Positions 1-64,000 of a stretch of DNA of 64,000 bases are shown here, in pieces (positions within the stretch are counted from its first letter, which is position 1; each line of letters opens with the position of its first letter). The notes beneath the pieces were generated by a model that did no database searches, had not been told where the DNA came from, and saw nothing but the letters and a program-made list of their open reading frames with translations. Position numbers and translations under genes: made by a program. Source of the stretch: an uncultured Eubacteriales bacterium (GTDB taxonomy: Bacteria > Bacillota_I > Bacilli_A > RF39 > UBA660); contig CAJMAC010000001.1 of the NCBI GenBank assembly GCA_905211265.1, forward strand, positions 2,412 through 66,411, read 5' to 3'.

Positions 1-1420
1 ATTTAGGATAAGGGTTCTCTTTTGTATTATCTAATATATAACTAGTTCTATCAGGAATTGAAGCATGACTTAAAATAATTGTATTTATATGTTCTTGGTC
101 TATTAAAGCATTAGTATTATCTGTTAATAATTCATAAAAATAACTACTTGCTTTTGGTCCTAAGCCTCCTAAAACACCTAATTGATATTCACTATTATTA
201 CTTTCTTCTTTTTTATCATATACTGGAGGATATTTCTTAACTACTTTATAATCTTTTCCATATATAATATTGTTCCATATTATTCTTTTAATACTATTAT
301 CTTTATTATATTTTAAAGTATAAGTATATTTCTTTTCTTTAATTAATTCTCTAACTTCTTTATATAAACTACTAGGTAAATATTTCTTTAATAAACCTTT
401 CGGAGTAACTAACCATAAATGTTTATTTTTATTATATACTGTTTCATTATCTAAATTATATATATAGTCTTCAACTAAATACTTAGCTAAATTACAACCA
501 CATGCAGTTACAAAGAAACTACTTCTACCTTGTCTTAAATTCATTTCAAAGAATTTATATTTTTTATCCCTATAATCATATTTTATATCAAAATTAGAAT
601 AACCTACATAATTAATATCTTCCAAAAATTCTTTTACTTTTTTATAAATTTCATCATTATATGTACTAATAATAGCCTTATAATTACCTACACCATATGG
701 AGTATGTTCTTCCATAATACATCTACCTAAACACATCATTTTTACTTTTCCTAAATGATTTGAATAACAATTAAGTACATACATTGAATCATCTGATCCA
801 GGTATATAATCCTGTACTATAATATTACCATTATATCCTGACTTAAATATTAATTTAGATATATCTCTTACTTCTTTAACACTATTTAATTTATAGCTTT
901 TTTCTTTACCTACAAAAATAACCTTAGAATATTCTGTCGAAGAAGATGGCTTTAAAGCATAATAATTATATTTAGGAATATCTATACTTTTATAATTAGA
1001 TTTAGTAATTATTGTAGTCTCAGGATAATCTAATTTATATTTATCACATATTTTATAAAAAGATTCTTTATCTTCAATCATTGGTTTTAACTTCTTATCC
1101 ATAAATGGTAATATATACATTTTTGATAATTTTTCTCTATTATCTAATATCAAATCTGTATACCATTCTGCACATGAAAGTAATATTAATTTATCATATT
1201 TATCTTTATTCTCTTCATAAATATCAGTCATTATTTTGACAAAATCTTGATATAAATTTTCATATATTTTAACATCTACTATTTTACTATTCCTAGTTTC
1301 TCTAAGAGCAAATGTTCCTACTGCCAAAGATTTAATATTATATTCTTCATGAAATGATCTTGCAATTCCATAACAATTAGCATCTGTTCCTAATATCACT
1401 GGTAAAAATGTTTTATTCAT
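1..1420 (-). CDS. ATP-grasp carboxylate-amine ligase (D-aspartate ligase-like) fused in frame to an aspartate racemase domain; 3' end runs off the window
   Basis: Absent from the ORF track because it is open to base 1. Hand translation from ATG 1420-1418 gives MNKTFLPVILGTDANCYGIARSFHEEYNIKS... (ATP-grasp). It continues without a stop through ..YDKKEESNNSEYQ into LGVLGGLGPKASSYFYELL..DQEHINTIILSHASIPDRTSYIL (Asp/Glu racemase N-terminal signature, bases 1-187). Confidence 0.7.
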   Translation of the reverse strand, partial: MNKTFLPVILGTDANCYGIARSFHEEYNIKSLAVGTFALRETRNSKIVDVKIYENLYQDFVKIMTDIYEENKDKYDKLILLSCAEWYTDLILDNREKLSKMYILPFMDKKLKPMIEDKESFYKICDKYKLDYPETTIITKSNYKSIDIPKYNYYALKPSSSTEYSKVIFVGKEKSYKLNSVKEVRDISKLIFKSGYNGNIIVQDYIPGSDDSMYVLNCYSNHLGKVKMMCLGRCIMEEHTPYGVGNYKAIISTYNDEIYKKVKEFLEDINYVGYSNFDIKYDYRDKKYKFFEMNLRQGRSSFFVTACGCNLAKYLVEDYIYNLDNETVYNKNKHLWLVTPKGLLKKYLPSSLYKEVRELIKEKKYTYTLKYNKDNSIKRIIWNNIIYGKDYKVVKKYPPVYDKKEESNNSEYQLGVLGGLGPKASSYFYELLTDNTNALIDQEHINTIILSHASIPDRTSYILDNTKENPYPK

Positions 1421-1516
1421 TGTAATCACCCTTATAAAAATTATATAACAAATAAGATTAATTGTCTATAAATTAAAAAAATGTTTACAAAAAAATAAGT
1501 AAAATTATTACTTATC

Positions 1517-2509
1517 TTAAAATAAACCACCTTGCTTAATACCAAAATGTTTATATGCTTTTTCTGTTACTATTCTACCACGAGTAGTTCTTTTTAAATA
1601 TCCTTGTTGTAATAAATAAGGTTCATAAACATCTTCGATTGTACCAGCTTCTTCTCCAATAGAACTTGCTATTGCTTCAATACCTACCGGTCCTCCATTA
1701 AATTTTTCAATAATTGCCTTAAGTAAATTATAGTCTGTTTCATCAAGTCCTACTTTATCTACTTTTAATCTATCAAGTGCTAACTCTACAATATCTTTAC
1801 TTATATGACCTTCACCTTCAACTAAAGCAAAATCTCTTACTCTTTTAAATAATCTATTACAAATTCTTGGTGTACCTCTACTTCTTCTAGCAAGTTCATA
1901 CGCTGCTTCATCATCAATATCAATATTTAATACTCTACTTGTTCTTTTTACAATATCAAATAGTTCATCTTCAGTATAATAATTCAATCTTGATATAATA
2001 CCAAATCTATCTCTAAGAGGACTAGATAAATCACCTGCTCTAGTAGTAGCACCCACTAAAGTAAATTTAGGTAAATTAATAGTAACACTACGATTACTTC
2101 CTTCTCCACCAATAACTATATCTAATTTAAAGTCTTCCATCGCTGAATATAATATTTCCTCAATAAATCTAGGTATTCTATGTATCTCATCAATAAATAA
2201 AACATCATTTGGTTCTAATGTAGAAAGTATTGCAACTAAATCTCCTGATTTTTCAATTGCTGGACCAGATGCAGTTTTTATATTTGTACCCATTTCGTTT
2301 GCAATAATATATGCTAATGTTGTTTTACCAAGTCCTGGTGGACCATATAAAAGCACATGATCTAATGGTTCATTCCTCATTAAAGCAGACTTAATAAATA
2401 CTTTAATATTCTCTTTTACCTCGCTTTGACCTATATAGTCATCAAGCGTTTCTGGTCTAATATTTTCATCATCTGCAAATTTATCTGGTGACATAATTCT
2501 ATCTTCCAT
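1517..2509 (-). CDS. ruvB: Holliday junction branch migration ATPase RuvB
   Basis: Walker [10 protein letters not shown], Walker B LFIDEIH, RuvB C-terminal winged-helix region. GGAGG SD lies just upstream of the ATG. Confidence 0.97.
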
Positions 2510-2931
2510 AAATACCTCCTTGTTAAATAAACATTAGTCTTTATTTAATTTTTTCTATCTTTTTTATTATCTCATTTGATTTTCTTTCTTGTTCTAATCT
2601 TTATATAGTTTCAATAATATATAATATGTTTTTACATAAGTTCTCGTAGAAAAGAAAGTAAACTATATTGTTTATTTTCTACCATCTTCATTATAATATA
2701 ATTCCTTATAATTTTCAATATATTTTACACTTACATTTAGATTTTCATATATATCAAAAGTAATATAAATATACAAAACAAAATCAAATATGTCAATATA
2801 ATTTTAATATTATTTTTAACAACTTTATTTTTATTTAAAATATTATATTTAAAAAGTTTTTTTAATACTTTTATAGGTAGTAAAAATAAAAAACACTTAA
2901 AATTATCAATATAACTTTAAGTATATAAATA

Positions 2932-3378
2932 TTATTCTTTTATATCATAACCTAATTTCTTTAATTCTAATAACGCAATTAATGATAAATCATTAACAGT
3001 TAATTTATTTATATCATAGAAATCTGCTCCTAAAGAGTCATCATTAACTTCATCAATATTAATATTTTTCATAATTTCATTTGAATAACTATTTACACTA
3101 TAAAATATTCCTACATGATGACATTTATACATACCATCTTCACGTAACCAAGTTGCTACTACTGAATCAGTATCAAATAATTCACATTTCTTTACTATTA
3201 TTCCTGTTTCTTCCTCTAATTCTCTTTTTAATGTTTCTATTGGACGTTCTCCAAACTCTAAACTACCTCCTGGTAAATCTAATAATCCATCATATGGACC
3301 AGATACTTTTTTAATTAATAAAATCTTATTATCTTTAACAATTAATCCATATACTCCTAAATGTCTATGTTCTTTCAT
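2932..3378 (-). CDS. Nudix hydrolase
   Basis: Nudix box GGSLEFGERPIETLKRELEEETGI. Confidence 0.9.
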   Translation of the reverse strand: MKEHRHLGVYGLIVKDNKILLIKKVSGPYDGLLDLPGGSLEFGERPIETLKRELEEETGIIVKKCELFDTDSVVATWLREDGMYKCHHVGIFYSVNSYSNEIMKNINIDEVNDDSLGADFYDINKLTVNDLSLIALLELKKLGYDIKE

Positions 3379-3450
3379 ATTACCTCCTACACTAATATTA
3401 TATATTATAATAAAAGCAATATCAACTAAATATTAAATTTTAAAAAAAGT

Positions 3451-3481
3451 CAAAAATAAAAACCCTTATAAAACAAGGGTT
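3451..3481 (-). terminator. Rho-independent terminator after tRNA-Arg
   Basis: Minus strand AACCCTT-gttttat-AAGGGTT followed by TTTTATTTTT. Confidence 0.6.
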
Positions 3482-3491
3482 ACATTACAAG

Positions 3492-3568
3492 TGGCGTCCC
3501 CAGAAGGATTCGAACCTTCGACCGCTCGCTTAGAAGGCGAGTGCTCTATCCAGCTGAGCTATGAGGAC
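3492..3568 (-). tRNA. tRNA-Arg (anticodon TCT)
   Basis: Reverse complement GTCCTCATAGCTCAGCTGGATAGAGCACTCGCCTTCTAAGCGAG..GGTTCGAATCC..GGGGACGCCA. Cloverleaf with anticodon loop CTTCTAA, T-loop GGTTCGAATCC, encoded CCA. Confidence 0.9.
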
Positions 3569-3612
3569 AGCAATCTCAAACAGATACACTGATTATACAC
3601 CACTTTTTAAAA

Positions 3613-4584
3613 TTATTCAATACTTTTTAGTGAAAAATTATAAATTTCTTCATTATTTACCATAAAAATAACATCTTTTACAGGAAAATTATCTCCAATA
3701 GATAATCCTATTGTATAAATTACCTCTTCTAAAACATTATTTGTAGTTAAATCATTTAATAACATATTATTAAAATTTAACTTTAATACTTCATCCTTTA
3801 ATTCATAATTTAATAATTTAGCATTAACATTTAAAAAACTCATTAAATTACTTTCATATACTGGCGAGGTAGATAATTGTTCTATTATTACCTTTATTTT
3901 ATCTTGATTAGTATTATTTATATATTTAGTTACAGGTACATAATAATAATTATCATTATAACTATTTACATAATAAGTAGTATATGAATCTATATTACTC
4001 ATACTTACTAATTCATAATTTTTATTTATTCCATAATCTCTATCTAACATTGTAGGAAGTATTTTTTTACTATGAGGTAATCTATCTAAAACATTACCTT
4101 CTACTTTAATTATAACTTTATCTATACCATCAATATTAGTTAAAGTATAAATAATTGACTCAATCATTTTTTCTTCATAATCACCATTTATTTCTAATAA
4201 TTCCTTAGAAAAATCAATTGTAAGTACACCTTTATCTAATTCAATATTTTTTACACTTGTTCCACTTGGTATAATACTTCTAAATCCATTTGGTATAATA
4301 TTACTTTTTTTTCCATCAATTGTTAATCCTTCTAGTAAATCCATTGCTTTATCTACTTCACTACAATTACAACTAGTAATTAATGTTCTAGCAACATAAT
4401 CATTACTATCAAGTAAATAAATAACCGCTAAATTATTTGGATATACATATTCAATATTATCATGTTTCAATTCTAATTCCTTTTCTTCATTCCCAGGTAT
4501 TAAATATAAAATAACTAACATAATAAGTGCAAGTGAAGCCACAATTATTTTTCTAATACTAAATTTCTTTAACATATAATTCAC
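3613..4584 (-). CDS. gerM: Germination/sporulation protein GerM-like (two GerMN domains), membrane anchored
   Basis: N-terminal TM segment. Two GerMN-like modules (..VLTIDFSKELL...MIESIIYTLTNIDGIDKVIIKVEGN.. and ..VLKLNFNN...EVIYTIGLSIGDNFPVKDVIFMVNN). Confidence 0.75.
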   Translation of the reverse strand: MNYMLKKFSIRKIIVASLALIMLVILYLIPGNEEKELELKHDNIEYVYPNNLAVIYLLDSNDYVARTLITSCNCSEVDKAMDLLEGLTIDGKKSNIIPNGFRSIIPSGTSVKNIELDKGVLTIDFSKELLEINGDYEEKMIESIIYTLTNIDGIDKVIIKVEGNVLDRLPHSKKILPTMLDRDYGINKNYELVSMSNIDSYTTYYVNSYNDNYYYVPVTKYINNTNQDKIKVIIEQLSTSPVYESNLMSFLNVNAKLLNYELKDEVLKLNFNNMLLNDLTTNNVLEEVIYTIGLSIGDNFPVKDVIFMVNNEEIYNFSLKSIE

Positions 4585-4618
4585 CCTAGTAAAATATATT
4601 CTTTTAATTTATATTTAT

Positions 4619-4641
4619 GAAAAAAAGCCATTAACTGGCTT
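4619..4641 (-). terminator. Rho-independent terminator after gerE
   Basis: Minus strand AAGCCA-gttaa-TGGCTT followed by TTTTTTT; overlaps the gerE stop codon. Confidence 0.6.
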
Positions 4642-4846
4642 ATAAAGTTATTTCATTTAACCTAAGTAGTTCCACTACTGCTTGAGCACGACCCTTCACA
4701 GATAGTTTTTGCATTGCATTAGATATATGATTCCTTACTGTCTTTTCACTTATATTCAATTGTTCAGCAATTTCTTTGGTAGTTTTATTAGCAATAAGTA
4801 ATGTAAATACTTCTTTTTCTCTTTTAGTTAATATACTTTTATTCAT
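4640..4846 (-). CDS. gerE: LuxR/GerE-family spore-coat transcription regulator GerE
   Basis: 68 aa, HTH only: LTKREKEVFTLL..KTTKEIAEQLNISEKTVRNHISNAMQKL. Monocistronic, between a candidate promoter and a terminator. Confidence 0.8.
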   Translation of the reverse strand: MNKSILTKREKEVFTLLIANKTTKEIAEQLNISEKTVRNHISNAMQKLSVKGRAQAVVELLRLNEITL

Positions 4847-4891
4847 ACATACCTCACTTTTCTTATAGGGTGGAGTTAACTTATCTCATAA

Positions 4892-4900
4892 TATTGTATG
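4892..4900 (-). promoter_or_regulatory. Candidate mother-cell sigma (sigmaE/sigmaK-type) -10 element upstream of gerE
   Basis: Minus strand CATACAATA matches CATAnnnTA / CATACAnT about 46 nt upstream of the gerE ATG. I could not place a convincing -35. Confidence 0.25.
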
Positions 4901-4936
4901 AAGTATTTAACTAAAAGACACAGTATTTTAACCTAT

Positions 4937-5455
4937 TTATGCTTGAAATTCAACAGAAATATACATTTTTTTATCAAATTCCCCTTGTACTAATCTCATT
5001 ATATTGTTTGCTAACTCCACATTATGTTCTTTTGCACCTACTACTACTCTTATTTGATCACTATTTATTTTAACAAAATTATCATAATTATAAGTTGCTT
5101 TAATCTTACTTTCTATTGTTTCTTCTAAGGAAGAATTTTTATTAATAGATTTTAATTCTTCAAAAACTAAATTCTTTTCTTCAGTACTTATATCTTTACT
5201 AGTAAGCTTTTCCTTTAAACTATTAATATTATTTAATACATTATTATTATCTTCTACTTTTAACGCAGATATTATATCACTTTCCATAATATCAACTTTC
5301 TTATCATTATCCTCATTCTTATTAACATCACTATTTTTTATTATACTATCATTATTAGTAATTAGTAATTCATTTGGCATAGTAATATAATAAATACTAA
5401 GTACTAATATTAAACTAAACAATGTTAAAAACCATAAATTTTTCTTCTTAATCAT
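4937..5455 (-). CDS. spoIIIAH: Stage III sporulation protein AH-like
   Basis: N-terminus MIKKKNLWFLTLFSLILVLSIYYITMP is the typical SpoIIIAH TM/leader. Acidic linker, then C-terminal YscJ-like end ..IRVVVGAKEHN..LANNIMRLVQGEF..YISVEF. Confidence 0.6.
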   Translation of the reverse strand: MIKKKNLWFLTLFSLILVLSIYYITMPNELLITNNDSIIKNSDVNKNEDNDKKVDIMESDIISALKVEDNNNVLNNINSLKEKLTSKDISTEEKNLVFEELKSINKNSSLEETIESKIKATYNYDNFVKINSDQIRVVVGAKEHNVELANNIMRLVQGEFDKKMYISVEFQA

Positions 5456-5524
5456 ATATATTCCTCTTTTCTAATTAATAATATTATCTACAATAAAAAA
5501 ATATACCTTAAAACTAAGATATAT

Positions 5525-6331
5525 TTATTCATTATTTTCTTTATAAAAAGTTGTATTAATTATCATACCCAGTACAAACATAAAACTCATTGAATATAAC
5601 CAAATAAGAAGTATTATAATACTAGATAAATTACCATATAAAATATCATATCTTGCAAAATACTCTATATAATATCCAAATATTACTGAAAATAACATCC
5701 ATGATATAGTAGTAATTAATGCCCCCATAGTAGTATTTCTACTAGAAATTTGTTTACTCGGAGATATCGTATATATAAGTTTTATATTAATTAATATAAT
5801 AAAGAATGTTAATGGCCATTTAATTATATTAATTACAAATATTAATTCATCAGTTATACCAGAAAATACTTCCGTAGATTTAATAAATAATAGAATTTTT
5901 TCACCAAATATTGGTACTAACATCATAAATATAAATAGTAATAATATATCTATTAATATAATAACAGATTTAATTCTATCTTTTACTATATCACTATTTT
6001 TTACATTATATAAATTGTTCGCAGACTTTATAATAGCATATGTACCATTCGTAGATACAATAAATGCAATTAAGTTAAACATTCCTACATTAGTATCAAA
6101 ACCACGACCATTAATTATTTCTAATATAAATTCCGCTACTTTTTGAGGTAACATATCATTTATAATAACTGCAAATCTATCTAAAGAAATATTAAAGGAA
6201 GATGCAATTAATACAATTATAGTAAGAATAGGAATAATTGCCAAAAACAAGTAATACGCTAAGGATGCTGGCAATATTCCAAGTTCTGCTCTACTAAAAA
6301 TATTTACTATTTTCTTTAGTTGCCTCTTCAT
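5525..6331 (-). CDS. YihY/BrkB-family integral membrane protein
   Basis: About 6 TM segments; N-terminal GILPASLAYYLFLAIIPILT motif typical of the YihY family. Confidence 0.75.
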   Translation of the reverse strand: MKRQLKKIVNIFSRAELGILPASLAYYLFLAIIPILTIIVLIASSFNISLDRFAVIINDMLPQKVAEFILEIINGRGFDTNVGMFNLIAFIVSTNGTYAIIKSANNLYNVKNSDIVKDRIKSVIILIDILLLFIFMMLVPIFGEKILLFIKSTEVFSGITDELIFVINIIKWPLTFFIILINIKLIYTISPSKQISSRNTTMGALITTISWMLFSVIFGYYIEYFARYDILYGNLSSIIILLIWLYSMSFMFVLGMIINTTFYKENNE

Positions 6332-8370
6332 TAGTTTTCCTTTTCTTTTTCCTTATTCTTTCTCATTTCTAAAGTTGCTTCATTAATTGCATCATCAACA
6401 GTTTTAATATCATCTAATATCATACTATATCCAATACTTGCACCATATCCGTAAGGTAATTCCTTTAATTCCTTATATATTTTTCTAGTATAACTTACTA
6501 CATCCTTTTCAGAATATCCAACCATATATACTAAGAATTCATTACCATCAGTACGCATAATATCAGTATTTTCTAATTGATTAATTATCAAAATACTTGC
6601 AGCTTTCTTAATAACATTGTCTCCCTCTTCATGTCCATGACTATCATTAATATCTTTAATATTATTTAAATCTATTACCACAAAACATTGAGGATATATA
6701 ACATTACTATCCCATTTTTCCATATTATAATTCAAGTAATTTCTATTTTTCAAAGAAGTCATAACATCAATAAATTTCATTTTTTCTTCTTTTTTAATTG
6801 TTTTTTCTTTATTTCTTTTACTCTTAATGCCAAGTATTATTAATGTTAAAATAAGTAATATTCCAAGTGCTATACCAACATATTTTAATATATTAGTAAT
6901 ATTACCACTTAAATAAGTTTCATTAATATTATAACTATATTTAATCTCATTATAGTTTATCATTGATACATAAAAACTAAATAAATTAATAAATGTACTG
7001 TTTTTATTAACATCTCTTATTACAAAACTATAATCAGTATTAATCGTATCATTATATATAATATTATAACTAGATAACTTTTGATTCTTATAATAATTAT
7101 ATGTATCTAAATCAAGTATTATAATACTATTACCATCAATATTTCTAATTAACTCATCAGTATTATCATATCCTTTAGGTACTATACCATTCTTACTTAA
7201 ATAATCAAATAAATAACTATTACTAACAGTATATACTTCCTTATCCTTTAAACTTCTTATAGTACTTAAATAAGTAGTATCTTTAGATAAAATAACATAT
7301 TCTTCTTTAAAAGGACTAACAGTATAATATCTATCAACATTAGTATTATTAGTACTAAAATTACCAAATACTAAATCAATTTCTCCACTTGATAAAGCAT
7401 TCTTTAAATCATTAATATTATCATATCTAATAGTTTTAAAATCTACATCAAATAAATCTTCAAAACCACTTAAATAATTAGATAAAGTTCCCACAAATTC
7501 TTCATTTTCCTTCTTTTCATATGGAGTATATGTAACATAACCAAAAACATAAGAATTAGCATTATAACTCATCTTTTCTTCATCACTAATATTCTTAGCC
7601 TTAAAAAATAAATTAATAAAATTTTCTTTATATACATCATCAAAATATTCATTCTTATATTTCATTGTATATTTTTTCATTATATTTAATAATGTACTAT
7701 TATCTTTAATAGATAAAACATACTTTTTATTAATATCACTTACATGACATATTATATTTAATTCATTTTCAACAATTTGTTCTAAATATTGATTCATTGG
7801 CACAAGCAAGTGAGTAATTTCTTCATTTTTTAATCCAAGTAACATTGAATCAATATCATTATATGTTTTATAAGATATCCCTTTAATACTAGATAAATAA
7901 TAACTAGCTAGAGAAATATCATTAGATAGTACTCCCAAAGATATATTACTAATATCAGATATCTTATCATATTTAGTTTTATCTTTTGATACAATTACAT
8001 ATTTATCTTCATATATCAAAATATCATTATCACTAATTTTTTCATCACTTTTTAATATTTTAAAAGCAACATTCTTATAATTATTTGAATTAGATAAATA
8101 AGATACCTTATTAAAATTAACACCATATTCCTCAGTAAATTTACTTAAATAATCAAATATTACACCATTACCACTACTACCAAAAATAGATACATCATTA
8201 TATACACTAACATCTACTACATTACTTTGATTATCATTAATCCACTTCTTTTCTAATAATGATAAACTAGCATCATCTTTACTATAATTTAGTATAAATA
8301 TAAGTAATGCTACTACAAATATAACCGCAGTTATTGATAATATTATTATTTTATTAGTTTTCTTTTTCAT
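6331..8370 (-). CDS. Membrane receptor with extracellular solute-binding-like domains and a degenerate GGDEF domain
   Basis: N-terminal TM, two SBP_bac_3-like regions, a second TM, then the GGDEF fold (DLNNIKDINDSHGHEEGDNVI). The signature reads RTDGNEF (bases 6535-6549) instead of GG(D/E)EF. Confidence 0.8.
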   Translation of the reverse strand: MKKKTNKIIILSITAVIFVVALLIFILNYSKDDASLSLLEKKWINDNQSNVVDVSVYNDVSIFGSSGNGVIFDYLSKFTEEYGVNFNKVSYLSNSNNYKNVAFKILKSDEKISDNDILIYEDKYVIVSKDKTKYDKISDISNISLGVLSNDISLASYYLSSIKGISYKTYNDIDSMLLGLKNEEITHLLVPMNQYLEQIVENELNIICHVSDINKKYVLSIKDNSTLLNIMKKYTMKYKNEYFDDVYKENFINLFFKAKNISDEEKMSYNANSYVFGYVTYTPYEKKENEEFVGTLSNYLSGFEDLFDVDFKTIRYDNINDLKNALSSGEIDLVFGNFSTNNTNVDRYYTVSPFKEEYVILSKDTTYLSTIRSLKDKEVYTVSNSYLFDYLSKNGIVPKGYDNTDELIRNIDGNSIIILDLDTYNYYKNQKLSSYNIIYNDTINTDYSFVIRDVNKNSTFINLFSFYVSMINYNEIKYSYNINETYLSGNITNILKYVGIALGILLILTLIILGIKSKRNKEKTIKKEEKMKFIDVMTSLKNRNYLNYNMEKWDSNVIYPQCFVVIDLNNIKDINDSHGHEEGDNVIKKAASILIINQLENTDIMRTDGNEFLVYMVGYSEKDVVSYTRKIYKELKELPYGYGASIGYSMILDDIKTVDDAINEATLEMRKNKEKEKEN

Positions 8371-8379
8371 ACTTTCACA

Positions 8380-8844
8380 CTATCCCTTTGTCCATGATAT
8401 AACAGTTTTATTATGATGTTTATACCCTTCAATCGCTGTAGTTTTTTCACCATCATCTGTTTCATTAACCCATTTAACTATAAAACTAAAGTCATAAAAT
8501 TTCAATTCATCTTCACTAAATTTCTCTAATACTTCATCACTAATACTTTTAACCGCATCAGTATTAACACCACTTTTAGCTTGAAATCCAATATAAACAA
8601 TCTTACCTTGAAGTCTAACGTTAGCACTTTCTATATTATCATTTTCCTCTAAAGAGGTTTTAACTTCATTTAAAAATGAATCTGATAACTTAACATCTTC
8701 TATTCCGTCTAATCTATCTCCATATGTACCCTTACCAGTAGTAATAAATAAACTTATTAATATTATAAATACAATAATAAATAATATTAAAGCAAGACCA
8801 CATACAATTGATAACCCCTTATGTTTGTTAATAAAATTTAACAT
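8380..8844 (-). CDS. Hypothetical membrane-anchored protein
   Basis: Single N-terminal TM and about 110 aa of soluble domain. No family recognised. Confidence 0.5.
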   Translation of the reverse strand: MLNFINKHKGLSIVCGLALILFIIVFIILISLFITTGKGTYGDRLDGIEDVKLSDSFLNEVKTSLEENDNIESANVRLQGKIVYIGFQAKSGVNTDAVKSISDEVLEKFSEDELKFYDFSFIVKWVNETDDGEKTTAIEGYKHHNKTVISWTKG

Positions 8845-8917
8845 TTTCTCACTTCCCTTTTACATAATTATACTATATATCATTTACTAAATCAATATTT
8901 AAAAGGAAAAAAGAATA

Positions 8918-10198
8918 CTATTTAGTATACTCAAATTCATAATCAAGTATTCTAATAATATCCCCTTCCTGTACTCCCATTTTTTCTAATTCATCATCAA
9001 TTCCTAAGTTTCTTAACTTCTTACTAAATCTACTTATTGCTTCTTCAGTATTAAAGTTAGTCATCTTAAACATCTTTTCTACAATATCACCTTTAATTAT
9101 ATAAGTATTATTTTCTTTAATAATTGTATATGGCTTTTCATACTTAAATTTATATAATACATGACTTTCTATACTGTCTTTATCATATAAATCTTCTTCC
9201 TTAGTATTTTTAACTAGAGTTTCTAATTCATCAATAACCTTATCTAATCCAATATTATTTGTTGCAGATATTTCAAATATTTTTTTATCTACCTTTGTTT
9301 TAAATACTTCAAGATTTTCTTTTGATCCTTCAATATCCATTTTATTAGCAATAATAATTTCTTCCTTATTCATTAATTTATCACTAAATTCTTTTAATTC
9401 ATTTCTTATAACTAAATAATCTTCATAAGGATCCCTGCCTTCACTACCAGACATATCAATAACATGAGCAATAATTTTAGTTCTTTCAATATGTTTTAAA
9501 AACTTATGTCCAAGTCCTACACCATTACTTGCTCCTTCGATTAAACCAGGTAAATCTGCTACAGTATAACTATATCCAGTCTTAGTTTTAACAACTCCTA
9601 AATTTGGAGATAAAGTTGTAAAATGATATGAAGCAATTTTAGGATTAGCATTACTAATCATTGAAAGTATTGTACTTTTACCAACACTAGGAAGCCCCAC
9701 TAAACCAACATCTGCAAGCATTCTAAGTTCAACTTTAATTTGTCTAACTTCACCAGGTTCGCCACGCTCAGCATAAGATGGACAAGGATTACTTCTAGTA
9801 GCTAAACTAACATTACCTCTACCGCCTCTACCACCATAACATACAATTACTTTGTCATCTTTTTTAGTTAAATCTGCAATAACAACACCAGTATTATTAT
9901 CCTTTATTGTAGTGCCTAATGGCACACTTATTATAGTATCTTCTGCAGCCTTACCATTTTTATTTTTACCTTCACCATTTAATCCAGGATTTCCTTTAAA
10001 TACTTTTTTATATTTTAAATCAATTAAAGTTCTAAGTCCTTCATTAACAGTAAATATTATGTCGCCACCTTTACCACCATTTCCTCCGAATGGTCCTCCC
10101 ATAGCAACAAATTTTTCGCGGTGAAAAGCCATACAACCATCTCCACCACGACCTGCTTCTAAATTAAGTACTACCTCATCAACAAACATAACTTTCAC
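8918..10198 (-). CDS. obg: GTPase Obg/CgtA
   Basis: Obg fold MFVDEV..GGDGCMAFHREKF..GGNGGKGGD, G domain GLPSVGKST / DLPGLIEGA / NKMD, C-terminal OCT domain. The track start is GTG; ATG at 10189 (MFVDEV) is the likelier start. Confidence 0.97.
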   Translation of the reverse strand: MKVMFVDEVVLNLEAGRGGDGCMAFHREKFVAMGGPFGGNGGKGGDIIFTVNEGLRTLIDLKYKKVFKGNPGLNGEGKNKNGKAAEDTIISVPLGTTIKDNNTGVVIADLTKKDDKVIVCYGGRGGRGNVSLATRSNPCPSYAERGEPGEVRQIKVELRMLADVGLVGLPSVGKSTILSMISNANPKIASYHFTTLSPNLGVVKTKTGYSYTVADLPGLIEGASNGVGLGHKFLKHIERTKIIAHVIDMSGSEGRDPYEDYLVIRNELKEFSDKLMNKEEIIIANKMDIEGSKENLEVFKTKVDKKIFEISATNNIGLDKVIDELETLVKNTKEEDLYDKDSIESHVLYKFKYEKPYTIIKENNTYIIKGDIVEKMFKMTNFNTEEAISRFSKKLRNLGIDDELEKMGVQEGDIIRILDYEFEYTK

Positions 10199-10205
10199 AT
10201 CCTTT

Positions 10206-11150
10206 CTACTTTTTTCTTACATAAATCATAGCATCTTTCATATTATCTGAATAATTTTTATTATCAAAAAAATCAAAATAACATAACTCTTCATTAGTTA
10301 AATCATTATATTTAACATTTGATCCTGCTATTAATGTACCCTTAACCTTATTATCTTCCATAATACATTTGAATAAATAATGAATTAATATAACACCATC
10401 ATTATTTAATATAGGATTCATCTTATTAATTTCTTCCTTTAAACAAGAATAATTCCATCCAAATTTAAATCTAGAATCTAAATAATCAAAAATATTAGAT
10501 AATAATATAAAATCATATTTATTATTAAATTTATTACTTATATCTAATATGTCTAGACAAGAAAAATTAATCTTACTATTTAATAAATTATCTTTTAATA
10601 TTTCATAATCTTCATTACTAAATAAATAATTATTATATAATTTTATTCTATCTTTCATAATAAATCTTTTAGTAACTATATCACTAATTAATAATCTCTT
10701 ATCAGAATTATTACTTTGTAAATCATAATTAAATTTAACTAAATCATTCCAAAACATAGCATATTTATTATCCATATATGGTAATAATTTCTCTATAAAT
10801 ATACTTTCTTTATATATTGAATAATACCCTAATAATAAATCTAAATATTTATGTAAAAAATCTTTATAATCATATTTTAATATCATTGCTTTTTTTATAC
10901 CAAGTGAATAAAACTCAGTCAAATAATTACTATCAAAAGCATCTATATTTGTTATACCATTATGTATTAAATTAAATACTTGATCTCCACTTGATAACAC
11001 ACTAAGAGCACTATTCTTATCATTAAAATCAAAATTATTTAAATAACTCTTAATATTTTCATTAGTATAAGAATATACCCTATTACTAAAAGCATTATGA
11101 TATTTAATATAATTTTCTATTAGTTCTTTTGTTTTATATAATTCTTCCAT
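10206..11150 (-). CDS. Hypothetical protein, possibly DUF3419/BtaA-like SAM-binding fold
   Basis: Track ORF runs to 11219 and overlaps secG. ATG at 11150 (MEELYK) is preceded by GGGGG SD. Motifs ALSVLSSGDQVFNL..IDAFD and YDFILLSNIFDYL resemble DUF3419. Confidence 0.45.
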   Translation of the reverse strand: MEELYKTKELIENYIKYHNAFSNRVYSYTNENIKSYLNNFDFNDKNSALSVLSSGDQVFNLIHNGITNIDAFDSNYLTEFYSLGIKKAMILKYDYKDFLHKYLDLLLGYYSIYKESIFIEKLLPYMDNKYAMFWNDLVKFNYDLQSNNSDKRLLISDIVTKRFIMKDRIKLYNNYLFSNEDYEILKDNLLNSKINFSCLDILDISNKFNNKYDFILLSNIFDYLDSRFKFGWNYSCLKEEINKMNPILNNDGVILIHYLFKCIMEDNKVKGTLIAGSNVKYNDLTNEELCYFDFFDNKNYSDNMKDAMIYVRKK

Positions 11151-11184
11151 TTTATAACCCCCACACCTAAATAAAAAGGAGGTA

Positions 11185-11403
11185 TTACCCCCAAATTGAT
11201 ATAGCCATGCATAATACAAAGAATATTAATCCTAATGCAAATGTTAATCTACTTATAAATAATTCTACTCCTCTTTCTTTTCTATTAGAAAACAAATCTG
11301 AGTTACCACCTTGAATTACTTGTGAAGCAGCTTCAGCTTTACCACTTTGCAATAATACGATTGCTATTAATAAAATTGATACTATTAGTAATGCAATTTC
11401 CAT
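11185..11403 (-). CDS. secG: Preprotein translocase subunit SecG
   Basis: 72 aa, two TM segments, LLQSGK motif. Confidence 0.85.
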   Translation of the reverse strand: MEIALLIVSILLIAIVLLQSGKAEAASQVIQGGNSDLFSNRKERGVELFISRLTFALGLIFFVLCMAISIWG

Positions 11404-11459
11404 TTATATCTTCCTTCCTCGTGCTATATTATAGCAAATATTTTTATTTTTGTAAAGGA

Positions 11460-12890
11460 CTAATATTGTATACCCCAAATAACCATTTCTTTAGCATCCT
11501 TACCACAACAAACACATTTATCAGAAATATGTTCTTGTTCAAAAGGTATACATCTAGATTTAGTACCCTTAATTTCTTTTATTTTATCTTCACATTCTTT
11601 ATTTCCACACCACATTGCTTTAACAAATCCAGGATGATTACTAATTATCTCTTTCATTTCATCCATAGACTTAGCAGCATAAGTCATTTCATTTCTTCTT
11701 TCTAATGCTCTATTATATAAATTATTTTGAATATCATTTAATAAAGTTTTAACATTACTTACAACATCATCATTAATAAATACATTAGTCTTTTCTCTTG
11801 TATCTCTTCTTACCAAAGTAATAAATCCATCACTTAAATCTCTTGGACCTATTTCAATTCTAATAGGAATACCATTAACTTCAGCTTCTGCAAATTTAAA
11901 TCCTGCACTCTTATTTGAATAATCAACATAAGTAGCAATATTATTATCATTTAACTTATTACATAAATCTTCCGCTAAAGTATTAACATTAACATCATCC
12001 TTAACAGGAACTATAACTACTTGTCTTGGTGCAATTTTCGGAGGCAATACTAATCCATAATCATCCGAATGAACCATTATTAAAGCCCCAATCATTCTAG
12101 TAGTACTTCCCCATGAAGTTTGATATACATAATCTAATTTATTTTCTCTATTAGAAAATTTAATATCATAAGCTTTAGAAAACTTTTGACCAAAATAATG
12201 ACTTGTCGCAGATTGTAAACATACACCATTATACATTAAAGCCTCAACAGTATAAGTATATTCTGCACCAGCAAATTTTTCCTTATCAGTCTTTTTACCA
12301 ATTAATGATGGTATAGCTAAATAATCATGAAAGAAATCATTATAAACATTAAGCATTCTTAAAGTTTCTTCTTCTGCTTCTTCCCTAGTTTCATGAATAG
12401 TATGCCCCTCTTGCCATAAAAATTCTCTACTTCTTAAAAATGGTCTAGTTTCTTTTTCCCATCTCATTACATTACACCATTGATTATACTTCATTGGTAA
12501 ATCTCTATAACTATTAACTACCTTTGAATAATAATCTGAAAATAATGTTTCTGAAGTTGGTCTAATACAAAGCCTTTCTTCTAAAGTTTTTTGACCACCA
12601 TTAGTAACCCATGCAACTTCTGGAGCAAATCCATTAATTAATTCTCCTTCTTTTTTCATTAAGTTTTCAGGAATAAGTAATGGCATATATACATTTTTAT
12701 GTCCTGTTTCTTTAAATTTTGTGTCTAACACTTCTTGCATTTTCTCCCATATTGCATATCCATTAGGTTCAATTACTAAACAACCTTTTACTGCAGAATA
12801 ATTAGCTAATCTAGCAGCCATAACAACATCAGTATACCATTTAGCAAAATCAATATCTCTACTAGTAATATTTTTATTTTTTATATCCAT
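11460..12890 (-). CDS. proS: Prolyl-tRNA synthetase, archaeal/eukaryote-like class IIa type
   Basis: 476 aa. Class II motifs (..FRDE-like REFLWQEGH, GALIMVHSDD), anticodon-binding domain, C-terminal Zn-binding domain ending in Y. Confidence 0.95.
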   Translation of the reverse strand: MDIKNKNITSRDIDFAKWYTDVVMAARLANYSAVKGCLVIEPNGYAIWEKMQEVLDTKFKETGHKNVYMPLLIPENLMKKEGELINGFAPEVAWVTNGGQKTLEERLCIRPTSETLFSDYYSKVVNSYRDLPMKYNQWCNVMRWEKETRPFLRSREFLWQEGHTIHETREEAEEETLRMLNVYNDFFHDYLAIPSLIGKKTDKEKFAGAEYTYTVEALMYNGVCLQSATSHYFGQKFSKAYDIKFSNRENKLDYVYQTSWGSTTRMIGALIMVHSDDYGLVLPPKIAPRQVVIVPVKDDVNVNTLAEDLCNKLNDNNIATYVDYSNKSAGFKFAEAEVNGIPIRIEIGPRDLSDGFITLVRRDTREKTNVFINDDVVSNVKTLLNDIQNNLYNRALERRNEMTYAAKSMDEMKEIISNHPGFVKAMWCGNKECEDKIKEIKGTKSRCIPFEQEHISDKCVCCGKDAKEMVIWGIQY

Positions 12891-12986
12891 AATACGCCTT
12901 CTTTCATAAACATGTACTAATTATAGCATAATTTTATTAAAATATATAGTAATTTAACATTTTTTATATTTTTTTTATTATTTGTA

Positions 12987-13015
12987 TTGACAATTAAATT
13001 ATTAACTGATATAAT
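12987..13015 (+). promoter_or_regulatory. SigmaA-type promoter for the tRNA-Ala/tRNA-Pro pair
   Basis: TTGACA (12987-12992), 17-nt spacer, TATAAT (13010-13015), 13 nt before the tRNA-Ala 5' end. Confidence 0.7.
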
Positions 13016-13028
13016 TTAACTTGTCCGT

Positions 13029-13105
13029 GGGGAATTAGCTCAGTTGGCTAGAGCATCTGCCTTGCACGCAGAGGGTCAAGGGTTCGAGTCCCTCATTCTC
13101 CACCA
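13029..13105 (+). tRNA. tRNA-Ala (anticodon TGC)
   Basis: GGGGAATTAGCTCAGTTGG..CTTGCAC..GGTTCGAGTCC..ATTCTCCACCA. G3:U70 alanine identity pair present; CCA encoded. Confidence 0.92.
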
Positions 13106-13108
13106 GAT

Positions 13109-13185
13109 CGGGAAGTGGCTCAACTTGGCAGAGCATTTGGTTTGGGACCAAGGGGTTGCAGGTTCAAATCCTGTCTTCCCGACCA
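13109..13185 (+). tRNA. tRNA-Pro (anticodon TGG)
   Basis: CGGGAAGTGGCTCAACTTGG..anticodon loop TTTGGGA..GGTTCAAATCC..CTTCCCGACCA. Lies 3 nt after tRNA-Ala. Confidence 0.92.
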
Positions 13186-13194
13186 GTTGAAATT

Positions 13195-13226
13195 AAAGTC
13201 TTGTATTTCAAGACTTTTTATTTTTT
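13195..13226 (+). terminator. Rho-independent terminator after the tRNA pair (possibly bidirectional)
   Basis: AAAGTCTTG-tattt-CAAGACTTT followed by TTATTTTTT. Confidence 0.7.
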
Positions 13227-13569
13227 ATCTATCTTCATCTAATTCATCATCATCATTTTCTTCTGCTTCAATATAATCCGAAGGATTCATTCCCTCTTCC
13301 TTAGCAATTCTTTTATCTTCCTTAGATAATCCTAAAATATTTGCTTCTTTCTCAAATTCATCTTCTTTCCAAGATGTTTTTTTATTATTATTAAAATTAA
13401 CATTAAACTTCTTCGGAGCACCTACCTTCTTACCTGTTATCATACTAATAATTAAACTAACTACTAAATAACAAATATAATACATTAAATATAAAACAAA
13501 TAATATACAATAAAACATAATTTTAATCATCCATATAAAAATATTAATTAAAAATCCCATACAATTCAC
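13225..13569 (-). CDS. Hypothetical small membrane protein with acidic C-terminal tail
   Basis: Hydrophobic N-terminal half; C-terminus ..EAEENDDDELDEDR. Start codon uncertain. Confidence 0.45.
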   Translation of the reverse strand: MNCMGFLINIFIWMIKIMFYCILFVLYLMYYICYLVVSLIISMITGKKVGAPKKFNVNFNNNKKTSWKEDEFEKEANILGLSKEDKRIAKEEGMNPSDYIEAEENDDDELDEDR

Positions 13570-13676
13570 CTACAATAATTATATCATCTTTTAATAAATA
13601 ATAAACATATTTCGACAAATTTATTGCATATAATGTTATATAATAAGGAATGAAAACGCTCAAATACAACATATGT

Positions 13677-13705
13677 TTGACAAAACAATAAAAACGTGTT
13701 ATGAT
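13677..13705 (+). promoter_or_regulatory. Strong sigmaA-type promoter with extended -10
   Basis: TTGACA (13677-13682), 17-nt spacer ending in TGT, TATGAT (13700-13705). Followed by AAAGGAGG SD and the ATG at 13734. Confidence 0.6.
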
Positions 13706-13733
13706 ATGTAGGCTTTAAAAAAGGAGGAATAAT

Positions 13734-14348
13734 ATGGAAAGTTGTACAAATTATGAATTACAATTATTAGTAAACAAACTAAATAGTAGTAATATACCTG
13801 CAAAAGGTACTGGATATAATGAACTAGAAATATTTTATAACGAAAGTAATAAGGACATAGTATTAAGTTTATTAAGTACAATTAAAAATAGTAAAACAGG
13901 TTATAAATTTAAAAAAATAAAAGATAATAAATCTGTTACTATAAATTTCGGTAGTAGAATTAATATAAATGTAGAATATTTAACAAAATTATTAAATACC
14001 ACTATACCTACTGATACAACTAACTATACTATTATTGATAACATCCTTGATAATTATTCAGTAGATAATATAGATTTGTCTATTCAAGAAAATATGGAAT
14101 ATAAAAATAATTATTTAGTTACAATTAGTGAAATATTAGATAAAGAAGATATAGAAAATAACAACACATATGTTGTAAATAATAATTTAACTAACAATAT
14201 TATACATACAATAATAAGACCAGAACCAAATAATAAATATAAAATTACATATAGACTACTATATAGTGATATTAATACTCTATCTAGTTTATTAACTTAT
14301 GATGTAAAAATAAAAAGACTCTATAATGATCAAGTAAAATCATTATAG
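13734..14348 (+). CDS. Hypothetical protein (no family recognised)
   Basis: 204-aa ORF with near-consensus promoter and SD. No TM segment and no signal peptide. Confidence 0.6.
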   Translation: MESCTNYELQLLVNKLNSSNIPAKGTGYNELEIFYNESNKDIVLSLLSTIKNSKTGYKFKKIKDNKSVTINFGSRININVEYLTKLLNTTIPTDTTNYTIIDNILDNYSVDNIDLSIQENMEYKNNYLVTISEILDKEDIENNNTYVVNNNLTNNIIHTIIRPEPNNKYKITYRLLYSDINTLSSLLTYDVKIKRLYNDQVKSL

Positions 14349-14354
14349 AGTTTT

Positions 14355-14555
14355 CTAATGCTTTTCAATATGTATTAAATTATCATATACTTCTTCAAGA
14401 GCTCTACCAATATTCTTTTTACATTTATATTCACTTAATGGTTTTTGAAAATAATTGGTTTTAGTCATTTGTTTACTCCTTGAAGAAACAATATAAACTA
14501 ATGCATATTTTGAATCTACGATATTAAGTATTTTATCAATTGATGGATATATCAT
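14355..14555 (-). CDS. rpoZ: DNA-directed RNA polymerase subunit omega
   Basis: MIYPSIDKILNIVDSKYALVYIVSSRSKQM matches the Firmicute RpoZ N-terminus (PSID..L...DSKY.LV...A.RA.Q). Confidence 0.8.
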   Translation of the reverse strand: MIYPSIDKILNIVDSKYALVYIVSSRSKQMTKTNYFQKPLSEYKCKKNIGRALEEVYDNLIHIEKH

Positions 14556-14632
14556 TGTATCACACTCCCTACTTTAAGGATATAATAATTTCAAATAAAT
14601 TACAATACTCTTTACATAAACTATACATTTTT

Positions 14633-15661
14633 TTATTCATTTTCTTTTTTAAATCTTAAAATATATTTTTTATTCTTATCTATAACACTATCATTAATAC
14701 AATTAATAACTAATTGTCTACTTATTCTATTATCACTATATTTACTATTATATTCATCATTATTAAATAATTTTAATAAATTTTCTTTTGTTGAATTAAT
14801 TGAATTACTATCTACAAATAACAATAACGATTTAATAAACATTTGATATATTAACGAAGAAGTTTCAAAATTAATATCACTATAATAATCACTATCTTTA
14901 ATTATAGAAAGATCATATATTAATCCTGTAGCATAATAAATAGATAATATATTTATAATATTTATATCATTCTTTTCATATATATTATATAAATCTAAAT
15001 ACATAAAAGAGCCAATATAATTATCACCAACTATATCAAATTTATTATTTAATAAAGTATTTTCTAAATCTTCTTTAACAAAAGATAACATATATTTAGA
15101 ATAAATTAATTTATTATTTAAATGTGAATAATTATCATTATCAATAACATCCTGTAAATAAGATAAATAATTACTATCTACTTCATTTAGTATATATTTA
15201 TCTAAATTATTACATCCTTTCAAACATTTAAATATATTATCAAAAGAAATATTATTTTTTGATAAATTATTAATAAAATTAAAACTTATATCATAATATC
15301 CTAAATTCATAGTATTTAATATATTTTTAAGTCTTTCCTTAATCCTACATATAACAATATTCTTATAATCTAAACTAGATAAAACTTCCAAATAATTATC
15401 TTTTATATCAATATTTTTATCAATATAATAATACCATTTACAAATCTTATTATAAGTAAATTTACTTTTTTTATAATAATCATTTTCAATATTTTTCATC
15501 GTAATTAAATATCCTAAACATTTGTCATATTCTTCACTATCTTTCATATCACATATTTCTAATTCATATAATTTCTTATAAATTTCTAAAATAGAAAAAG
15601 TTATTTTATCTAATTTATCTAACTCATTTTTATCATCATTATTAAATTCAAGATTATTCAT
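14633..15661 (-). CDS. Hypothetical cytoplasmic protein (no family recognised)
   Basis: 342-aa ORF upstream of rpoZ, in the position where gmk is usually found. Confidence 0.6.
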   Translation of the reverse strand: MNNLEFNNDDKNELDKLDKITFSILEIYKKLYELEICDMKDSEEYDKCLGYLITMKNIENDYYKKSKFTYNKICKWYYYIDKNIDIKDNYLEVLSSLDYKNIVICRIKERLKNILNTMNLGYYDISFNFINNLSKNNISFDNIFKCLKGCNNLDKYILNEVDSNYLSYLQDVIDNDNYSHLNNKLIYSKYMLSFVKEDLENTLLNNKFDIVGDNYIGSFMYLDLYNIYEKNDINIINILSIYYATGLIYDLSIIKDSDYYSDINFETSSLIYQMFIKSLLLFVDSNSINSTKENLLKLFNNDEYNSKYSDNRISRQLVINCINDSVIDKNKKYILRFKKENE

Positions 15662-15730
15662 AATATCACTCCTGATAACATGTATTTTATCATTTATTTA
15701 TAATATTGTCTAGAAAAAGAATAGATTTCT

Positions 15731-18067
15731 CTATTCTAATGTTTTTATTATTCCCTTATAATATTGATATAACTTAGCAATATCATTTATTTCAATTACA
15801 CCATCATAAGTTACATCTCCTGCTATTTTATATGGTTCTTCTAAAGTAATTAATCCTTTATAATATCTATATAACTTAGAAATATCACCGATAAATATAT
15901 TACCACTACCTGTAATATCCCCCATAATAACAATTATATATTCATAACTAGTATTAAATAATTTAATACTAATTTTACAATTAGTCTTTAAATAATCATT
16001 ATCAGCTAATATATTATTATCTTTATCAGTTACTGTAATAATGTATTTACTATTTAGTTTACTCTTTAAATCACTAACCTTAGATATACTAGATATTATA
16101 TATTTATTATTCTTTATATTTAACTTAGATAAATCTATAACATCACTTACAATATTATAATTAAATATTTCTTCATCATTATAATATATTTTTAAATTCA
16201 TTCCTGATAATATATCACCATCATTTATTTCATTATTATTATTAAATACTTTATAATTACCATTTATAACATTAAATTTATTAATAAAATCATTATATTT
16301 TAAATTACTATCAATAACTATCTCATTATCTTTTATTACTAAACCATTTGAATTAATTCTTACCAAAGGATATGTTTTTAAAGTTTGACTATTATATTTA
16401 ACATATAAAATATTATTAATAATTTCAAAATTAGCATAATCTGTAGTAATATTATTTTTTATTTCTTCATCACTATCATTACCTACAAATAAATAATCTT
16501 TCTTTAAATCATATCTTTCACTAGATATTTTAACAGTATCAATAAAATACATAAGTTTATAATTAATATCCATATCATTTTCATTTTTAAACTTATTAAT
16601 ATCAATCGTAGCCTTACCACCATTAATAATTCTAATAACATTATTACTTATATTTAAATTATTACTTAAAGTAATATTACTACTTAAATTTGTTATACTA
16701 CTAGGTAATTTAACCATCTCATCTAATTCATTAACATTAATTAAACTATTAATTAATAATGGTTCCATATTTTTAGAAAAATTATTATCTTTTAAATTAA
16801 TATAAGTCAATTTATTATTATTAGTTAAATCAATACTTGATAATTTATTATTTTCTAATGATAATTTTGTTAAAAGAACATTATTACTTAAATCAATACT
16901 AGATAACTCACTATTATTTATAATTAAACTATCAAGTAAAGTATTTTTACTTAAATCAATATTATTTATTTTACTCTTTTCAATATTTATATTTTTAACA
17001 TTAATACCAAGAGTAATATAACTTAAATTGTTATTTCCCATTATAGAAATAGATTCTAATGAAAATATATTAGCATTTATTTTTTCTAAACTATTTATAT
17101 CATCAAGTTTCAAAGTTTTAATTAAATTATTATCAATATTCAAATCAGTTAATTTATTATTGCCACTTATTTCAAATGAATTAATAGAATTCAAATTACT
17201 AATATCTAAATTAGCTAAATTATTATCATTTAAATATAAAAGATTAAGCTGTCTATTATTACCAAACTTTATATTTGATAACTTATTGTTACCTAAATAT
17301 AAATATCTTAATTTAGTATTATTACTTATATCAATATAATCAATATTATTTGATGATATTTGTAATGTATCTAAATATATATTTTTACTTACATCTATAC
17401 TATCTAACTTGTTATTATTAATATATATCATACTTAAATTAGTATTATTAGTTAAATCTATACTGCTCAAATTATTATTTCCTAAATCAATATAACTCAA
17501 ATATGGACTATCACTTAAATTAATACCAGTTATTTTATTATTTGTTAATACTAAATTAGTAAGAACATTATTATTACTAATATTTATATCTGATATATTA
17601 TTATTCATAGCGTATATTGTTCCAAGATTTTTATTACAAGAAGTATCTAATTTATTTATTTTGTTTCCTTCGATAAAAATTTTAGTTAAATTAGTATTAT
17701 TACTTATATCAAAATCAGTAATATTATTATATTTTAAATTTAAAGAATTAAGATTAGTTAATTTTTCTATTCCTTTAACACTTTTAATTTTCTCAGTTTC
17801 ACTCTTATCTTTTCCATTACAATTTAAACTAGTAACCTTAGATAATTCTTCATCAGATAAAACTGTATCATAACTAACACTTAAACTATTATTTCTATTA
17901 TAAGAATCTATTACACACTTATAAAAGTTATCATCTTCAAAAGCATTATTTAATGATTCAGAATAGTTTTTTCTTTCAACTTGATAATTTATAACATTAA
18001 CATTATTATTAAATAACATTAACAAAACAAATAATACATATATACTATACTTCTTCATTAACATCAC
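15731..18067 (-). CDS. Secreted leucine-rich-repeat (internalin-like) protein with C-terminal dockerin-like module
   Basis: Signal peptide (likely start ATG 18058/18064). About 20 tandem 22-aa LRRs (LxxLxLxxNxLxxIDLSxN). C-terminal duplicated Ca-loop segments GDITGSGNIFIGDISKLYRYYKG and GDVTYDGVIEINDIAKLYQYYKG (bases 15734-15922). Confidence 0.75.
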   Translation of the reverse strand: MMLMKKYSIYVLFVLLMLFNNNVNVINYQVERKNYSESLNNAFEDDNFYKCVIDSYNRNNSLSVSYDTVLSDEELSKVTSLNCNGKDKSETEKIKSVKGIEKLTNLNSLNLKYNNITDFDISNNTNLTKIFIEGNKINKLDTSCNKNLGTIYAMNNNISDINISNNNVLTNLVLTNNKITGINLSDSPYLSYIDLGNNNLSSIDLTNNTNLSMIYINNNKLDSIDVSKNIYLDTLQISSNNIDYIDISNNTKLRYLYLGNNKLSNIKFGNNRQLNLLYLNDNNLANLDISNLNSINSFEISGNNKLTDLNIDNNLIKTLKLDDINSLEKINANIFSLESISIMGNNNLSYITLGINVKNINIEKSKINNIDLSKNTLLDSLIINNSELSSIDLSNNVLLTKLSLENNKLSSIDLTNNNKLTYINLKDNNFSKNMEPLLINSLINVNELDEMVKLPSSITNLSSNITLSNNLNISNNVIRIINGGKATIDINKFKNENDMDINYKLMYFIDTVKISSERYDLKKDYLFVGNDSDEEIKNNITTDYANFEIINNILYVKYNSQTLKTYPLVRINSNGLVIKDNEIVIDSNLKYNDFINKFNVINGNYKVFNNNNEINDGDILSGMNLKIYYNDEEIFNYNIVSDVIDLSKLNIKNNKYIISSISKVSDLKSKLNSKYIITVTDKDNNILADNDYLKTNCKISIKLFNTSYEYIIVIMGDITGSGNIFIGDISKLYRYYKGLITLEEPYKIAGDVTYDGVIEINDIAKLYQYYKGIIKTLE

Positions 18068-19676
18068 TCTTCTTTTTTCTTAAAACTAAGAATAATATTA
18101 TTCCAATAATAACAACAGTTTCTATAATTACAGTAATAAGCAAATAATTAATACTCTTTTCTTTTGAAACAGTAATACTATAAGTACTAACAGATTTATC
18201 CTCTGCAGTAACAATTATTTTAATAACATTATTATTATTTAAATTATTATTACCAACTATCCTAACTTTAGCAGTCGCGTCTTCAGTAATTGCATTTATA
18301 TTTAAAGTTTCTTCATTTTTTATTTTTAAAGTATAGTTATAAACATTTTTATTAAAATCAATATTATATCCATCAATTGTTATAGATTTTAAATAACTAT
18401 TATTAGATAATACTTGATCTTTATCTTTTTTAGTTACAATAATTTTATATTCTCTAACAGAATTATCCTTTGCAGTAACCTTAATAATTATTGTATTTTC
18501 TCCAACTTTTAAGTTTTCATTACCAATTATCTCAAATTTTGATTTTCCTGAAGAAAGTTTAGGATTTATATCAAGGGAATCAGTATCATAATCAACTATA
18601 ATTTCATAATTAGTTTTATCTTTAGAAAAATCTATATCGTTATCCTTAATATCTATATCCTTTAAATAATTGTCATCACTTTTATTATCTGGATCCTCTT
18701 TTCTATTTATATTTATAGTATAAGTCCTAGTTACACCATTTTCTGATAATATTCTAAGTTCTATTTTATTATTTCCTTCGTTTAAATTAACTATTCTAGG
18801 TCCATATCCATTTACAAATGAAGAACTAGAGTCTTTTAAAGAAGCTGTTATTTTAGCAGTACTAACACCATATTCAACATTTATACTATATTCAAATTTA
18901 TCTTCATTAAAGTTTATATTTTTACCATTTACTCCAATTGATGAAAGCCTATTTTCAGTATTTCTATTATCTATTTTAGTAACATTTAATATATAAGTTC
19001 TAACTTCATTACTTTCACTTATTACATTTATTTTGAATGTATTTTTTCCATAATTAAGATTTCTATTCCCAATATCACCAGATATAGTCGAATTAGAATC
19101 TTCCTTTTCACAAAGTATTTCTATTGTTGAAGAATCCAAAGTTACATCATAAGTTAAAGTATTCTTATTAAAATTAATACTCCCTGGATTTATAGATAGA
19201 CTTTTCAAATAGTTATTTAAAGAAGCAATTCTAATATTTTTACTAATATCAGAAATATTTACTTTATTAAATTCACTATCTGAATATATAACATTACTTA
19301 AAGATATAGATTCTGTTCCTTCGACTGCAGTAGATTTAACTCTTACTTTTAATACTCCAACATTAAAATTATCTTTTTTATTTGTATCAGTATATAAACC
19401 AATTTTATTACCTGATGCATCACCTTGCCAAGCGCTATCAGTAGTAAAACTAACTATTTCTAAATTACTAGATAATACAATATCTGCACTTAACCCAGTA
19501 ACTTCACTATCTGCATAAGCAGTAATATTACAAGTAACCTCATCATTTGCAACAGCTTTATAACTATTACATTCCATGTTTATTTCACCACTTAAAGCCT
19601 TAACTTTAAAAGGAATTAAACAAAGAATAAATAAACATACCTTTAATACTCTTTTCATAATAACACCCTTATTCAC
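18045..19676 (-). CDS. Membrane-anchored scaffold: N-terminal cohesin-like domain, four cadherin-like beta-sandwich domains, C-terminal TM anchor
   Basis: Signal peptide. Cohesin-like region ..AVANDEVTCNITAYADSEVTGLSADIVLSSNLEIVSF.. (about 19227-19595). Four repeats of N(Y/R)L(K/S)S(L/I)..IxF....Y.V......I.....D....I.G......G.N...I.V...... C-terminal TM followed by RKKK. Confidence 0.65.
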   Translation of the reverse strand: MNKGVIMKRVLKVCLFILCLIPFKVKALSGEINMECNSYKAVANDEVTCNITAYADSEVTGLSADIVLSSNLEIVSFTTDSAWQGDASGNKIGLYTDTNKKDNFNVGVLKVRVKSTAVEGTESISLSNVIYSDSEFNKVNISDISKNIRIASLNNYLKSLSINPGSINFNKNTLTYDVTLDSSTIEILCEKEDSNSTISGDIGNRNLNYGKNTFKINVISESNEVRTYILNVTKIDNRNTENRLSSIGVNGKNINFNEDKFEYSINVEYGVSTAKITASLKDSSSSFVNGYGPRIVNLNEGNNKIELRILSENGVTRTYTININRKEDPDNKSDDNYLKDIDIKDNDIDFSKDKTNYEIIVDYDTDSLDINPKLSSGKSKFEIIGNENLKVGENTIIIKVTAKDNSVREYKIIVTKKDKDQVLSNNSYLKSITIDGYNIDFNKNVYNYTLKIKNEETLNINAITEDATAKVRIVGNNNLNNNNVIKIIVTAEDKSVSTYSITVSKEKSINYLLITVIIETVVIIGIILFLVLRKKKSDVNEEV

Positions 19677-20076
19677 TTGTTTCTAAATTATCTTTTTTGT
19701 CTAATAACTTAATATATTCTTCCACTTGACCTTCTTCTGGTTTGTATTTACCAGCAATAAACCCTTCAATATCATTAGAAGTCTTAATCTTATACCAAGT
19801 ATAATAATTATCTTCTTTTGTTTCAAGAATAGTATATATTTCCCCTTTAGATACTTTACCTACTTTCTCACTCTTAGTATCTGCTTCCATTCTAATATTT
19901 ATTGTATCATTTGTAACTTCTAATTGTTCTAAATTTTCATCTCTAGCATTAGATTGAACTATTTCTTCTTTATTATTTTTATTATTACTATTTAATTTTT
20001 TATTTACTAATAATCCTCCTAAAATTAGTGCAATAACAAATAATATAACAATTAATATAATTTTTTTCTTATCCAT
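19669..20076 (-). CDS. Membrane-anchored SH3b-domain protein
   Basis: N-terminal TM. SH3_3-like ..INIRMEADTKSEKVGKVSKGEIYTILE...WYKIKT..IEGFIAGKY. Its stop overlaps the next gene by 8 nt. Confidence 0.65.
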   Translation of the reverse strand: MDKKKIILIVILFVIALILGGLLVNKKLNSNNKNNKEEIVQSNARDENLEQLEVTNDTINIRMEADTKSEKVGKVSKGEIYTILETKEDNYYTWYKIKTSNDIEGFIAGKYKPEEGQVEEYIKLLDKKDNLETSE

Positions 20077-20078
20077 TA

Positions 20079-20723
20079 CTATCTCTCCTTTATATTTAAT
20101 AACATTATATCTAATATTTCATTTATACTTAATTTAGTAGTATCTATTTCAATTGCATTTTTAGGCTTTATAAAATTACCATCATTTATATCTTTTCTAT
20201 CTCTAGCATCTATATCATTATAAATACCTTCATATGTAACATTTTCTTTATCTTTCTTTTCATTATAAATTCTTCTAGCGCGTTCCTCTAACGAACAATA
20301 TAAATAAAACTTATAATTTGCATTCGGAGCAATTCTAGTTCCAATATCTCTTCCTTCAATAACAACATCACCATTATCTACAAATTTCTTTTGAATAACC
20401 CTAATGGCACTTTTAATATTAAGATTATTAGCAAAACTTGGAGTAAAAATTGATACCTCTTCTTTTCTAATTAAATCTGTAACATCCTTTTTATCTAAAT
20501 AAATCCTTTGCATTCCATTAATTATTTTAAAATCTATATCTAAATTTATTACCTTATCATAAATATCTTTATCATTAACACTAAATTCATTATTCATTAT
20601 TTTTAAAGCAATACATCTATATATAGAACCTGAATTTAAATATCTTAAATTTAATTTATCTGCTAACATAAATGCTATAGTAGACTTACCTGTCGCAGAA
20701 AATCCATCAATTGAAATTACCAC
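20079..20723 (-). CDS. cmk: Cytidylate kinase
   Basis: ISIDGFSATGKST P-loop, SGSIYR, GRDIGT motifs. Confidence 0.9.
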   Translation of the reverse strand: MVISIDGFSATGKSTIAFMLADKLNLRYLNSGSIYRCIALKIMNNEFSVNDKDIYDKVINLDIDFKIINGMQRIYLDKKDVTDLIRKEEVSIFTPSFANNLNIKSAIRVIQKKFVDNGDVVIEGRDIGTRIAPNANYKFYLYCSLEERARRIYNEKKDKENVTYEGIYNDIDARDRKDINDGNFIKPKNAIEIDTTKLSINEILDIMLLNIKER

Positions 20724-20788
20724 ATAATCACATCCTACATTAATTTTATCATAAATAGCGAAAAAAATAAAGAAAGAATTAACTTTCT

Positions 20789-21574
20789 CTATTTATTATT
20801 TTGTTTTTTGTATCTATAAAAACTATATCCAGAATAGAACAATGAACTAAATCCTATTAAATAAGCAATATATAACATTACATCACCAGTATTTGGATTA
20901 CTTGGAATGTCTTCAGCATGACATTGTTCTTGCGTTCTAGCTGTTCCCCTCCATGTACCACTACAAGAACTACTTATACTTGAAGGTACAGGATAAATTC
21001 CCCAATAAAATTTATTATCATCAGTTGAACATACATAACAATATGAATTAGGTGTAGAACTTGGTGATGGACTAACAGATGGTTTCTCAGATGGTGATGG
21101 ACTAATAGGTGGCTTCTCAGATGGTGATGGAGTTACATACCAATTATTACATCTACTTTCATCCAAATTCGCAATTGTCCACGAACCACTACAATATCCT
21201 AATTCCTCACGATATCCAAAATGATATATATTATCTCTTTCACAATAATAGCAAGCATTGTATCTAGTAGTAGGAATAGATGGCTTTTTAGATGGAGATG
21301 GACTTGTAGGTGGTTTCTTAGACGGACTTGGAGATGGTTTGGATGTACAATAACTATCTGCAACAGGTGTACAATTCTCTGCACCAACTGGTGCATAAAC
21401 ATAGCTATTATCACACTTTGAACACACCTCATCACCACCAAGTGGTACAATTTTACCACCACCAGTGTTTTCCATAGTTAATGGATAAGCATAGGTACCT
21501 TTAATTATAGTTATCGAAATAATAGAGCAAATAAATACAGTTAATCCTAATAATATTTTTTTATCACGATTCAT
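20789..21574 (-). CDS. Cys-rich, PSPS(E/K)KP-repeat surface protein with SNPNTG sorting-signal-like C-terminus
   Basis: Signal peptide. Two 4-Cys modules (CYYC..F/W..C.G.W...C), proline-rich linkers, then SNPNTG (NPNTG = 20885-20899), a hydrophobic segment and the RYKKQNNK tail. Confidence 0.7.
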   Translation of the reverse strand: MNRDKKILLGLTVFICSIISITIIKGTYAYPLTMENTGGGKIVPLGGDEVCSKCDNSYVYAPVGAENCTPVADSYCTSKPSPSPSKKPPTSPSPSKKPSIPTTRYNACYYCERDNIYHFGYREELGYCSGSWTIANLDESRCNNWYVTPSPSEKPPISPSPSEKPSVSPSPSSTPNSYCYVCSTDDNKFYWGIYPVPSSISSSCSGTWRGTARTQEQCHAEDIPSNPNTGDVMLYIAYLIGFSSLFYSGYSFYRYKKQNNK

Positions 21575-21575
21575 T

Positions 21576-23234
21576 TTAATTACCTTCTTTCTTTTTTATT
21601 TTATTTGTATAATAAACTGTATATCCAAATGTTACAATTCCAATTATTACTGATAAATATAACAATGAATTACCAGTATTTGGATTACTTTCAGGATCGG
21701 ATGAATTACTACCAGATGAATTATTATTTTTTTTACTTCCTTTTATAAAGCAACCATTTGAATCTTGAATACAATTATATCCACTATAAGCTGATTCACA
21801 ACTATTTTTATTATAATATACACAATCTATATTATCATCTTGTTTTTTATCTCCCTTTACATAGCAATTATTTTCATCTTTTACACAATTATACCCATCA
21901 TTTGCAACTTCACATGAATCTTTATATATATATTCACATTGTGTTTCATCACCAATATCAGGATTTGGTGAAGGAGTAGTACCACCAGAATTATTACTTT
22001 GCCATTGCGCTGTTAAAGTACTACCATTATCCGACTTATCAATATATCTATTAAATACATCACCACTATTATTTTTCCAACCTAAAAATTTATAACCATT
22101 TCTTGTAACAACAATATCATTATCAGTAAAATATTTTTTATCAGTATATTTTATAGTTTTAGTACTTGTTGTACCATCACTAAACTTTCCACCATTAGGA
22201 TTAAATTTAGCACTATAAGTTGTAGTACCAGGTGTTGAAGTACCAGGACTTGAAGGCGTCCCATCCTTATTATAACAAGCATAAAAAGTATAAGTATTAT
22301 TAATCAAATATTTAGTTAATAATGCATCACAACTTTTTGTTAAACTCCATCCCTTAAATGTATATCCACTAGCCTTTGCACTATATTCAGTTAAATCAAT
22401 ATAATTATTCTTTTTTACAGTAGTTTCATATTTGTTTGCCTTAGTTGAAGTTCCATTTTTATATACTATTCCTGAATCATTATTAGCATCTAAAAACACA
22501 CCAACATTATAATCTTCAATTACTTTAACGAAACAAGCATAAACAGTCATATCACTCTTAACATTTACTATACCACTATCTTTAGTAGAAGTGCATGCAC
22601 TACTAGTTGACCAACCTTTAAAAGTATAATCATCTTTTGTAGCAGTATATAAAGCATAATTTAATTCAGAAATTTTAAATACATTCCTACTTTGTAATTT
22701 ACCATTTAAATATAGTTTTCCACCAGCAACATTAAAAGTTACTTCATAATTTTGCGTAGGCGTTACACATCTATCACTACTTGTTATATTTTCTTGAGGT
22801 ATCCAACTACCACCATTACAAGTTACACTTGGTGTACCCGAACTCCATAAATAATTTGATCCAGTAACTGAATTACCAGTACAATAATAACAAGCACTAT
22901 TGTCTATTTCTCCCAAATTTGCAATACAATTACCTTCATTATAAACAGTATACCCAGCAGGGCAACTTCCATTAACAGTATAAGAAAAGCATTTATTTCC
23001 ATTGCCTAATGATCCTATTTTGGCAGTATCGCTAACAGGGCAACACCCATACTGATCATTTGTAGCATTAGATACATATTTATATTCTATACCATTTAAT
23101 GATTTACATTTAGGAGTTGTACTACTATCAGTTGAATATGTATCATTAATATTAATTACCCATATTGTTAAAGCCATTACCATCACTAAGCATCCAGCAA
23201 CAATACCTTTAGATATTTTATTTTCTTTTTCCAT
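21576..23234 (-). CDS. Cys-rich surface protein with Listeria-Bacteroides (Flg_new) repeats and SNPNTG sorting-signal-like C-terminus
   Basis: Three YTFKGWS / YKFLGWK Flg_new-type repeats, N- and C-terminal Cys-rich modules, then SNPNTG (21672-21686), TM and the KIKKKEGN tail. Lies 1 nt from the downstream gene. Confidence 0.75.
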   Translation of the reverse strand: MEKENKISKGIVAGCLVMVMALTIWVININDTYSTDSSTTPKCKSLNGIEYKYVSNATNDQYGCCPVSDTAKIGSLGNGNKCFSYTVNGSCPAGYTVYNEGNCIANLGEIDNSACYYCTGNSVTGSNYLWSSGTPSVTCNGGSWIPQENITSSDRCVTPTQNYEVTFNVAGGKLYLNGKLQSRNVFKISELNYALYTATKDDYTFKGWSTSSACTSTKDSGIVNVKSDMTVYACFVKVIEDYNVGVFLDANNDSGIVYKNGTSTKANKYETTVKKNNYIDLTEYSAKASGYTFKGWSLTKSCDALLTKYLINNTYTFYACYNKDGTPSSPGTSTPGTTTYSAKFNPNGGKFSDGTTSTKTIKYTDKKYFTDNDIVVTRNGYKFLGWKNNSGDVFNRYIDKSDNGSTLTAQWQSNNSGGTTPSPNPDIGDETQCEYIYKDSCEVANDGYNCVKDENNCYVKGDKKQDDNIDCVYYNKNSCESAYSGYNCIQDSNGCFIKGSKKNNNSSGSNSSDPESNPNTGNSLLYLSVIIGIVTFGYTVYYTNKIKKKEGN

Positions 23235-23327
23235 AATTCACTTCCCGACTCTCTATTTCTAAATAAATTTTATCATACAACTCTAAATAAATCAATCATA
23301 ATTAAAATTTTTTAACATATTTTTTAA

Positions 23328-23594
23328 TTGGTGATACTATTGAATATATATTTAATTACAGAATATGTAAAAAGAATTAAAAAAGAAGATGTTTATAATT
23401 ATGCTTTAAAAGAAGGAGTAACATTAGAAGATTATGAATTAGATATAATATATGATTATATAAAAAAAGATTATAAAACAATTATTTATGGCAATGTCCG
23501 TGGAGTATTAGATGAAATAAAAACAAAAGTTAAACTAAATACCTATAATAAAATAGAAAACTTATATTTAAGATTTAAAAATTATTTAAATTAA
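23328..23594 (+). CDS. Small hypothetical protein, possibly DUF2624 (YqfT-like)
   Basis: Track start is TTG. An in-frame TTG at 23340 follows GGTGAT. Helical 80-aa protein of YqfT-like layout. Confidence 0.4.
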   Translation: MVILLNIYLITEYVKRIKKEDVYNYALKEGVTLEDYELDIIYDYIKKDYKTIIYGNVRGVLDEIKTKVKLNTYNKIENLYLRFKNYLN

Positions 23595-23683
23595 TTTACA
23601 CATTTGACATATAATAATAAATAAATTCCTTGATAAAAGCAAATAATAAAGGTATAATTTACTTATATATCAAGGAGGAATAA

Positions 23684-25297
23684 ATGAAAAAATCAAACTT
23701 CTTAGAAGGTGCTTTTATAGCAACTTCTGCAATAATATTAACAAAAATACTTGGAGTAATATATGTAATACCTTTTTATAGCATAATTGGAGAACAAGGT
23801 GGTGCATTATATGGATATTCTTATACAATATATAATTTCTTTTTATCTTTATCCACCGTTGGTTTCCCACTTGCAATAAGTAAACTAACTAGCGAATATA
23901 ATACCTTAGGAATGAATGCTGAAAAAGTAAGATTATATAAAATATCTAAAATATTTATTCTTATATTTTCTCTAATATGTTTTCTAATATGTTTTATCTT
24001 TGCACCACAAGTAGCTAACTTAATCATAGGAAATATTGAAAATGGTAATACCATTGAAGATGTATCATTTACTATAAGAATGGTATCATTTGCCCTATTG
24101 GTTATTCCACTTCTAAGTATAATGCGAGGATACTTACAAGGACATAAATATATTAAAGAGCCATCATTAAGCCAAGTAATTGAACAAGTAGTAAGAGTAA
24201 TAGTAATACTTTTAGGTAGTTATCTAACATTAAAAGTATTTCACTTATCTTTAAGAACTACCATCGGAGTAGCAGTCTTTGCTTCTTGTGCTGGTGGAAT
24301 ATTTGCTTATATCTATTTAACAGTAATAATGAAAAAAAACAAAGATAAATTATTACAAAAAGAAAATAAAGCAAGCAAAATAAAAGATAAAGAAATAATA
24401 AAAAAAATAATTACTTATAGTATTCCTTTTATAATAATAAGTTGTGCAAATCAAATATATAACTCTACAGATATGATTTTAATGTTAAGAACTCTTCCTA
24501 ACTTTAATTATGAAGGAAAAGATATCGAAACAATAAGTAGTGTCTTTACAACATGGGGACCTAAAATTAACTCCATAGTAGTAGCAATAGCAAATGGATT
24601 AATAATTAGTTTAATACCTCATATAGTTAGTTTATATGTAAAAAAAGACAACGTTGGAGTTAATAAATTATTTAATAGATGCCTAAAAATAATAATCTTT
24701 ATAATTATACCATTATCAGTATTTTTAAGCATTAACTCATATTCAATATGGACTATATTTTATGGGCAAAATAAATATGGATATTTAATAATAAGATGTA
24801 ATATCTTACTAACAATATTAGATAGTATGTACATAATAGTAAATAGCCTACTACAAAGTTTAAGCAAATATAAAGTATTATTTATAACAGTAATACTAGG
24901 TATAGTAATAAACTTAGCATTAGATATACCTATGATGTATCTATTCAACAGTTTAAATACTCATGCTTTCTATGGAGCAATATTTGCAACATTCCTAGGA
25001 CTATCTACTTCAATTATTATACCAATAGTATATCTAAAAAAGAAATTAGATTTCAGTTACACTGAAACAATAAAAGTATTACCTAAATCATTATTAAATT
25101 TAGTAATACTAATTGTATTAGACTTACTAATAAGTTTAATTCTACCAATTAACTCAACATCAAGATTCTTACAAATTATAAATATATGTGTACTAGGAAT
25201 TATATTATTACCAGTATACTTAAAATTAAATAAAAAATATTTAAGTGATATCTTACCAAATAAAATACTTAAAATATTAACTAAATTACATATATAA
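23684..25297 (+). CDS. murJ: MOP-superfamily lipid II flippase, MurJ/YtgP-like
   Basis: 537 aa, about 14 TM segments. N-terminus ..GAFIATSAIILTKILGVIYVIPF..GGALYGYSYTIY is typical of YtgP-type flippases. AGGAGG SD. Confidence 0.75.
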   Translation: MKKSNFLEGAFIATSAIILTKILGVIYVIPFYSIIGEQGGALYGYSYTIYNFFLSLSTVGFPLAISKLTSEYNTLGMNAEKVRLYKISKIFILIFSLICFLICFIFAPQVANLIIGNIENGNTIEDVSFTIRMVSFALLVIPLLSIMRGYLQGHKYIKEPSLSQVIEQVVRVIVILLGSYLTLKVFHLSLRTTIGVAVFASCAGGIFAYIYLTVIMKKNKDKLLQKENKASKIKDKEIIKKIITYSIPFIIISCANQIYNSTDMILMLRTLPNFNYEGKDIETISSVFTTWGPKINSIVVAIANGLIISLIPHIVSLYVKKDNVGVNKLFNRCLKIIIFIIIPLSVFLSINSYSIWTIFYGQNKYGYLIIRCNILLTILDSMYIIVNSLLQSLSKYKVLFITVILGIVINLALDIPMMYLFNSLNTHAFYGAIFATFLGLSTSIIIPIVYLKKKLDFSYTETIKVLPKSLLNLVILIVLDLLISLILPINSTSRFLQIINICVLGIILLPVYLKLNKKYLSDILPNKILKILTKLHI

Positions 25298-25317
25298 GTC
25301 CTAAAAGGGACTTTTTT
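25296..25317 (+). terminator. Weak Rho-independent terminator after the murJ-like gene
   Basis: AAGTCC-taaaag-GGACTT followed by TTTTT. Confidence 0.4.
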
Positions 25318-25526
25318 AATAAAAATATTGCTTTACACTCAAAAAAATAAATGATATAATGTTCCTGTAAAGAAGAAAAAATTAAAATTTTCCTAATGGG
25401 AAGAACAAGTAAATAATATATAAATAGAATGTATCATATATAAAACGCATGAAAAACAAAGATTACTATGGAAGGAGGAATAATCTTAATTTTAAAGCAT
25501 TTTATTTATTAAAAAGGAGTAAAAAA

Positions 25527-26120
25527 ATGGAAGTAAAAAGAAAAATAAAAAAGTTTTTTAAAAACAAAATAGTACGCATTGTAGCATTAGCATTAATTGT
25601 ATTAGCAATTATATTTCTAATAACATATAATCCAAAAGAAGATTTAGACACAACTTATATAATAGCGAAATTAGAAAAAGCAAGTGAATTAACAACTGCT
25701 AAATTAACTTATAATGGTTTTAGTAAATATACTGATAATGGAATTACAATAATAAATAAAGCAGATTTTCTAATGGTATATACTGCAACAGCACGCGCAG
25801 GTATAGACATTAAAGAAGTCAAAGTAACTTCAAATAACATTACAAAAACAGTATTAATATCTATACCAAAAGCCAAAATACTTGAAGTAAAAGTTGACCC
25901 TAAATCTATTAAATATTATGATGAAAAGTTTTCTTTATTTAATTTTGATGCCAAAGAAGATGCTAATAAAGCACAAGCGATGGCCGAAGATAAAGCCAAA
26001 GAAGATTTAAAAAGTATGGGAATTTTAGAAATGGCAGATAGCCAATCAGAAGCTTTAATCAAAGGCATAATCCAAGATTTAATTCCCGAAGGTTATAAAT
26101 TAAAAACAGAAAAACAATAA
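25527..26120 (+). CDS. DUF4230-family membrane-anchored protein
   Basis: The track ORF starts at 25449, but ATG 25527 follows AAAGGAG SD. TM segment, then ..LEKASELTTAKLTYNGF...FLMVYTATARAGIDIKEVKV. Confidence 0.7.
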   Translation: MEVKRKIKKFFKNKIVRIVALALIVLAIIFLITYNPKEDLDTTYIIAKLEKASELTTAKLTYNGFSKYTDNGITIINKADFLMVYTATARAGIDIKEVKVTSNNITKTVLISIPKAKILEVKVDPKSIKYYDEKFSLFNFDAKEDANKAQAMAEDKAKEDLKSMGILEMADSQSEALIKGIIQDLIPEGYKLKTEKQ

Positions 26121-26148
26121 AAGCCCTAATTTCTAGGACTTTTAATTT

Positions 26149-26439
26149 TTAAAACATTTCACCATGACTCCCCGTATCAACCAATAAAAGAATTAATTTT
26201 TCATTATTGTATTTATAAATCAATAACCAATCAGGCTCGATATGACATTCATAACAATCAACATAGTATTTATTTTTAATAAGTTTATGATTTCTTAAAC
26301 TAGGTTCTAATTCTTCACAATTTGCAATTTTATCAACTATATCAAGTAATTTTTCTATGTCTTTACCTTGTTTAAGTACCTTTTTTAAACTTTTTTTGAA
26401 CCGACTAGAATATTGAACATTTAATTTATAATTAGTCAT
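26149..26439 (-). CDS. yafQ: Type II toxin, YafQ/RelE-family mRNA interferase
   Basis: 96 aa. ..RFKKSLKKVLKQGKD...HKL...Y.DCYECHIEPDWLLIYKY...LILLLVDTGSHGEMF. Confidence 0.8.
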   Translation of the reverse strand: MTNYKLNVQYSSRFKKSLKKVLKQGKDIEKLLDIVDKIANCEELEPSLRNHKLIKNKYYVDCYECHIEPDWLLIYKYNNEKLILLLVDTGSHGEMF

Positions 26440-26716
26440 CTTTTAATAATGCTTTCTTTAAGTCTTCTCTATTAGTATAACTAGGATAATTTTGTGGATT
26501 ATTAATCATATCTCTGATTTCTTCAATTGCATCCAATAAATCATCATTTGAATTATTATTAACTTCAAATGGTAACCCATCTTTTTTTATTACTTGTCTT
26601 AAAAATATATTAATAGCAGTACTCATACTTAACCCCAAATTGTTTAATATATCAGTAGCTTTTCTTTTAGTTTCACTATCAATTTGAATATTTATAGCAC
26701 TTGTTAAACTTGCCAT
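26432..26716 (-). CDS. dinJ: Type II antitoxin, RelB/DinJ family
   Basis: ATG 26716 after AAGGAGA SD. INIQIDSETKRKATDILNNLGLSMSTAINIFLRQVIKKDGLPFEV. Overlaps the toxin gene by 8 nt. Confidence 0.8.
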   Translation of the reverse strand: MASLTSAINIQIDSETKRKATDILNNLGLSMSTAINIFLRQVIKKDGLPFEVNNNSNDDLLDAIEEIRDMINNPQNYPSYTNREDLKKALLKDD

Positions 26717-26854
26717 AAAATCATCTCCTTTCACATAAATAGATAATAACATATTTTTATTAAATTGTCAATATTTTTATACAATAATTATACAATTATT
26801 ATATAATTTTACAACACATCTACTACATTATATGTTATAAACTTAAATTTATTA

Positions 26855-27871
26855 CTAATAATTATCAACTTCCTTATTAATCGCATTATTAATTGAATTA
26901 GATATAACATTAGCTAACTTCTCAATAATAAAATCTATTTCTTTCGGAGTAACAATCAAATTATAATTAATATTATTTAATACTTCACTAATTAAATTCT
27001 TCTTTTTCTCTTCATCCAAACTACCAATTATACCTCCAAGTATCTCCTTATCCTCATTACTTACCTTACTAGATTTAATTTTATCTAAATAATTATTATT
27101 TCTTTTTACTACAAGTTTACTAGTTTCATAATTATTTTTCAAATAATTTAAATGCATAAACATATATTCTAATGTATCATTAACAATAGTAACACTTTCT
27201 ACTACCGTAGGTACTCCAATAGCAATAACAGGTATACCTAATGTATCTTTACTTATTTCTTTTCTCATATTACCTATACCACTACCAGGATGTATTCCTG
27301 TATCAGTTAACTGAATTGTTTTATTTAATCTTTCTATTGAACTAGCACAAAGTGAATCAATTACAATAATAAATTTAGGTTTAACATTATCTACAATACC
27401 CTTAATTATATCAATAGTCTCAATCCCAGTATTACCCATAACTCCAGGAATAATTGCACTTACCTTCCTAATGCCTTTTTTAACATCAACATTAAGTTCA
27501 AATAAATGCCTTGTAACAAGAATATTATCTATTACCATTGGTCCTAAAGCATCTGGTGTACTTTTTTTATTACCTAATCCTATTACTAAACATTCATAAT
27601 TATCCTTAATATTATTTTTATTTAATATATCTTTAATCTCCTTAACTAAAACTTTTCCTACATTTTCCCTATCTTCATAATTAGTAATATCAGTTAATTC
27701 AATAGTAATATAATTCCCCTCTTTTTTATTAAGTAAATTATTTTTATCCATTACTACTCTACTTATTTTAATATTATTTATTACTTCTTCCTTAATTAAA
27801 TTCTTATCATTTATTTGTTCAATTACTAAATCAGTATGAATATTTACATTTTTTAAATCAATTCTATGCAT
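26855..27871 (-). CDS. gpr: Spore germination protease GPR
   Basis: ..IHTDLVIE.., LVIGLGNKKSTPDALGPMVIDNILVTRHLF, IPGVMGNTGIETIDIIKGIV, TDTGIHPGSGIGN, LGIPVIAIGVPTVV. Confidence 0.92.
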   Translation of the reverse strand: MHRIDLKNVNIHTDLVIEQINDKNLIKEEVINNIKISRVVMDKNNLLNKKEGNYITIELTDITNYEDRENVGKVLVKEIKDILNKNNIKDNYECLVIGLGNKKSTPDALGPMVIDNILVTRHLFELNVDVKKGIRKVSAIIPGVMGNTGIETIDIIKGIVDNVKPKFIIVIDSLCASSIERLNKTIQLTDTGIHPGSGIGNMRKEISKDTLGIPVIAIGVPTVVESVTIVNDTLEYMFMHLNYLKNNYETSKLVVKRNNNYLDKIKSSKVSNEDKEILGGIIGSLDEEKKKNLISEVLNNINYNLIVTPKEIDFIIEKLANVISNSINNAINKEVDNY

Positions 27872-27909
27872 AAAATCTCCTTTCTATATATATTTTTAAC
27901 AAAAATATA

Positions 27910-27938
27910 TTGCATTATTTACTTTTTTTTGATAAAAT
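27910..27938 (+). promoter_or_regulatory. SigmaA-type promoter of rpsT
   Basis: TTGCAT, 17-nt spacer ending in TGA, TAAAAT (extended -10). Confidence 0.6.
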
Positions 27939-27971
27939 TATAAGTAGTTCTTGAAGAAAGGAGTCTTATAT

Positions 27972-28241
27972 ATGGCAAACGTTAAAAATGCAGTTAAAAA
28001 AATTAAACAAATTAACAAAACTACATTAGCAAATCAATGCTTAAAATCAACTGTAAAAAATTCAATTAAAAACACTGATAAAGCAGTTGAAGCAGGAAAT
28101 CTTGAAGAAGCTAAAAAACAATTAAATCTTGCTATTAAAAGTTTAGATAATGCTAAGGTTAAAGGTTTAGTACATAAAAACAAAGTTAATAGAGAAAAAT
28201 CAAGATTAACTAAAAAAGTAAATGCTATGGCATCAAAGTAA
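27972..28241 (+). CDS. rpsT: 30S ribosomal protein S20
   Basis: MANVKNAVKKIKQ... The track start at 27951 is a TTG upstream of the AAAGGAG SD; ATG 27972 is the real start. Confidence 0.95.
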   Translation: MANVKNAVKKIKQINKTTLANQCLKSTVKNSIKNTDKAVEAGNLEEAKKQLNLAIKSLDNAKVKGLVHKNKVNREKSRLTKKVNAMASK

Positions 28242-28245
28242 AAAG

Positions 28246-28277
28246 AAATGATTAAACATTAAAGTCTAATCATTTTT
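28246..28277 (+). terminator. Hairpin terminator between convergent rpsT and the XRE-family gene
   Basis: AAATGATTA-12 nt loop-TAATCATTT followed by TTT. Confidence 0.5.
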
Positions 28278-28918
28278 TATTTATCCGTACATGTACTAAA
28301 ACTTGTTTGTTCTAATCCTTGTTTATTAGTTTCATTAACATTAATTATTTTAGAATTATTAAATATAACATCAGGATTATCTTTTAAATACTCTTTATCT
28401 ATTTCAAATACAAATTCATAATTCTTACCCTTTTCCAAATCATCTGAAATACTCTTAGGTAATTTTATTGTATATACTCCCTCAGTTTGAAATTTCTTTA
28501 AAGACACATATAAATAATTTTCATCATTACTTAAATTAATATTATCAATGTTATATATTTCAGTTAAAGTACAATCACAACTCTTACTACCATTCATTAT
28601 CTCTTTATTCTTATTCATATTTATTATAATAACCAATATAATAGAAATAACTATTAAACAAATACCAATAATAATTACAATCTTATTACCTTTAACATCT
28701 TTATTATTATCTTCCTCACCATTTAATAATTCACTTGTACTAATACCAAGAATATCACCTAATGACTTTAATATCCCAATATCAGGTAATGAATTACCAG
28801 TTTCCCATTTACTAATAGCTTTATCACTAACTCCTAATTTATCTCCTAATTCTATTTGAGTTAAACCAATTTCTTTTCTTTTTTTCTTAATAAATTTACC
28901 AATTATTCTATTATCCAT
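28277..28918 (-). CDS. Membrane-anchored XRE-family HTH regulator
   Basis: IKKKRKEIGLTQIELGDKLGVSDKAISKWETG HTH, a central TM segment, and an extracellular C-terminal domain. Confidence 0.75.
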   Translation of the reverse strand: MDNRIIGKFIKKKRKEIGLTQIELGDKLGVSDKAISKWETGNSLPDIGILKSLGDILGISTSELLNGEEDNNKDVKGNKIVIIIGICLIVISIILVIIINMNKNKEIMNGSKSCDCTLTEIYNIDNINLSNDENYLYVSLKKFQTEGVYTIKLPKSISDDLEKGKNYEFVFEIDKEYLKDNPDVIFNNSKIINVNETNKQGLEQTSFSTCTDK

Positions 28919-29248
28919 ATTACCTCCTATAATTATATAAATACTTACATTTATATTTTAATATAATTAGTTAAATAATACTACCTACTATTACTAGAAT
29001 AACTCTACTTTAAGTAGAATTATACTTAAATATATTATTATTATAAATTAAACTAAAATAAAATACAACATAATTTTGAAACTATACCTAGGTTCAAAAT
29101 TACTTTTTAATGACTAATTTTTAGGCATTAAAAACCTTGGAATAACTAAAAGTTATGTAAAGGATAAATAAATTAATAAATAATATTTTAATATTTTATT
29201 TACTTTAAAAATACTTTTTGCTATAATTAAGTAAAGGGAGGCTGTGAT

Positions 29249-30163
29249 ATGAAATATGTATACATTTTCTTAGCAATAATAATTATATTTATACTATCTA
29301 TTTTTACATTTAAGGAGGATGAAATATACTATTATTATGCCAAATATACCACAGAAAGTAACGAAGAATTAAATAATAACAATTATTTTTATATAGATAA
29401 TTTCATGTATTTAGATGATTATACAAATACAGAAATACATTCCAAAGAAGAATTATATAACACAATATATTACCTAGTTAATTCAGGAATAACACACACT
29501 AAAAGATACTTTGATATTAACTACACTAATTATGAAGAAGATTATAGTAACTTATTTGAAAATGTTGACGAATTAAATATTATAAATAACTTTGTTCATC
29601 CATATAACTCATTTAGTTCAATCGAAGCAAGTCTAAAAGGCTATGTATTAGATATAACAATAAAATATAATGATTACTACTCTGATACATATAAACAAAA
29701 AATAGATAACGAAGTAAGCAAAGTAATAAATGAATTAATAACAAATAATATGACAGACAAAGAAAAGGTAAAAGTAATACACGATTACATAGTAAATAAT
29801 ACAACTTATGATGAAAACTTCTGTGTAGAAAAAACTAATTGCACTACTACTTCACCATATGCTTCAGATACAGCTTATGGAGTATTATTTGAACACTATG
29901 GAATCTGCTCAGGATATACAGATCTCATGGCAATATTCTTAAATAAATTAAATATAATTAATTATAGAGTTACCAATGATACTCATACATGGAATGCCGT
30001 AAAAATAAATAATACTTGGTACCATTTAGATGCAACATGGGATGACCCAATAAATGATACACCAGTATTATCACATACATACTTTTTGATTACCACAAGC
30101 GAAGACGAAAAATTAAAAGAACCACATATCTTTAATAAAGAAATATTTATGGAATTAAGTTAA
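29249..30163 (+). CDS. Transglutaminase-like cysteine protease-fold protein, membrane anchored
   Basis: N-terminal TM. Core GICSGYTDLMAIFLN...THTWNAVKINNTWYHLDATWDDP (Cys-His-Asp arrangement). Confidence 0.7.
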   Translation: MKYVYIFLAIIIIFILSIFTFKEDEIYYYYAKYTTESNEELNNNNYFYIDNFMYLDDYTNTEIHSKEELYNTIYYLVNSGITHTKRYFDINYTNYEEDYSNLFENVDELNIINNFVHPYNSFSSIEASLKGYVLDITIKYNDYYSDTYKQKIDNEVSKVINELITNNMTDKEKVKVIHDYIVNNTTYDENFCVEKTNCTTTSPYASDTAYGVLFEHYGICSGYTDLMAIFLNKLNIINYRVTNDTHTWNAVKINNTWYHLDATWDDPINDTPVLSHTYFLITTSEDEKLKEPHIFNKEIFMELS

Positions 30164-30214
30164 CAATTTATATTGTTTTCTTTTTTTTAACATATAATTT
30201 ACTAAGGTGAACTT

Positions 30215-31504
30215 ATGAAAAGTAAATTTATAAAATCTACTATAATATTAATAATCGGTGGATTAATTACAAAATTATTAGGAATGTTTATAAAAATAGT
30301 ATTAACTAGAACAATCAAAGAAGAAGGAATAAGCTTGTATATGTTAATACTGCCTACATTTAATTTATTTATAACTCTGTGTACATTAGGATTAAGTCCT
30401 GCGATAAGTAAACTAATTAGTGAAAGAAAAAGAAAAAGTAAAAACATAATACTTTCTCTAATACCTCTTGTTATAATCTATAACCTAATTTTAATAATAT
30501 TAATTATTATTATATCTCCATTACTATCTAATGTATTATTACAAAACTCTAATACTTATTACCCAATAATAGCAATTGGATTAACCCTACCTTTTATATG
30601 TATATCAAGTATAATCAAAGGATATTACTTTGGCAAAGAAAGAATGTTTCCACATACCCTATCTAATATAATTGAACAATTAACTAGATTATTACTTACT
30701 ATAACATATATACCTAAATTATTAAATTATGGCATAGTATATTCTGTAACCGGCGTAGTATTAATTAATATAATAAGTGAATTCATAAGTATAATAATAT
30801 TACTCTTATTCTTACCCAAAAATGAAATAATAACTATCGAAGACTATAAAATAGATAAAATAATTCTAAAAGATATTCTAAGTATCAGTATACCTTCCAC
30901 AGGAAGCAGATTAATTGGCAGTATAGTTTATTTCTTTGAACCAATAATACTAACATTTATCTTAAAATATGTTGGATATGATTACAATTATATAACATTA
31001 GAATATGGAATAATTAATGGTTATGTCTATCCCCTTTTACTAATGCCATCATTCTTTACCCTTGCCATATCTAATGCCCTACTACCAGTAATATCAAATA
31101 ACTATGCTAATAATAGAAAAGAATACTCTAAAAATAAGTTAAAACAAGCAATAATATTTTCACTTATTATAGGTATTCCATTTACATTAATATTTATTTT
31201 CATTCCAAATATTCCCCTAAACTTAATATATAAAACAACATCAGGATTAAACTATATACCATATCTTGCACCATTCTTCTTACTTTATTATGTTCAATCC
31301 CCACTTACTTCAACACTCCAAGGAATGGGGAAAGCTAAAGAAGCTATGTATGGTACATTAATAGGATCATTAATTAAAACAATATCATTAATAATCTTAT
31401 CTTTTCTTAAAATAGGTTTGTGGAGTCTACTTATATCAAATATCTTAAATATTTTATACGTAACAATACAACATTACTATGTAGTACATAAATATCTAAA
31501 TTAA
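30215..31504 (+). CDS. spoVB: MOP-superfamily flippase, SpoVB-like
   Basis: 429 aa, polytopic. N-terminus ..KSTIILIIGGLITKLLGMFIKIVLTR.IGEEGISLY.. is typical of SpoVB. Confidence 0.65.
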   Translation: MKSKFIKSTIILIIGGLITKLLGMFIKIVLTRTIKEEGISLYMLILPTFNLFITLCTLGLSPAISKLISERKRKSKNIILSLIPLVIIYNLILIILIIIISPLLSNVLLQNSNTYYPIIAIGLTLPFICISSIIKGYYFGKERMFPHTLSNIIEQLTRLLLTITYIPKLLNYGIVYSVTGVVLINIISEFISIIILLLFLPKNEIITIEDYKIDKIILKDILSISIPSTGSRLIGSIVYFFEPIILTFILKYVGYDYNYITLEYGIINGYVYPLLLMPSFFTLAISNALLPVISNNYANNRKEYSKNKLKQAIIFSLIIGIPFTLIFIFIPNIPLNLIYKTTSGLNYIPYLAPFFLLYYVQSPLTSTLQGMGKAKEAMYGTLIGSLIKTISLIILSFLKIGLWSLLISNILNILYVTIQHYYVVHKYLN

Positions 31505-32292
31505 AATCCCTTAATCTTATAAGTACTATATTTAACACTATCTAATGAACTATTAAATAAATAATTAGATATATCACTCTTATTATATTTTAAATATATA
31601 CCATCACTATTAAAATATAAATATATATACTTATCAAAATTATCAATAATCTTACTAGAATAACTATCTGCTTCCTTAGTTAATTCATCCTTATTATCTT
31701 TTCCTTCGATTACTAAATCAAAAACCCTTCTACTTATACCTTCCTTAGATAAACCATATTTACTAAGTACTTCCTCACTAGATAATAAATTTTTACTTAC
31801 AGTATCTACAAATAAATTAGCGATATAATTATTTACTTTCTTATAATCTACTTCATCTTCAATTAAATATAATACTGATAATATATTATTATTAATATTA
31901 GTTAATATAATAGATTCTAACTTACTTGTACTCTTATATCCCGTAACATTATGTTCCTTATTGTATTCATTAACAAATTCTTTATTTACACTAATTGAGT
32001 CTTCCAACGACTTAATTATTTCATCTTGTTTATCTGTAAATTCTTTTGTAGATTCATTAGTTAAATTCTTAAAACTAATTTTCTTTAAATTAACACTACT
32101 ATATAAATCCATATATTTAGTAGTATCTACTTCCTCCATCAATACATAATTCGTAGCATCTAAATTATTATTAGGAACTTCTACTACAGTATTATCTTTC
32201 TTATTAGCAATAACAAATATAACTACAAATACAAATAATAGTATAAAGATAACAAGTAACCCTATCATTATTTTTTCCATCGTAGTCTTCAT
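31501..32292 (-). CDS. Hypothetical membrane-anchored protein
   Basis: N-terminal TM and about 220 aa of extracytoplasmic domain. No family recognised. Confidence 0.55.
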   Translation of the reverse strand: MKTTMEKIMIGLLVIFILLFVFVVIFVIANKKDNTVVEVPNNNLDATNYVLMEEVDTTKYMDLYSSVNLKKISFKNLTNESTKEFTDKQDEIIKSLEDSISVNKEFVNEYNKEHNVTGYKSTSKLESIILTNINNNILSVLYLIEDEVDYKKVNNYIANLFVDTVSKNLLSSEEVLSKYGLSKEGISRRVFDLVIEGKDNKDELTKEADSYSSKIIDNFDKYIYLYFNSDGIYLKYNKSDISNYLFNSSLDSVKYSTYKIKGF

Positions 32293-32393
32293 ATAATCAA
32301 CCTCTTTCTATTTAAATAAATTATAACACATTATTTAGTATTTTTAAATAGATTTTAACAAATTTATGATATACTATATATATGGAGGTAATC

Positions 32394-33239
32394 ATGAATA
32401 ATAAAACAATCGTAGCAATGATATATGACTTTGATAAAACACTATGTGATAAAGATATGCAAGAATATTCTTTTATTCCTAATTTAGGACTAGATATCAA
32501 AGAATTTTGGAATAGAACTACTGAAATTACAATGAATAATAAAATGGATAAAATATTAGCATATATGTATATGATGGTAAATGAATCAAAGAAAAATCAT
32601 CAATTTATAACTAAAGAATACTTAAATAGTCTAGGTAAAGATATTAACTTCTTTCCTGGTATTACTTCTTGGTTTACTAGAATCAATGAATACGGTAAAA
32701 GTCTAGGATTAGAAATAGAACATTATATCGTATCATCAGGCTTAAAAGAAATAATCGAAGGAACAGAAATAGCAAAATACTTTAAAGTAATATATGGATG
32801 TGAATTCTTATATGATGAGAATAATAATGCAGTATGGCCTAAAATGAGTATTAATTATACTACTAAAACACAATTTATAAGTAGAATTAATAAAGGAGTA
32901 TTGGATATTTGCGAAGATAATGCCTTAAATAAAAAAATGTTATCAGAAAACAGGAGAATATCTACTAGAAATATGATATATTTTGGTGATGGATTAACAG
33001 ACATTCCATCCATGCGAATGATTAGAGAATCAAATGGTTATGCCATCGCAGTATATCAAAATGATGATAAAAAAGTAGTATCTAATCTAATCAAAGATAA
33101 CAGAATTGATTTTTATGCCAAAGCCAATTATGAAGAAAACTCTGATATGGACAAGCTAATCAAAGATGTATTAAATGAAATTGCTATAAAAAATAAACTT
33201 AATAATTTACACAAATCACAAATAAAAGAAGTTGAATAA
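32394..33239 (+). CDS. HAD-superfamily hydrolase
   Basis: Motif I MIYDFDKTL, motif IV YFGDGLTDIPSM. ATG 32394 follows GGAGG (the track start 32382 contains the SD). Confidence 0.7.
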   Translation: MNNKTIVAMIYDFDKTLCDKDMQEYSFIPNLGLDIKEFWNRTTEITMNNKMDKILAYMYMMVNESKKNHQFITKEYLNSLGKDINFFPGITSWFTRINEYGKSLGLEIEHYIVSSGLKEIIEGTEIAKYFKVIYGCEFLYDENNNAVWPKMSINYTTKTQFISRINKGVLDICEDNALNKKMLSENRRISTRNMIYFGDGLTDIPSMRMIRESNGYAIAVYQNDDKKVVSNLIKDNRIDFYAKANYEENSDMDKLIKDVLNEIAIKNKLNNLHKSQIKEVE

Positions 33240-33710
33240 CTAACATTCTAACTTCTTTTTAATATACTCTCTTACTTCTTCAATAGTCATATTTAAAGCA
33301 ATAGACATTTCACTATATAAATATTTTTCTGCTAACAAGAAATAATATTCATCCTTATCGCTAATTTTCTTCTTATTATTTAATCTATTCATATTTCTTA
33401 AATAAGTAGTCTTAATAATTCTAATTAAATCTTCATAACTATTATTACTTAATAATTCCTTATATTTACTATCAAGATTCTTATTTAAATCATTAATTTC
33501 TAAAATATTAGGAATATCATTAACTAAACTATCTATTTTCTCTTTAGAAATAATTCTCTTAATATTTTTATTATCACATGGAATACTTATCTTTAAACTA
33601 TTATCATTAATTGGTTTTAAAACATAATACTTCTTATCCTTAATATTTTTTACTTCTAATATCTTACAAGTCTCATGCATATATACAACATAATCATTAA
33701 CATTATACAT
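33240..33710 (-). CDS. CarD/CdnL/TRCF-family transcription factor-like protein
   Basis: N-terminal tudor-like YNVNDYVVYMHETCKILEV....KKYYVLKP. 156 aa. Confidence 0.65.
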   Translation of the reverse strand: MYNVNDYVVYMHETCKILEVKNIKDKKYYVLKPINDNSLKISIPCDNKNIKRIISKEKIDSLVNDIPNILEINDLNKNLDSKYKELLSNNSYEDLIRIIKTTYLRNMNRLNNKKKISDKDEYYFLLAEKYLYSEMSIALNMTIEEVREYIKKKLEC

Positions 33711-33818
33711 ATTTACCTCCTAAAAAAGCCATATAACTGATTTTACTCCAAATATATAGCTACACATTACAATATAATTATAACATTTTTAATTTTTTTT
33801 CGTAAGTAAAAAATGCTT

Positions 33819-34904
33819 TTATTTATTAAATTTACTTATATTAAGTAATATTCCCATCGATATTAAAGTAATCATTAAAGAAGAACCACCATAAGATAAA
33901 AATGGTAATGTAACCCCCGTAACAGGAATTAATCCCACTACTACCATTAAATTAAGTAATGCTTGAAAAGCAAGAGAAAATATTATACCAAAAGATAAAT
34001 ATTTACCAAATAATTCCTCACAATTAATACTTATTTTAATTCCTTGATATATTATCATTACAAATAAACTTGCTACAATTAATATACCCATAAATCCAAA
34101 TTCTTCACTTATTATAGAAAAGATAAAATCAGTCTGAGGTTCAGGTAAATAAAAATGTTTTTGAATAGAATTACCTAATCCTAACCCTAATAATCCTCCT
34201 GGACCAATCGCATACATTGATTGAATTATTTGAAACCCACTACCTAGTGGATCTGACCAAGGATTTAAAAAAGATAAAATTCTTTGCATTCTATAAGGTG
34301 CAACAATTATTAATCCCACTACTCCAATTAATCCAAGTATACCTATTTTAACAAAGAAATTCATTTTAACACCACTAACAAAAAATAATACAATAATACT
34401 AACTACAATAATTACACCTGTTCCAAAATCAGGTTGCAACATAATAAGCCCAAATACTAAAAACAATATAATTAAAATAGGAAATACTCCTTTTTTAATA
34501 TCCTTAACTACTCTTTTATTTCTTTCTAGATATTTAGATACAAATATAATTAATCCTAGTTTAGTAAATTCACTAGGTTGAATACCAAATCCTCCAATAC
34601 CAAACCAACTCCTAGAACCATTTCTAATAGTACCTATCCCTGGAATTAATACCAAAACAAGTAAACTTAAACATACAATAAATATAGTATTAGAATATTT
34701 TTTATATTTATGATAATCAACATTTGAAGTTATAAACATAAGAATATATCCAATTATTAAAAATATAGCCTGTGATTTTAAAAATTTATATGAATCATCA
34801 AACTTATATTCAGCCCATACATAACTAGAAGAATATATCATTAAAAGCCCAAATAAACTAATAACAATTACACTTATAAGTAATAGCAAATTAGACTTTT
34901 TCAT
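33819..34904 (-). CDS. spoVE: SEDS-family peptidoglycan polymerase (FtsW/RodA/SpoVE)
   Basis: 10 TM segments; QPSEFTKL and PEPQTDFIFS motifs. Its position after spoVD-mraY suggests spoVE. Confidence 0.85.
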   Translation of the reverse strand: MKKSNLLLLISVIVISLFGLLMIYSSSYVWAEYKFDDSYKFLKSQAIFLIIGYILMFITSNVDYHKYKKYSNTIFIVCLSLLVLVLIPGIGTIRNGSRSWFGIGGFGIQPSEFTKLGLIIFVSKYLERNKRVVKDIKKGVFPILIILFLVFGLIMLQPDFGTGVIIVVSIIVLFFVSGVKMNFFVKIGILGLIGVVGLIIVAPYRMQRILSFLNPWSDPLGSGFQIIQSMYAIGPGGLLGLGLGNSIQKHFYLPEPQTDFIFSIISEEFGFMGILIVASLFVMIIYQGIKISINCEELFGKYLSFGIIFSLAFQALLNLMVVVGLIPVTGVTLPFLSYGGSSLMITLISMGILLNISKFNK

Positions 34905-35043
34905 AATATCACCTATTTAATTATATGTTAAAAGTATATAAAAATAAGTACTATTTTACAAGTACTCAAAAGAATTGCATTTAGATTTAAATCATTTAGA
35001 AGATTCAAAGTTAGAATTATTATATGTAAAAATCTATTACACT

Positions 35044-35077
35044 TGAAAAAAGCCAGTGCCTTTTAAGCACTAGCTTT
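35044..35077 (-). terminator. Rho-independent terminator after mraY
   Basis: Minus strand AGCTAGTGC-ttaaaag-GCACTGGCT followed by TTTTT. Confidence 0.65.
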
Positions 35078-35140
35078 ATCAAATTTCTTTATCAAAATTT
35101 TTGGTCACACCCACTATTTGACAAAGAACCATTTATTTCT

Positions 35141-36133
35141 TTATAACCAAACTCCATATATTAAAGCAAGTAATCCTAAAATTAAACCTACTATCCAAAA
35201 TAATTTTACAATATCATTTTCCTGCCAACCAAGTCTTTCAAAATGATGATGTATTGGAGTCATTAAAAATACTCTTCTTTTTAATACAACAACTGAAAAT
35301 ATTTGAATAATAACACTAAGAGTTTCAATAACAAATACTCCCCCAATTACTGCAAGTGATATTTCATGGGCAGTTAATATTGCTATTGTTGCAAGTGTTG
35401 CTCCTAAAGTTAAACTACCAGTATCTCCCATAAATACTTTTGCTGGATGTGTATTATAAACTAGAAATCCTAATACTGAACCTACTAATATAAAACAAAA
35501 TATACCTAAGTCCTTATAACCTTCAATCCACCAACTGCCCCACGCAATAAGTCCAAAAGCAAGGAAGGCAATTACAGAAAGTCCTCCAGCAAGTCCATCT
35601 AATCCATCAGTTAAATTAACAGCATTAGAACTTCCTACTAAAAGAAATAATATAAAGACACCATAAAACCATTTTAAATTTAAACTAATACCAAGTAAAC
35701 TTATTCTAAGATAAGAATCTGCTTCAGTAAACTGACTATATAATACATAGAAAACTAATGCTACAATAAATTGTAAAAATAATTTTTGCCATTGTGTTAA
35801 ACCTTTATTAGTTTTTCTTTTTATACTTAAATAATCATCTAAAAATCCTATAAATCCATAACTTACAAATACAAATAATACTATCATTAAATTAACTGAA
35901 TATTCAATTTTATTAGTAAATAGTAAAAATAGTGTTGTAAGTAAAGTTGGAATTATAAAGATTATTCCTCCCATTGTAGGAGTACCTGCTTTTGACTTAT
36001 GCGCTTCAACATATACATTAATATTTTGACCTAATTTAATCTTCTTTAAAAAAGGTATTACAATTAATCCAAAAAATGTTGCAGCAATAAAACCAATCAT
36101 TAAGGCAAATAACGACTTAGTTAATGTTAACAT
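35141..36133 (-). CDS. mraY: Phospho-N-acetylmuramoyl-pentapeptide transferase
   Basis: KAGTPTMGG, NAVNLTDGLDGLA, MGDTGSL, PIHHHFE motifs. Confidence 0.97.
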   Translation of the reverse strand: MLTLTKSLFALMIGFIAATFFGLIVIPFLKKIKLGQNINVYVEAHKSKAGTPTMGGIIFIIPTLLTTLFLLFTNKIEYSVNLMIVLFVFVSYGFIGFLDDYLSIKRKTNKGLTQWQKLFLQFIVALVFYVLYSQFTEADSYLRISLLGISLNLKWFYGVFILFLLVGSSNAVNLTDGLDGLAGGLSVIAFLAFGLIAWGSWWIEGYKDLGIFCFILVGSVLGFLVYNTHPAKVFMGDTGSLTLGATLATIAILTAHEISLAVIGGVFVIETLSVIIQIFSVVVLKRRVFLMTPIHHHFERLGWQENDIVKLFWIVGLILGLLALIYGVWL

Positions 36134-36221
36134 TATAACACTTCCTTTTTCCTATATAATATTATAGCATAAATATAGCAATTTATTTTTAACAAAAAAT
36201 ATACTTTACACTTATTTGTCA

Positions 36222-38132
36222 TTAGTTATCAGATAAAAGTAATCTAACAACACTATTTTCCGAAACTCTACTACCTACACTTGGTGATTGTGATAAAACA
36301 ATATTTCCTGTTCCAGTGTATTCTATTTGAAAGTTTTTTAATTCTTTTTTAGCATCACTTACAGTTTTACCTACTACATTAGGAACAGTATAATATTTTG
36401 TATCATACCATTGATATTTTTTAGGAATTGTATCTAAACTAGGACTAATATTAAGTGCACTAATTGCATCAGTTAAAATATTTTTAGCTATTGGTGCTGC
36501 TATTGTTCCACCATATTGAGTAACACCCTTAGGATTATCAATTGCAACATAAGCAATTACTTTTGGATTATCCGCAGGTAAAAATCCTACAAAAGATAAA
36601 ATATAATTACCTACCATATAACTACCTTTATTAACTTTTTGTGCTGTTCCTGTTTTTCCTCCTACTCTATAATTTTCAATATAAGCATTTCTTCCTGTTC
36701 CAAGTGCTACAACACTTTCTAAGGCATATCTTACTTGTTCACTTGCTTCCTCACTTATAACTTTTCTAACAAATGTAGGTTTATGTTCTTCGATTATTTC
36801 TCCTGTTTCATGTTCAGTAATTCTTTTTACTATATATGGTCTATATAGTGTTCCTCCGTTAATTGCTGCACTTACCGCAGTTATTTGTTGTATTGCAGTT
36901 ACACTTACTCCTTGGCCAAAAGCAGTAGTAGCAAGTTCAACTGGACCTACTTTATCTAAATTAAATAAGATACCTGAGGCTTCACCATTTAAATCTATTC
37001 CTGTTTTTTTACCAAATCCAAAATTATTAATATATTCAAATAATTTTTCTTTACCTAATCTATTTCCTAATTCTACAAATCCAGGATTGCAAGAGTTTTG
37101 AACTACTTCAAGAAAAGTTTGTGCACCATGTCCTCCTCTTTTCCAACATTTTATTCTTGCACCATCAACATTAACACTACCTGAATCATAAAAAGTATCT
37201 TTAACTAAATCTACTGTTTTTTCATTAACTGATGTAGCAAGAGTAACAATTTTAAAAGTTGAACCAGGTTCATAACTAGCCCATATAGCATAATTTCTAT
37301 TAAGTTCTTCAGTAGTATAATCTTGATAATGATTTGGATTAAAATTAGGTCTTGAACTCATCGCAAGTATTTCACCACTATTTGGATCCATTACAATACT
37401 CCATGCCCCATCAGCATTATATTTAGTCATTGCGTTATCTAGTTCTCTTTCAACTGCAGCTTGTATTTCATAATTTACAGTTAAATATATATCCATACCA
37501 TCTTCCGGTTCAACATATACTTCACTTCTTTCTAATCTATTTCCCTTAGCATCAGAAAAATATTGTATTGCACCACTTGCACCAGTTAAATAAGTATCAT
37601 ATTGTAACTCTAATCCACTTAATCCTTGATTATCTATTCCAACAAATCCTAAAATATGACTCATTAAATTATTATATGGATAATATCTCTTACTTTCCTT
37701 AACTAAATAAACACCATCATAATTTAAAGAATTAATTTTATCTGCTATTTCATAAGATAATCTTCTACCTTCTGGATGTACTCTTTCTATTGAAGACTTT
37801 TTATATAAATGTTCTTCAATTACTTTTTTATCTACATTTAATATATTAGCAATATCAGTAGCAACTTTGTCTTTATCCTTTACTTGATTAGGAATAAATA
37901 CTAAACTAACTGTAGTTAAATTATCTGCAATCACTGTGCCATCATTTGTATATATTCTTCCTCTATCTGGTTCAATAGGTAAATTTCTACTCCACAAACT
38001 ACTTGCTAAATTACTAAGTTTATTATAGTCAATAACTTGAATGTAAAATACTTTACCAATAATAATAATAAAACATAATATAACTATCAATAATACTATT
38101 CTTTCTCTTTTATGAATATTTTTAAAAAACAT
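36222..38132 (-). CDS. spoVD: Class B penicillin-binding protein with one C-terminal PASTA domain (SpoVD/PBP2B type)
   Basis: STFK, SCN and KTGT motifs; PASTA VPNVVGKTVSDAKKEL. 636 aa. Confidence 0.9.
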   Translation of the reverse strand: MFFKNIHKRERIVLLIVILCFIIIIGKVFYIQVIDYNKLSNLASSLWSRNLPIEPDRGRIYTNDGTVIADNLTTVSLVFIPNQVKDKDKVATDIANILNVDKKVIEEHLYKKSSIERVHPEGRRLSYEIADKINSLNYDGVYLVKESKRYYPYNNLMSHILGFVGIDNQGLSGLELQYDTYLTGASGAIQYFSDAKGNRLERSEVYVEPEDGMDIYLTVNYEIQAAVERELDNAMTKYNADGAWSIVMDPNSGEILAMSSRPNFNPNHYQDYTTEELNRNYAIWASYEPGSTFKIVTLATSVNEKTVDLVKDTFYDSGSVNVDGARIKCWKRGGHGAQTFLEVVQNSCNPGFVELGNRLGKEKLFEYINNFGFGKKTGIDLNGEASGILFNLDKVGPVELATTAFGQGVSVTAIQQITAVSAAINGGTLYRPYIVKRITEHETGEIIEEHKPTFVRKVISEEASEQVRYALESVVALGTGRNAYIENYRVGGKTGTAQKVNKGSYMVGNYILSFVGFLPADNPKVIAYVAIDNPKGVTQYGGTIAAPIAKNILTDAISALNISPSLDTIPKKYQWYDTKYYTVPNVVGKTVSDAKKELKNFQIEYTGTGNIVLSQSPSVGSRVSENSVVRLLLSDN

Positions 38133-38327
38133 AAGTATCTCCCTTATTAATACTTATGCTGTTAATTTTAAAATATAATAATTTTATTGTACTGCAAGAA
38201 AATATTTTGTTACAATTTTACTTATTTTTTTGCAACATTTTATAAAACTTATATTTATCAATTTTAAAATATAATAAAGTTATAGAAATAAATCATAAAA
38301 TATAGTATAATTATTAAAGGTGGTACA

Positions 38328-38960
38328 ATGAAAAAATTTATTAAAGAAAACAAATTATTTATAAAGTCAATTATAATTACTTTACTATTACAAGCAATAA
38401 ATTACTTTTTAATAGGTAATTTAGTTAGTGATTATAAAATATTAGAAACAAATATAAACTTTCCTTTAATTAAATGGTTCATATATATTTATAATAGTTG
38501 GTATCCATTTGTAATATTAACTAGTTATTTAATATATAAAAATAATGTAGATTTATACAAGAAATTAATATTTACAATGTTACTTAGTTTTTTACTTGCA
38601 GATTTAACTTTTATTATTTTTCCAACTGGAGTAATTAGACCAGAGTTTCCTACATTAACAATAACAGATTTTGTAATAAATACAACATATTATTTAGATA
38701 ATCCACCAATTAATTGCTTACCTTCATTACATGCATTAGTATGTTATTTATTAATATATTATATTAGTAAAACAAAATATAAAACTATATCAAAAATATC
38801 TATAATAATTTATTTAATCTTAATTATATTATCTACTTTATTTACACATCAACATATATTAATAGATTTAATATTTGCATTAATTTATTTAATAATTGCT
38901 ATGATAATAATTAAATTATTATATCCAAAATTAAAAGAAACACTTAAATTTATATTTTAA
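38328..38960 (+). CDS. PAP2-superfamily membrane phosphatase/transferase-like protein
   Basis: Polytopic. PSLHAL ... HQHILIDL motifs (PAP2_C/Aur1-like arrangement). Confidence 0.6.
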   Translation: MKKFIKENKLFIKSIIITLLLQAINYFLIGNLVSDYKILETNINFPLIKWFIYIYNSWYPFVILTSYLIYKNNVDLYKKLIFTMLLSFLLADLTFIIFPTGVIRPEFPTLTITDFVINTTYYLDNPPINCLPSLHALVCYLLIYYISKTKYKTISKISIIIYLILIILSTLFTHQHILIDLIFALIYLIIAMIIIKLLYPKLKETLKFIF

Positions 38961-38974
38961 ATGTTTCTTTTTTA

Positions 38975-41524
38975 TTAAATATTTTCTTCTCTAATGGCAT
39001 CAAGTATATTATCTTTTTTAACTTTCTTAGTTGCATACATCATTGAAATAGCTACAATAACAAATATACCAATTATTGCTAATATTATACTTTTCCAAGG
39101 AATTAAAATATGTTCAAATTCCACAGTATTCTTCATTGCTAAATGTATTAAATAAATTATTCCAAAAGATACAGGAAGTGCATAGAATAATGATTTAATA
39201 CCAAAGAATAAACTTTCAAATCTAAGCATTTTATTAAATCCACTAGGTGTAAGCCCAATACTTCTTAAAACTGCAAATTCTTTTCTTCTCAAAGCAATAC
39301 TTGTATTAATAGTATTAAATACACTTGTTACTCCAATTAAAGTAACCAAAGTAATAAAGCCATATACTAATATTTTAATAACTAATACTAAATTATATAT
39401 ATCTTTTAATTGTTCATGAATATTTGTATAATATATTCCATTTAGTTTATTATCTTTATCATAATTTTTTACAAGATTATCTAATTCATTATAACTTGGT
39501 GCTTTAATATATGTAGTATAATAAACAGGCTTAATAACATTATCAACTTTATAAGTATCTATCATATCTTCACTTATAATAATTACTGGTGAAGCATTAT
39601 ATTCTACTAATTCTACTCCTACAAAAGATTCATTAGTAACATAATATTTATCTATATTAGAAAAACATTCCCTTTTAATTTCATCTGAATCTTCTTCAAA
39701 ATCAGTATCACAAATACTTATATTTGTAACTTTATTATTATATCTATCTAAATTATAACTTTTTCTTGTATTTTTAGTATATACTATATTACTATAACCA
39801 TTATATAAAATTGGTAATTTTTCTGTTTTACCTATTTTCTTTAAATAATTATTATAACTATTATTATCAAATACTATAATATTAATATTATCTTGAATAC
39901 CATAATCATTATCTTTTAAAAATTCTTTATATTTATCTGAATAAATATTAGATAAATCACTATCTGTATACAGTATAATACTTCTAAAACTTGTATAGTC
40001 TTTAACTTCATTATGATTAATAATACTATTAACTATTTCTTTATCTGCATTTGAAGAATAAACTAACATAATATCTAAATCAGGTACATTAACATAATCA
40101 GTTGTACTATTAACAATATATTCCATATATGCTGAAGATGATATAAATAATACTACACTTATAAATAATGAAACAACAGTAATACGATATTTCTTTTTAT
40201 TTCTTTTCATATTTTTATAAGCAATATCTCCTTCAACACCAAATAATTTTCTTATTATTTTAGGACTTCTTACTTTTTTACCTTTTATTTTTATATCATC
40301 ATTTAATCTAATTGCTTCAATTGGAGATATCTTACTAGCTTTTTTTGCAGGTATAATTGCACTTATAAATATTGTTACTAACATAAATATTATTGGTATT
40401 ATTATAAATAATGGATATGTTACTAATTTAAAATTCATATTTATTGTATTTTTTAATAAATTATCCATAATTGCTACTACTACACCAATACCTATATAAG
40501 AACATATTATACCAATAGGTATACCTATTATACTAACAATAAATGCTTCATATAAAACAGTATGTCTTATTTGACTTTTAGTAGCACCTATACTACTCAT
40601 AAGACCAAATTGTTTCTTTCTTTCCATAACGGATATAGCAAATGAATTATAAATAACAATAACACAAGCAACACTTACTAATCCTAACATAATAGCAAGC
40701 ATACCAGACATACTACTTAACATATTTGCATATTTACTTGTACCATATAAGGATAATAAACTATCATTATATGATACTCTATCATAATATTCATTTGATT
40801 CATAAACAATACCAAGTGAAGTAACTAAACCTTTACTTAATTCAAATGTTTTATTAGGCTTTTTAAAAGTAATAAATACTTCCATATCATGAGTATCTTC
40901 TAAAGTATAAATAAAACATCCAGGTTCACTATCCTCATAGTAATCTTTTTTTATTATACCTACTACTTGATAAGTCTTCTTTATAGGATTATTAATATAT
41001 TCTCCATCATAATAAAGATCATTTTGTACTACTTTTTCACCTTCAAAATATCTATCTCCTACATTAATAGTAATACTATTTCCAACATTTAATATATCAG
41101 AATATTTTTCAGATAAATAACTAGGCACAACAATTTCATTATTATTTTTAGGTAATCTTCCCGTGGTTAACTCTAAATGTTTACTATAATTATCATTAAT
41201 ACCAAATATTTTATAATAATTATTACTTCCATTTACTTCTTCATTGATTAATGCATAACCAATATATGATCTAGTAATATACTTATCAATATCAAGATTA
41301 TTTTTTATCATATCTATATTATTACTATTTACATCATTTATTCTAACATTGTAATCGCCATTACTTAAAATAATTTCTTCAATTAACGCTTCCCTAAAAG
41401 TAGATAGTAATAATCCAATACCTACCATTAATGCTGTAGATAAAATTATTCCTATTATAGTTACTATTGTTCTTTTTTTGTTCATTTTTAAATGTTTAAT
41501 AGTAAGTTTATTTAAGATATTCAT
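38975..41524 (-). CDS. ABC transporter permease with two FtsX domains (MacB/BceB-like)
   Basis: 849 aa. Two 4-TM FtsX modules, each preceded by a large extracytoplasmic loop. Confidence 0.85.
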   Translation of the reverse strand: MNILNKLTIKHLKMNKKRTIVTIIGIILSTALMVGIGLLLSTFREALIEEIILSNGDYNVRINDVNSNNIDMIKNNLDIDKYITRSYIGYALINEEVNGSNNYYKIFGINDNYSKHLELTTGRLPKNNNEIVVPSYLSEKYSDILNVGNSITINVGDRYFEGEKVVQNDLYYDGEYINNPIKKTYQVVGIIKKDYYEDSEPGCFIYTLEDTHDMEVFITFKKPNKTFELSKGLVTSLGIVYESNEYYDRVSYNDSLLSLYGTSKYANMLSSMSGMLAIMLGLVSVACVIVIYNSFAISVMERKKQFGLMSSIGATKSQIRHTVLYEAFIVSIIGIPIGIICSYIGIGVVVAIMDNLLKNTINMNFKLVTYPLFIIIPIIFMLVTIFISAIIPAKKASKISPIEAIRLNDDIKIKGKKVRSPKIIRKLFGVEGDIAYKNMKRNKKKYRITVVSLFISVVLFISSSAYMEYIVNSTTDYVNVPDLDIMLVYSSNADKEIVNSIINHNEVKDYTSFRSIILYTDSDLSNIYSDKYKEFLKDNDYGIQDNINIIVFDNNSYNNYLKKIGKTEKLPILYNGYSNIVYTKNTRKSYNLDRYNNKVTNISICDTDFEEDSDEIKRECFSNIDKYYVTNESFVGVELVEYNASPVIIISEDMIDTYKVDNVIKPVYYTTYIKAPSYNELDNLVKNYDKDNKLNGIYYTNIHEQLKDIYNLVLVIKILVYGFITLVTLIGVTSVFNTINTSIALRRKEFAVLRSIGLTPSGFNKMLRFESLFFGIKSLFYALPVSFGIIYLIHLAMKNTVEFEHILIPWKSIILAIIGIFVIVAISMMYATKKVKKDNILDAIREENI

Positions 41525-41526
41525 AA

Positions 41527-42207
41527 TTATCTTACCCTCTCATCACTAACTATTTTTCCGTCATCAATAGTAATAATTCTATCAGCATTAAGTGCTAATT
41601 CATGATCATGAGTAATCATTATAATAGTTTGTTTATATTTCTTGTTAGATAATTTTAGTAATTCAATAATATCCTTACTTGCTTTACTATCTAAGTTTCC
41701 TGTTGGCTCATCTGCTAAAAGTAGGGCAGGTCTATTCATTAATGCTCTACCTATTGAAACTCTTTGTTGTTGTCCTCCAGATAATTCATTAGGTAAATGA
41801 TTTACTCTATTAGATAATCCTAATGTTTCAATAAGTTCTTTTAAATATGTTTCATCTGGTTTTTTACCATCTAATAAAATAGGCAATGTCATATTTTCTT
41901 TTACATTAAGTATTGGTATTAAATTATAAAATTGATAAATAAGTCCTACTTGCCTTCTTCTAAATATTGCCAAATTAGTTTCATTAAGATTATAAATATC
42001 TTCCCCATCAATAATAATTTTTCCACTAGTAGGTTTATCTACTCCACCAAGTAAATGAAGTAATGTACTTTTACCAGAACCTGAAGCCCCTACTACTGCA
42101 ACAAATTCTCCTTTTTCTACACTAAAACTTACATCATCTAGTGCTTTTACTAAGGTATTACCTTTACCATAGTTCTTTTTTAAATGTTCAACTTTAAGTA
42201 TTTCCAT
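41527..42207 (-). CDS. ABC transporter ATP-binding protein (MacB/LolD-type)
   Basis: GASGSGKST, LSGGQQQRVSIGRAL, LLLADEPTGNLD. Confidence 0.95.
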   Translation of the reverse strand: MEILKVEHLKKNYGKGNTLVKALDDVSFSVEKGEFVAVVGASGSGKSTLLHLLGGVDKPTSGKIIIDGEDIYNLNETNLAIFRRRQVGLIYQFYNLIPILNVKENMTLPILLDGKKPDETYLKELIETLGLSNRVNHLPNELSGGQQQRVSIGRALMNRPALLLADEPTGNLDSKASKDIIELLKLSNKKYKQTIIMITHDHELALNADRIITIDDGKIVSDERVR

Positions 42208-42230
42208 AATTTTCTTCCTTTCAATAAATA

Positions 42231-42285
42231 ATTATATAATATCAATATGACTATAAAGTGAATTTTAAGTGACAATTTAGTCACA
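42231..42285 (-). promoter_or_regulatory. Candidate response-regulator-dependent promoter of the ABC operon
   Basis: Minus strand TGTGACT / TGTCACT / ATTCACT / AGTCATA start exactly 11 nt apart (plus-strand 42279, 42268, 42257, 42246) and abut a TATAAT (plus-strand 42231-42236). Confidence 0.4.
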
Positions 42286-42288
42286 TAA

Positions 42289-43515
42289 CTAATAATTATT
42301 CTTAAATAACTTAATTATAAAAGTAGTACCTTCATTTTCCTTAGATTTAACACTTATATTACCATTTTCATTTTCAATTATTTTCTTAGACATATTAAGT
42401 CCTATACCAATACTTTCTTTATTACTCATTCCTTTATAGAATCTTTCAAATATATGAGGTAAATCTTTCTTAGATATTCCACATCCATCATCACTAATAC
42501 TAATCATTGTATAAAGTGGATTATCACTACAAACTATATTAATATTACCATTTTCCAAAGTATGTTCCATTGCATTTTTTAATATATTAATCAAAGCTTC
42601 CGTAGTCCAATTAACATCAACATTAACTTTAATATCATTACTACATGATACATTTAAATTGATATTTTTAAGTTCAAGAGGTATTTTTATAGGTTCAATA
42701 GTTTTATTAATAATATTAATTAATTTTACTCTTTCTAAAATTAATTTTTCACTACCACTATCCAATCTAGACATTTTAAGTAAAGACGTAATTAACCATT
42801 CTATTCTTTCTAATCCTTTTTTACTCTTATTTAATAATTCTTTCTTTAAAGATTTATCTAACTTATCATCATATAATAACTCATTAATAACATACATACT
42901 TGTTAAAGGTGTTTTAAGTTGATGAGATATATCAGATAAAGTATCTTGCAAATATATTTTATCTTTTAAAGATAATTCATTTTGTTCTTTTAATTTTATT
43001 GTCATTTTATATAAATCATTCTTTAAATTACTAATATCTCCTTCAGAATATTCTCTAATATCCATATTATATTTATTATTTAAAATATCATTAGTATATA
43101 TTGATAATTTTCTTATTTTATTATAAATTTTATTAATATAAATAATTAAAATACTAAATACAATAATTATTAATATAGAAATATAAATAATATTATATTT
43201 TCTAATAGTTTTATTAATATAACTATTATCATTTAAGTAATCTACTGTATCTAGTCTATCTAATCCATATTTATTTAATATTTCATAAGACTCACTTTTA
43301 CTTATATCATGATTAATAATACCATCAATTACTTCATTTTCAAGTTCAGGATGTTTACTAATAATAGAATCTATTATATATAAATTATTTTCTATAATTG
43401 CTTCTTTATAAGTTTCATAACTATATTTATTAAGTAACAATATAGAAACAATACCTATAATTAATACAATTATTTCTATTAATATTAATTCTCTTACTTC
43501 CTTATTCTTTAACAT
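42289..43515 (-). CDS. Sensor histidine kinase
   Basis: Two TM segments, H-box SHQLKTPLTS, N box, G boxes DDGCGI / GIGLNMSKKI. Confidence 0.9.
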   Translation of the reverse strand: MLKNKEVRELILIEIIVLIIGIVSILLLNKYSYETYKEAIIENNLYIIDSIISKHPELENEVIDGIINHDISKSESYEILNKYGLDRLDTVDYLNDNSYINKTIRKYNIIYISILIIIVFSILIIYINKIYNKIRKLSIYTNDILNNKYNMDIREYSEGDISNLKNDLYKMTIKLKEQNELSLKDKIYLQDTLSDISHQLKTPLTSMYVINELLYDDKLDKSLKKELLNKSKKGLERIEWLITSLLKMSRLDSGSEKLILERVKLINIINKTIEPIKIPLELKNINLNVSCSNDIKVNVDVNWTTEALINILKNAMEHTLENGNINIVCSDNPLYTMISISDDGCGISKKDLPHIFERFYKGMSNKESIGIGLNMSKKIIENENGNISVKSKENEGTTFIIKLFKNNY

Positions 43516-43517
43516 AA

Positions 43518-44195
43518 TTATTCTCCTACTACATAACCAATACCACGAACTGTTTTTAATATTTTAGGATTAGTAGGATCATCCTCTATCTTCTCTCTAA
43601 TTCTTTTAATATAAACAGTTAAAGTATTATCATTAACATAATCACTATTAATATCCCATATATCTGCTAATATCTTTTCTCTTGTTATAACAGTATTTTG
43701 ATTCAAAGCAAAAGTTAAAAATATTTTATACTCTAACGCAGTAAACATCATATCTTTATTATTCTTAAATACCTTAGCCTGTTTTAAATCAATAATAATA
43801 TCTTGTATTTTAATAATATTAGAATTATTATTACCATATCTTCTTAAAGTAGCATTAATTCTAGCAAGCAATTCTCTAGCTTTAAATGGTTTAGTAATAT
43901 AGTCATCTGCTCCCATATCTATTCCCATTACTATTGAAGTTTCTAAATCATTCGCAGTTAAAAATATAATTGGATAATTATTTATCTTTTTTATTTCTTT
44001 AAATAAATCAAATCCATTATAATCAGGTAAATTAACATCTAATAAAATTAAATCAATATTCTTATCTAATTTTATTTTATCTAATGCCTCACTACCTGTT
44101 GTAGTTAACTTCACTATAAAATTTTCTTGTTCTAAATAATACTTTAATCCAATACCAATTGCATCATCGTCTTCAATTATAAATATCTTTTTCAT
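43518..44195 (-). CDS. OmpR/PhoB-family response regulator
   Basis: Receiver domain (DD..ILLDVNLPD..KP) plus winged helix ..LKTVRGIGYVV. Confidence 0.95.
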   Translation of the reverse strand: MKKIFIIEDDDAIGIGLKYYLEQENFIVKLTTTGSEALDKIKLDKNIDLILLDVNLPDYNGFDLFKEIKKINNYPIIFLTANDLETSIVMGIDMGADDYITKPFKARELLARINATLRRYGNNNSNIIKIQDIIIDLKQAKVFKNNKDMMFTALEYKIFLTFALNQNTVITREKILADIWDINSDYVNDNTLTVYIKRIREKIEDDPTNPKILKTVRGIGYVVGE

Positions 44196-45681
44196 TATTT
44201 ACCTCTATTTTACTTAATATTTTTTCTATTTTATTTTTTATTTCATCATTATATTTCTTACTGTTTAATATTTTATCTTTATAATAACTAATCTTAGATA
44301 AATTATCCTTATTTTTATCTTCTAAATACTTATCTATATAAATATTTAATAACTCTATACTAGACTCTATTACACCATGATTACTAGATTCATCGTATAA
44401 TGTTATTGCTTTTTCTATGTCTTTTTCTATACCTAATTCATAATTACCGCATTGATAAAAATATTTAGCTAAATTATATTTACTATAATACTCTAATAAA
44501 TAAACAGGTACATTTGTAGATAAATTATAATAATCAAATGCTAATTTCATATTCTTTTCTACATATATTCCCTTACGATATAATTCTCCTAATTTATTAC
44601 AAGCCCAACTTTCTTCCTTTAAAGCACTTTTCATATAATAATCAAATGCTTTCTTATAATCTTTCATATCTTCATATATTTTACCTAAGTTATTATATGA
44701 ATATACATAGTCTTCCTTAATAGCTATATTAAAATATTCTATTGCTTTAGATTTATCAATATTTAAATAATATAATCCTAATTTATTTAACGCTGCAACA
44801 CTACCAAGTTCGCTTGCTTTAGTTAAATATTTTAATGCTACTAATTTATCTTCTTCACTACCATTACCTATTTTATTAGTAAGTAACATTTCTCCAATTA
44901 ATAAACACGCTCTTGGATGATTATTTAATGAAGAAATCAATAAATACTCATATGCTTTATTATATCTAGGTATACCTGTTATTTCACCCTTATATTCCAT
45001 ATAACCCATTTCAAAACAAGCATAAGCATTTTTTTCTTTTACTAACCTTTTCAATTCATATATATAATTAACACCATCTTTAAAATTAAGCATTAAAAAT
45101 TTTTCTAAATCATTAATAGATATATTAGTTTTATTTAAAATATTTTCAATTGTATCTTTAATAATATCATCTTCATTTATAGGTTGCTTATTATCTAAAA
45201 TAATATAGAAAAGCATTTGAATAATACATTCAAAATATTTATTATTTTTTATATAATTATTTAATTTAATAGTAAACTCCCCATTAATATTTTTATCATT
45301 CTTAGCAATATTATATAATTTCTTACATAATTTAATTAATAATTCATCTTTATTTATATCTTCATAAGAATATAAATTATCAATACTACCATGTAATAAG
45401 TTGATAAGTTCATTAATTAAATTAATTAAATATAATTTATCTTTCTTATATTTATCTTTATATTCTAAATATTTATTTTTATATTTCATATTTATACTTC
45501 GATAACCTACACAATAATTATTAATTAAAGTATCTGATAATGTATCATCACTAAATAATATCATACATATATTAGTTTGATTAGTAAAAACTTTATTATA
45601 AGAAATATTTTTAAACACTCTACAAAAATTACCTAAAGATAAATAATTATCATTATCATTCATTTTAATATACTTTTTCAT
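44173..45681 (-). CDS. Cytoplasmic Sel1/TPR-repeat protein with an uncharacterised about 240-aa N-terminal domain
   Basis: C-terminal half carries at least 5 Sel1-like repeats (..A..YL.KASELGSVAALNKLGLYY.., ..AFDYYMKSALKEESWACNKLGELY..). Its stop overlaps the response-regulator start by 23 nt. Confidence 0.75.
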   Translation of the reverse strand: MKKYIKMNDNDNYLSLGNFCRVFKNISYNKVFTNQTNICMILFSDDTLSDTLINNYCVGYRSINMKYKNKYLEYKDKYKKDKLYLINLINELINLLHGSIDNLYSYEDINKDELLIKLCKKLYNIAKNDKNINGEFTIKLNNYIKNNKYFECIIQMLFYIILDNKQPINEDDIIKDTIENILNKTNISINDLEKFLMLNFKDGVNYIYELKRLVKEKNAYACFEMGYMEYKGEITGIPRYNKAYEYLLISSLNNHPRACLLIGEMLLTNKIGNGSEEDKLVALKYLTKASELGSVAALNKLGLYYLNIDKSKAIEYFNIAIKEDYVYSYNNLGKIYEDMKDYKKAFDYYMKSALKEESWACNKLGELYRKGIYVEKNMKLAFDYYNLSTNVPVYLLEYYSKYNLAKYFYQCGNYELGIEKDIEKAITLYDESSNHGVIESSIELLNIYIDKYLEDKNKDNLSKISYYKDKILNSKKYNDEIKNKIEKILSKIEVNNEKDIYN

Positions 45682-45749
45682 TATTCCTCCATGAATTTGA
45701 TTATATTATAATATAATTTATTATTTTCTTCAATATTTTAGATACTTCT

Positions 45750-46385
45750 TTACATTTCACTTACATTAACTAATCTAGATATATAAACAACTTGCAAATT
45801 ATCATTAAAATTACTGCAAGTAACAAGAACAAGTGAAGTAATATTATTAATATTATGTAAAGTAATACTACCTGTTTTTTCTACTTCGTATATATCAATT
45901 AATTTATATAAATATTTCGACTTATTATAAATAATTTCTATTTCATCATCAATATTTAACTTATATAATTTATTAAAATAAGATACCCTATCATTACCAG
46001 AATGCGCTGCTAGAATTAATGTTCCATTTTCTACATCAGGCATATTTGAATTACTAATTAATTCTATATTCTTATCTACATTGTTCATTGGATTATCTAT
46101 ACCATAAAATCCTTGTTCTAAATTAATCTTAGGTATAGAAATAATCCCTAAATAATTATTTGCTTCTTCATTATCAATAGTATTTTCATTATCAATAGAT
46201 ACTATATTTACTTTAATCTTACTATTACTAATATAATTATCAACTTTATTTTTATCTAACATGTTTAAATAATAATCATAAACACTATTATAAGTAAATA
46301 ATGTAATACCAATTACTAAATTAATAACACTAATTATAAATAATTTATTACTTTTTCTGTGTCTTATCATATATAATACCTCCAA
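45750..46385 (-). CDS. Sortase-family transpeptidase
   Basis: N-terminal TM, catalytic His (TLILAAHSG), Cys (LVLVTCS) and Arg (VYISRL). Probable start is ATG 46370. Overlaps the adhesin 3' end. Confidence 0.85.
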   Translation of the reverse strand: MEVLYMIRHRKSNKLFIISVINLVIGITLFTYNSVYDYYLNMLDKNKVDNYISNSKIKVNIVSIDNENTIDNEEANNYLGIISIPKINLEQGFYGIDNPMNNVDKNIELISNSNMPDVENGTLILAAHSGNDRVSYFNKLYKLNIDDEIEIIYNKSKYLYKLIDIYEVEKTGSITLHNINNITSLVLVTCSNFNDNLQVVYISRLVNVSEM

Positions 46386-48165
46386 TACTTAAAATAATAA
46401 TTATTAAACCAATTAACTCTATAAACTTATAATCAAATAAAAAAGTATTAGGTACTTCAATTATCATATCATTAGTCATAGATAATTTAATATATTGTTT
46501 ATCTTTATCAATTTTAAAATTAATTACTTCATTATTATTTATATATCCATTAGAACTTTCTACTTCTTTTAGATAATAAGTTCCAAGTGGTATATCATTT
46601 AATATAATCTTACCTAATTCATCAGTACATCCTTTATAAAATAAATTATCATTATAATATACTTCAATTAAAGTATCTTTAATAGGTTTATTAGTATTAC
46701 TATCTAATTTAATAAATTCTAAGTTACCCTTAGGCAAATAATTATTAAAACTTAACTCTTTTAAAATAGTTTTAGTATACTTATCTTTATATTTAATTTC
46801 AAATTCATAAATATTCTTATCAATAATATTATCATTACTACTAGATAATTCCTTTATATAATATCTTCCTATTTCTAAATTATCTAAAATACCTTGTCCA
46901 TTACTATCAGTAATAATATTACCTACTAAATTATTCTTTTTATATTTAATAGAGTCTCCAACCGAAATATCATCATTTGCATATACACCATACTTAACAT
47001 CTTTTAAATGTATCTTATCATAAGTATAATCATCATTTAATTTTTCCCCAATCTTATTAATAATTATCTTACCCTTAACTCTTTCATTAGTAAAATTAAC
47101 TGAATATATATTATCAGAATTAACTACTGTATCTTTTGTAATACTTATATCTAATTTATTTTTATTCCATAAATAATTATCTAACATTTGATTTTCTACT
47201 TCATAAATAGAATAATTACCCAATAAATATTTATTTAATATAAAATATCCTTCATCATTAGTTTCAAATATACATTTACTATTTTCACATAAATATTCAT
47301 CATTATCATTATTTTTAATTTTAAACTTAATTCCTTTTTTCTTTATAATTTGGTTAGTTTCACTATCTATTTTATTTACTTTTATTCTAGCACCATAAGT
47401 ATTAATATTTATTATACTTTCTATTAAATCATTATTTCTTAATATAGCTTGTTTCTGACTATAATTATCATTACCCTTAAAAATCATTGTCGTTTTATTA
47501 TCATATTTTTTCTTTTCTAAAATTATTTTAGATTTACCTATTTTTTTAGAATTAATATGTAATTCATTATCAACAATATTTACTTCATTTCCATCATTAT
47601 CTTTAACTATATACATATCTAATACATTAGAATTATCCTTTATAACAAGTTCATTATCATATAATATATCATAACTATTATTATCAAAAGATGGCTTAGT
47701 ATAATGATTATTAACAAGTCTCATTATTTCATTCTTTTCTTTTTCTATATCTATTAAATTACCATATCCATATTGTTGATTTCTTAATTCAACAGTTTTA
47801 TCCGTAGTAAGATACCACATTAACATTTGTGTAGCCATATGATATAAATTAGTATTATGCCCTGGATAAAGATAGCCATATCTACTTATTAATTCTAACT
47901 TTTTAATTATTTCTTCGCTAAATGGTAGATTAGCATCTTCAAGATAACCCCATGTAGTAATTTGTTTACCAGGTTCAATACAATATGCAACTTCTCCATC
48001 AATATAATAATAAGGAAATCTATTAGACATATAAACTCCATTACCAGATATTGAAAAAAAATAATTATCTTCATGACTTATACTAAGTGTATAACTACTT
48101 CCTTTAACTTTATTACTAAATAAAATAATAAATATAACTAACAATATCATACATTTCTTTTTCAT
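46348..48165 (-). CDS. Surface adhesin: putative thioester (TQXA-like) domain plus Cna-B/SpaA-type Ig-like domains, non-canonical VPNTF sorting signal
   Basis: Signal peptide. YCIEP (Cys62 codon 47980-47982) and ATQMLMW (Gln113 codon 47827-47829). Cna-B-like GKIIINKIG.. and GNLEFIKLD...TDELGKIILNDIPLGTYYLKEVESSNGY. C-terminus is VPNTF (46441-46455), a TM segment and DKTQKK. Confidence 0.7.
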   Translation of the reverse strand: MKKKCMILLVIFIILFSNKVKGSSYTLSISHEDNYFFSISGNGVYMSNRFPYYYIDGEVAYCIEPGKQITTWGYLEDANLPFSEEIIKKLELISRYGYLYPGHNTNLYHMATQMLMWYLTTDKTVELRNQQYGYGNLIDIEKEKNEIMRLVNNHYTKPSFDNNSYDILYDNELVIKDNSNVLDMYIVKDNDGNEVNIVDNELHINSKKIGKSKIILEKKKYDNKTTMIFKGNDNYSQKQAILRNNDLIESIININTYGARIKVNKIDSETNQIIKKKGIKFKIKNNDNDEYLCENSKCIFETNDEGYFILNKYLLGNYSIYEVENQMLDNYLWNKNKLDISITKDTVVNSDNIYSVNFTNERVKGKIIINKIGEKLNDDYTYDKIHLKDVKYGVYANDDISVGDSIKYKKNNLVGNIITDSNGQGILDNLEIGRYYIKELSSSNDNIIDKNIYEFEIKYKDKYTKTILKELSFNNYLPKGNLEFIKLDSNTNKPIKDTLIEVYYNDNLFYKGCTDELGKIILNDIPLGTYYLKEVESSNGYINNNEVINFKIDKDKQYIKLSMTNDMIIEVPNTFLFDYKFIELIGLIIIILSIGGIIYDKTQKK

Positions 48166-48380
48166 TTTATTCCCTTCCTTTCTATAATTATTCCTTTTAA
48201 TTCTTTCTAGTTAAAAATAATTTAATTCATATTACACCTCTTTTCTCTTTACTTTTTATCCCTTCATATGAATTATTATAAAAAAAATTGCAAAGTACTT
48301 CTTTTTTTATAAAAAAAATACATTTTGGTACAAATATTACCAACAATGCATTAATTTTAAGCATATTATTTAAATAAAAT

Positions 48381-48429
48381 AATTATTATGTGGATTTGCT
48401 GTGGAAATATAATTATTAGTGTGGATTGC
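48381..48429 (+). repeat. Two about 19-nt direct repeats upstream of the symporter promoter
   Basis: AATTATTATGTGGATTTGC (48381-48399) and AATTATTAGTGTGGATTGC (48411-48429), starts 30 nt apart, upstream of TATAAT-like boxes at about 48445-48460. Confidence 0.5.
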
Positions 48430-48481
48430 ATAGGTTATTAAAATTTAAGTATTTATAATATAATATTACTAGGAGGATGAA

Positions 48482-49702
48482 ATGAAAAAAATATTTAAAA
48501 ATTACAAACAAACAATTATACTATTAACATCTATTATTATCGGAGGAATACTAGGATTAATATTTAAAGAAGACATAAAAATATTAAGTCCATTCGGAGA
48601 CTTATTCTTAAATCTTTTACTAATAAGTGTTGTACCATTAATTTTCTTAACAATAACTACTTCAATATATAAAATGAATAGTCCAAAAAGATTAACTAAA
48701 ATATTACTTAGTACAATACTAGTATTTATATTCACTTCATTAGTCGCAGTCTTATTAGCATTCGTTACTACTAAAAATATTAGATTAGTAGAAACAAATA
48801 ATACTAATATAATGGAAACATTAGATAAAGAAAATGCAAATGAAGAAGAAATAAATACCAACATATTAGAAAAAACAGTAAATGCCATAAGTGTAAATGA
48901 TTTTAACAAACTATTATCTAAAGATAATATGCTTGCTTTAATAATAGCTTCTATCTTAGTTGGACTTGCAATGAATAAAAGCAAAGAAAAAGCAAAGCCA
49001 CTATATAATGTACTAGAGTCTGCGACTGAAGTAATAATAAGTTTCATTAATATTATTATGTATTATGCTCCAATTGGATTAGGATGTTACTTTGCAGTTT
49101 TAATTGGAACACTAGGTAGTACAATTGCCTTAGGATACTTAAAAACATTTATTATTTATTTAGTTTTATCTTTATTTACTTATTTTATAATTTATTCATT
49201 ATATGCATATATTGCCAAAGGTAAAAAAGGAATAAAACTATTTTGGAAAAATATCTTACCTGCTTCCCTTACTGCAATATCTACTTGTTCTTCTGCAGCA
49301 TCAATGCCAGTAAATATAGAATATACTAAAAAAATGGAAGTAAGCGAAGATGTTGCAGAAACAGCAATATCACTTGGTACAACATTCCATAAAGATGGTT
49401 CCGTTATAGGAAGTGTATTTAAAATAATGTTTTTAGTATATTTATTTCAAACAGATATAAGTAGCATAAAAATATTATCAGTAGCACTTATAGCAACATT
49501 ATTAGTAACTGCAGTACCAATTGGCGGAGGAACAATTTCAGAAATGTTAATAATAACAAGTTTAGGTTTTCCAATATATGCTCTACCTATACTTACAATA
49601 ATTGCTACAATAATTGATGCACCTGCAACATTATTAAATGTAGTCGGAGATGCACCATCAGCAATGTTAATAGATAAAATAGTAAAGAAAAAAAGTAACT
49701 AA
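48482..49702 (+). CDS. Dicarboxylate/amino acid:cation symporter (DAACS family)
   Basis: 406 aa, polytopic. CSSAASMPV and GDAPSAM motifs. AGGAGG SD. Confidence 0.9.
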   Translation: MKKIFKNYKQTIILLTSIIIGGILGLIFKEDIKILSPFGDLFLNLLLISVVPLIFLTITTSIYKMNSPKRLTKILLSTILVFIFTSLVAVLLAFVTTKNIRLVETNNTNIMETLDKENANEEEINTNILEKTVNAISVNDFNKLLSKDNMLALIIASILVGLAMNKSKEKAKPLYNVLESATEVIISFINIIMYYAPIGLGCYFAVLIGTLGSTIALGYLKTFIIYLVLSLFTYFIIYSLYAYIAKGKKGIKLFWKNILPASLTAISTCSSAASMPVNIEYTKKMEVSEDVAETAISLGTTFHKDGSVIGSVFKIMFLVYLFQTDISSIKILSVALIATLLVTAVPIGGGTISEMLIITSLGFPIYALPILTIIATIIDAPATLLNVVGDAPSAMLIDKIVKKKSN

Positions 49703-50613
49703 CCATTACTTTTTCTTATTTCTTCAATCATATTTTTATCAAAAACTTTGTTCTTAATCATATCTATTTCATACTTATATGGAGGATATAATCTTTCCTT
49801 TGATGTATCATCCTTACTAACATAAGGAGTTTCTAATATCTTAGGAATATCTTTAATTCTAGGATTATATATAATATTAATTAATTTATCAAAACCGATA
49901 TATCCAAAACCAATATTTTCATGTCTATCCTTATGACTACCTATTTCATTCTTACTATCATTTACGTGAATGCATTTTAAATATTTTAATCCAATAACCT
50001 TATCAAATAAATCAAGTATCTTATCAAAATCACTTACGTCATACCCTGCATCATTTATATGACAAGTATCTAGACAAACTCCTATCTTATCTTTATTATC
50101 AATATTATCAATAATTTCCTTTAACTCTTCAAACCTTTTACCAAGTTCACTACCCTTACCAGCCATAGTTTCAAGTAATATCATAACATTATTATCATTA
50201 TCCAATACATAATTTAATCCCTTATATATATTATAAATAGATTCTTCATAACTTTGACCTACACTTGCCCCTGGATGAAGTACCATGTACTTAACTCCAA
50301 GTAAATTACATCTTTCTACTTCCTCACGTAAAAAAGATACCGAAAAATCAAAATTTTTGCTATTAGCTAAGTTAACAATATATGGAGCATGAACAATAAC
50401 ATTCTCTAACATAATATCATTTTCCTTCATTAATTTATATGCTTCCATAGTTAAACTATCATTTATTTCACTTCTTCTAGTATTTTGTGGTGCACCAGTA
50501 TAAAACATAAATGCATTCTCTCCATAACTAATTGCTTCTTTTACACTTCCTAATAATTGACTAGCATTATTAAAAGAAACATGACTACCTATTATTAAAT
50601 CCATACTTATCAC
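49699..50613 (-). CDS. nfo: Deoxyribonuclease IV (endonuclease IV)
   Basis: IGSHVS, HAPYIVNLA, VLHPG, ETMAGKG, CLDTCH, HVNDS motifs. Confidence 0.93.
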   Translation of the reverse strand: MISMDLIIGSHVSFNNASQLLGSVKEAISYGENAFMFYTGAPQNTRRSEINDSLTMEAYKLMKENDIMLENVIVHAPYIVNLANSKNFDFSVSFLREEVERCNLLGVKYMVLHPGASVGQSYEESIYNIYKGLNYVLDNDNNVMILLETMAGKGSELGKRFEELKEIIDNIDNKDKIGVCLDTCHINDAGYDVSDFDKILDLFDKVIGLKYLKCIHVNDSKNEIGSHKDRHENIGFGYIGFDKLINIIYNPRIKDIPKILETPYVSKDDTSKERLYPPYKYEIDMIKNKVFDKNMIEEIRKSNG

Positions 50614-50683
50614 TTCCTAATAATATTGTATCATAATAACAAGTATTTTTGTACAAAAAGATAACTAATATATTCTTTATGTC

Positions 50684-50716
50684 AATAAAAAACAAGTTAT
50701 ATAACCATAACTTGTT
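50684..50716 (-). terminator. Rho-independent terminator after the pilin gene
   Basis: Minus strand AACAAGTTAT-ggttat-ATAACTTGTT followed by TTTTATT. Confidence 0.7.
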
Positions 50717-50736
50717 TTATTTTTATTTTATAATTA

Positions 50737-51228
50737 CTAGCAAGCAGTACTTGATTTAGTATATTTACTAGCATCTTTTGCTAATGAATCAAAATCTCCA
50801 CCAGTAGCAGCATTTAATACTATACATGCTCTACCATTAGTAATTAAAATACTAACATAACTATAATTTTTTTCACTAACACCTGCTGCTTTTAACATTG
50901 CTTTAGCATTTGTATCAGTTATCACTGCTCTAGTTGTTTGAGCACCAGGCTCGTTAGTACCAACTGTTTTTGCAGTACCAACACATCCTGAACCAGTAAC
51001 ACCACAAACATCAGTAAATGCCGCATCAGCATTTCCAATTTGAGCCATAGTATATTCTTTCTCAATCCAATCAGCAATTGTATTAGCACTATTTTGGAAT
51101 GTTGTTTCTCTAGCATTCCCCATTGAACTTAATACTGTTGGTATTGTAACTACCATTATAATTGCAAGTATAACGATAATTGCTAATAATTCTATTAATG
51201 TAAATCCTTTCCTATTTAATTTTTTCAT
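50737..51228 (-). CDS. Type IV pilin-like protein (prepilin N-terminal cleavage/methylation domain)
   Basis: MKKLNRKGFTLIELLAIIVILAIIMVV class III signal. Ala/Gly/Thr-rich globular part with Cys residues near the C-terminus. GGAGG SD. Confidence 0.85.
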   Translation of the reverse strand: MKKLNRKGFTLIELLAIIVILAIIMVVTIPTVLSSMGNARETTFQNSANTIADWIEKEYTMAQIGNADAAFTDVCGVTGSGCVGTAKTVGTNEPGAQTTRAVITDTNAKAMLKAAGVSEKNYSYVSILITNGRACIVLNAATGGDFDSLAKDASKYTKSSTAC

Positions 51229-51262
51229 TTAATTTCCTCCTCTATCTTTAACTTATACTTAA

Positions 51263-51291
51263 ATTATACATAAAAAAAAATACAAAGTCAA
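51263..51291 (-). promoter_or_regulatory. SigmaA-type promoter of the pilin gene
   Basis: Minus strand TTGACT (plus 51286-51291), 17-nt spacer, TATAAT (plus 51263-51268). The -35 lies inside the palindrome GTCAActtaTTGAC. Confidence 0.6.
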
Positions 51292-51317
51292 TAAGTTGAC
51301 AAAATATTTTTTAGTAG

Positions 51318-51866
51318 TTAACACTTTTTATAAATATATACATATCTCCATCCATACTTTTTATCTTTAATTAAGTTTAATTTTCCATAACTATTATCTA
51401 ATTTTTCTTTTTCGAATTCTACTACTACAATACCATTATCATTTAATATATCATATTTATCTATTAAAGCAAGAATCTTTTCTATAATATGATAATCATA
51501 CGGAGGATCTGCCAAAATAACATCAAACTTAATATTTCTTTCACTAAAATATTTAATACTCTTTTTATAATCAAAATTAAGCACTTTACTTTTATCTTTA
51601 ATATTGAAATTATTTATATTTTCATTAACAATATTTATTGCTTTGGGATTATTATCAATAAAATAACATAACTTACAACCATTACTAATTGCTTCAATAC
51701 CTAAGTTACCACTTCCACAAAATAAATCTAAAACTATACTATCTTTTATTTCATTTTGAATCGTAGAAAATATACTTTCTTTAACTCTATCCATCGTAGG
51801 TCTAGTACCTTCAATATCATAACCTTTAATATTTCTTCCTTTAAGTATACCACTTATAACTTTCAT
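51318..51866 (-). CDS. rsmD: 16S rRNA (guanine966-N2)-methyltransferase RsmD
   Basis: RPTMDRVKESIF, DLFCGSGNLGIEA, ADPPY. Confidence 0.9.
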   Translation of the reverse strand: MKVISGILKGRNIKGYDIEGTRPTMDRVKESIFSTIQNEIKDSIVLDLFCGSGNLGIEAISNGCKLCYFIDNNPKAINIVNENINNFNIKDKSKVLNFDYKKSIKYFSERNIKFDVILADPPYDYHIIEKILALIDKYDILNDNGIVVVEFEKEKLDNSYGKLNLIKDKKYGWRYVYIYKKC

Positions 51867-51914
51867 AACATCACCAACAATGTTATTTTATCACATTACA
51901 AAATAATTAACAAG

Positions 51915-52136
51915 TTATTTTAATACCTCAATAAATTTTTGTAACATATTAATATCATCGATCATCTTATTAATTCTATCACTTGGTTTTAATTTATATT
52001 TATCTTTTGCAGCATCTTCAAAATTTTTAAATTCCATTGGATCTCTATTTAATATTTTATACCATATAGAGTTTTCTCTAATAAATCTAATATAATTAGG
52101 ATTACTATTTATTTTAAACTGTGTTTCTAATGTCAT
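51915..52136 (-). CDS. YlbE-like small protein
   Basis: 73 aa. ..NYIRFIRENSIWYKILNRDP..FKNFE.. resembles the YlbE family. Conserved ylbD-ylbE-rsmD neighbourhood. Confidence 0.5.
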   Translation of the reverse strand: MTLETQFKINSNPNYIRFIRENSIWYKILNRDPMEFKNFEDAAKDKYKLKPSDRINKMIDDINMLQKFIEVLK

Positions 52137-52507
52137 TAATCTTCAAAACTCCTATAAATTGGTCTTGGAGTATATGCAGTAGTTTTTGTTTTAGCACCAT
52201 CTTTTATAAATAATCCTGAGAATAAATCAACTGCTTTTTGTAATGAAGTAATACCTTCTTGTACTTTATCTACATCCATATTTTTAACCATTTTAACAAT
52301 ATCTCTCACTGAACTTATTGAACTTTTTTTAGTTTCTGTTACTTCTTCATCTGTATTAGATAAATATTTACTCCAAGCATTATTATCTTCACCATATAAA
52401 TCATATATTTCATAAAATCCTTGCCATGTCATACTACCATCTTTTACATAATTAATTAATTTAGGATTCTTTTTTACATACATTTTAAATTCATCAATCT
52501 TAGCCAT
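52136..52507 (-). CDS. YlbD-like putative spore coat protein
   Basis: ..IDEFKMYVKKNPKLINYVKDGSMTWQGFYEIYDLYGEDNNAW.. resembles the YlbD family. Stop and start abut the ylbE-like gene. Confidence 0.5.
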   Translation of the reverse strand: MAKIDEFKMYVKKNPKLINYVKDGSMTWQGFYEIYDLYGEDNNAWSKYLSNTDEEVTETKKSSISSVRDIVKMVKNMDVDKVQEGITSLQKAVDLFSGLFIKDGAKTKTTAYTPRPIYRSFED

Positions 52508-52547
52508 ATAACCACCTATTAAATTATATGCAAAAGAAAAAAGAAAA

Positions 52548-53102
52548 CTACCTATAAGTTCTTAATAATAGTTTCCTTTTTAAATTTATTTTAGCATTTA
52601 ATATTTCATGTAATTCTAATAACTTCTTTAAATTATTTATAGTAATAAACCTACCATCTATTTCATTAGAAAATTTTATTGGTATTCCATCTTCATATTT
52701 CCATAGTATTAAATTCTTTGAATAATCATCTACTAAAACAGAATTAAGTGGATTAACTATATTACATTTAGCTATTTCTATTGGCGTAGGCATTACATTA
52801 ACACTAGGTAAAATGTTAGATAAATAATTTATTTTTTCTATTCCCTCTTCTTTTGAATTAACATGAGTTAATATTTCTATATCATATAATCCACTATTTA
52901 ATAATAAATTAATATTATTAAAACTATCATTTATTTCAGGAGTACTCCTTAATAATTTATACCAATCAATATTTTTATAAAATTCTCTTATTATTTCTTG
53001 ATCATCAGGTATATTTAAATCTTCCATCATTTTCTTAGTAACATTCATAGTATCTAATATTACACCATCAAAATCTAAATATAATTTAATTTTATTTGTC
53101 AT
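52548..53102 (-). CDS. HAD-superfamily hydrolase, 5'(3')-deoxyribonucleotidase (NT5C)-like
   Basis: Motif I LYLDFDGVILDT and late VLVDDYSKNL. Confidence 0.55.
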   Translation of the reverse strand: MTNKIKLYLDFDGVILDTMNVTKKMMEDLNIPDDQEIIREFYKNIDWYKLLRSTPEINDSFNNINLLLNSGLYDIEILTHVNSKEEGIEKINYLSNILPSVNVMPTPIEIAKCNIVNPLNSVLVDDYSKNLILWKYEDGIPIKFSNEIDGRFITINNLKKLLELHEILNAKINLKRKLLLRTYR

Positions 53103-53119
53103 AATACCCCCTTAATATT

Positions 53120-53665
53120 TTATTGTTCTAAATAACTAACTATACTACCTTTTGTTTCATAATAAGAAACTATTTCATCATTAGTAATCTTAATTAACGT
53201 AGGATTAATAACTTTTAATTCTTCCAAAGATGTAGCATTACTATTTCCATTTTCAGTAGATACATAATTTGAATTAAAGGCATCTGAAGTATCAACTTTA
53301 TATACTTTATCAGTAATCTTTGAACTAATTAAATTAGTAATAGTACTATCCTCTTTATTAAAATCATAATAATATACATAATATGTTTCATCTTTTTGTT
53401 TAAATGTTTCACTTGCTAATATAGCATTTTTAACAGTATTTTCTGTTGTATTAGTATTATTTTTACTACCAAACCAATCTATTTCTTTAGTAATTAATAC
53501 TGCGATTAAAAAATATATTACAAGTATTACTCCAAGTATTATACCAAAAGTCTTTAACATCTTATATACATCATTATATGAATCTTCTTTTACTTTATTA
53601 ACACTCTTTTCTTTTAATGACTTTCCTTGTCTTTTAGCTTCTTTTCTTCTTAATTCTCTTCCCAT
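53120..53665 (-). CDS. Hypothetical membrane-anchored protein
   Basis: ATG 53665 lies 9 nt after GAAAGG. Basic N-terminus, one TM, about 110 aa outside. No family recognised. Confidence 0.55.
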   Translation of the reverse strand: MGRELRRKEAKRQGKSLKEKSVNKVKEDSYNDVYKMLKTFGIILGVILVIYFLIAVLITKEIDWFGSKNNTNTTENTVKNAILASETFKQKDETYYVYYYDFNKEDSTITNLISSKITDKVYKVDTSDAFNSNYVSTENGNSNATSLEELKVINPTLIKITNDEIVSYYETKGSIVSYLEQ

Positions 53666-53693
53666 AAATAACATCCTTTCAACATATAAATTA

Positions 53694-53735
53694 TATCAAA
53701 AAAACAAATACTAGTAAAGTACTTGTTTAATTTTT
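53694..53735. repeat. 42-bp exact direct repeat, copy A (contains a minus-strand terminator hairpin)
   Basis: TATCAAAAAAACAAATACTAGTAAAGTACTTGTTTAATTTTT, identical to 55869-55910. On the minus strand this is AAACAAGTACT-ttact-AGTATTTGTTT followed by TTTT. Confidence 0.9.
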
Positions 53736-54890
53736 AAGTAATATTCTTTTATTATTAATAATATCATAAAATATTTTAATAATAACAAATAAATAAAGTA
53801 ATGATAATATTCTAAAATCAATAATAGTAATATCAAATAAATATTTAATATATGTACTAAAAGATACTAAACAAATACTAATAGGTACATATAAATACTT
53901 TTTATTCTTATTAGATATATACCATATAACACTAAGAATATCTCCCATAAATAAATATCTATCATGCATATATGGTAAGAAATATGTAGCAATAACTACT
54001 GATATCATTGATAAGAATAATATACTATTACTGTTCAAAGTAATTTTCTTTTTTAATATATAGTATAGAATTAAACCAAATATTAAGATAGTAATTAATA
54101 TACCTAATTTATCTAAATTATCATATTGTCCAATGAATTGATACATATTAGGAAAATTTAAAACATAATTACTATATGAAGTTGTTTGATTAAAATATAT
54201 CATAATTATTTCTTTAAAACTACGACCCATAACTAACGAAGGTACTGAACATATAATATTAACCAAAGGAATAATTAAAAAATATAATATAGAATATCTT
54301 TTCTTTACAATATAATAAATTATATATACCGGTAATATAAATACAACTTGTAATTTAAAAGCAAAAGAAATACCTACAAAAACAAATGATAATAAATATT
54401 TTTCTTTTATTAAAAAATATATTCCAAATAATGCAAAAAATGTATATATTGCATCACATTGTCCCCATAAACTAGAATTAAATAATACTGTTGGAATAAA
54501 TAATATAATACTATAAGTTATATAAGATAAAGTTTTATTATTAGTAATTTCTTTAACTATTTTGTATCCTAATATTCCACATCCAAAATCAAATATAAGA
54601 GAAAACATTTTTATTATATATAATGATTTTATAGGTATATAAGAAAATAATGCTAAAAAAGTATTATAAATACAATTATAGTCTCCAATTGCATATTTTA
54701 ATCCTGATATACCATAACTTTTATAAATATCACTCCAAGGTTCTAAAAAATATACATAGTCCCCAGATATAAAATCCAAAAAAGATATTCTTATTTGTAA
54801 AGCAATAAAAGTTAATATTAATATAAATAAATAATCTTTATATTTAATACAAAAATCAATTATACTTTTTTCTATTTTTGACATTTTCAT
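53727..54890 (-). CDS. Polytopic membrane glycosyltransferase (GT-C-like)
   Basis: 387 aa, about 11 TM segments, no soluble domain. Paired with a GtrB-like GT2. Confidence 0.55.
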   Translation of the reverse strand: MKMSKIEKSIIDFCIKYKDYLFILILTFIALQIRISFLDFISGDYVYFLEPWSDIYKSYGISGLKYAIGDYNCIYNTFLALFSYIPIKSLYIIKMFSLIFDFGCGILGYKIVKEITNNKTLSYITYSIILFIPTVLFNSSLWGQCDAIYTFFALFGIYFLIKEKYLLSFVFVGISFAFKLQVVFILPVYIIYYIVKKRYSILYFLIIPLVNIICSVPSLVMGRSFKEIIMIYFNQTTSYSNYVLNFPNMYQFIGQYDNLDKLGILITILIFGLILYYILKKKITLNSNSILFLSMISVVIATYFLPYMHDRYLFMGDILSVIWYISNKNKKYLYVPISICLVSFSTYIKYLFDITIIDFRILSLLYLFVIIKIFYDIINNKRILLKN

Positions 54891-54897
54891 AATATCA

Positions 54898-55827
54898 CTA
54901 CTTTCTATACTCTTTAATATTATATCTTGGTCGATTCTTTACTTCAATGTAAGTTTTACCAATGTAAATACCAATTATACCAATAAATAATACTTGTAAT
55001 CCACTAAATAATCCAATAACACAAAGTATAATTATAAGATTACTAATAAAATTAAATATTAAAGAACATAGTATAGTTATAATACTAAGTAACATTATAA
55101 TAATACCAGTATTAAATATCATCATCATAGGTTTAATACTAAATGAAGTAATACCATCAATTGCTAAATTAAGCATTTTTTTAAGGGGATATTTACTAAC
55201 TCCCATTAATCTTTTATTTCTAGCATAATAAACAGTATCAGTATTATATCCAATCAAAGGAATAATACCTCTTAGAAACAAATTCTTTTCTTTATATTTA
55301 CTAAGTTCTTCCATTGCTCTTTTACTTAATAATCTATAATCAGCATGGTTATAAATAGTTTTAACACCCATATGATTCATAAATTTATAAAAAGTTTGGG
55401 CAGTAAATCTTTTAAAGAAACTGTCACTAGTTCTATCATTTCTAACCCCATATACTATATCTATACCATTATTATATTTATCTATCATTTCTTCCATAAC
55501 AAAAATATCATCTTGTAAATCAGCATCAATTGATATAGAAATATCTACAATATCTTTAAGTGTGTTTAATCCTGATAATAAAGCATTTTGATGACCAACA
55601 TTCTTAGCTAAACATAATCCCTGTACATATTTATTTTTATCTACTTCATTACTTATTTTATCCCAAGTACTATCTTTACTTCCATCATTAACATATAAAA
55701 TAAAACTATTACTAGCAATTTTTTTCTTTTTAATTAAAGATTTAATTAATTTAGTTAATTTTAAATTAGTATCATCAAATACTTCTTCCTCGTTATAACA
55801 AGGTACAATAATTCCTAATCTATTCAT
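54898..55827 (-). CDS. GT2 polyprenyl-phosphate glycosyltransferase (GtrB/CsbB-like)
   Basis: IIVPCYNEEEV, VNDGSKDST, DADLQD, and two C-terminal TM segments. Confidence 0.88.
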   Translation of the reverse strand: MNRLGIIVPCYNEEEVFDDTNLKLTKLIKSLIKKKKIASNSFILYVNDGSKDSTWDKISNEVDKNKYVQGLCLAKNVGHQNALLSGLNTLKDIVDISISIDADLQDDIFVMEEMIDKYNNGIDIVYGVRNDRTSDSFFKRFTAQTFYKFMNHMGVKTIYNHADYRLLSKRAMEELSKYKEKNLFLRGIIPLIGYNTDTVYYARNKRLMGVSKYPLKKMLNLAIDGITSFSIKPMMMIFNTGIIIMLLSIITILCSLIFNFISNLIIILCVIGLFSGLQVLFIGIIGIYIGKTYIEVKNRPRYNIKEYRK

Positions 55828-55868
55828 AAAAACTCCTTATATCCCTAAGTATTCTTATAAATTTATTT

Positions 55869-55910
55869 TATCAAAAAAACAAATACTAGTAAAGTACTTG
55901 TTTAATTTTT
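55869..55910. repeat. 42-bp exact direct repeat, copy B
   Basis: Identical to 53694-53735. Lies 8 nt past the stop of the ydcC-like fragment. Confidence 0.9.
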
Positions 55911-55917
55911 TATAGTT

Positions 55918-56673
55918 TTATTTACTAACTGGAAGAACATTTATACTTCTTGCTACATCAAGTAATTCATTTTTACTAATTACATCACTTATTACATAAT
56001 ATTCTACACCATTACTTATCCAATTAACAGAGTTATCATTAACTACTGCGATTGAATCAGACATTAATTCAAGTTCACCATAAGTAGGAATAATTTCATG
56101 TTCGCTTGGCATACTAACAGTTTCTTCGATTAACATAAATGATGAATCTCCATCAAAAGTAAGTATCATTCTTTCTCCATCATTTTTATCTACTTTTTCT
56201 TTATTAGTAAGATATGTATTACTAGGTAAATACATTGGATATATTATATCTTCTAATTTAGCAGTCTCCTTTGTTTTTTCTTCATTTATTTCATTATTCT
56301 TAACTTCTTCTTTAGTTTCAGTAATTAAAGTATTTAATTTAAAATAATCATCTTTAAATTCACTATTTAAGTCAATCTTATTAAATTCCATTTTTATTTG
56401 TACATTATTATTAGTATCTAATACTTCAACTTTCTTAATATCAATATTCTTATCAATATATATTTTTTGATTAACTAATTTTTGATTGTTTGGATAATTA
56501 ACTTTGGTAGTTATAACATATCCATCATTAACTTCTTCATAAATCTTATTAGTATCTTCCTTAATATCTTCGAGCAATGAACTAACTAAATAACTTTGAG
56601 AATTATTATATGGCCAATCACTTTGAAATTTAAAACTTTTATTTAAACTTGGAGTAACAACATAAACTATCAA
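55918..56673 (-). pseudogene. ydcC: 3' fragment of a LolA-like sporulation lipoprotein gene (YdcC family), 5'-truncated at the mobile-element junction
   Basis: The frame opens only 5 codons before a TTG. There is no SD, no ATG and no signal or lipobox. The sequence starts mid-domain (..IVYVVTPSLNKSFKFQSDWPYNNSQSYLVSSLLEDI..), which I recognise as the YdcC/LolA-like core. The recombinase stop is 21 nt away. Confidence 0.6.
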
Positions 56674-56694
56674 AGGTTTAATTTTTTTCTATTT

Positions 56695-58284
56695 TTAATA
56701 ACCATTTTCAAATGGTTTAAACTTATAATATATATCTACATTTTTATTTTCATCTATAACTATCTTATCTATGATACTAGATAATAATTGTACACTAGGC
56801 TTTTTCATAGATAAGTATTCCTTTATAATATTATCATATTTCTTGTTATTATCAGTTATATTATTCTTTATATTATATATTTTAGTTTTTATTTCTGCTA
56901 TCTCGTTTTGTTTAGTGATTGTTTCTTCAGTTATTCTATTACACATTCTTTTATACATTTCTAAATCAATAATACCCTCTAATTTATCATTGTATAAGTC
57001 TTCTTTCTTCTTACTACTACATTCAACATCATTTAATAACTTTTTCAATCTTATTTCTAACTCATTTAATATTTTTTTAGTTTTATCACTATTGGCTAAT
57101 ACATTTTTTAAATCACTAGCCTTTAAATATTTTTTACACATTTTCTTTATCTCTTTTAAAACTAAATCTTCTAACTCATAATATTTAGTATTATGTGGAG
57201 TGCATAAATCATATTTTTTATGTTTAGCCCAATAATTACAATTACCATAACATCTTGTAACTTCACCTTTCTTTTTGGTATTAACTTTTTGAAGTCTAAA
57301 ACCTATTGTATGTCCACACTCTTTGCAATACACAAAACCTTTTAACAATATATCTTGTGTATTTTTACCTTGATTTTTGTTCCTATTATATATGTCTTGT
57401 GCTAAATTAAAAGTCTCTCTATCAATAATAGCAGGACATTTACCCTCACAAATTATCCAATCTTCTTTTTTGGGTCTTATTCTTTTTTTTGACTTATAAC
57501 TAGGTTTCTTTGACCTACCTTGTGTCAAATCACCAACATATGTAGGTAAAGTCAACATATCACTTATAGTCCTATTATTCCATATACCATAAGCAGTTGA
57601 CTTCATACCAACATTAAGTCCTTTGTATTCGCTAGGAATAGGAATTTTTTCATCAGTTAGAATTCTAGATATCTCACATATTCCTTTGCCACTAACAAAT
57701 AAATCAAATATTTTTTTAACAATTTGTGAAGCCTTTTCATCAACAATTAATTTGTATTTATTATTAGGGTCTTTTTTATAACCAAATGGAGCAGTTTTTC
57801 CTAAAAAATTGCCTTGACTTCTTTTATTATATACACTTGCTTTCATCTTTTTAGATGTATCTCTTACGTGTTTTTCATTAAAGAAACATTGTATAGGTAT
57901 CATTTCATTAGATGTATTATACTCATCAAATGTATCAACATTATCAAGTATAGCAACATACCTTATTCCATTTTCATAGAAATAATCTAAATATCTTAAT
58001 TGTTGTCCCTCATTTCTACCAAATCTCGATAAATCTTTAGTAATTACCATATTAATACGTTTAGCCTCAATATCTTCAATTAATCTATTCCAACCAACCC
58101 TATCAAATTGTGTACCACTAACACCATCATCTACATACTCATCTATATATAATAAATTATTATCCCTTATATATTTATGTATGATGTCCCTTTGATTAGA
58201 AATACTACCACTTTCACCTTTTAACTCATCTTCACGAGATAATCTTAAATAAATACCTACTTTGTATGTTTCACTACCTACCAT
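56695..58284 (-). CDS. Large serine recombinase (TnpX/SpoIVCA/SprA type)
   Basis: VGIYLRLSREDE..SGSISNQRD catalytic N-terminus, recombinase domain, Zn ribbon CKECGH..C.GNC, coiled coil and DUF4368-like C-terminus. ATG 58284 follows GGAGG (the track start is upstream). Confidence 0.92.
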   Translation of the reverse strand: MVGSETYKVGIYLRLSREDELKGESGSISNQRDIIHKYIRDNNLLYIDEYVDDGVSGTQFDRVGWNRLIEDIEAKRINMVITKDLSRFGRNEGQQLRYLDYFYENGIRYVAILDNVDTFDEYNTSNEMIPIQCFFNEKHVRDTSKKMKASVYNKRSQGNFLGKTAPFGYKKDPNNKYKLIVDEKASQIVKKIFDLFVSGKGICEISRILTDEKIPIPSEYKGLNVGMKSTAYGIWNNRTISDMLTLPTYVGDLTQGRSKKPSYKSKKRIRPKKEDWIICEGKCPAIIDRETFNLAQDIYNRNKNQGKNTQDILLKGFVYCKECGHTIGFRLQKVNTKKKGEVTRCYGNCNYWAKHKKYDLCTPHNTKYYELEDLVLKEIKKMCKKYLKASDLKNVLANSDKTKKILNELEIRLKKLLNDVECSSKKKEDLYNDKLEGIIDLEMYKRMCNRITEETITKQNEIAEIKTKIYNIKNNITDNNKKYDNIIKEYLSMKKPSVQLLSSIIDKIVIDENKNVDIYYKFKPFENGY

Positions 58285-58343
58285 AATTACCTCCTTTTTT
58301 AGTGGTAGCAAAACCATTTCAATACACTTATATTATACCATTT

Positions 58344-58448
58344 TTAGCCTTGTTTTACTAGAGTTTCATTGTAGTAAAGCACTAGAAATTGTTCTATAAT
58401 TTCTTGAAATGATTTGCCTTTTTCATCAAAATAACTTGTCACTTTCAT
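58344..58448 (-). CDS. Small ORF (34 aa) upstream of the recombinase
   Basis: Not in the track. AGGTGA SD 7 nt before the ATG; MKVTSYFDEKGKSFQEIIEQFLVLYYNETLVKQG. Confidence 0.3.
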   Translation of the reverse strand: MKVTSYFDEKGKSFQEIIEQFLVLYYNETLVKQG

Positions 58449-58476
58449 ATAACAATCACCTACTAAAACATATGAA

Positions 58477-58818
58477 TTACACATTGAATTCTTGCTTAAT
58501 AATTTTGTCGTTTTCGGTTTGCAATTGAATTCTTATATTTTTAGACTTTTCTAAAGCATTAATTACTCTTTCATCTACTTGCATAAATCTTTTGCCACCA
58601 ATAGTAACCTCATAAATAGCATTAAATGGCTCAAAATTTTTCATCAATGAATTATATTCATCATAATTGAAATTTAGAGTTTTCATAATTTTATTTATTG
58701 TTGCCCTAGTTCTGTGTTTATCCCACAAACGTAAAATTCCATCATTATAATCAAAAGTACATAATATTTTTAGAAATAGTATCAATGAATGATTATAAGT
58801 ATACGTTCTTTTACTCAT
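58477..58818 (-). CDS. Hypothetical protein of the element
   Basis: 113 aa. Overlaps the upstream ATPase gene by 8 nt. Confidence 0.5.
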   Translation of the reverse strand: MSKRTYTYNHSLILFLKILCTFDYNDGILRLWDKHRTRATINKIMKTLNFNYDEYNSLMKNFEPFNAIYEVTIGGKRFMQVDERVINALEKSKNIRIQLQTENDKIIKQEFNV

Positions 58819-59848
58819 ATCTATTCACCTCACTTTCTACATTGCAACTTTGTACATTGCTATCTAGTGGGCTACTTAAAGCCCAATATGTTCTGCTATT
58901 TTTTTTGATTTGATGTATTTTATTATTTTTATTTAAAATACTTCTTGCTCCATCAAAAGTACGTTTACTAAAACCACCTATTTTACATAAATCTTGAAGT
59001 TCATTTGCAGTTATTTCTTTTTTACTAGCAATACACCCTAATATAAAGTTTTTTGCATTTTCAAATTTTGTATTAATATCTTGGCTTATTAACTCATCTG
59101 CATTAACTTCTCCTCTATCCTCAAGCCATTCAAGACCATTTTTACTTATTTTATAACTCAAACAATGCCCCTCTTTTGCAACATTACTTGTTGTATGTAT
59201 AAATAACCTTTCATCGTTTCCAGTATCTTTTACTACCATTAACATAGACCTTGCAAAGCCTACAAAGTCTATAGAGCCAGCACCTTTATATATTGCTTTC
59301 GTTTCATTGCCCTTTTTTAAATGTTGTACAAGAACAATAGCAACATTATATTGTTCTGCAAGTATTTTTAGAGGTGCTAAAGCATTTCTAACTTGTACCA
59401 TAGAATTACTATCACCATCACCCATATAGGCTTGTATAGGGTCTATAACAACTAATACAGGCTTTTGTTCTTCGATTAATTTTTCTAATTTTTCTAAACT
59501 ATTAAAGTAAAGTTTTTCTTGCTTTTCATCTACACAAAATACTCTTGTAGTATCTGCTTTTTGCTTTTCAAAACGTTCTTTTAATGAATATTCTATAGGG
59601 TCATCACTATTTTGAAATATGACGTTACCTACATCAAATTTTTCACAACTTAAAGGCTTATAATCTCCCCTAGTTATTCTAGAAATAATATCTATTAACA
59701 TAAATGTCTTACCACACTTTGGGTCACCTTGAACAATAGATACCATTCCTTTTGGTAGATATGGAAACCATAACCAATCAATTTGTTTAGTCTCCACATC
59801 TGAATACTTAATAAAGTATTTATTTTCATTTATTTGTTTTTCTTTCAT
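58811..59848 (-). CDS. RecA-fold AAA_25/RepA-like ATPase with C-terminal wHTH-like region
   Basis: Walker A GDPKCGKT, Walker B VLVVIDP, LVQHLKKG. ATG 59848 follows AAGGAGAG (the track start is a GTG at 59902). Confidence 0.75.
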   Translation of the reverse strand: MKEKQINENKYFIKYSDVETKQIDWLWFPYLPKGMVSIVQGDPKCGKTFMLIDIISRITRGDYKPLSCEKFDVGNVIFQNSDDPIEYSLKERFEKQKADTTRVFCVDEKQEKLYFNSLEKLEKLIEEQKPVLVVIDPIQAYMGDGDSNSMVQVRNALAPLKILAEQYNVAIVLVQHLKKGNETKAIYKGAGSIDFVGFARSMLMVVKDTGNDERLFIHTTSNVAKEGHCLSYKISKNGLEWLEDRGEVNADELISQDINTKFENAKNFILGCIASKKEITANELQDLCKIGGFSKRTFDGARSILNKNNKIHQIKKNSRTYWALSSPLDSNVQSCNVESEVNRYE

Positions 59849-59963
59849 TTTATCTCTCTCCTTTTTTAGAGGACTAGTCCTTTTCTTTGTCGACATATAC
59901 ACTATAACACGAGGTTTTTATTATCTTCCGAAACTATGATATAATATAGGTGAGGTGAATAAA

Positions 59964-60479
59964 ATGATTGATTATAAAAGTGAAGAATTTAGAAAATTTA
60001 AATTAGCAAATTTACGTCGTTACAATATTTGGGAAGAAGATATAAAAAAAACACCTATGCTTTCAATAAAAGAATTTAATAAATATATGGAAAATGAAGA
60101 ATATATTGATGAAGAAATTCTTGATGATGGTACGGCTCGTCCTACTATTTTAATCAAATATAAAAACAATTTAACTAAATTAATTAAGTTATTAGAAAAA
60201 GAATTTAATATTAAACATTCAAAAGGTGGAAGAAAACCTAAATTAACTATTGAAGATAAGTTAAGAGCAACTGTTGAATATTTAAGTACTAACAAATCTT
60301 TTTTCGAAATAGCCAAAGAATATAATATACACGAAAGTAATATGTATGAAGCAATATTATGGGTTATAGATACACTTACCAAACAAAAAATAATTATTAG
60401 TGAAAAAGATGAAAATAACAGAATAATTGCTTTTGTTAATTGCAAAAAATTATATTTTTTAGATATTAAAAAGATGTAA
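59964..60479 (+). CDS. HTH protein related to the N-terminal HTH of IS5/Harbinger-type DDE transposases; no DDE domain
   Basis: GRKPKLTIEDKLRATVEYLSTNKSFFEIAKEYNIHESNMYEAILWVIDTL resembles HTH_Tnp_4. The ORF ends about 40 aa later. ATG 59964 follows AGGTGAGG. Confidence 0.55.
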   Translation: MIDYKSEEFRKFKLANLRRYNIWEEDIKKTPMLSIKEFNKYMENEEYIDEEILDDGTARPTILIKYKNNLTKLIKLLEKEFNIKHSKGGRKPKLTIEDKLRATVEYLSTNKSFFEIAKEYNIHESNMYEAILWVIDTLTKQKIIISEKDENNRIIAFVNCKKLYFLDIKKM

Positions 60480-60503
60480 CATAAAAAACGCTACATCTTT
60501 TTA
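60472..60503 (+). terminator. Rho-independent terminator
   Basis: AGATGTA-13 nt-TACATCT followed by TTTT. Confidence 0.5.
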
Positions 60504-60592
60504 AATAAAATCATTAGTAAATTTATTTATAACAATTATTTAAATAATCTTTGTATTTATTCGTTTTACATTCTACATTTACAATAATGACA

Positions 60593-61000
60593 TTAACTTT
60601 TTTTCTTACTATTCCAAATTTTAAATCTAATATCGTGTAGTATTTGTATTATTTCTGCTAGTGCAAATATTCCTAGTGAAACACCATCATATGTTAGCCA
60701 AATTGTCATCAAAGAACTGAATTCTATCTCATCATATTCATTTTGCCCTAGTATAAAACCTAATATAAAACCTAACACAATTATTATCCAAGCAATTACT
60801 TTTAATATACTAGAGATAGTATTTTTTTCTTGCATTATTTTTTCTAATCTCATATCAAGATTTTCTGTATTGTATTCTTTTAAATTATTACAATATGGAC
60901 AGCCTTTTTCTAAATCTTTTACTTCTCTACCACAATTAACACATTTAATCTTTTTACCATTTTTATAATCTTCTAAATTATCAAAAAAATCATCTTTCAT
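60593..61000 (-). CDS. Zinc-ribbon membrane protein
   Basis: CVNCG..(13)..CPYCN followed by two TM segments. Confidence 0.6.
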   Translation of the reverse strand: MKDDFFDNLEDYKNGKKIKCVNCGREVKDLEKGCPYCNNLKEYNTENLDMRLEKIMQEKNTISSILKVIAWIIIVLGFILGFILGQNEYDEIEFSSLMTIWLTYDGVSLGIFALAEIIQILHDIRFKIWNSKKKS

Positions 61001-61577
61001 TTTTTACCTCCAATTTCTTTAGTTTGTTAAGTCCATATAACCTAAAATATAATATTACTGGTATATAATATATTGTTTCTATAATACATTTAATTACTAC
61101 ATCAAACTTAATTATTCCATAAGTTGACTTATTAATAATAGAACCAATTAAGCATATAAAGTATACTAGTATGCTTACTATACACATTATATTAGGCTTA
61201 ATAATACTTTTATTTTTAGAATAGAATGTCATTCCTAAACTAATAATCAATGTAACAAACAATGGTATATAGTTAGATAATATTAGCCTAATACTAATAA
61301 AATTACCACTAATAAATAATTTTCCAACATATGTACATCTTATTAATAATACAACTATAAAGTTTATAAATACTATTGTATTCAATACATTTAATTTTAT
61401 ATGACTTTTAGAAATTACCAAAATGTAATATAAAAGTAATATTAAACAACCACTAGTAGCAAAATCAAATAAATTTACAACTATGGTATAAGTTTTAAAA
61501 GTACTAATAAAAGATACAACAAGTAGTATTATGGAGATTATAACCAGTAATTTTGGGTTATCAAAAATTTTTTTCAT
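60990..61577 (-). CDS. Polytopic membrane protein (about 6 TM)
   Basis: Wholly hydrophobic 195 aa. 11-nt overlap with the downstream zinc-ribbon gene. Divergent from the XRE gene. Confidence 0.6.
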   Translation of the reverse strand: MKKIFDNPKLLVIISIILLVVSFISTFKTYTIVVNLFDFATSGCLILLLYYILVISKSHIKLNVLNTIVFINFIVVLLIRCTYVGKLFISGNFISIRLILSNYIPLFVTLIISLGMTFYSKNKSIIKPNIMCIVSILVYFICLIGSIINKSTYGIIKFDVVIKCIIETIYYIPVILYFRLYGLNKLKKLEVKNER

Positions 61578-61679
61578 TGTTTACGTACTCCTTTCTAATA
61601 TTTATTATAACATAAATTCTAACTACTGGCGCATATAATTCTAACTGATAGTTGTATAAAATAATATTAGGTGGTGTAA

Positions 61680-61937
61680 ATGGAAAATAAAAGCCACTTC
61701 CACGACAACTACTATTATTATGACATTGTTAGGAAAAACATTAAAAAGTACAGAAAAACGGCTAATCTTACACAACAAGAGTTAGCCGATAAAATAGAAG
61801 TATCTATGCATTATATTTCACAAATTGAAAGTGCAAATCCTAATAAATACTTTACTCTAGTAGTTATTGGAAGAATTGCCGACGCATTAAATATTGATAT
61901 TAGACAATTATTTGATGATGTCGACACTACAAAATAG
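61680..61937 (+). CDS. XRE-family HTH regulator (element repressor candidate)
   Basis: IKKYRKTANLTQQELADKIEVSMHYISQIESAN. Confidence 0.85.
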   Translation: MENKSHFHDNYYYYDIVRKNIKKYRKTANLTQQELADKIEVSMHYISQIESANPNKYFTLVVIGRIADALNIDIRQLFDDVDTTK

Positions 61938-61965
61938 TATAATTGCCGTTATGCTATTTTTTTTG
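61934..61965 (+). terminator. Rho-independent terminator after the XRE gene
   Basis: ATAGTATAA-ttgccg-TTATGCTAT followed by TTTTTTT. Confidence 0.55.
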
Positions 61966-62259
61966 ATACTTCTCCATAAATATACCATAATACTAAGAAA
62001 CAATGAACCTATGAGTGAATTTTTTATTTAAAAAACTTTCTCTTTTTTATACCTTACAAAAAAATAAGGAGTTTATTTGCTTTTTAATGCTATATCACTA
62101 ATTATAATATAAACAAAAATAGTAGTTGTAAAATACCCTACTATCTTGTATTTATTTCATAAACATTATTTTTATCATACTATCTTACTTAAATAAAAAA
62201 TTAATATAATTATTAACAAGTCGCAAAGTGCAAAGTTGCAAACTAAAGTTTTGGTTGCA

Positions 62260-63432
62260 TTAGTTATTTGATGATATGATATCAAACTTTCTTTCTTTTG
62301 TATTTCTAGTAAACATTTCTTGTAGTTCTGTTTCATCGATTATTGATTGACAAAAATATATTGCATTTAATAATCTTAATACTTCAACTTTTTTATTTAA
62401 ATACCTTACTCCATGTGAATTTAAATGCCTAGATAAAGTTTTTGTTTTTGACATTTTAAAATTTTTTTCATTAGCGTATAGTTTTAAATAAAAATTATTT
62501 AAAATATCTACCTTTATATACATTTCATAACTAAATTCATCAGGTGGGCAACTATTTATATAATTCAACATACTTTCAATAATTTTATACGATAAGTGTT
62601 GATTTTCACTATTTGGTTCTAATAATTGTAACGTTAAACCATCCAACATTGTTATTAATGATGTGATACAAATTGCATAATCTTCTCTAAAATATGCATT
62701 TTCTACTTGTTTTACTAATTCTTTTTTATCCTTACTTTTGCATTGTTTTTTTATCTTACTAAATAATCTTTTTGTTCTATTCACATTAAAATATTTTAAA
62801 ATATACTCATCAAATTCTTTCTGTGTAGTATATTTAGACAATTTTTGAATATTATTATATTCATATTCAAATGGTATTACCCAATAGAATTGGTCTAGTA
62901 TCTTACTATCTAATCCACTTAGCCTAGGTAAACTCTTGAAATCAATAGTTTCAAATATTTTTCCAATAGAATTTAAAGAACTACTAACGTTTTTAAAAAC
63001 ACTATTTATATCTAAAGCATCAATAATGCTCTTAACACTATTTTCTAAATTATAAGCAGTATTTATATTAGCAAAAATGTTCAACTTGTTCATAAATTCA
63101 AAATTTATATCTTTAATAGTATTATAAAGTTCAGTATTATATAGAGGATTATTTATTGTTTTTATTTGTTCACTTAAAAAATTGGTTTTCTTAATAATAT
63201 TTTGAGTATAATTAAATTGACTTTTATAATTTTTTATAAATTGCTCCAAGGGTGATTGGTATTTTAAAACATCAAAACTTTTAAAAAGTTCACTCTTTAA
63301 AGGATTATCAAAAGGAAAAAGATTAGCAGATAATTTTACTTGTTTGGCAACTAAATTAGTTAAATTATTTTTTGGTAAATCTTCTTTAACTTCAATTGAA
63401 GTTTTTAAATCGTTATTATCTTTATTACACAT
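62260..63432 (-). CDS. Hypothetical protein with C-terminal HEPN-like four-helix region (Rx4H)
   Basis: 390 aa. The last about 150 aa are predicted helical, with LSRHLNSHG (R335-H340, bases 62413-62430) between the third and fourth helices. The functional call is tentative. Confidence 0.55.
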   Translation of the reverse strand: MCNKDNNDLKTSIEVKEDLPKNNLTNLVAKQVKLSANLFPFDNPLKSELFKSFDVLKYQSPLEQFIKNYKSQFNYTQNIIKKTNFLSEQIKTINNPLYNTELYNTIKDINFEFMNKLNIFANINTAYNLENSVKSIIDALDINSVFKNVSSSLNSIGKIFETIDFKSLPRLSGLDSKILDQFYWVIPFEYEYNNIQKLSKYTTQKEFDEYILKYFNVNRTKRLFSKIKKQCKSKDKKELVKQVENAYFREDYAICITSLITMLDGLTLQLLEPNSENQHLSYKIIESMLNYINSCPPDEFSYEMYIKVDILNNFYLKLYANEKNFKMSKTKTLSRHLNSHGVRYLNKKVEVLRLLNAIYFCQSIIDETELQEMFTRNTKERKFDIISSNN

Positions 63433-63446
63433 AATAAATTTATACC

Positions 63447-63971
63447 CTATTTTACTCCTAAAAACAAAGGCAATAATGCTGTTGCCACATCTACACCTTT
63501 ATCAGCAACCCAAGTCAAAAAAGTTTTCAATTTTTTCCATTTATTTCTCTTTGTGTCTTTTGATTTTACTATCGTCTCTATTTCATCAATTTTTGATAAT
63601 ATTTCTTCTAACTCATTATCATTAAGATTATCCATATTTTGTATTGTTTTTCTTGCTTCTTCAAACGACATATTTATATTTGTAATATTTGTATTAGTGT
63701 TTGTATTAGTGTTTGTCATATTATTATTAAAAATTGGTTGGCTATTTTTTCTATCTTCAAAATTTTTAAAACCATTTGCTTTAAAGGAAATTAATAATGA
63801 TTTAATTCTCTTAAAATTAATATCAATAGAGCTTTGCCCAATATCTTCATCATAAAAATCTCTGTTTTTATAATATCCATATAATCCATTACCAAAATTA
63901 TTAATCATATTATTATATTTTGAAGTTAACTCAATATAGAAATCCTTCTTTTCTTCATAAGTCATAGACAT
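63447..63971 (-). CDS. Hypothetical protein with (TN)n low-complexity linker and amphipathic/hydrophobic C-terminus
   Basis: 174 aa. NMTNTNTNTNTNITN is encoded by a 12-bp tandem repeat (63688-63716). C-terminus is KWKKLKTFLTWVADKGVDVATALLPLFLGVK. Confidence 0.55.
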   Translation of the reverse strand: MSMTYEEKKDFYIELTSKYNNMINNFGNGLYGYYKNRDFYDEDIGQSSIDINFKRIKSLLISFKANGFKNFEDRKNSQPIFNNNMTNTNTNTNTNITNINMSFEEARKTIQNMDNLNDNELEEILSKIDEIETIVKSKDTKRNKWKKLKTFLTWVADKGVDVATALLPLFLGVK

Positions 63972-64000
63972 AGTATTATCCAGTTTTTCTAAGTCATCAT

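Follow-up and report, generated by a model that had tools for sequence, protein, structure and literature searches.

The stretch analyzed here (the window, 64,000 nt) holds, on its minus strand, the 3' part of a ydcC (ssdC) gene that is interrupted by a genomic island carrying a large serine recombinase (LSR), and the island runs past the right-hand end of the window. The ORF called at 55918-56673(-) consists of the ydcC 3' part plus 14 nt of the element's end. What the initial annotation had read directly from this ORF was confirmed in full: it starts with TTG, its frame opens five codons earlier, after an in-frame TAG (56689-56691), and inspection of its sequence revealed neither a Shine-Dalgarno sequence nor a signal peptide. 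A gap of 21 nt separates the TTG from the LSR stop codon (56695-56697). The features of the locus are as follows.

55918-56659 (-): 3' part of ydcC/ssdC, codons 95-340 plus stop; 97-100% identity to residues 95-340/343 of the intact alleles P0002, P0003 and P0121
56660-56679 (-): attR, comprising the element-side arm AAACCTTTGATAGTT and the shared core TATGT (56660-56664), with the crossover GT at 56660-56661; assigned by attL/attR/attB comparison
56695-58284 (-): LSR, 529 aa, the island integrase; Pfam Resolvase, Recombinase and Zn_ribbon_recom; PHROG 95 integrase (4.6e-92); in 12/12 complete elements
58332-58340 (-): sigma-A-type extended -10, TGGTATAAT, ahead of the LSR gene; a consensus match only
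58344-58448 (-): 34-codon ORF, MKVTSYFDEKGKSFQEIIEQFLVLYYNETLVKQG, candidate recombination directionality factor (RDF); always directly upstream of the LSR gene (12/12 elements)
58467-58510 (-): conserved non-coding block with GACAAAA (58503-58509), a TCAAGAA-like sequence and CATATGTT (58467-58474), followed by the ribosome-binding site GGTGA; from the alignment of 12 elements
58477-58818 (-): 113-aa ORF, cargo or replication module; in 6/12 elements, always downstream of the AAA_25 gene; no family match
58811-59902 (-): AAA_25/RepA-DnaB-like P-loop ATPase, 345-363 aa; Pfam AAA_25 (1.4e-24), PHROG primase/helicase families; in 6/12 elements
59955-60479 (+): HTH_Tnp_4-type small DNA-binding protein; Pfam 7.9e-07, phrog_17599
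60593-61577 (-): two overlapping cargo ORFs, one of 135 aa with a zinc-ribbon-like N-terminus and one encoding a 195-aa multi-pass membrane protein; common to L009, L012 and L014; no informative family
61680-61937 (+): Xre/cI-type HTH repressor, divergent from the rightward operon; Pfam HTH_3 (3.2e-10), PHROG transcriptional repressors; in 8/12 elements
62260-63432 (-): 390-aa cargo ORF, common only to L011; no Pfam, PHROG or PADLOC match
63447-64000 (-): C-terminal end of a cargo ORF of 280 aa, truncated by the edge of the window; complete at L001 2385-3227
Equivalent of window 64425-64709, L001 1965-2249 (-): ydcC 5' part, 94 codons, with signal peptide and lipobox, MKKVLLSILLVLTLLLTGCGKK...DEGVYV; overlaps the shared core

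The split gene and its attachment sites

When compared with intact homologues of 340-345 aa, the ydcC fragment aligned only to residues 95-340 (99% and 97% identity) and therefore starts mid-domain; in a structural model, the break would fall within a beta-strand of the LolA-like N-domain. The full gene encodes 340 aa, of which the window keeps the C-terminal 246 codons and lacks the 94-codon 5' part. The missing part was recovered from a second contig (L001), which is identical to the window across 18,083 nt (0 mismatches) and runs on for another 2,673 nt: 425 nt past base 64000 it carries the 94-codon start of the gene, complete with the lipoprotein signal peptide that the initial annotation had predicted there. 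The insert measures 7,769 bp and lies between codons 94 and 95 of ydcC; the window covers its right-hand 7.3 kb, and the island ends at the equivalent of window position 64428. Joined in silico at the core, the two parts yield an in-frame, scar-free protein of 340 aa that is the commonest intact allele, P0121, and rejoining by the same in silico procedure gave full-length genes in all 12 complete elements.

The split gene is a YdcC/SsdC-family lipoprotein gene whose product is RseB/MucB-like, a placement made from precomputed Pfam assignments and from the fold rather than from profile scans. Pfam family PF27667 ('YdcC') is assigned to the intact alleles P0002, P0003 and P0121 (for the last marked 'weak'), and the AlphaFold2 model (pLDDT 73.6) is predicted to adopt a two-domain, RseB/MucB-like fold with a LolA-like N-domain. 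In a Foldseek comparison of this model with the PDB, the top 15 matches were RseB and MucB (~330 columns, E about 1e-10), followed by LolA over the N-domain. Sequence searches of NCBIfam and the PDB gave only a sub-threshold and a marginal match, respectively, to GerS. The YdcC-family, LolA-like identity first proposed for the fragment thus holds. The gene lies in its normal neighborhood, cdaA-ybbR-DUF378/GT2; B. subtilis ydcC, unlike this gene, does not adjoin cdaA-ybbR and sits in the ydcABC region. Gene callers record the 3' fragment as a 251-aa protein (P0001), which makes it an annotation trap.

Comparison of attL, attR and attB placed the crossover at a GT dinucleotide, which is the sole sequence common to attL and attR in 12/12 complete elements; there is no long target duplication, and across species just this GT is shared. 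In the window's own island, the short identical core that had been anticipated is TATGT, at 56660-56664. Across species, 12 complete elements and 4 partial ones have their crossover at this GT. The reconstructed attP is an imperfect inverted repeat, CCTTTG-N20-CAAAGG, with the GT at its center, and the LSR stop codon is 15 nt away from the attR arm. The four junctions, given as the sequences to either side of the join, are:

attL: GAAGGTGTATATGT joined to CTAGACACAC
attR: TTGATAGTTTATGT joined to TGTTACTCC
attB: GGTGTATATGT joined to TGTTACTCC
attP: GATAGTTTATGT joined to CTAGACACAC

Conspecific contigs without the element provided colinear empty sites, 98.5-99.5% identical over 4 kb, in which the gene is uninterrupted and followed by the same downstream neighbors as the ydcC 3' part. 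The split junctions were seen on ~10 independent contigs that come from more than one sample and assembler; metagenomes with the split allele include ERZ28577980 (SAMEA2147114), ERZ28661410 (SAMEA4525186), ERR209454 and ERR1711764. The gene is cleanly split by an element with a large serine recombinase, as had been proposed. The attB site coincides with the most conserved protein stretch of YdcC, GVYVVTPSLNKSF. Exact and degenerate scans of viral, genome and JGI metagenome contigs returned no attP junction, a result that is neutral on a free circular form. We also considered CATATAAT as a diagnostic motif, and rejected it as too frequent in a genome of 23% GC.

The recombinase unit, its cargo and its hosts

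All three Pfam domains of the LSR pass their gathering cut-offs. The protein starts at an ATG (58284) that follows GGAGG and is kept in relatives, and it carries a conserved YLRLSRED motif near its N-terminus. Against NCBIfam it gave weak matches to CcrB and XisF, far under cut-off; because the best of these, CcrB, reached 99 bits against a cut-off of 900, the LSR is judged not to be a Ccr orthologue. TGnTATAAT or TATAAT precedes the LSR gene in 9/12 elements. A simple sigma-70 scan, in which the number of sites was no higher than in shuffled sequence, misses the extended -10 of the window's LSR gene because there is no -35.

No genes other than the LSR gene and the 34-codon ORF are common to the 12 complete elements. 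Conservation of the small ORF is at the level of the protein, its third-position changes being synonymous, and 24 of 35 more distant loci, mostly in a sister clade, have a homologue upstream of the LSR gene. Searches of Pfam and PHROG matched it to no family; its position and size make it a candidate RDF.

The islands form a family of 3-8 kb elements in which the unit of 34-codon ORF, LSR gene and attR is fixed and the remaining cargo varies. Close relatives of the LSR were found in 15 species-representative genomes, and in 14 of these the contig reaches past the LSR gene; in all 14, the ydcC 3' part follows at the same codon. Because the break point recurs in every informative genome, the split is not due to chance. 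Adding the species of the window and a further metagenome species brings the family to at least 16 species. Where the YdcC proteins of two hosts share only 48-63% (~50%) identity, their LSRs still share 98-99%, a disparity that indicates recent horizontal transfer. Within the window's species, the split allele P0001 is on ~10 contigs, as compared with 166 contigs (198 index blocks) for the identical intact protein P0121; the split allele is both rare and recent. None of the split copies shows decay (16/16), and we considered whether intact halves signal selection; given a recent insertion and mobile elements, they are uninformative on this point. In ~30 species, an SsuA-like ABC-transporter gene is split by elements of a sister clade that have homologues of the small ORF and the LSR. 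This target is a vegetative gene with a sigma-A-type promoter, and the success of the family therefore does not depend on developmental rescue.

PADLOC and PHROG searches of the cargo ORFs on the window's island gave no defense or structural assignment. Other members of the family carry (i) KAP NTPase and ApeA-HEPN defense genes, (ii) a sortase with surface proteins, or (iii) an amylase, and one sister-clade element carries a HipA-like kinase. Neither a relaxase nor a type IV secretion system was matched by Pfam or PHROG among the island ORFs. The AAA_25 ATPase is probably the replication helicase of the excised island.

The hosts have the appearance of spore formers: their SpoVD and SpoVE pass the NCBIfam cut-offs, they possess YlbD and YlbE, and the ydcC promoters are of the sigma-E type. 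In 12/12 hosts this promoter, KMATAWW-N13/14-MATAnAAT, fits the sigma-E consensus perfectly. In B. subtilis, ssdC is a sigma-E-dependent mother-cell gene (PMC7769602), and mutants that lack it sporulate at 3.7-13.7% of the wild-type efficiency (PMC7769602, PMC4703394). The protein described here resembles B. subtilis SsdC in its Pfam family (YdcC), its RseB/MucB-like fold of two domains, its size (~340 aa) and its anchoring to the membrane at the N-terminus, and both genes have a sigma-E-type promoter; the anchor itself is a lipobox (LLTGC) here and a transmembrane segment in SsdC (PMC7769602).

Mobility and the timing of excision

We favor, with a probability of roughly 0.55, the reading that this is a plain mobile island: the disruption of ydcC would be a side effect of att-site choice, and excision would be tied to the mobility of the island rather than to a developmental switch of the host. 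The LSR would be produced from a sigma-A-like promoter that belongs to its gene and would recombine attP with attB, and because attB lies in a conserved stretch, hosts whose YdcC proteins are ~50% identical would all be targetable. Integration is predicted to break the beta-sheet of the N-domain and leave the gene inactive; in B. subtilis, an ssdC-null mutation gives rounder forespores. Excision would restore the gene without a scar and would require the 34-aa protein as directionality factor; both this role and the timing of excision are ones that we infer. The islands travel horizontally among uncultured, very AT-rich gut Bacilli; this transfer is shown by the data, as are the anatomy of the island, its att sites, the empty sites, the family of islands and the identity of the target gene.

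A number of observations count against a plain island. Its target is a sigma-E mother-cell gene, and an unrescued knockout should be costly, because loss of ssdC cuts sporulation efficiency in B. subtilis; the hosts are spore-former-like and their 16 split copies undecayed; the conserved block ahead of the small ORF contains CATAnnnT and does not read as a canonical sigma-A promoter; and one element (L022) has a sigma-E-type match ahead of the small ORF. In addition, every tested LSR element in a mother-cell gene, namely skin, SPbeta, vfbin, vrin, gin and yin, excises during sporulation (PMC4191935, PMC5595907, PMC6957869, PMC10747680).

These points lend some weight to a developmental alternative, which we regard as possible though tentative. 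Here, the 34-aa RDF would be switched on in the mother cell, LSR and RDF would excise the island, and ssdC would be rebuilt in time for its sigma-E-dependent expression; the forespore would keep the island, so that carriage is free of cost. Such a scheme suits a target that, in all 12 hosts, has the promoter of a mother-cell gene (PMC7769602). It also suits the rdf-int-attR layout, which is the same as that of the SPbeta sprB-sprA-attR unit (PMC6957869), the small size of the candidate RDF, comparable to the 42 aa of GirX (PMC5595907), the scar-free, in-frame rejoining of the ydcC halves in silico, and the undecayed state of the split copies in 16 species. The small ORF may, in addition, also be read from the repressor-controlled rightward operon, which would place it under dual control, as is sprB.

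The non-coding block upstream of the small ORF is retained even where the gene further upstream changes. Its GACAAAA is what we take to be a SpoIIID-like core, and its CATAnnnT fits the -10 of a mother-cell sigma factor, but it is equally a weak sigma-A -10 (TAnnnT) and is kept in the sister clade, whose target is a vegetative gene. The TCAAGAA at the -35 has no ATA core, unlike every host ydcC promoter, and there is no AC at the sigma-K -35 position. A strict regex scan for sigma-E and sigma-K consensus sequences upstream of the small ORF or the LSR gene returned nothing in 11/12 elements; in L022 alone, a good sigma-E-type match lay immediately ahead of the small ORF. No sigma-E/K promoter that is conserved across the family was recognized ahead of the small ORF or the LSR gene. 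Two further points weigh against the developmental alternative: (i) the split allele is rare and recent, so its intact halves say nothing on selection, and (ii) the attP junction was in none of the scanned collections. The initial annotation had the island excising in the mother cell and so rebuilding the gene, and this part of its account found no support in the analysis: to the promoter results are added the sigma-A-type -10 of the LSR gene, a sister clade inserted in a vegetative gene, and a split allele that is a mobile minority. Nothing in the sequence points to scheduled excision, and programmed mother-cell excision is, as matters stand, unproven.

A broader form of the developmental alternative is somewhat less probable. 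In it, ssdC/ydcC would be an unrecognized target of programmed sporulation rearrangement in uncultured, genome-reduced gut Bacilli, brought about by a minimal, highly transferable unit of a 34-aa RDF and an LSR. The unit would have radiated onto ssdC, onto the SsuA-like transporter gene and possibly onto a collagen-like spore-surface gene. Excision in the ssdC clade would occur in the mother cell only, and the island, carried cost-free in the spore germ line, would shuttle defense, adhesion and metabolic cargo between genera.

That the island is a phage satellite or defective prophage, phage-derived and helper-packaged, with the LSR as a phage integrase, is improbable. The Xre repressor, divergent from an operon with the primase/helicase-like AAA_25 gene, does resemble the lysogeny and replication modules of satellites, and the best PHROG for the LSR is 'integrase'. 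However, PHROG matches on the island were of integrase, repressor and helicase type only, with no capsid, terminase, tail or packaging genes; the LSR has no relative in IMG/VR and is at most 33% identical to any GenBank phage (tblastn); and the AAA_25/Xre module is absent from half of the family, including members of 3-4 kb. On these grounds we rejected a prophage reading, and the prophage-like character first ascribed to the element was not borne out. A decaying pseudogene or an assembly artefact, with a functional ydcC elsewhere in the genome, is what the start-less fragment might suggest from the window alone, but this is highly improbable given that the same junctions occur on ~10 independent contigs and in 15 other species, that both halves match the commonest intact allele in protein sequence, that the gene is in its normal neighborhood, and that the 64-kb window holds no second copy.

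Relation to known elements

Staphylococcal SCC elements, with their ccrA, ccrB and ccrC LSRs and the helicase cch, are likewise small cargo-shuttling islands that are LSR-integrated at one conserved site in a conserved gene, and some have a replication helicase beside the recombinase genes. They differ in that SCC inserts at the 3' end of rlmH, which stays active.

A close parallel among sporulation elements is offered by gin, in gerE of B. cereus ATCC 10987: both are non-prophage islands in a mother-cell sporulation gene, both pair an LSR with a very small accessory ORF (GirC and the 42-aa RDF GirX in gin), both have a short common core whose central dinucleotide lies within inverted repeats, and both occur as near-identical copies in different strains, pointing to horizontal spread, with no transfer genes of their own (PMC5595907). 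In contrast to gin, which has ~31 genes, three recombinases and an RDF gene that does not adjoin the integrase gene, the ssdC island is 3-8 kb long, carries a single LSR gene that the small ORF directly precedes, and targets ssdC/ydcC; moreover, the sporulation-specific excision of gin was demonstrated experimentally, whereas the ssdC island is known here from sequence (PMC5595907).

SPbeta (in spsM; SprA/SprB) and skin (in sigK; SpoIVCA/Skr) of B. subtilis and skinCd of C. difficile resemble the ssdC island in having an rdf-int-attR unit at one end of the insert, an integrase expressed apart from the RDF, a target under a mother-cell sigma factor, and an excision that rebuilds the ORF precisely, the last for the ssdC island in silico only (PMC4191935, PMC6957869, PMC5025042). 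They are, however, prophages or defective prophages of 14-134 kb, and their RDF genes have demonstrated sigma-E/K(+SpoIIID)-dependent promoters, whereas none is recognizable in the ssdC island (PMC4191935, PMC6957869, PMC5025042). Nor is the ssdC-island LSR closely related to the recombinases of these elements, having no more than 33% identity to any phage record. The yin element, in yabG of Clostridium botulinum V73, is also a strain-variable LSR element in a sporulation gene whose attB is conserved in strains without the element, but it is prophage-like, comes from one isolate only and is excised at all growth stages (PMC10747680); the ssdC-island family, by comparison, occupies one site in at least 16 species.

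The initial annotation knew of no description of ydcC as such a target, and we likewise found no paper in the searched literature that brings ydcC/ssdC together with intervening elements; the island is a known kind of element at a target not described in that literature. Should its excision prove developmental, ssdC would join sigK, spsM, spoVFB, spoVR, gerE and yabG as a rearranged mother-cell gene, and the phenomenon would extend to uncultured, very AT-rich gut Bacilli, a group whose sporulation is not known to have been investigated. Independently of when excision takes place, the family provides a compact serine integrase, a 34-aa protein as candidate directionality factor, and well-defined natural attB and attP sites in many variants, all of them useful for studies of integrase specificity and directionality. 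Its small LSR islands carry cargo between hosts with ~50% identical YdcC by way of an invariant protein motif. Closed relatives of the hosts have genomes of ~1.5 Mb.

The interrupted ydcC gene

The ORF at window 55918-56673 (-) begins with TTG; an in-frame TAG at 56689-56691 leaves only five codons of open frame ahead of that TTG. The ORF has neither a ribosome-binding site nor a signal peptide, and the stop codon of a co-oriented large serine recombinase (LSR) gene lies 21 nt upstream. A homology search returned about 6,700 relatives. The closest full-length homologues (340-345 aa, 97-99% identity) align with the fragment from their residue 95 to the end, indicating that, as the initial annotation had held, it is the C-terminal 72% of a longer gene. 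The exact 251-aa fragment is present on about 10 public metagenome contigs. The 5' half, predicted to lie beyond base 64000, was located on L001, a 99.7-kb human gut contig that is identical to the window throughout an 18,083-nt overlap and extends 2,673 nt past its end:

equivalent of window 64425-64709 (-), ydcC 5' part, encoding MKKVLLSILLVLTLLLTGCGKK...RNDEGVYV

This part comprises a lipoprotein signal peptide with lipobox and 94 codons, and ends exactly where the fragment starts; the insert is 7,769 bp long. Rejoined in silico at the core shared by the two junctions, the halves are in frame, as had been anticipated, and yield a 340-aa protein identical to P0121, which occurs on 166 contigs (198 blocks in the index). 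The split allele is thus a young variant of the most frequent intact allele, and in the minority. Automated gene calling turns the start-less fragment (P0001) into a 251-aa protein starting 'MIVYV', whose first codons derive from the element; similar truncated 'proteins' in databases are P0006, P0042, P0057, P0077, P0088, P0104 and P0110.

Intact alleles fall in the precomputed Pfam family PF27667 ('YdcC'). An AlphaFold2 model (pLDDT 73.6) best matches full-length RseB and MucB (E about 1e-10, about 330 columns), with an N-domain that matches LolA, and this predicted fold bears out the YdcC-family placement. In the model the gene is broken within a beta-strand of the N-domain, and neither part would therefore be expected to fold by itself. 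KMATAWW-N13/14-MATAnAAT stands upstream of the ydcC 5' part in each of the 12 host species studied (e.g., TCATAAA-N14-CATACAAT in locus L015) and fits the textbook sigma-E consensus. The B. subtilis protein SsdC (formerly YdcC) has been described with the same RseB/MucB/LolA-like likeness (PMC7769602); its gene depends on sigma-E for transcription in the mother cell, and its deletion gives rounder forespores and a sporulation efficiency of 3.7-13.7% (PMC7769602, PMC4703394).

The host, an uncultured 'Bacilli bacterium' of 23% GC, probably sporulates, since the window encodes SpoVD and SpoVE, both above NCBIfam equivalog cut-offs, as well as YlbD and YlbE. The spoVD-mraY-spoVE cluster lies at 33819-38132 (-), with SpoVD scoring 740 bits against a cut-off of 688 and SpoVE 461 against 448.8; at 30215-31504 (+), a SpoVB-like gene of the MurJ family falls short of its cut-off. 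Homologues of ylbD (YlbD_coat) and ylbE (51915-52507, -) are found 3.4 kb beyond ydcC on its downstream side; their presence, along with sigma-E-type promoters before ydcC, points to spore formation in this uncultured lineage of 23% GC. GC content falls to 17-18% at 14000-18000, where an LRR/internalin-like protein of 778 aa is encoded (15731-18067); close by is a Listeria-Bacteroides-repeat protein (21576-23234).

Recombinase, attachment sites and island family

The genes adjoining the fragment are:

56695-58284 (-), LSR, 529 aa; Resolvase, Recombinase and Zn_ribbon_recom domains
58344-58448, immediately upstream of the LSR, 34-codon ORF, MKVTSYFDEKGKSFQEIIEQFLVLYYNETLVKQG

All three LSR domains score above Pfam cut-offs, confirming the recombinase call. 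Scanning one genome per species, we found an LSR relative in 52 genomes, and 15 of the loci shared at least 60% LSR identity. In 14 of these 15 the ydcC 3' part, from residue 95, follows the LSR (the remaining contig stops inside the LSR gene), and in ten the gene's 5' part, up to residue 94, is found 3-8 kb upstream. Together with one element each from the species of the window and another metagenome species (L009), these ten bring the complete elements to 12, with lengths of 2,957-7,832 bp; the protein collection has more truncated proteins that start at the same YdcC residue. LSRs that are 98-99% identical occur in hosts whose YdcC proteins are only 48-63% identical, which argues that the islands move horizontally.

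Conspecific contigs carry ydcC uninterrupted in the same neighbourhood (cdaA, ybbR, DUF378, ydcC, GT2) and are colinear across the junction, with 98.5-99.5% nucleotide identity over 4 kb. Both the intact relatives and the short core (TATGT) expected at the two junctions were recovered:

attB, GATGAAGGTGTATATGT/TGTTACTCC
attL, ...GGTGTATATGT/CTAGACACACAAAGG
attR, AAACCTTTGATAGTTTATGT/TGTTACTCC

In the reconstructed attP, the GT of the core is at the centre of an inverted repeat, CCTTTG-N20-CAAAGG, as expected of a serine integrase site. Because attL and attR have only GT in common in every species, GT is taken as the crossover dinucleotide. The position of attB on an invariant YdcC block (G91 V92 Y93 ... 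P97 ... N100-P110) would account for the island's host range.

Clustering of all ORFs left only the LSR and the 34-codon ORF common to the 12 elements. [quoted passage not shown] The closest described system is gin itself, in gerE, likewise not a prophage. Intervening-element targets named in the literature consulted are sigK, spsM, spoVFB (spoIVFB in one paper), spoVR, gerE, yabG and kamA, with spoVK named in the abstract of a preprint on SPbeta-like phages; in the literature searched, with subscription journals outside its scope, ydcC/ssdC was not linked to an intervening element or integration site. What is new here is the target, the compact island family and the candidate RDF.

Cargo and related recombinases

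The remaining cargo is variable. The window island has an Xre repressor and an AAA_25/RepA-like ATPase, besides membrane proteins and ORFs without assigned function; in other members the cargo is KAP NTPase and ApeA-HEPN defence genes, an alpha-amylase, or sortase with surface proteins. The window island also recalls SCC elements, in that it is an LSR island that shuttles cargo and has a helicase. A 280-aa cargo ORF common to the window island and L011 only contains a low-complexity TNTNTNTNTN run (63447-63971, -). In L014, a ydcC island of another species, 3907-6633 encodes a KAP-family NTPase (PADLOC PDC-S20, 1e-46) and an ApeA-like HEPN protein, that is, anti-phage defence cargo in a ydcC-island chassis. 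The L015 and L018 islands have their own sortase and surface-protein cargo. Elsewhere in the window, a SpaA-type pilin (605 aa) and sortase (45750-48165, -) are followed by a two-component system and a MacB-type ABC exporter (38975-45681).

A sister LSR clade (42-47% identity to the island LSR; loci L026-L060) has a homologous small ORF (MKIVNVFNENGKTLQQIMEEFL...) and interrupts, at a single fixed residue, the gene for an SsuA/NMT1-like ABC-transporter substrate-binding lipoprotein. Examples are:

L036, 9292-13292
L032, 9842-12083

Sister-clade cargo includes a HipA-like kinase. Two further LSR relatives (47% identity; L057 11578-12792 and 1377-2900, L025 11591-13470) border an oppositely oriented collagen-like (GPT-repeat) gene, whose presumed other half adjoins a GT2-TPR glycosyltransferase, a layout recalling BclA-type exosporium glycoprotein loci; this gene may be another spore-surface target. 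L025 carries two LSRs in tandem, the second of 508 aa.

Mobile island or developmental switch

Weighing the evidence on both sides, we favour, at a probability of about 0.55, a mobile island whose att site happens to fall in ssdC. Programmed excision in the mother cell, as initially proposed, is a serious but less probable reading. It draws on the target being a mother-cell gene whose loss is costly in B. subtilis, and on the fact that every tested LSR element in mother-cell sporulation genes excises during sporulation. None of 16 split copies shows decay, and all 12 complete ones rejoin in silico to full-length ORFs; however, the split allele is rare and young, so intact halves are uninformative on selection. 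The DNA in front of the small ORF stays conserved whichever gene adjoins it; it has no sigma-A promoter, and its CATAnnnT has GACAAAA about 28 nt further upstream. Against this, the -35 (TCAAGAA) has no ATA core and is wrong by the hosts' own sigma-E standard, AC is missing where sigma-K would need it, upstream of the small ORF only one element (L022) has a match to the strict consensus, and CATAnnnT fits a weak sigma-A TAnnnT equally well. This motif, with the same RBS arrangement, also precedes the homologous small ORF of the sister clade, whose target has a sigma-A-type promoter and is split in about 30 species (gut 'Bacilli/Tenericutes' MAGs), and at least two of those hosts also have an intact ydcC. 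Moreover, the LSR has a sigma-A-type extended -10, and the attP junction was found in none of three collections scanned (viral, genome and JGI metagenome contigs). Satellite and artefact readings together take up the small remainder; the island has no phage structural genes, IMG/VR holds no LSR relative, and LSR identity to GenBank phages is at most 33%.

A short-leader layout, 'CATATAAT - about 6 nt - AGGTG(A/G) - about 5 nt - ATG', occurs at window 34927, 52530 and 30191, before spoVE, ylbD and the SpoVB-like gene, and resembles that preceding the island's 34-codon ORF (58451-58474).
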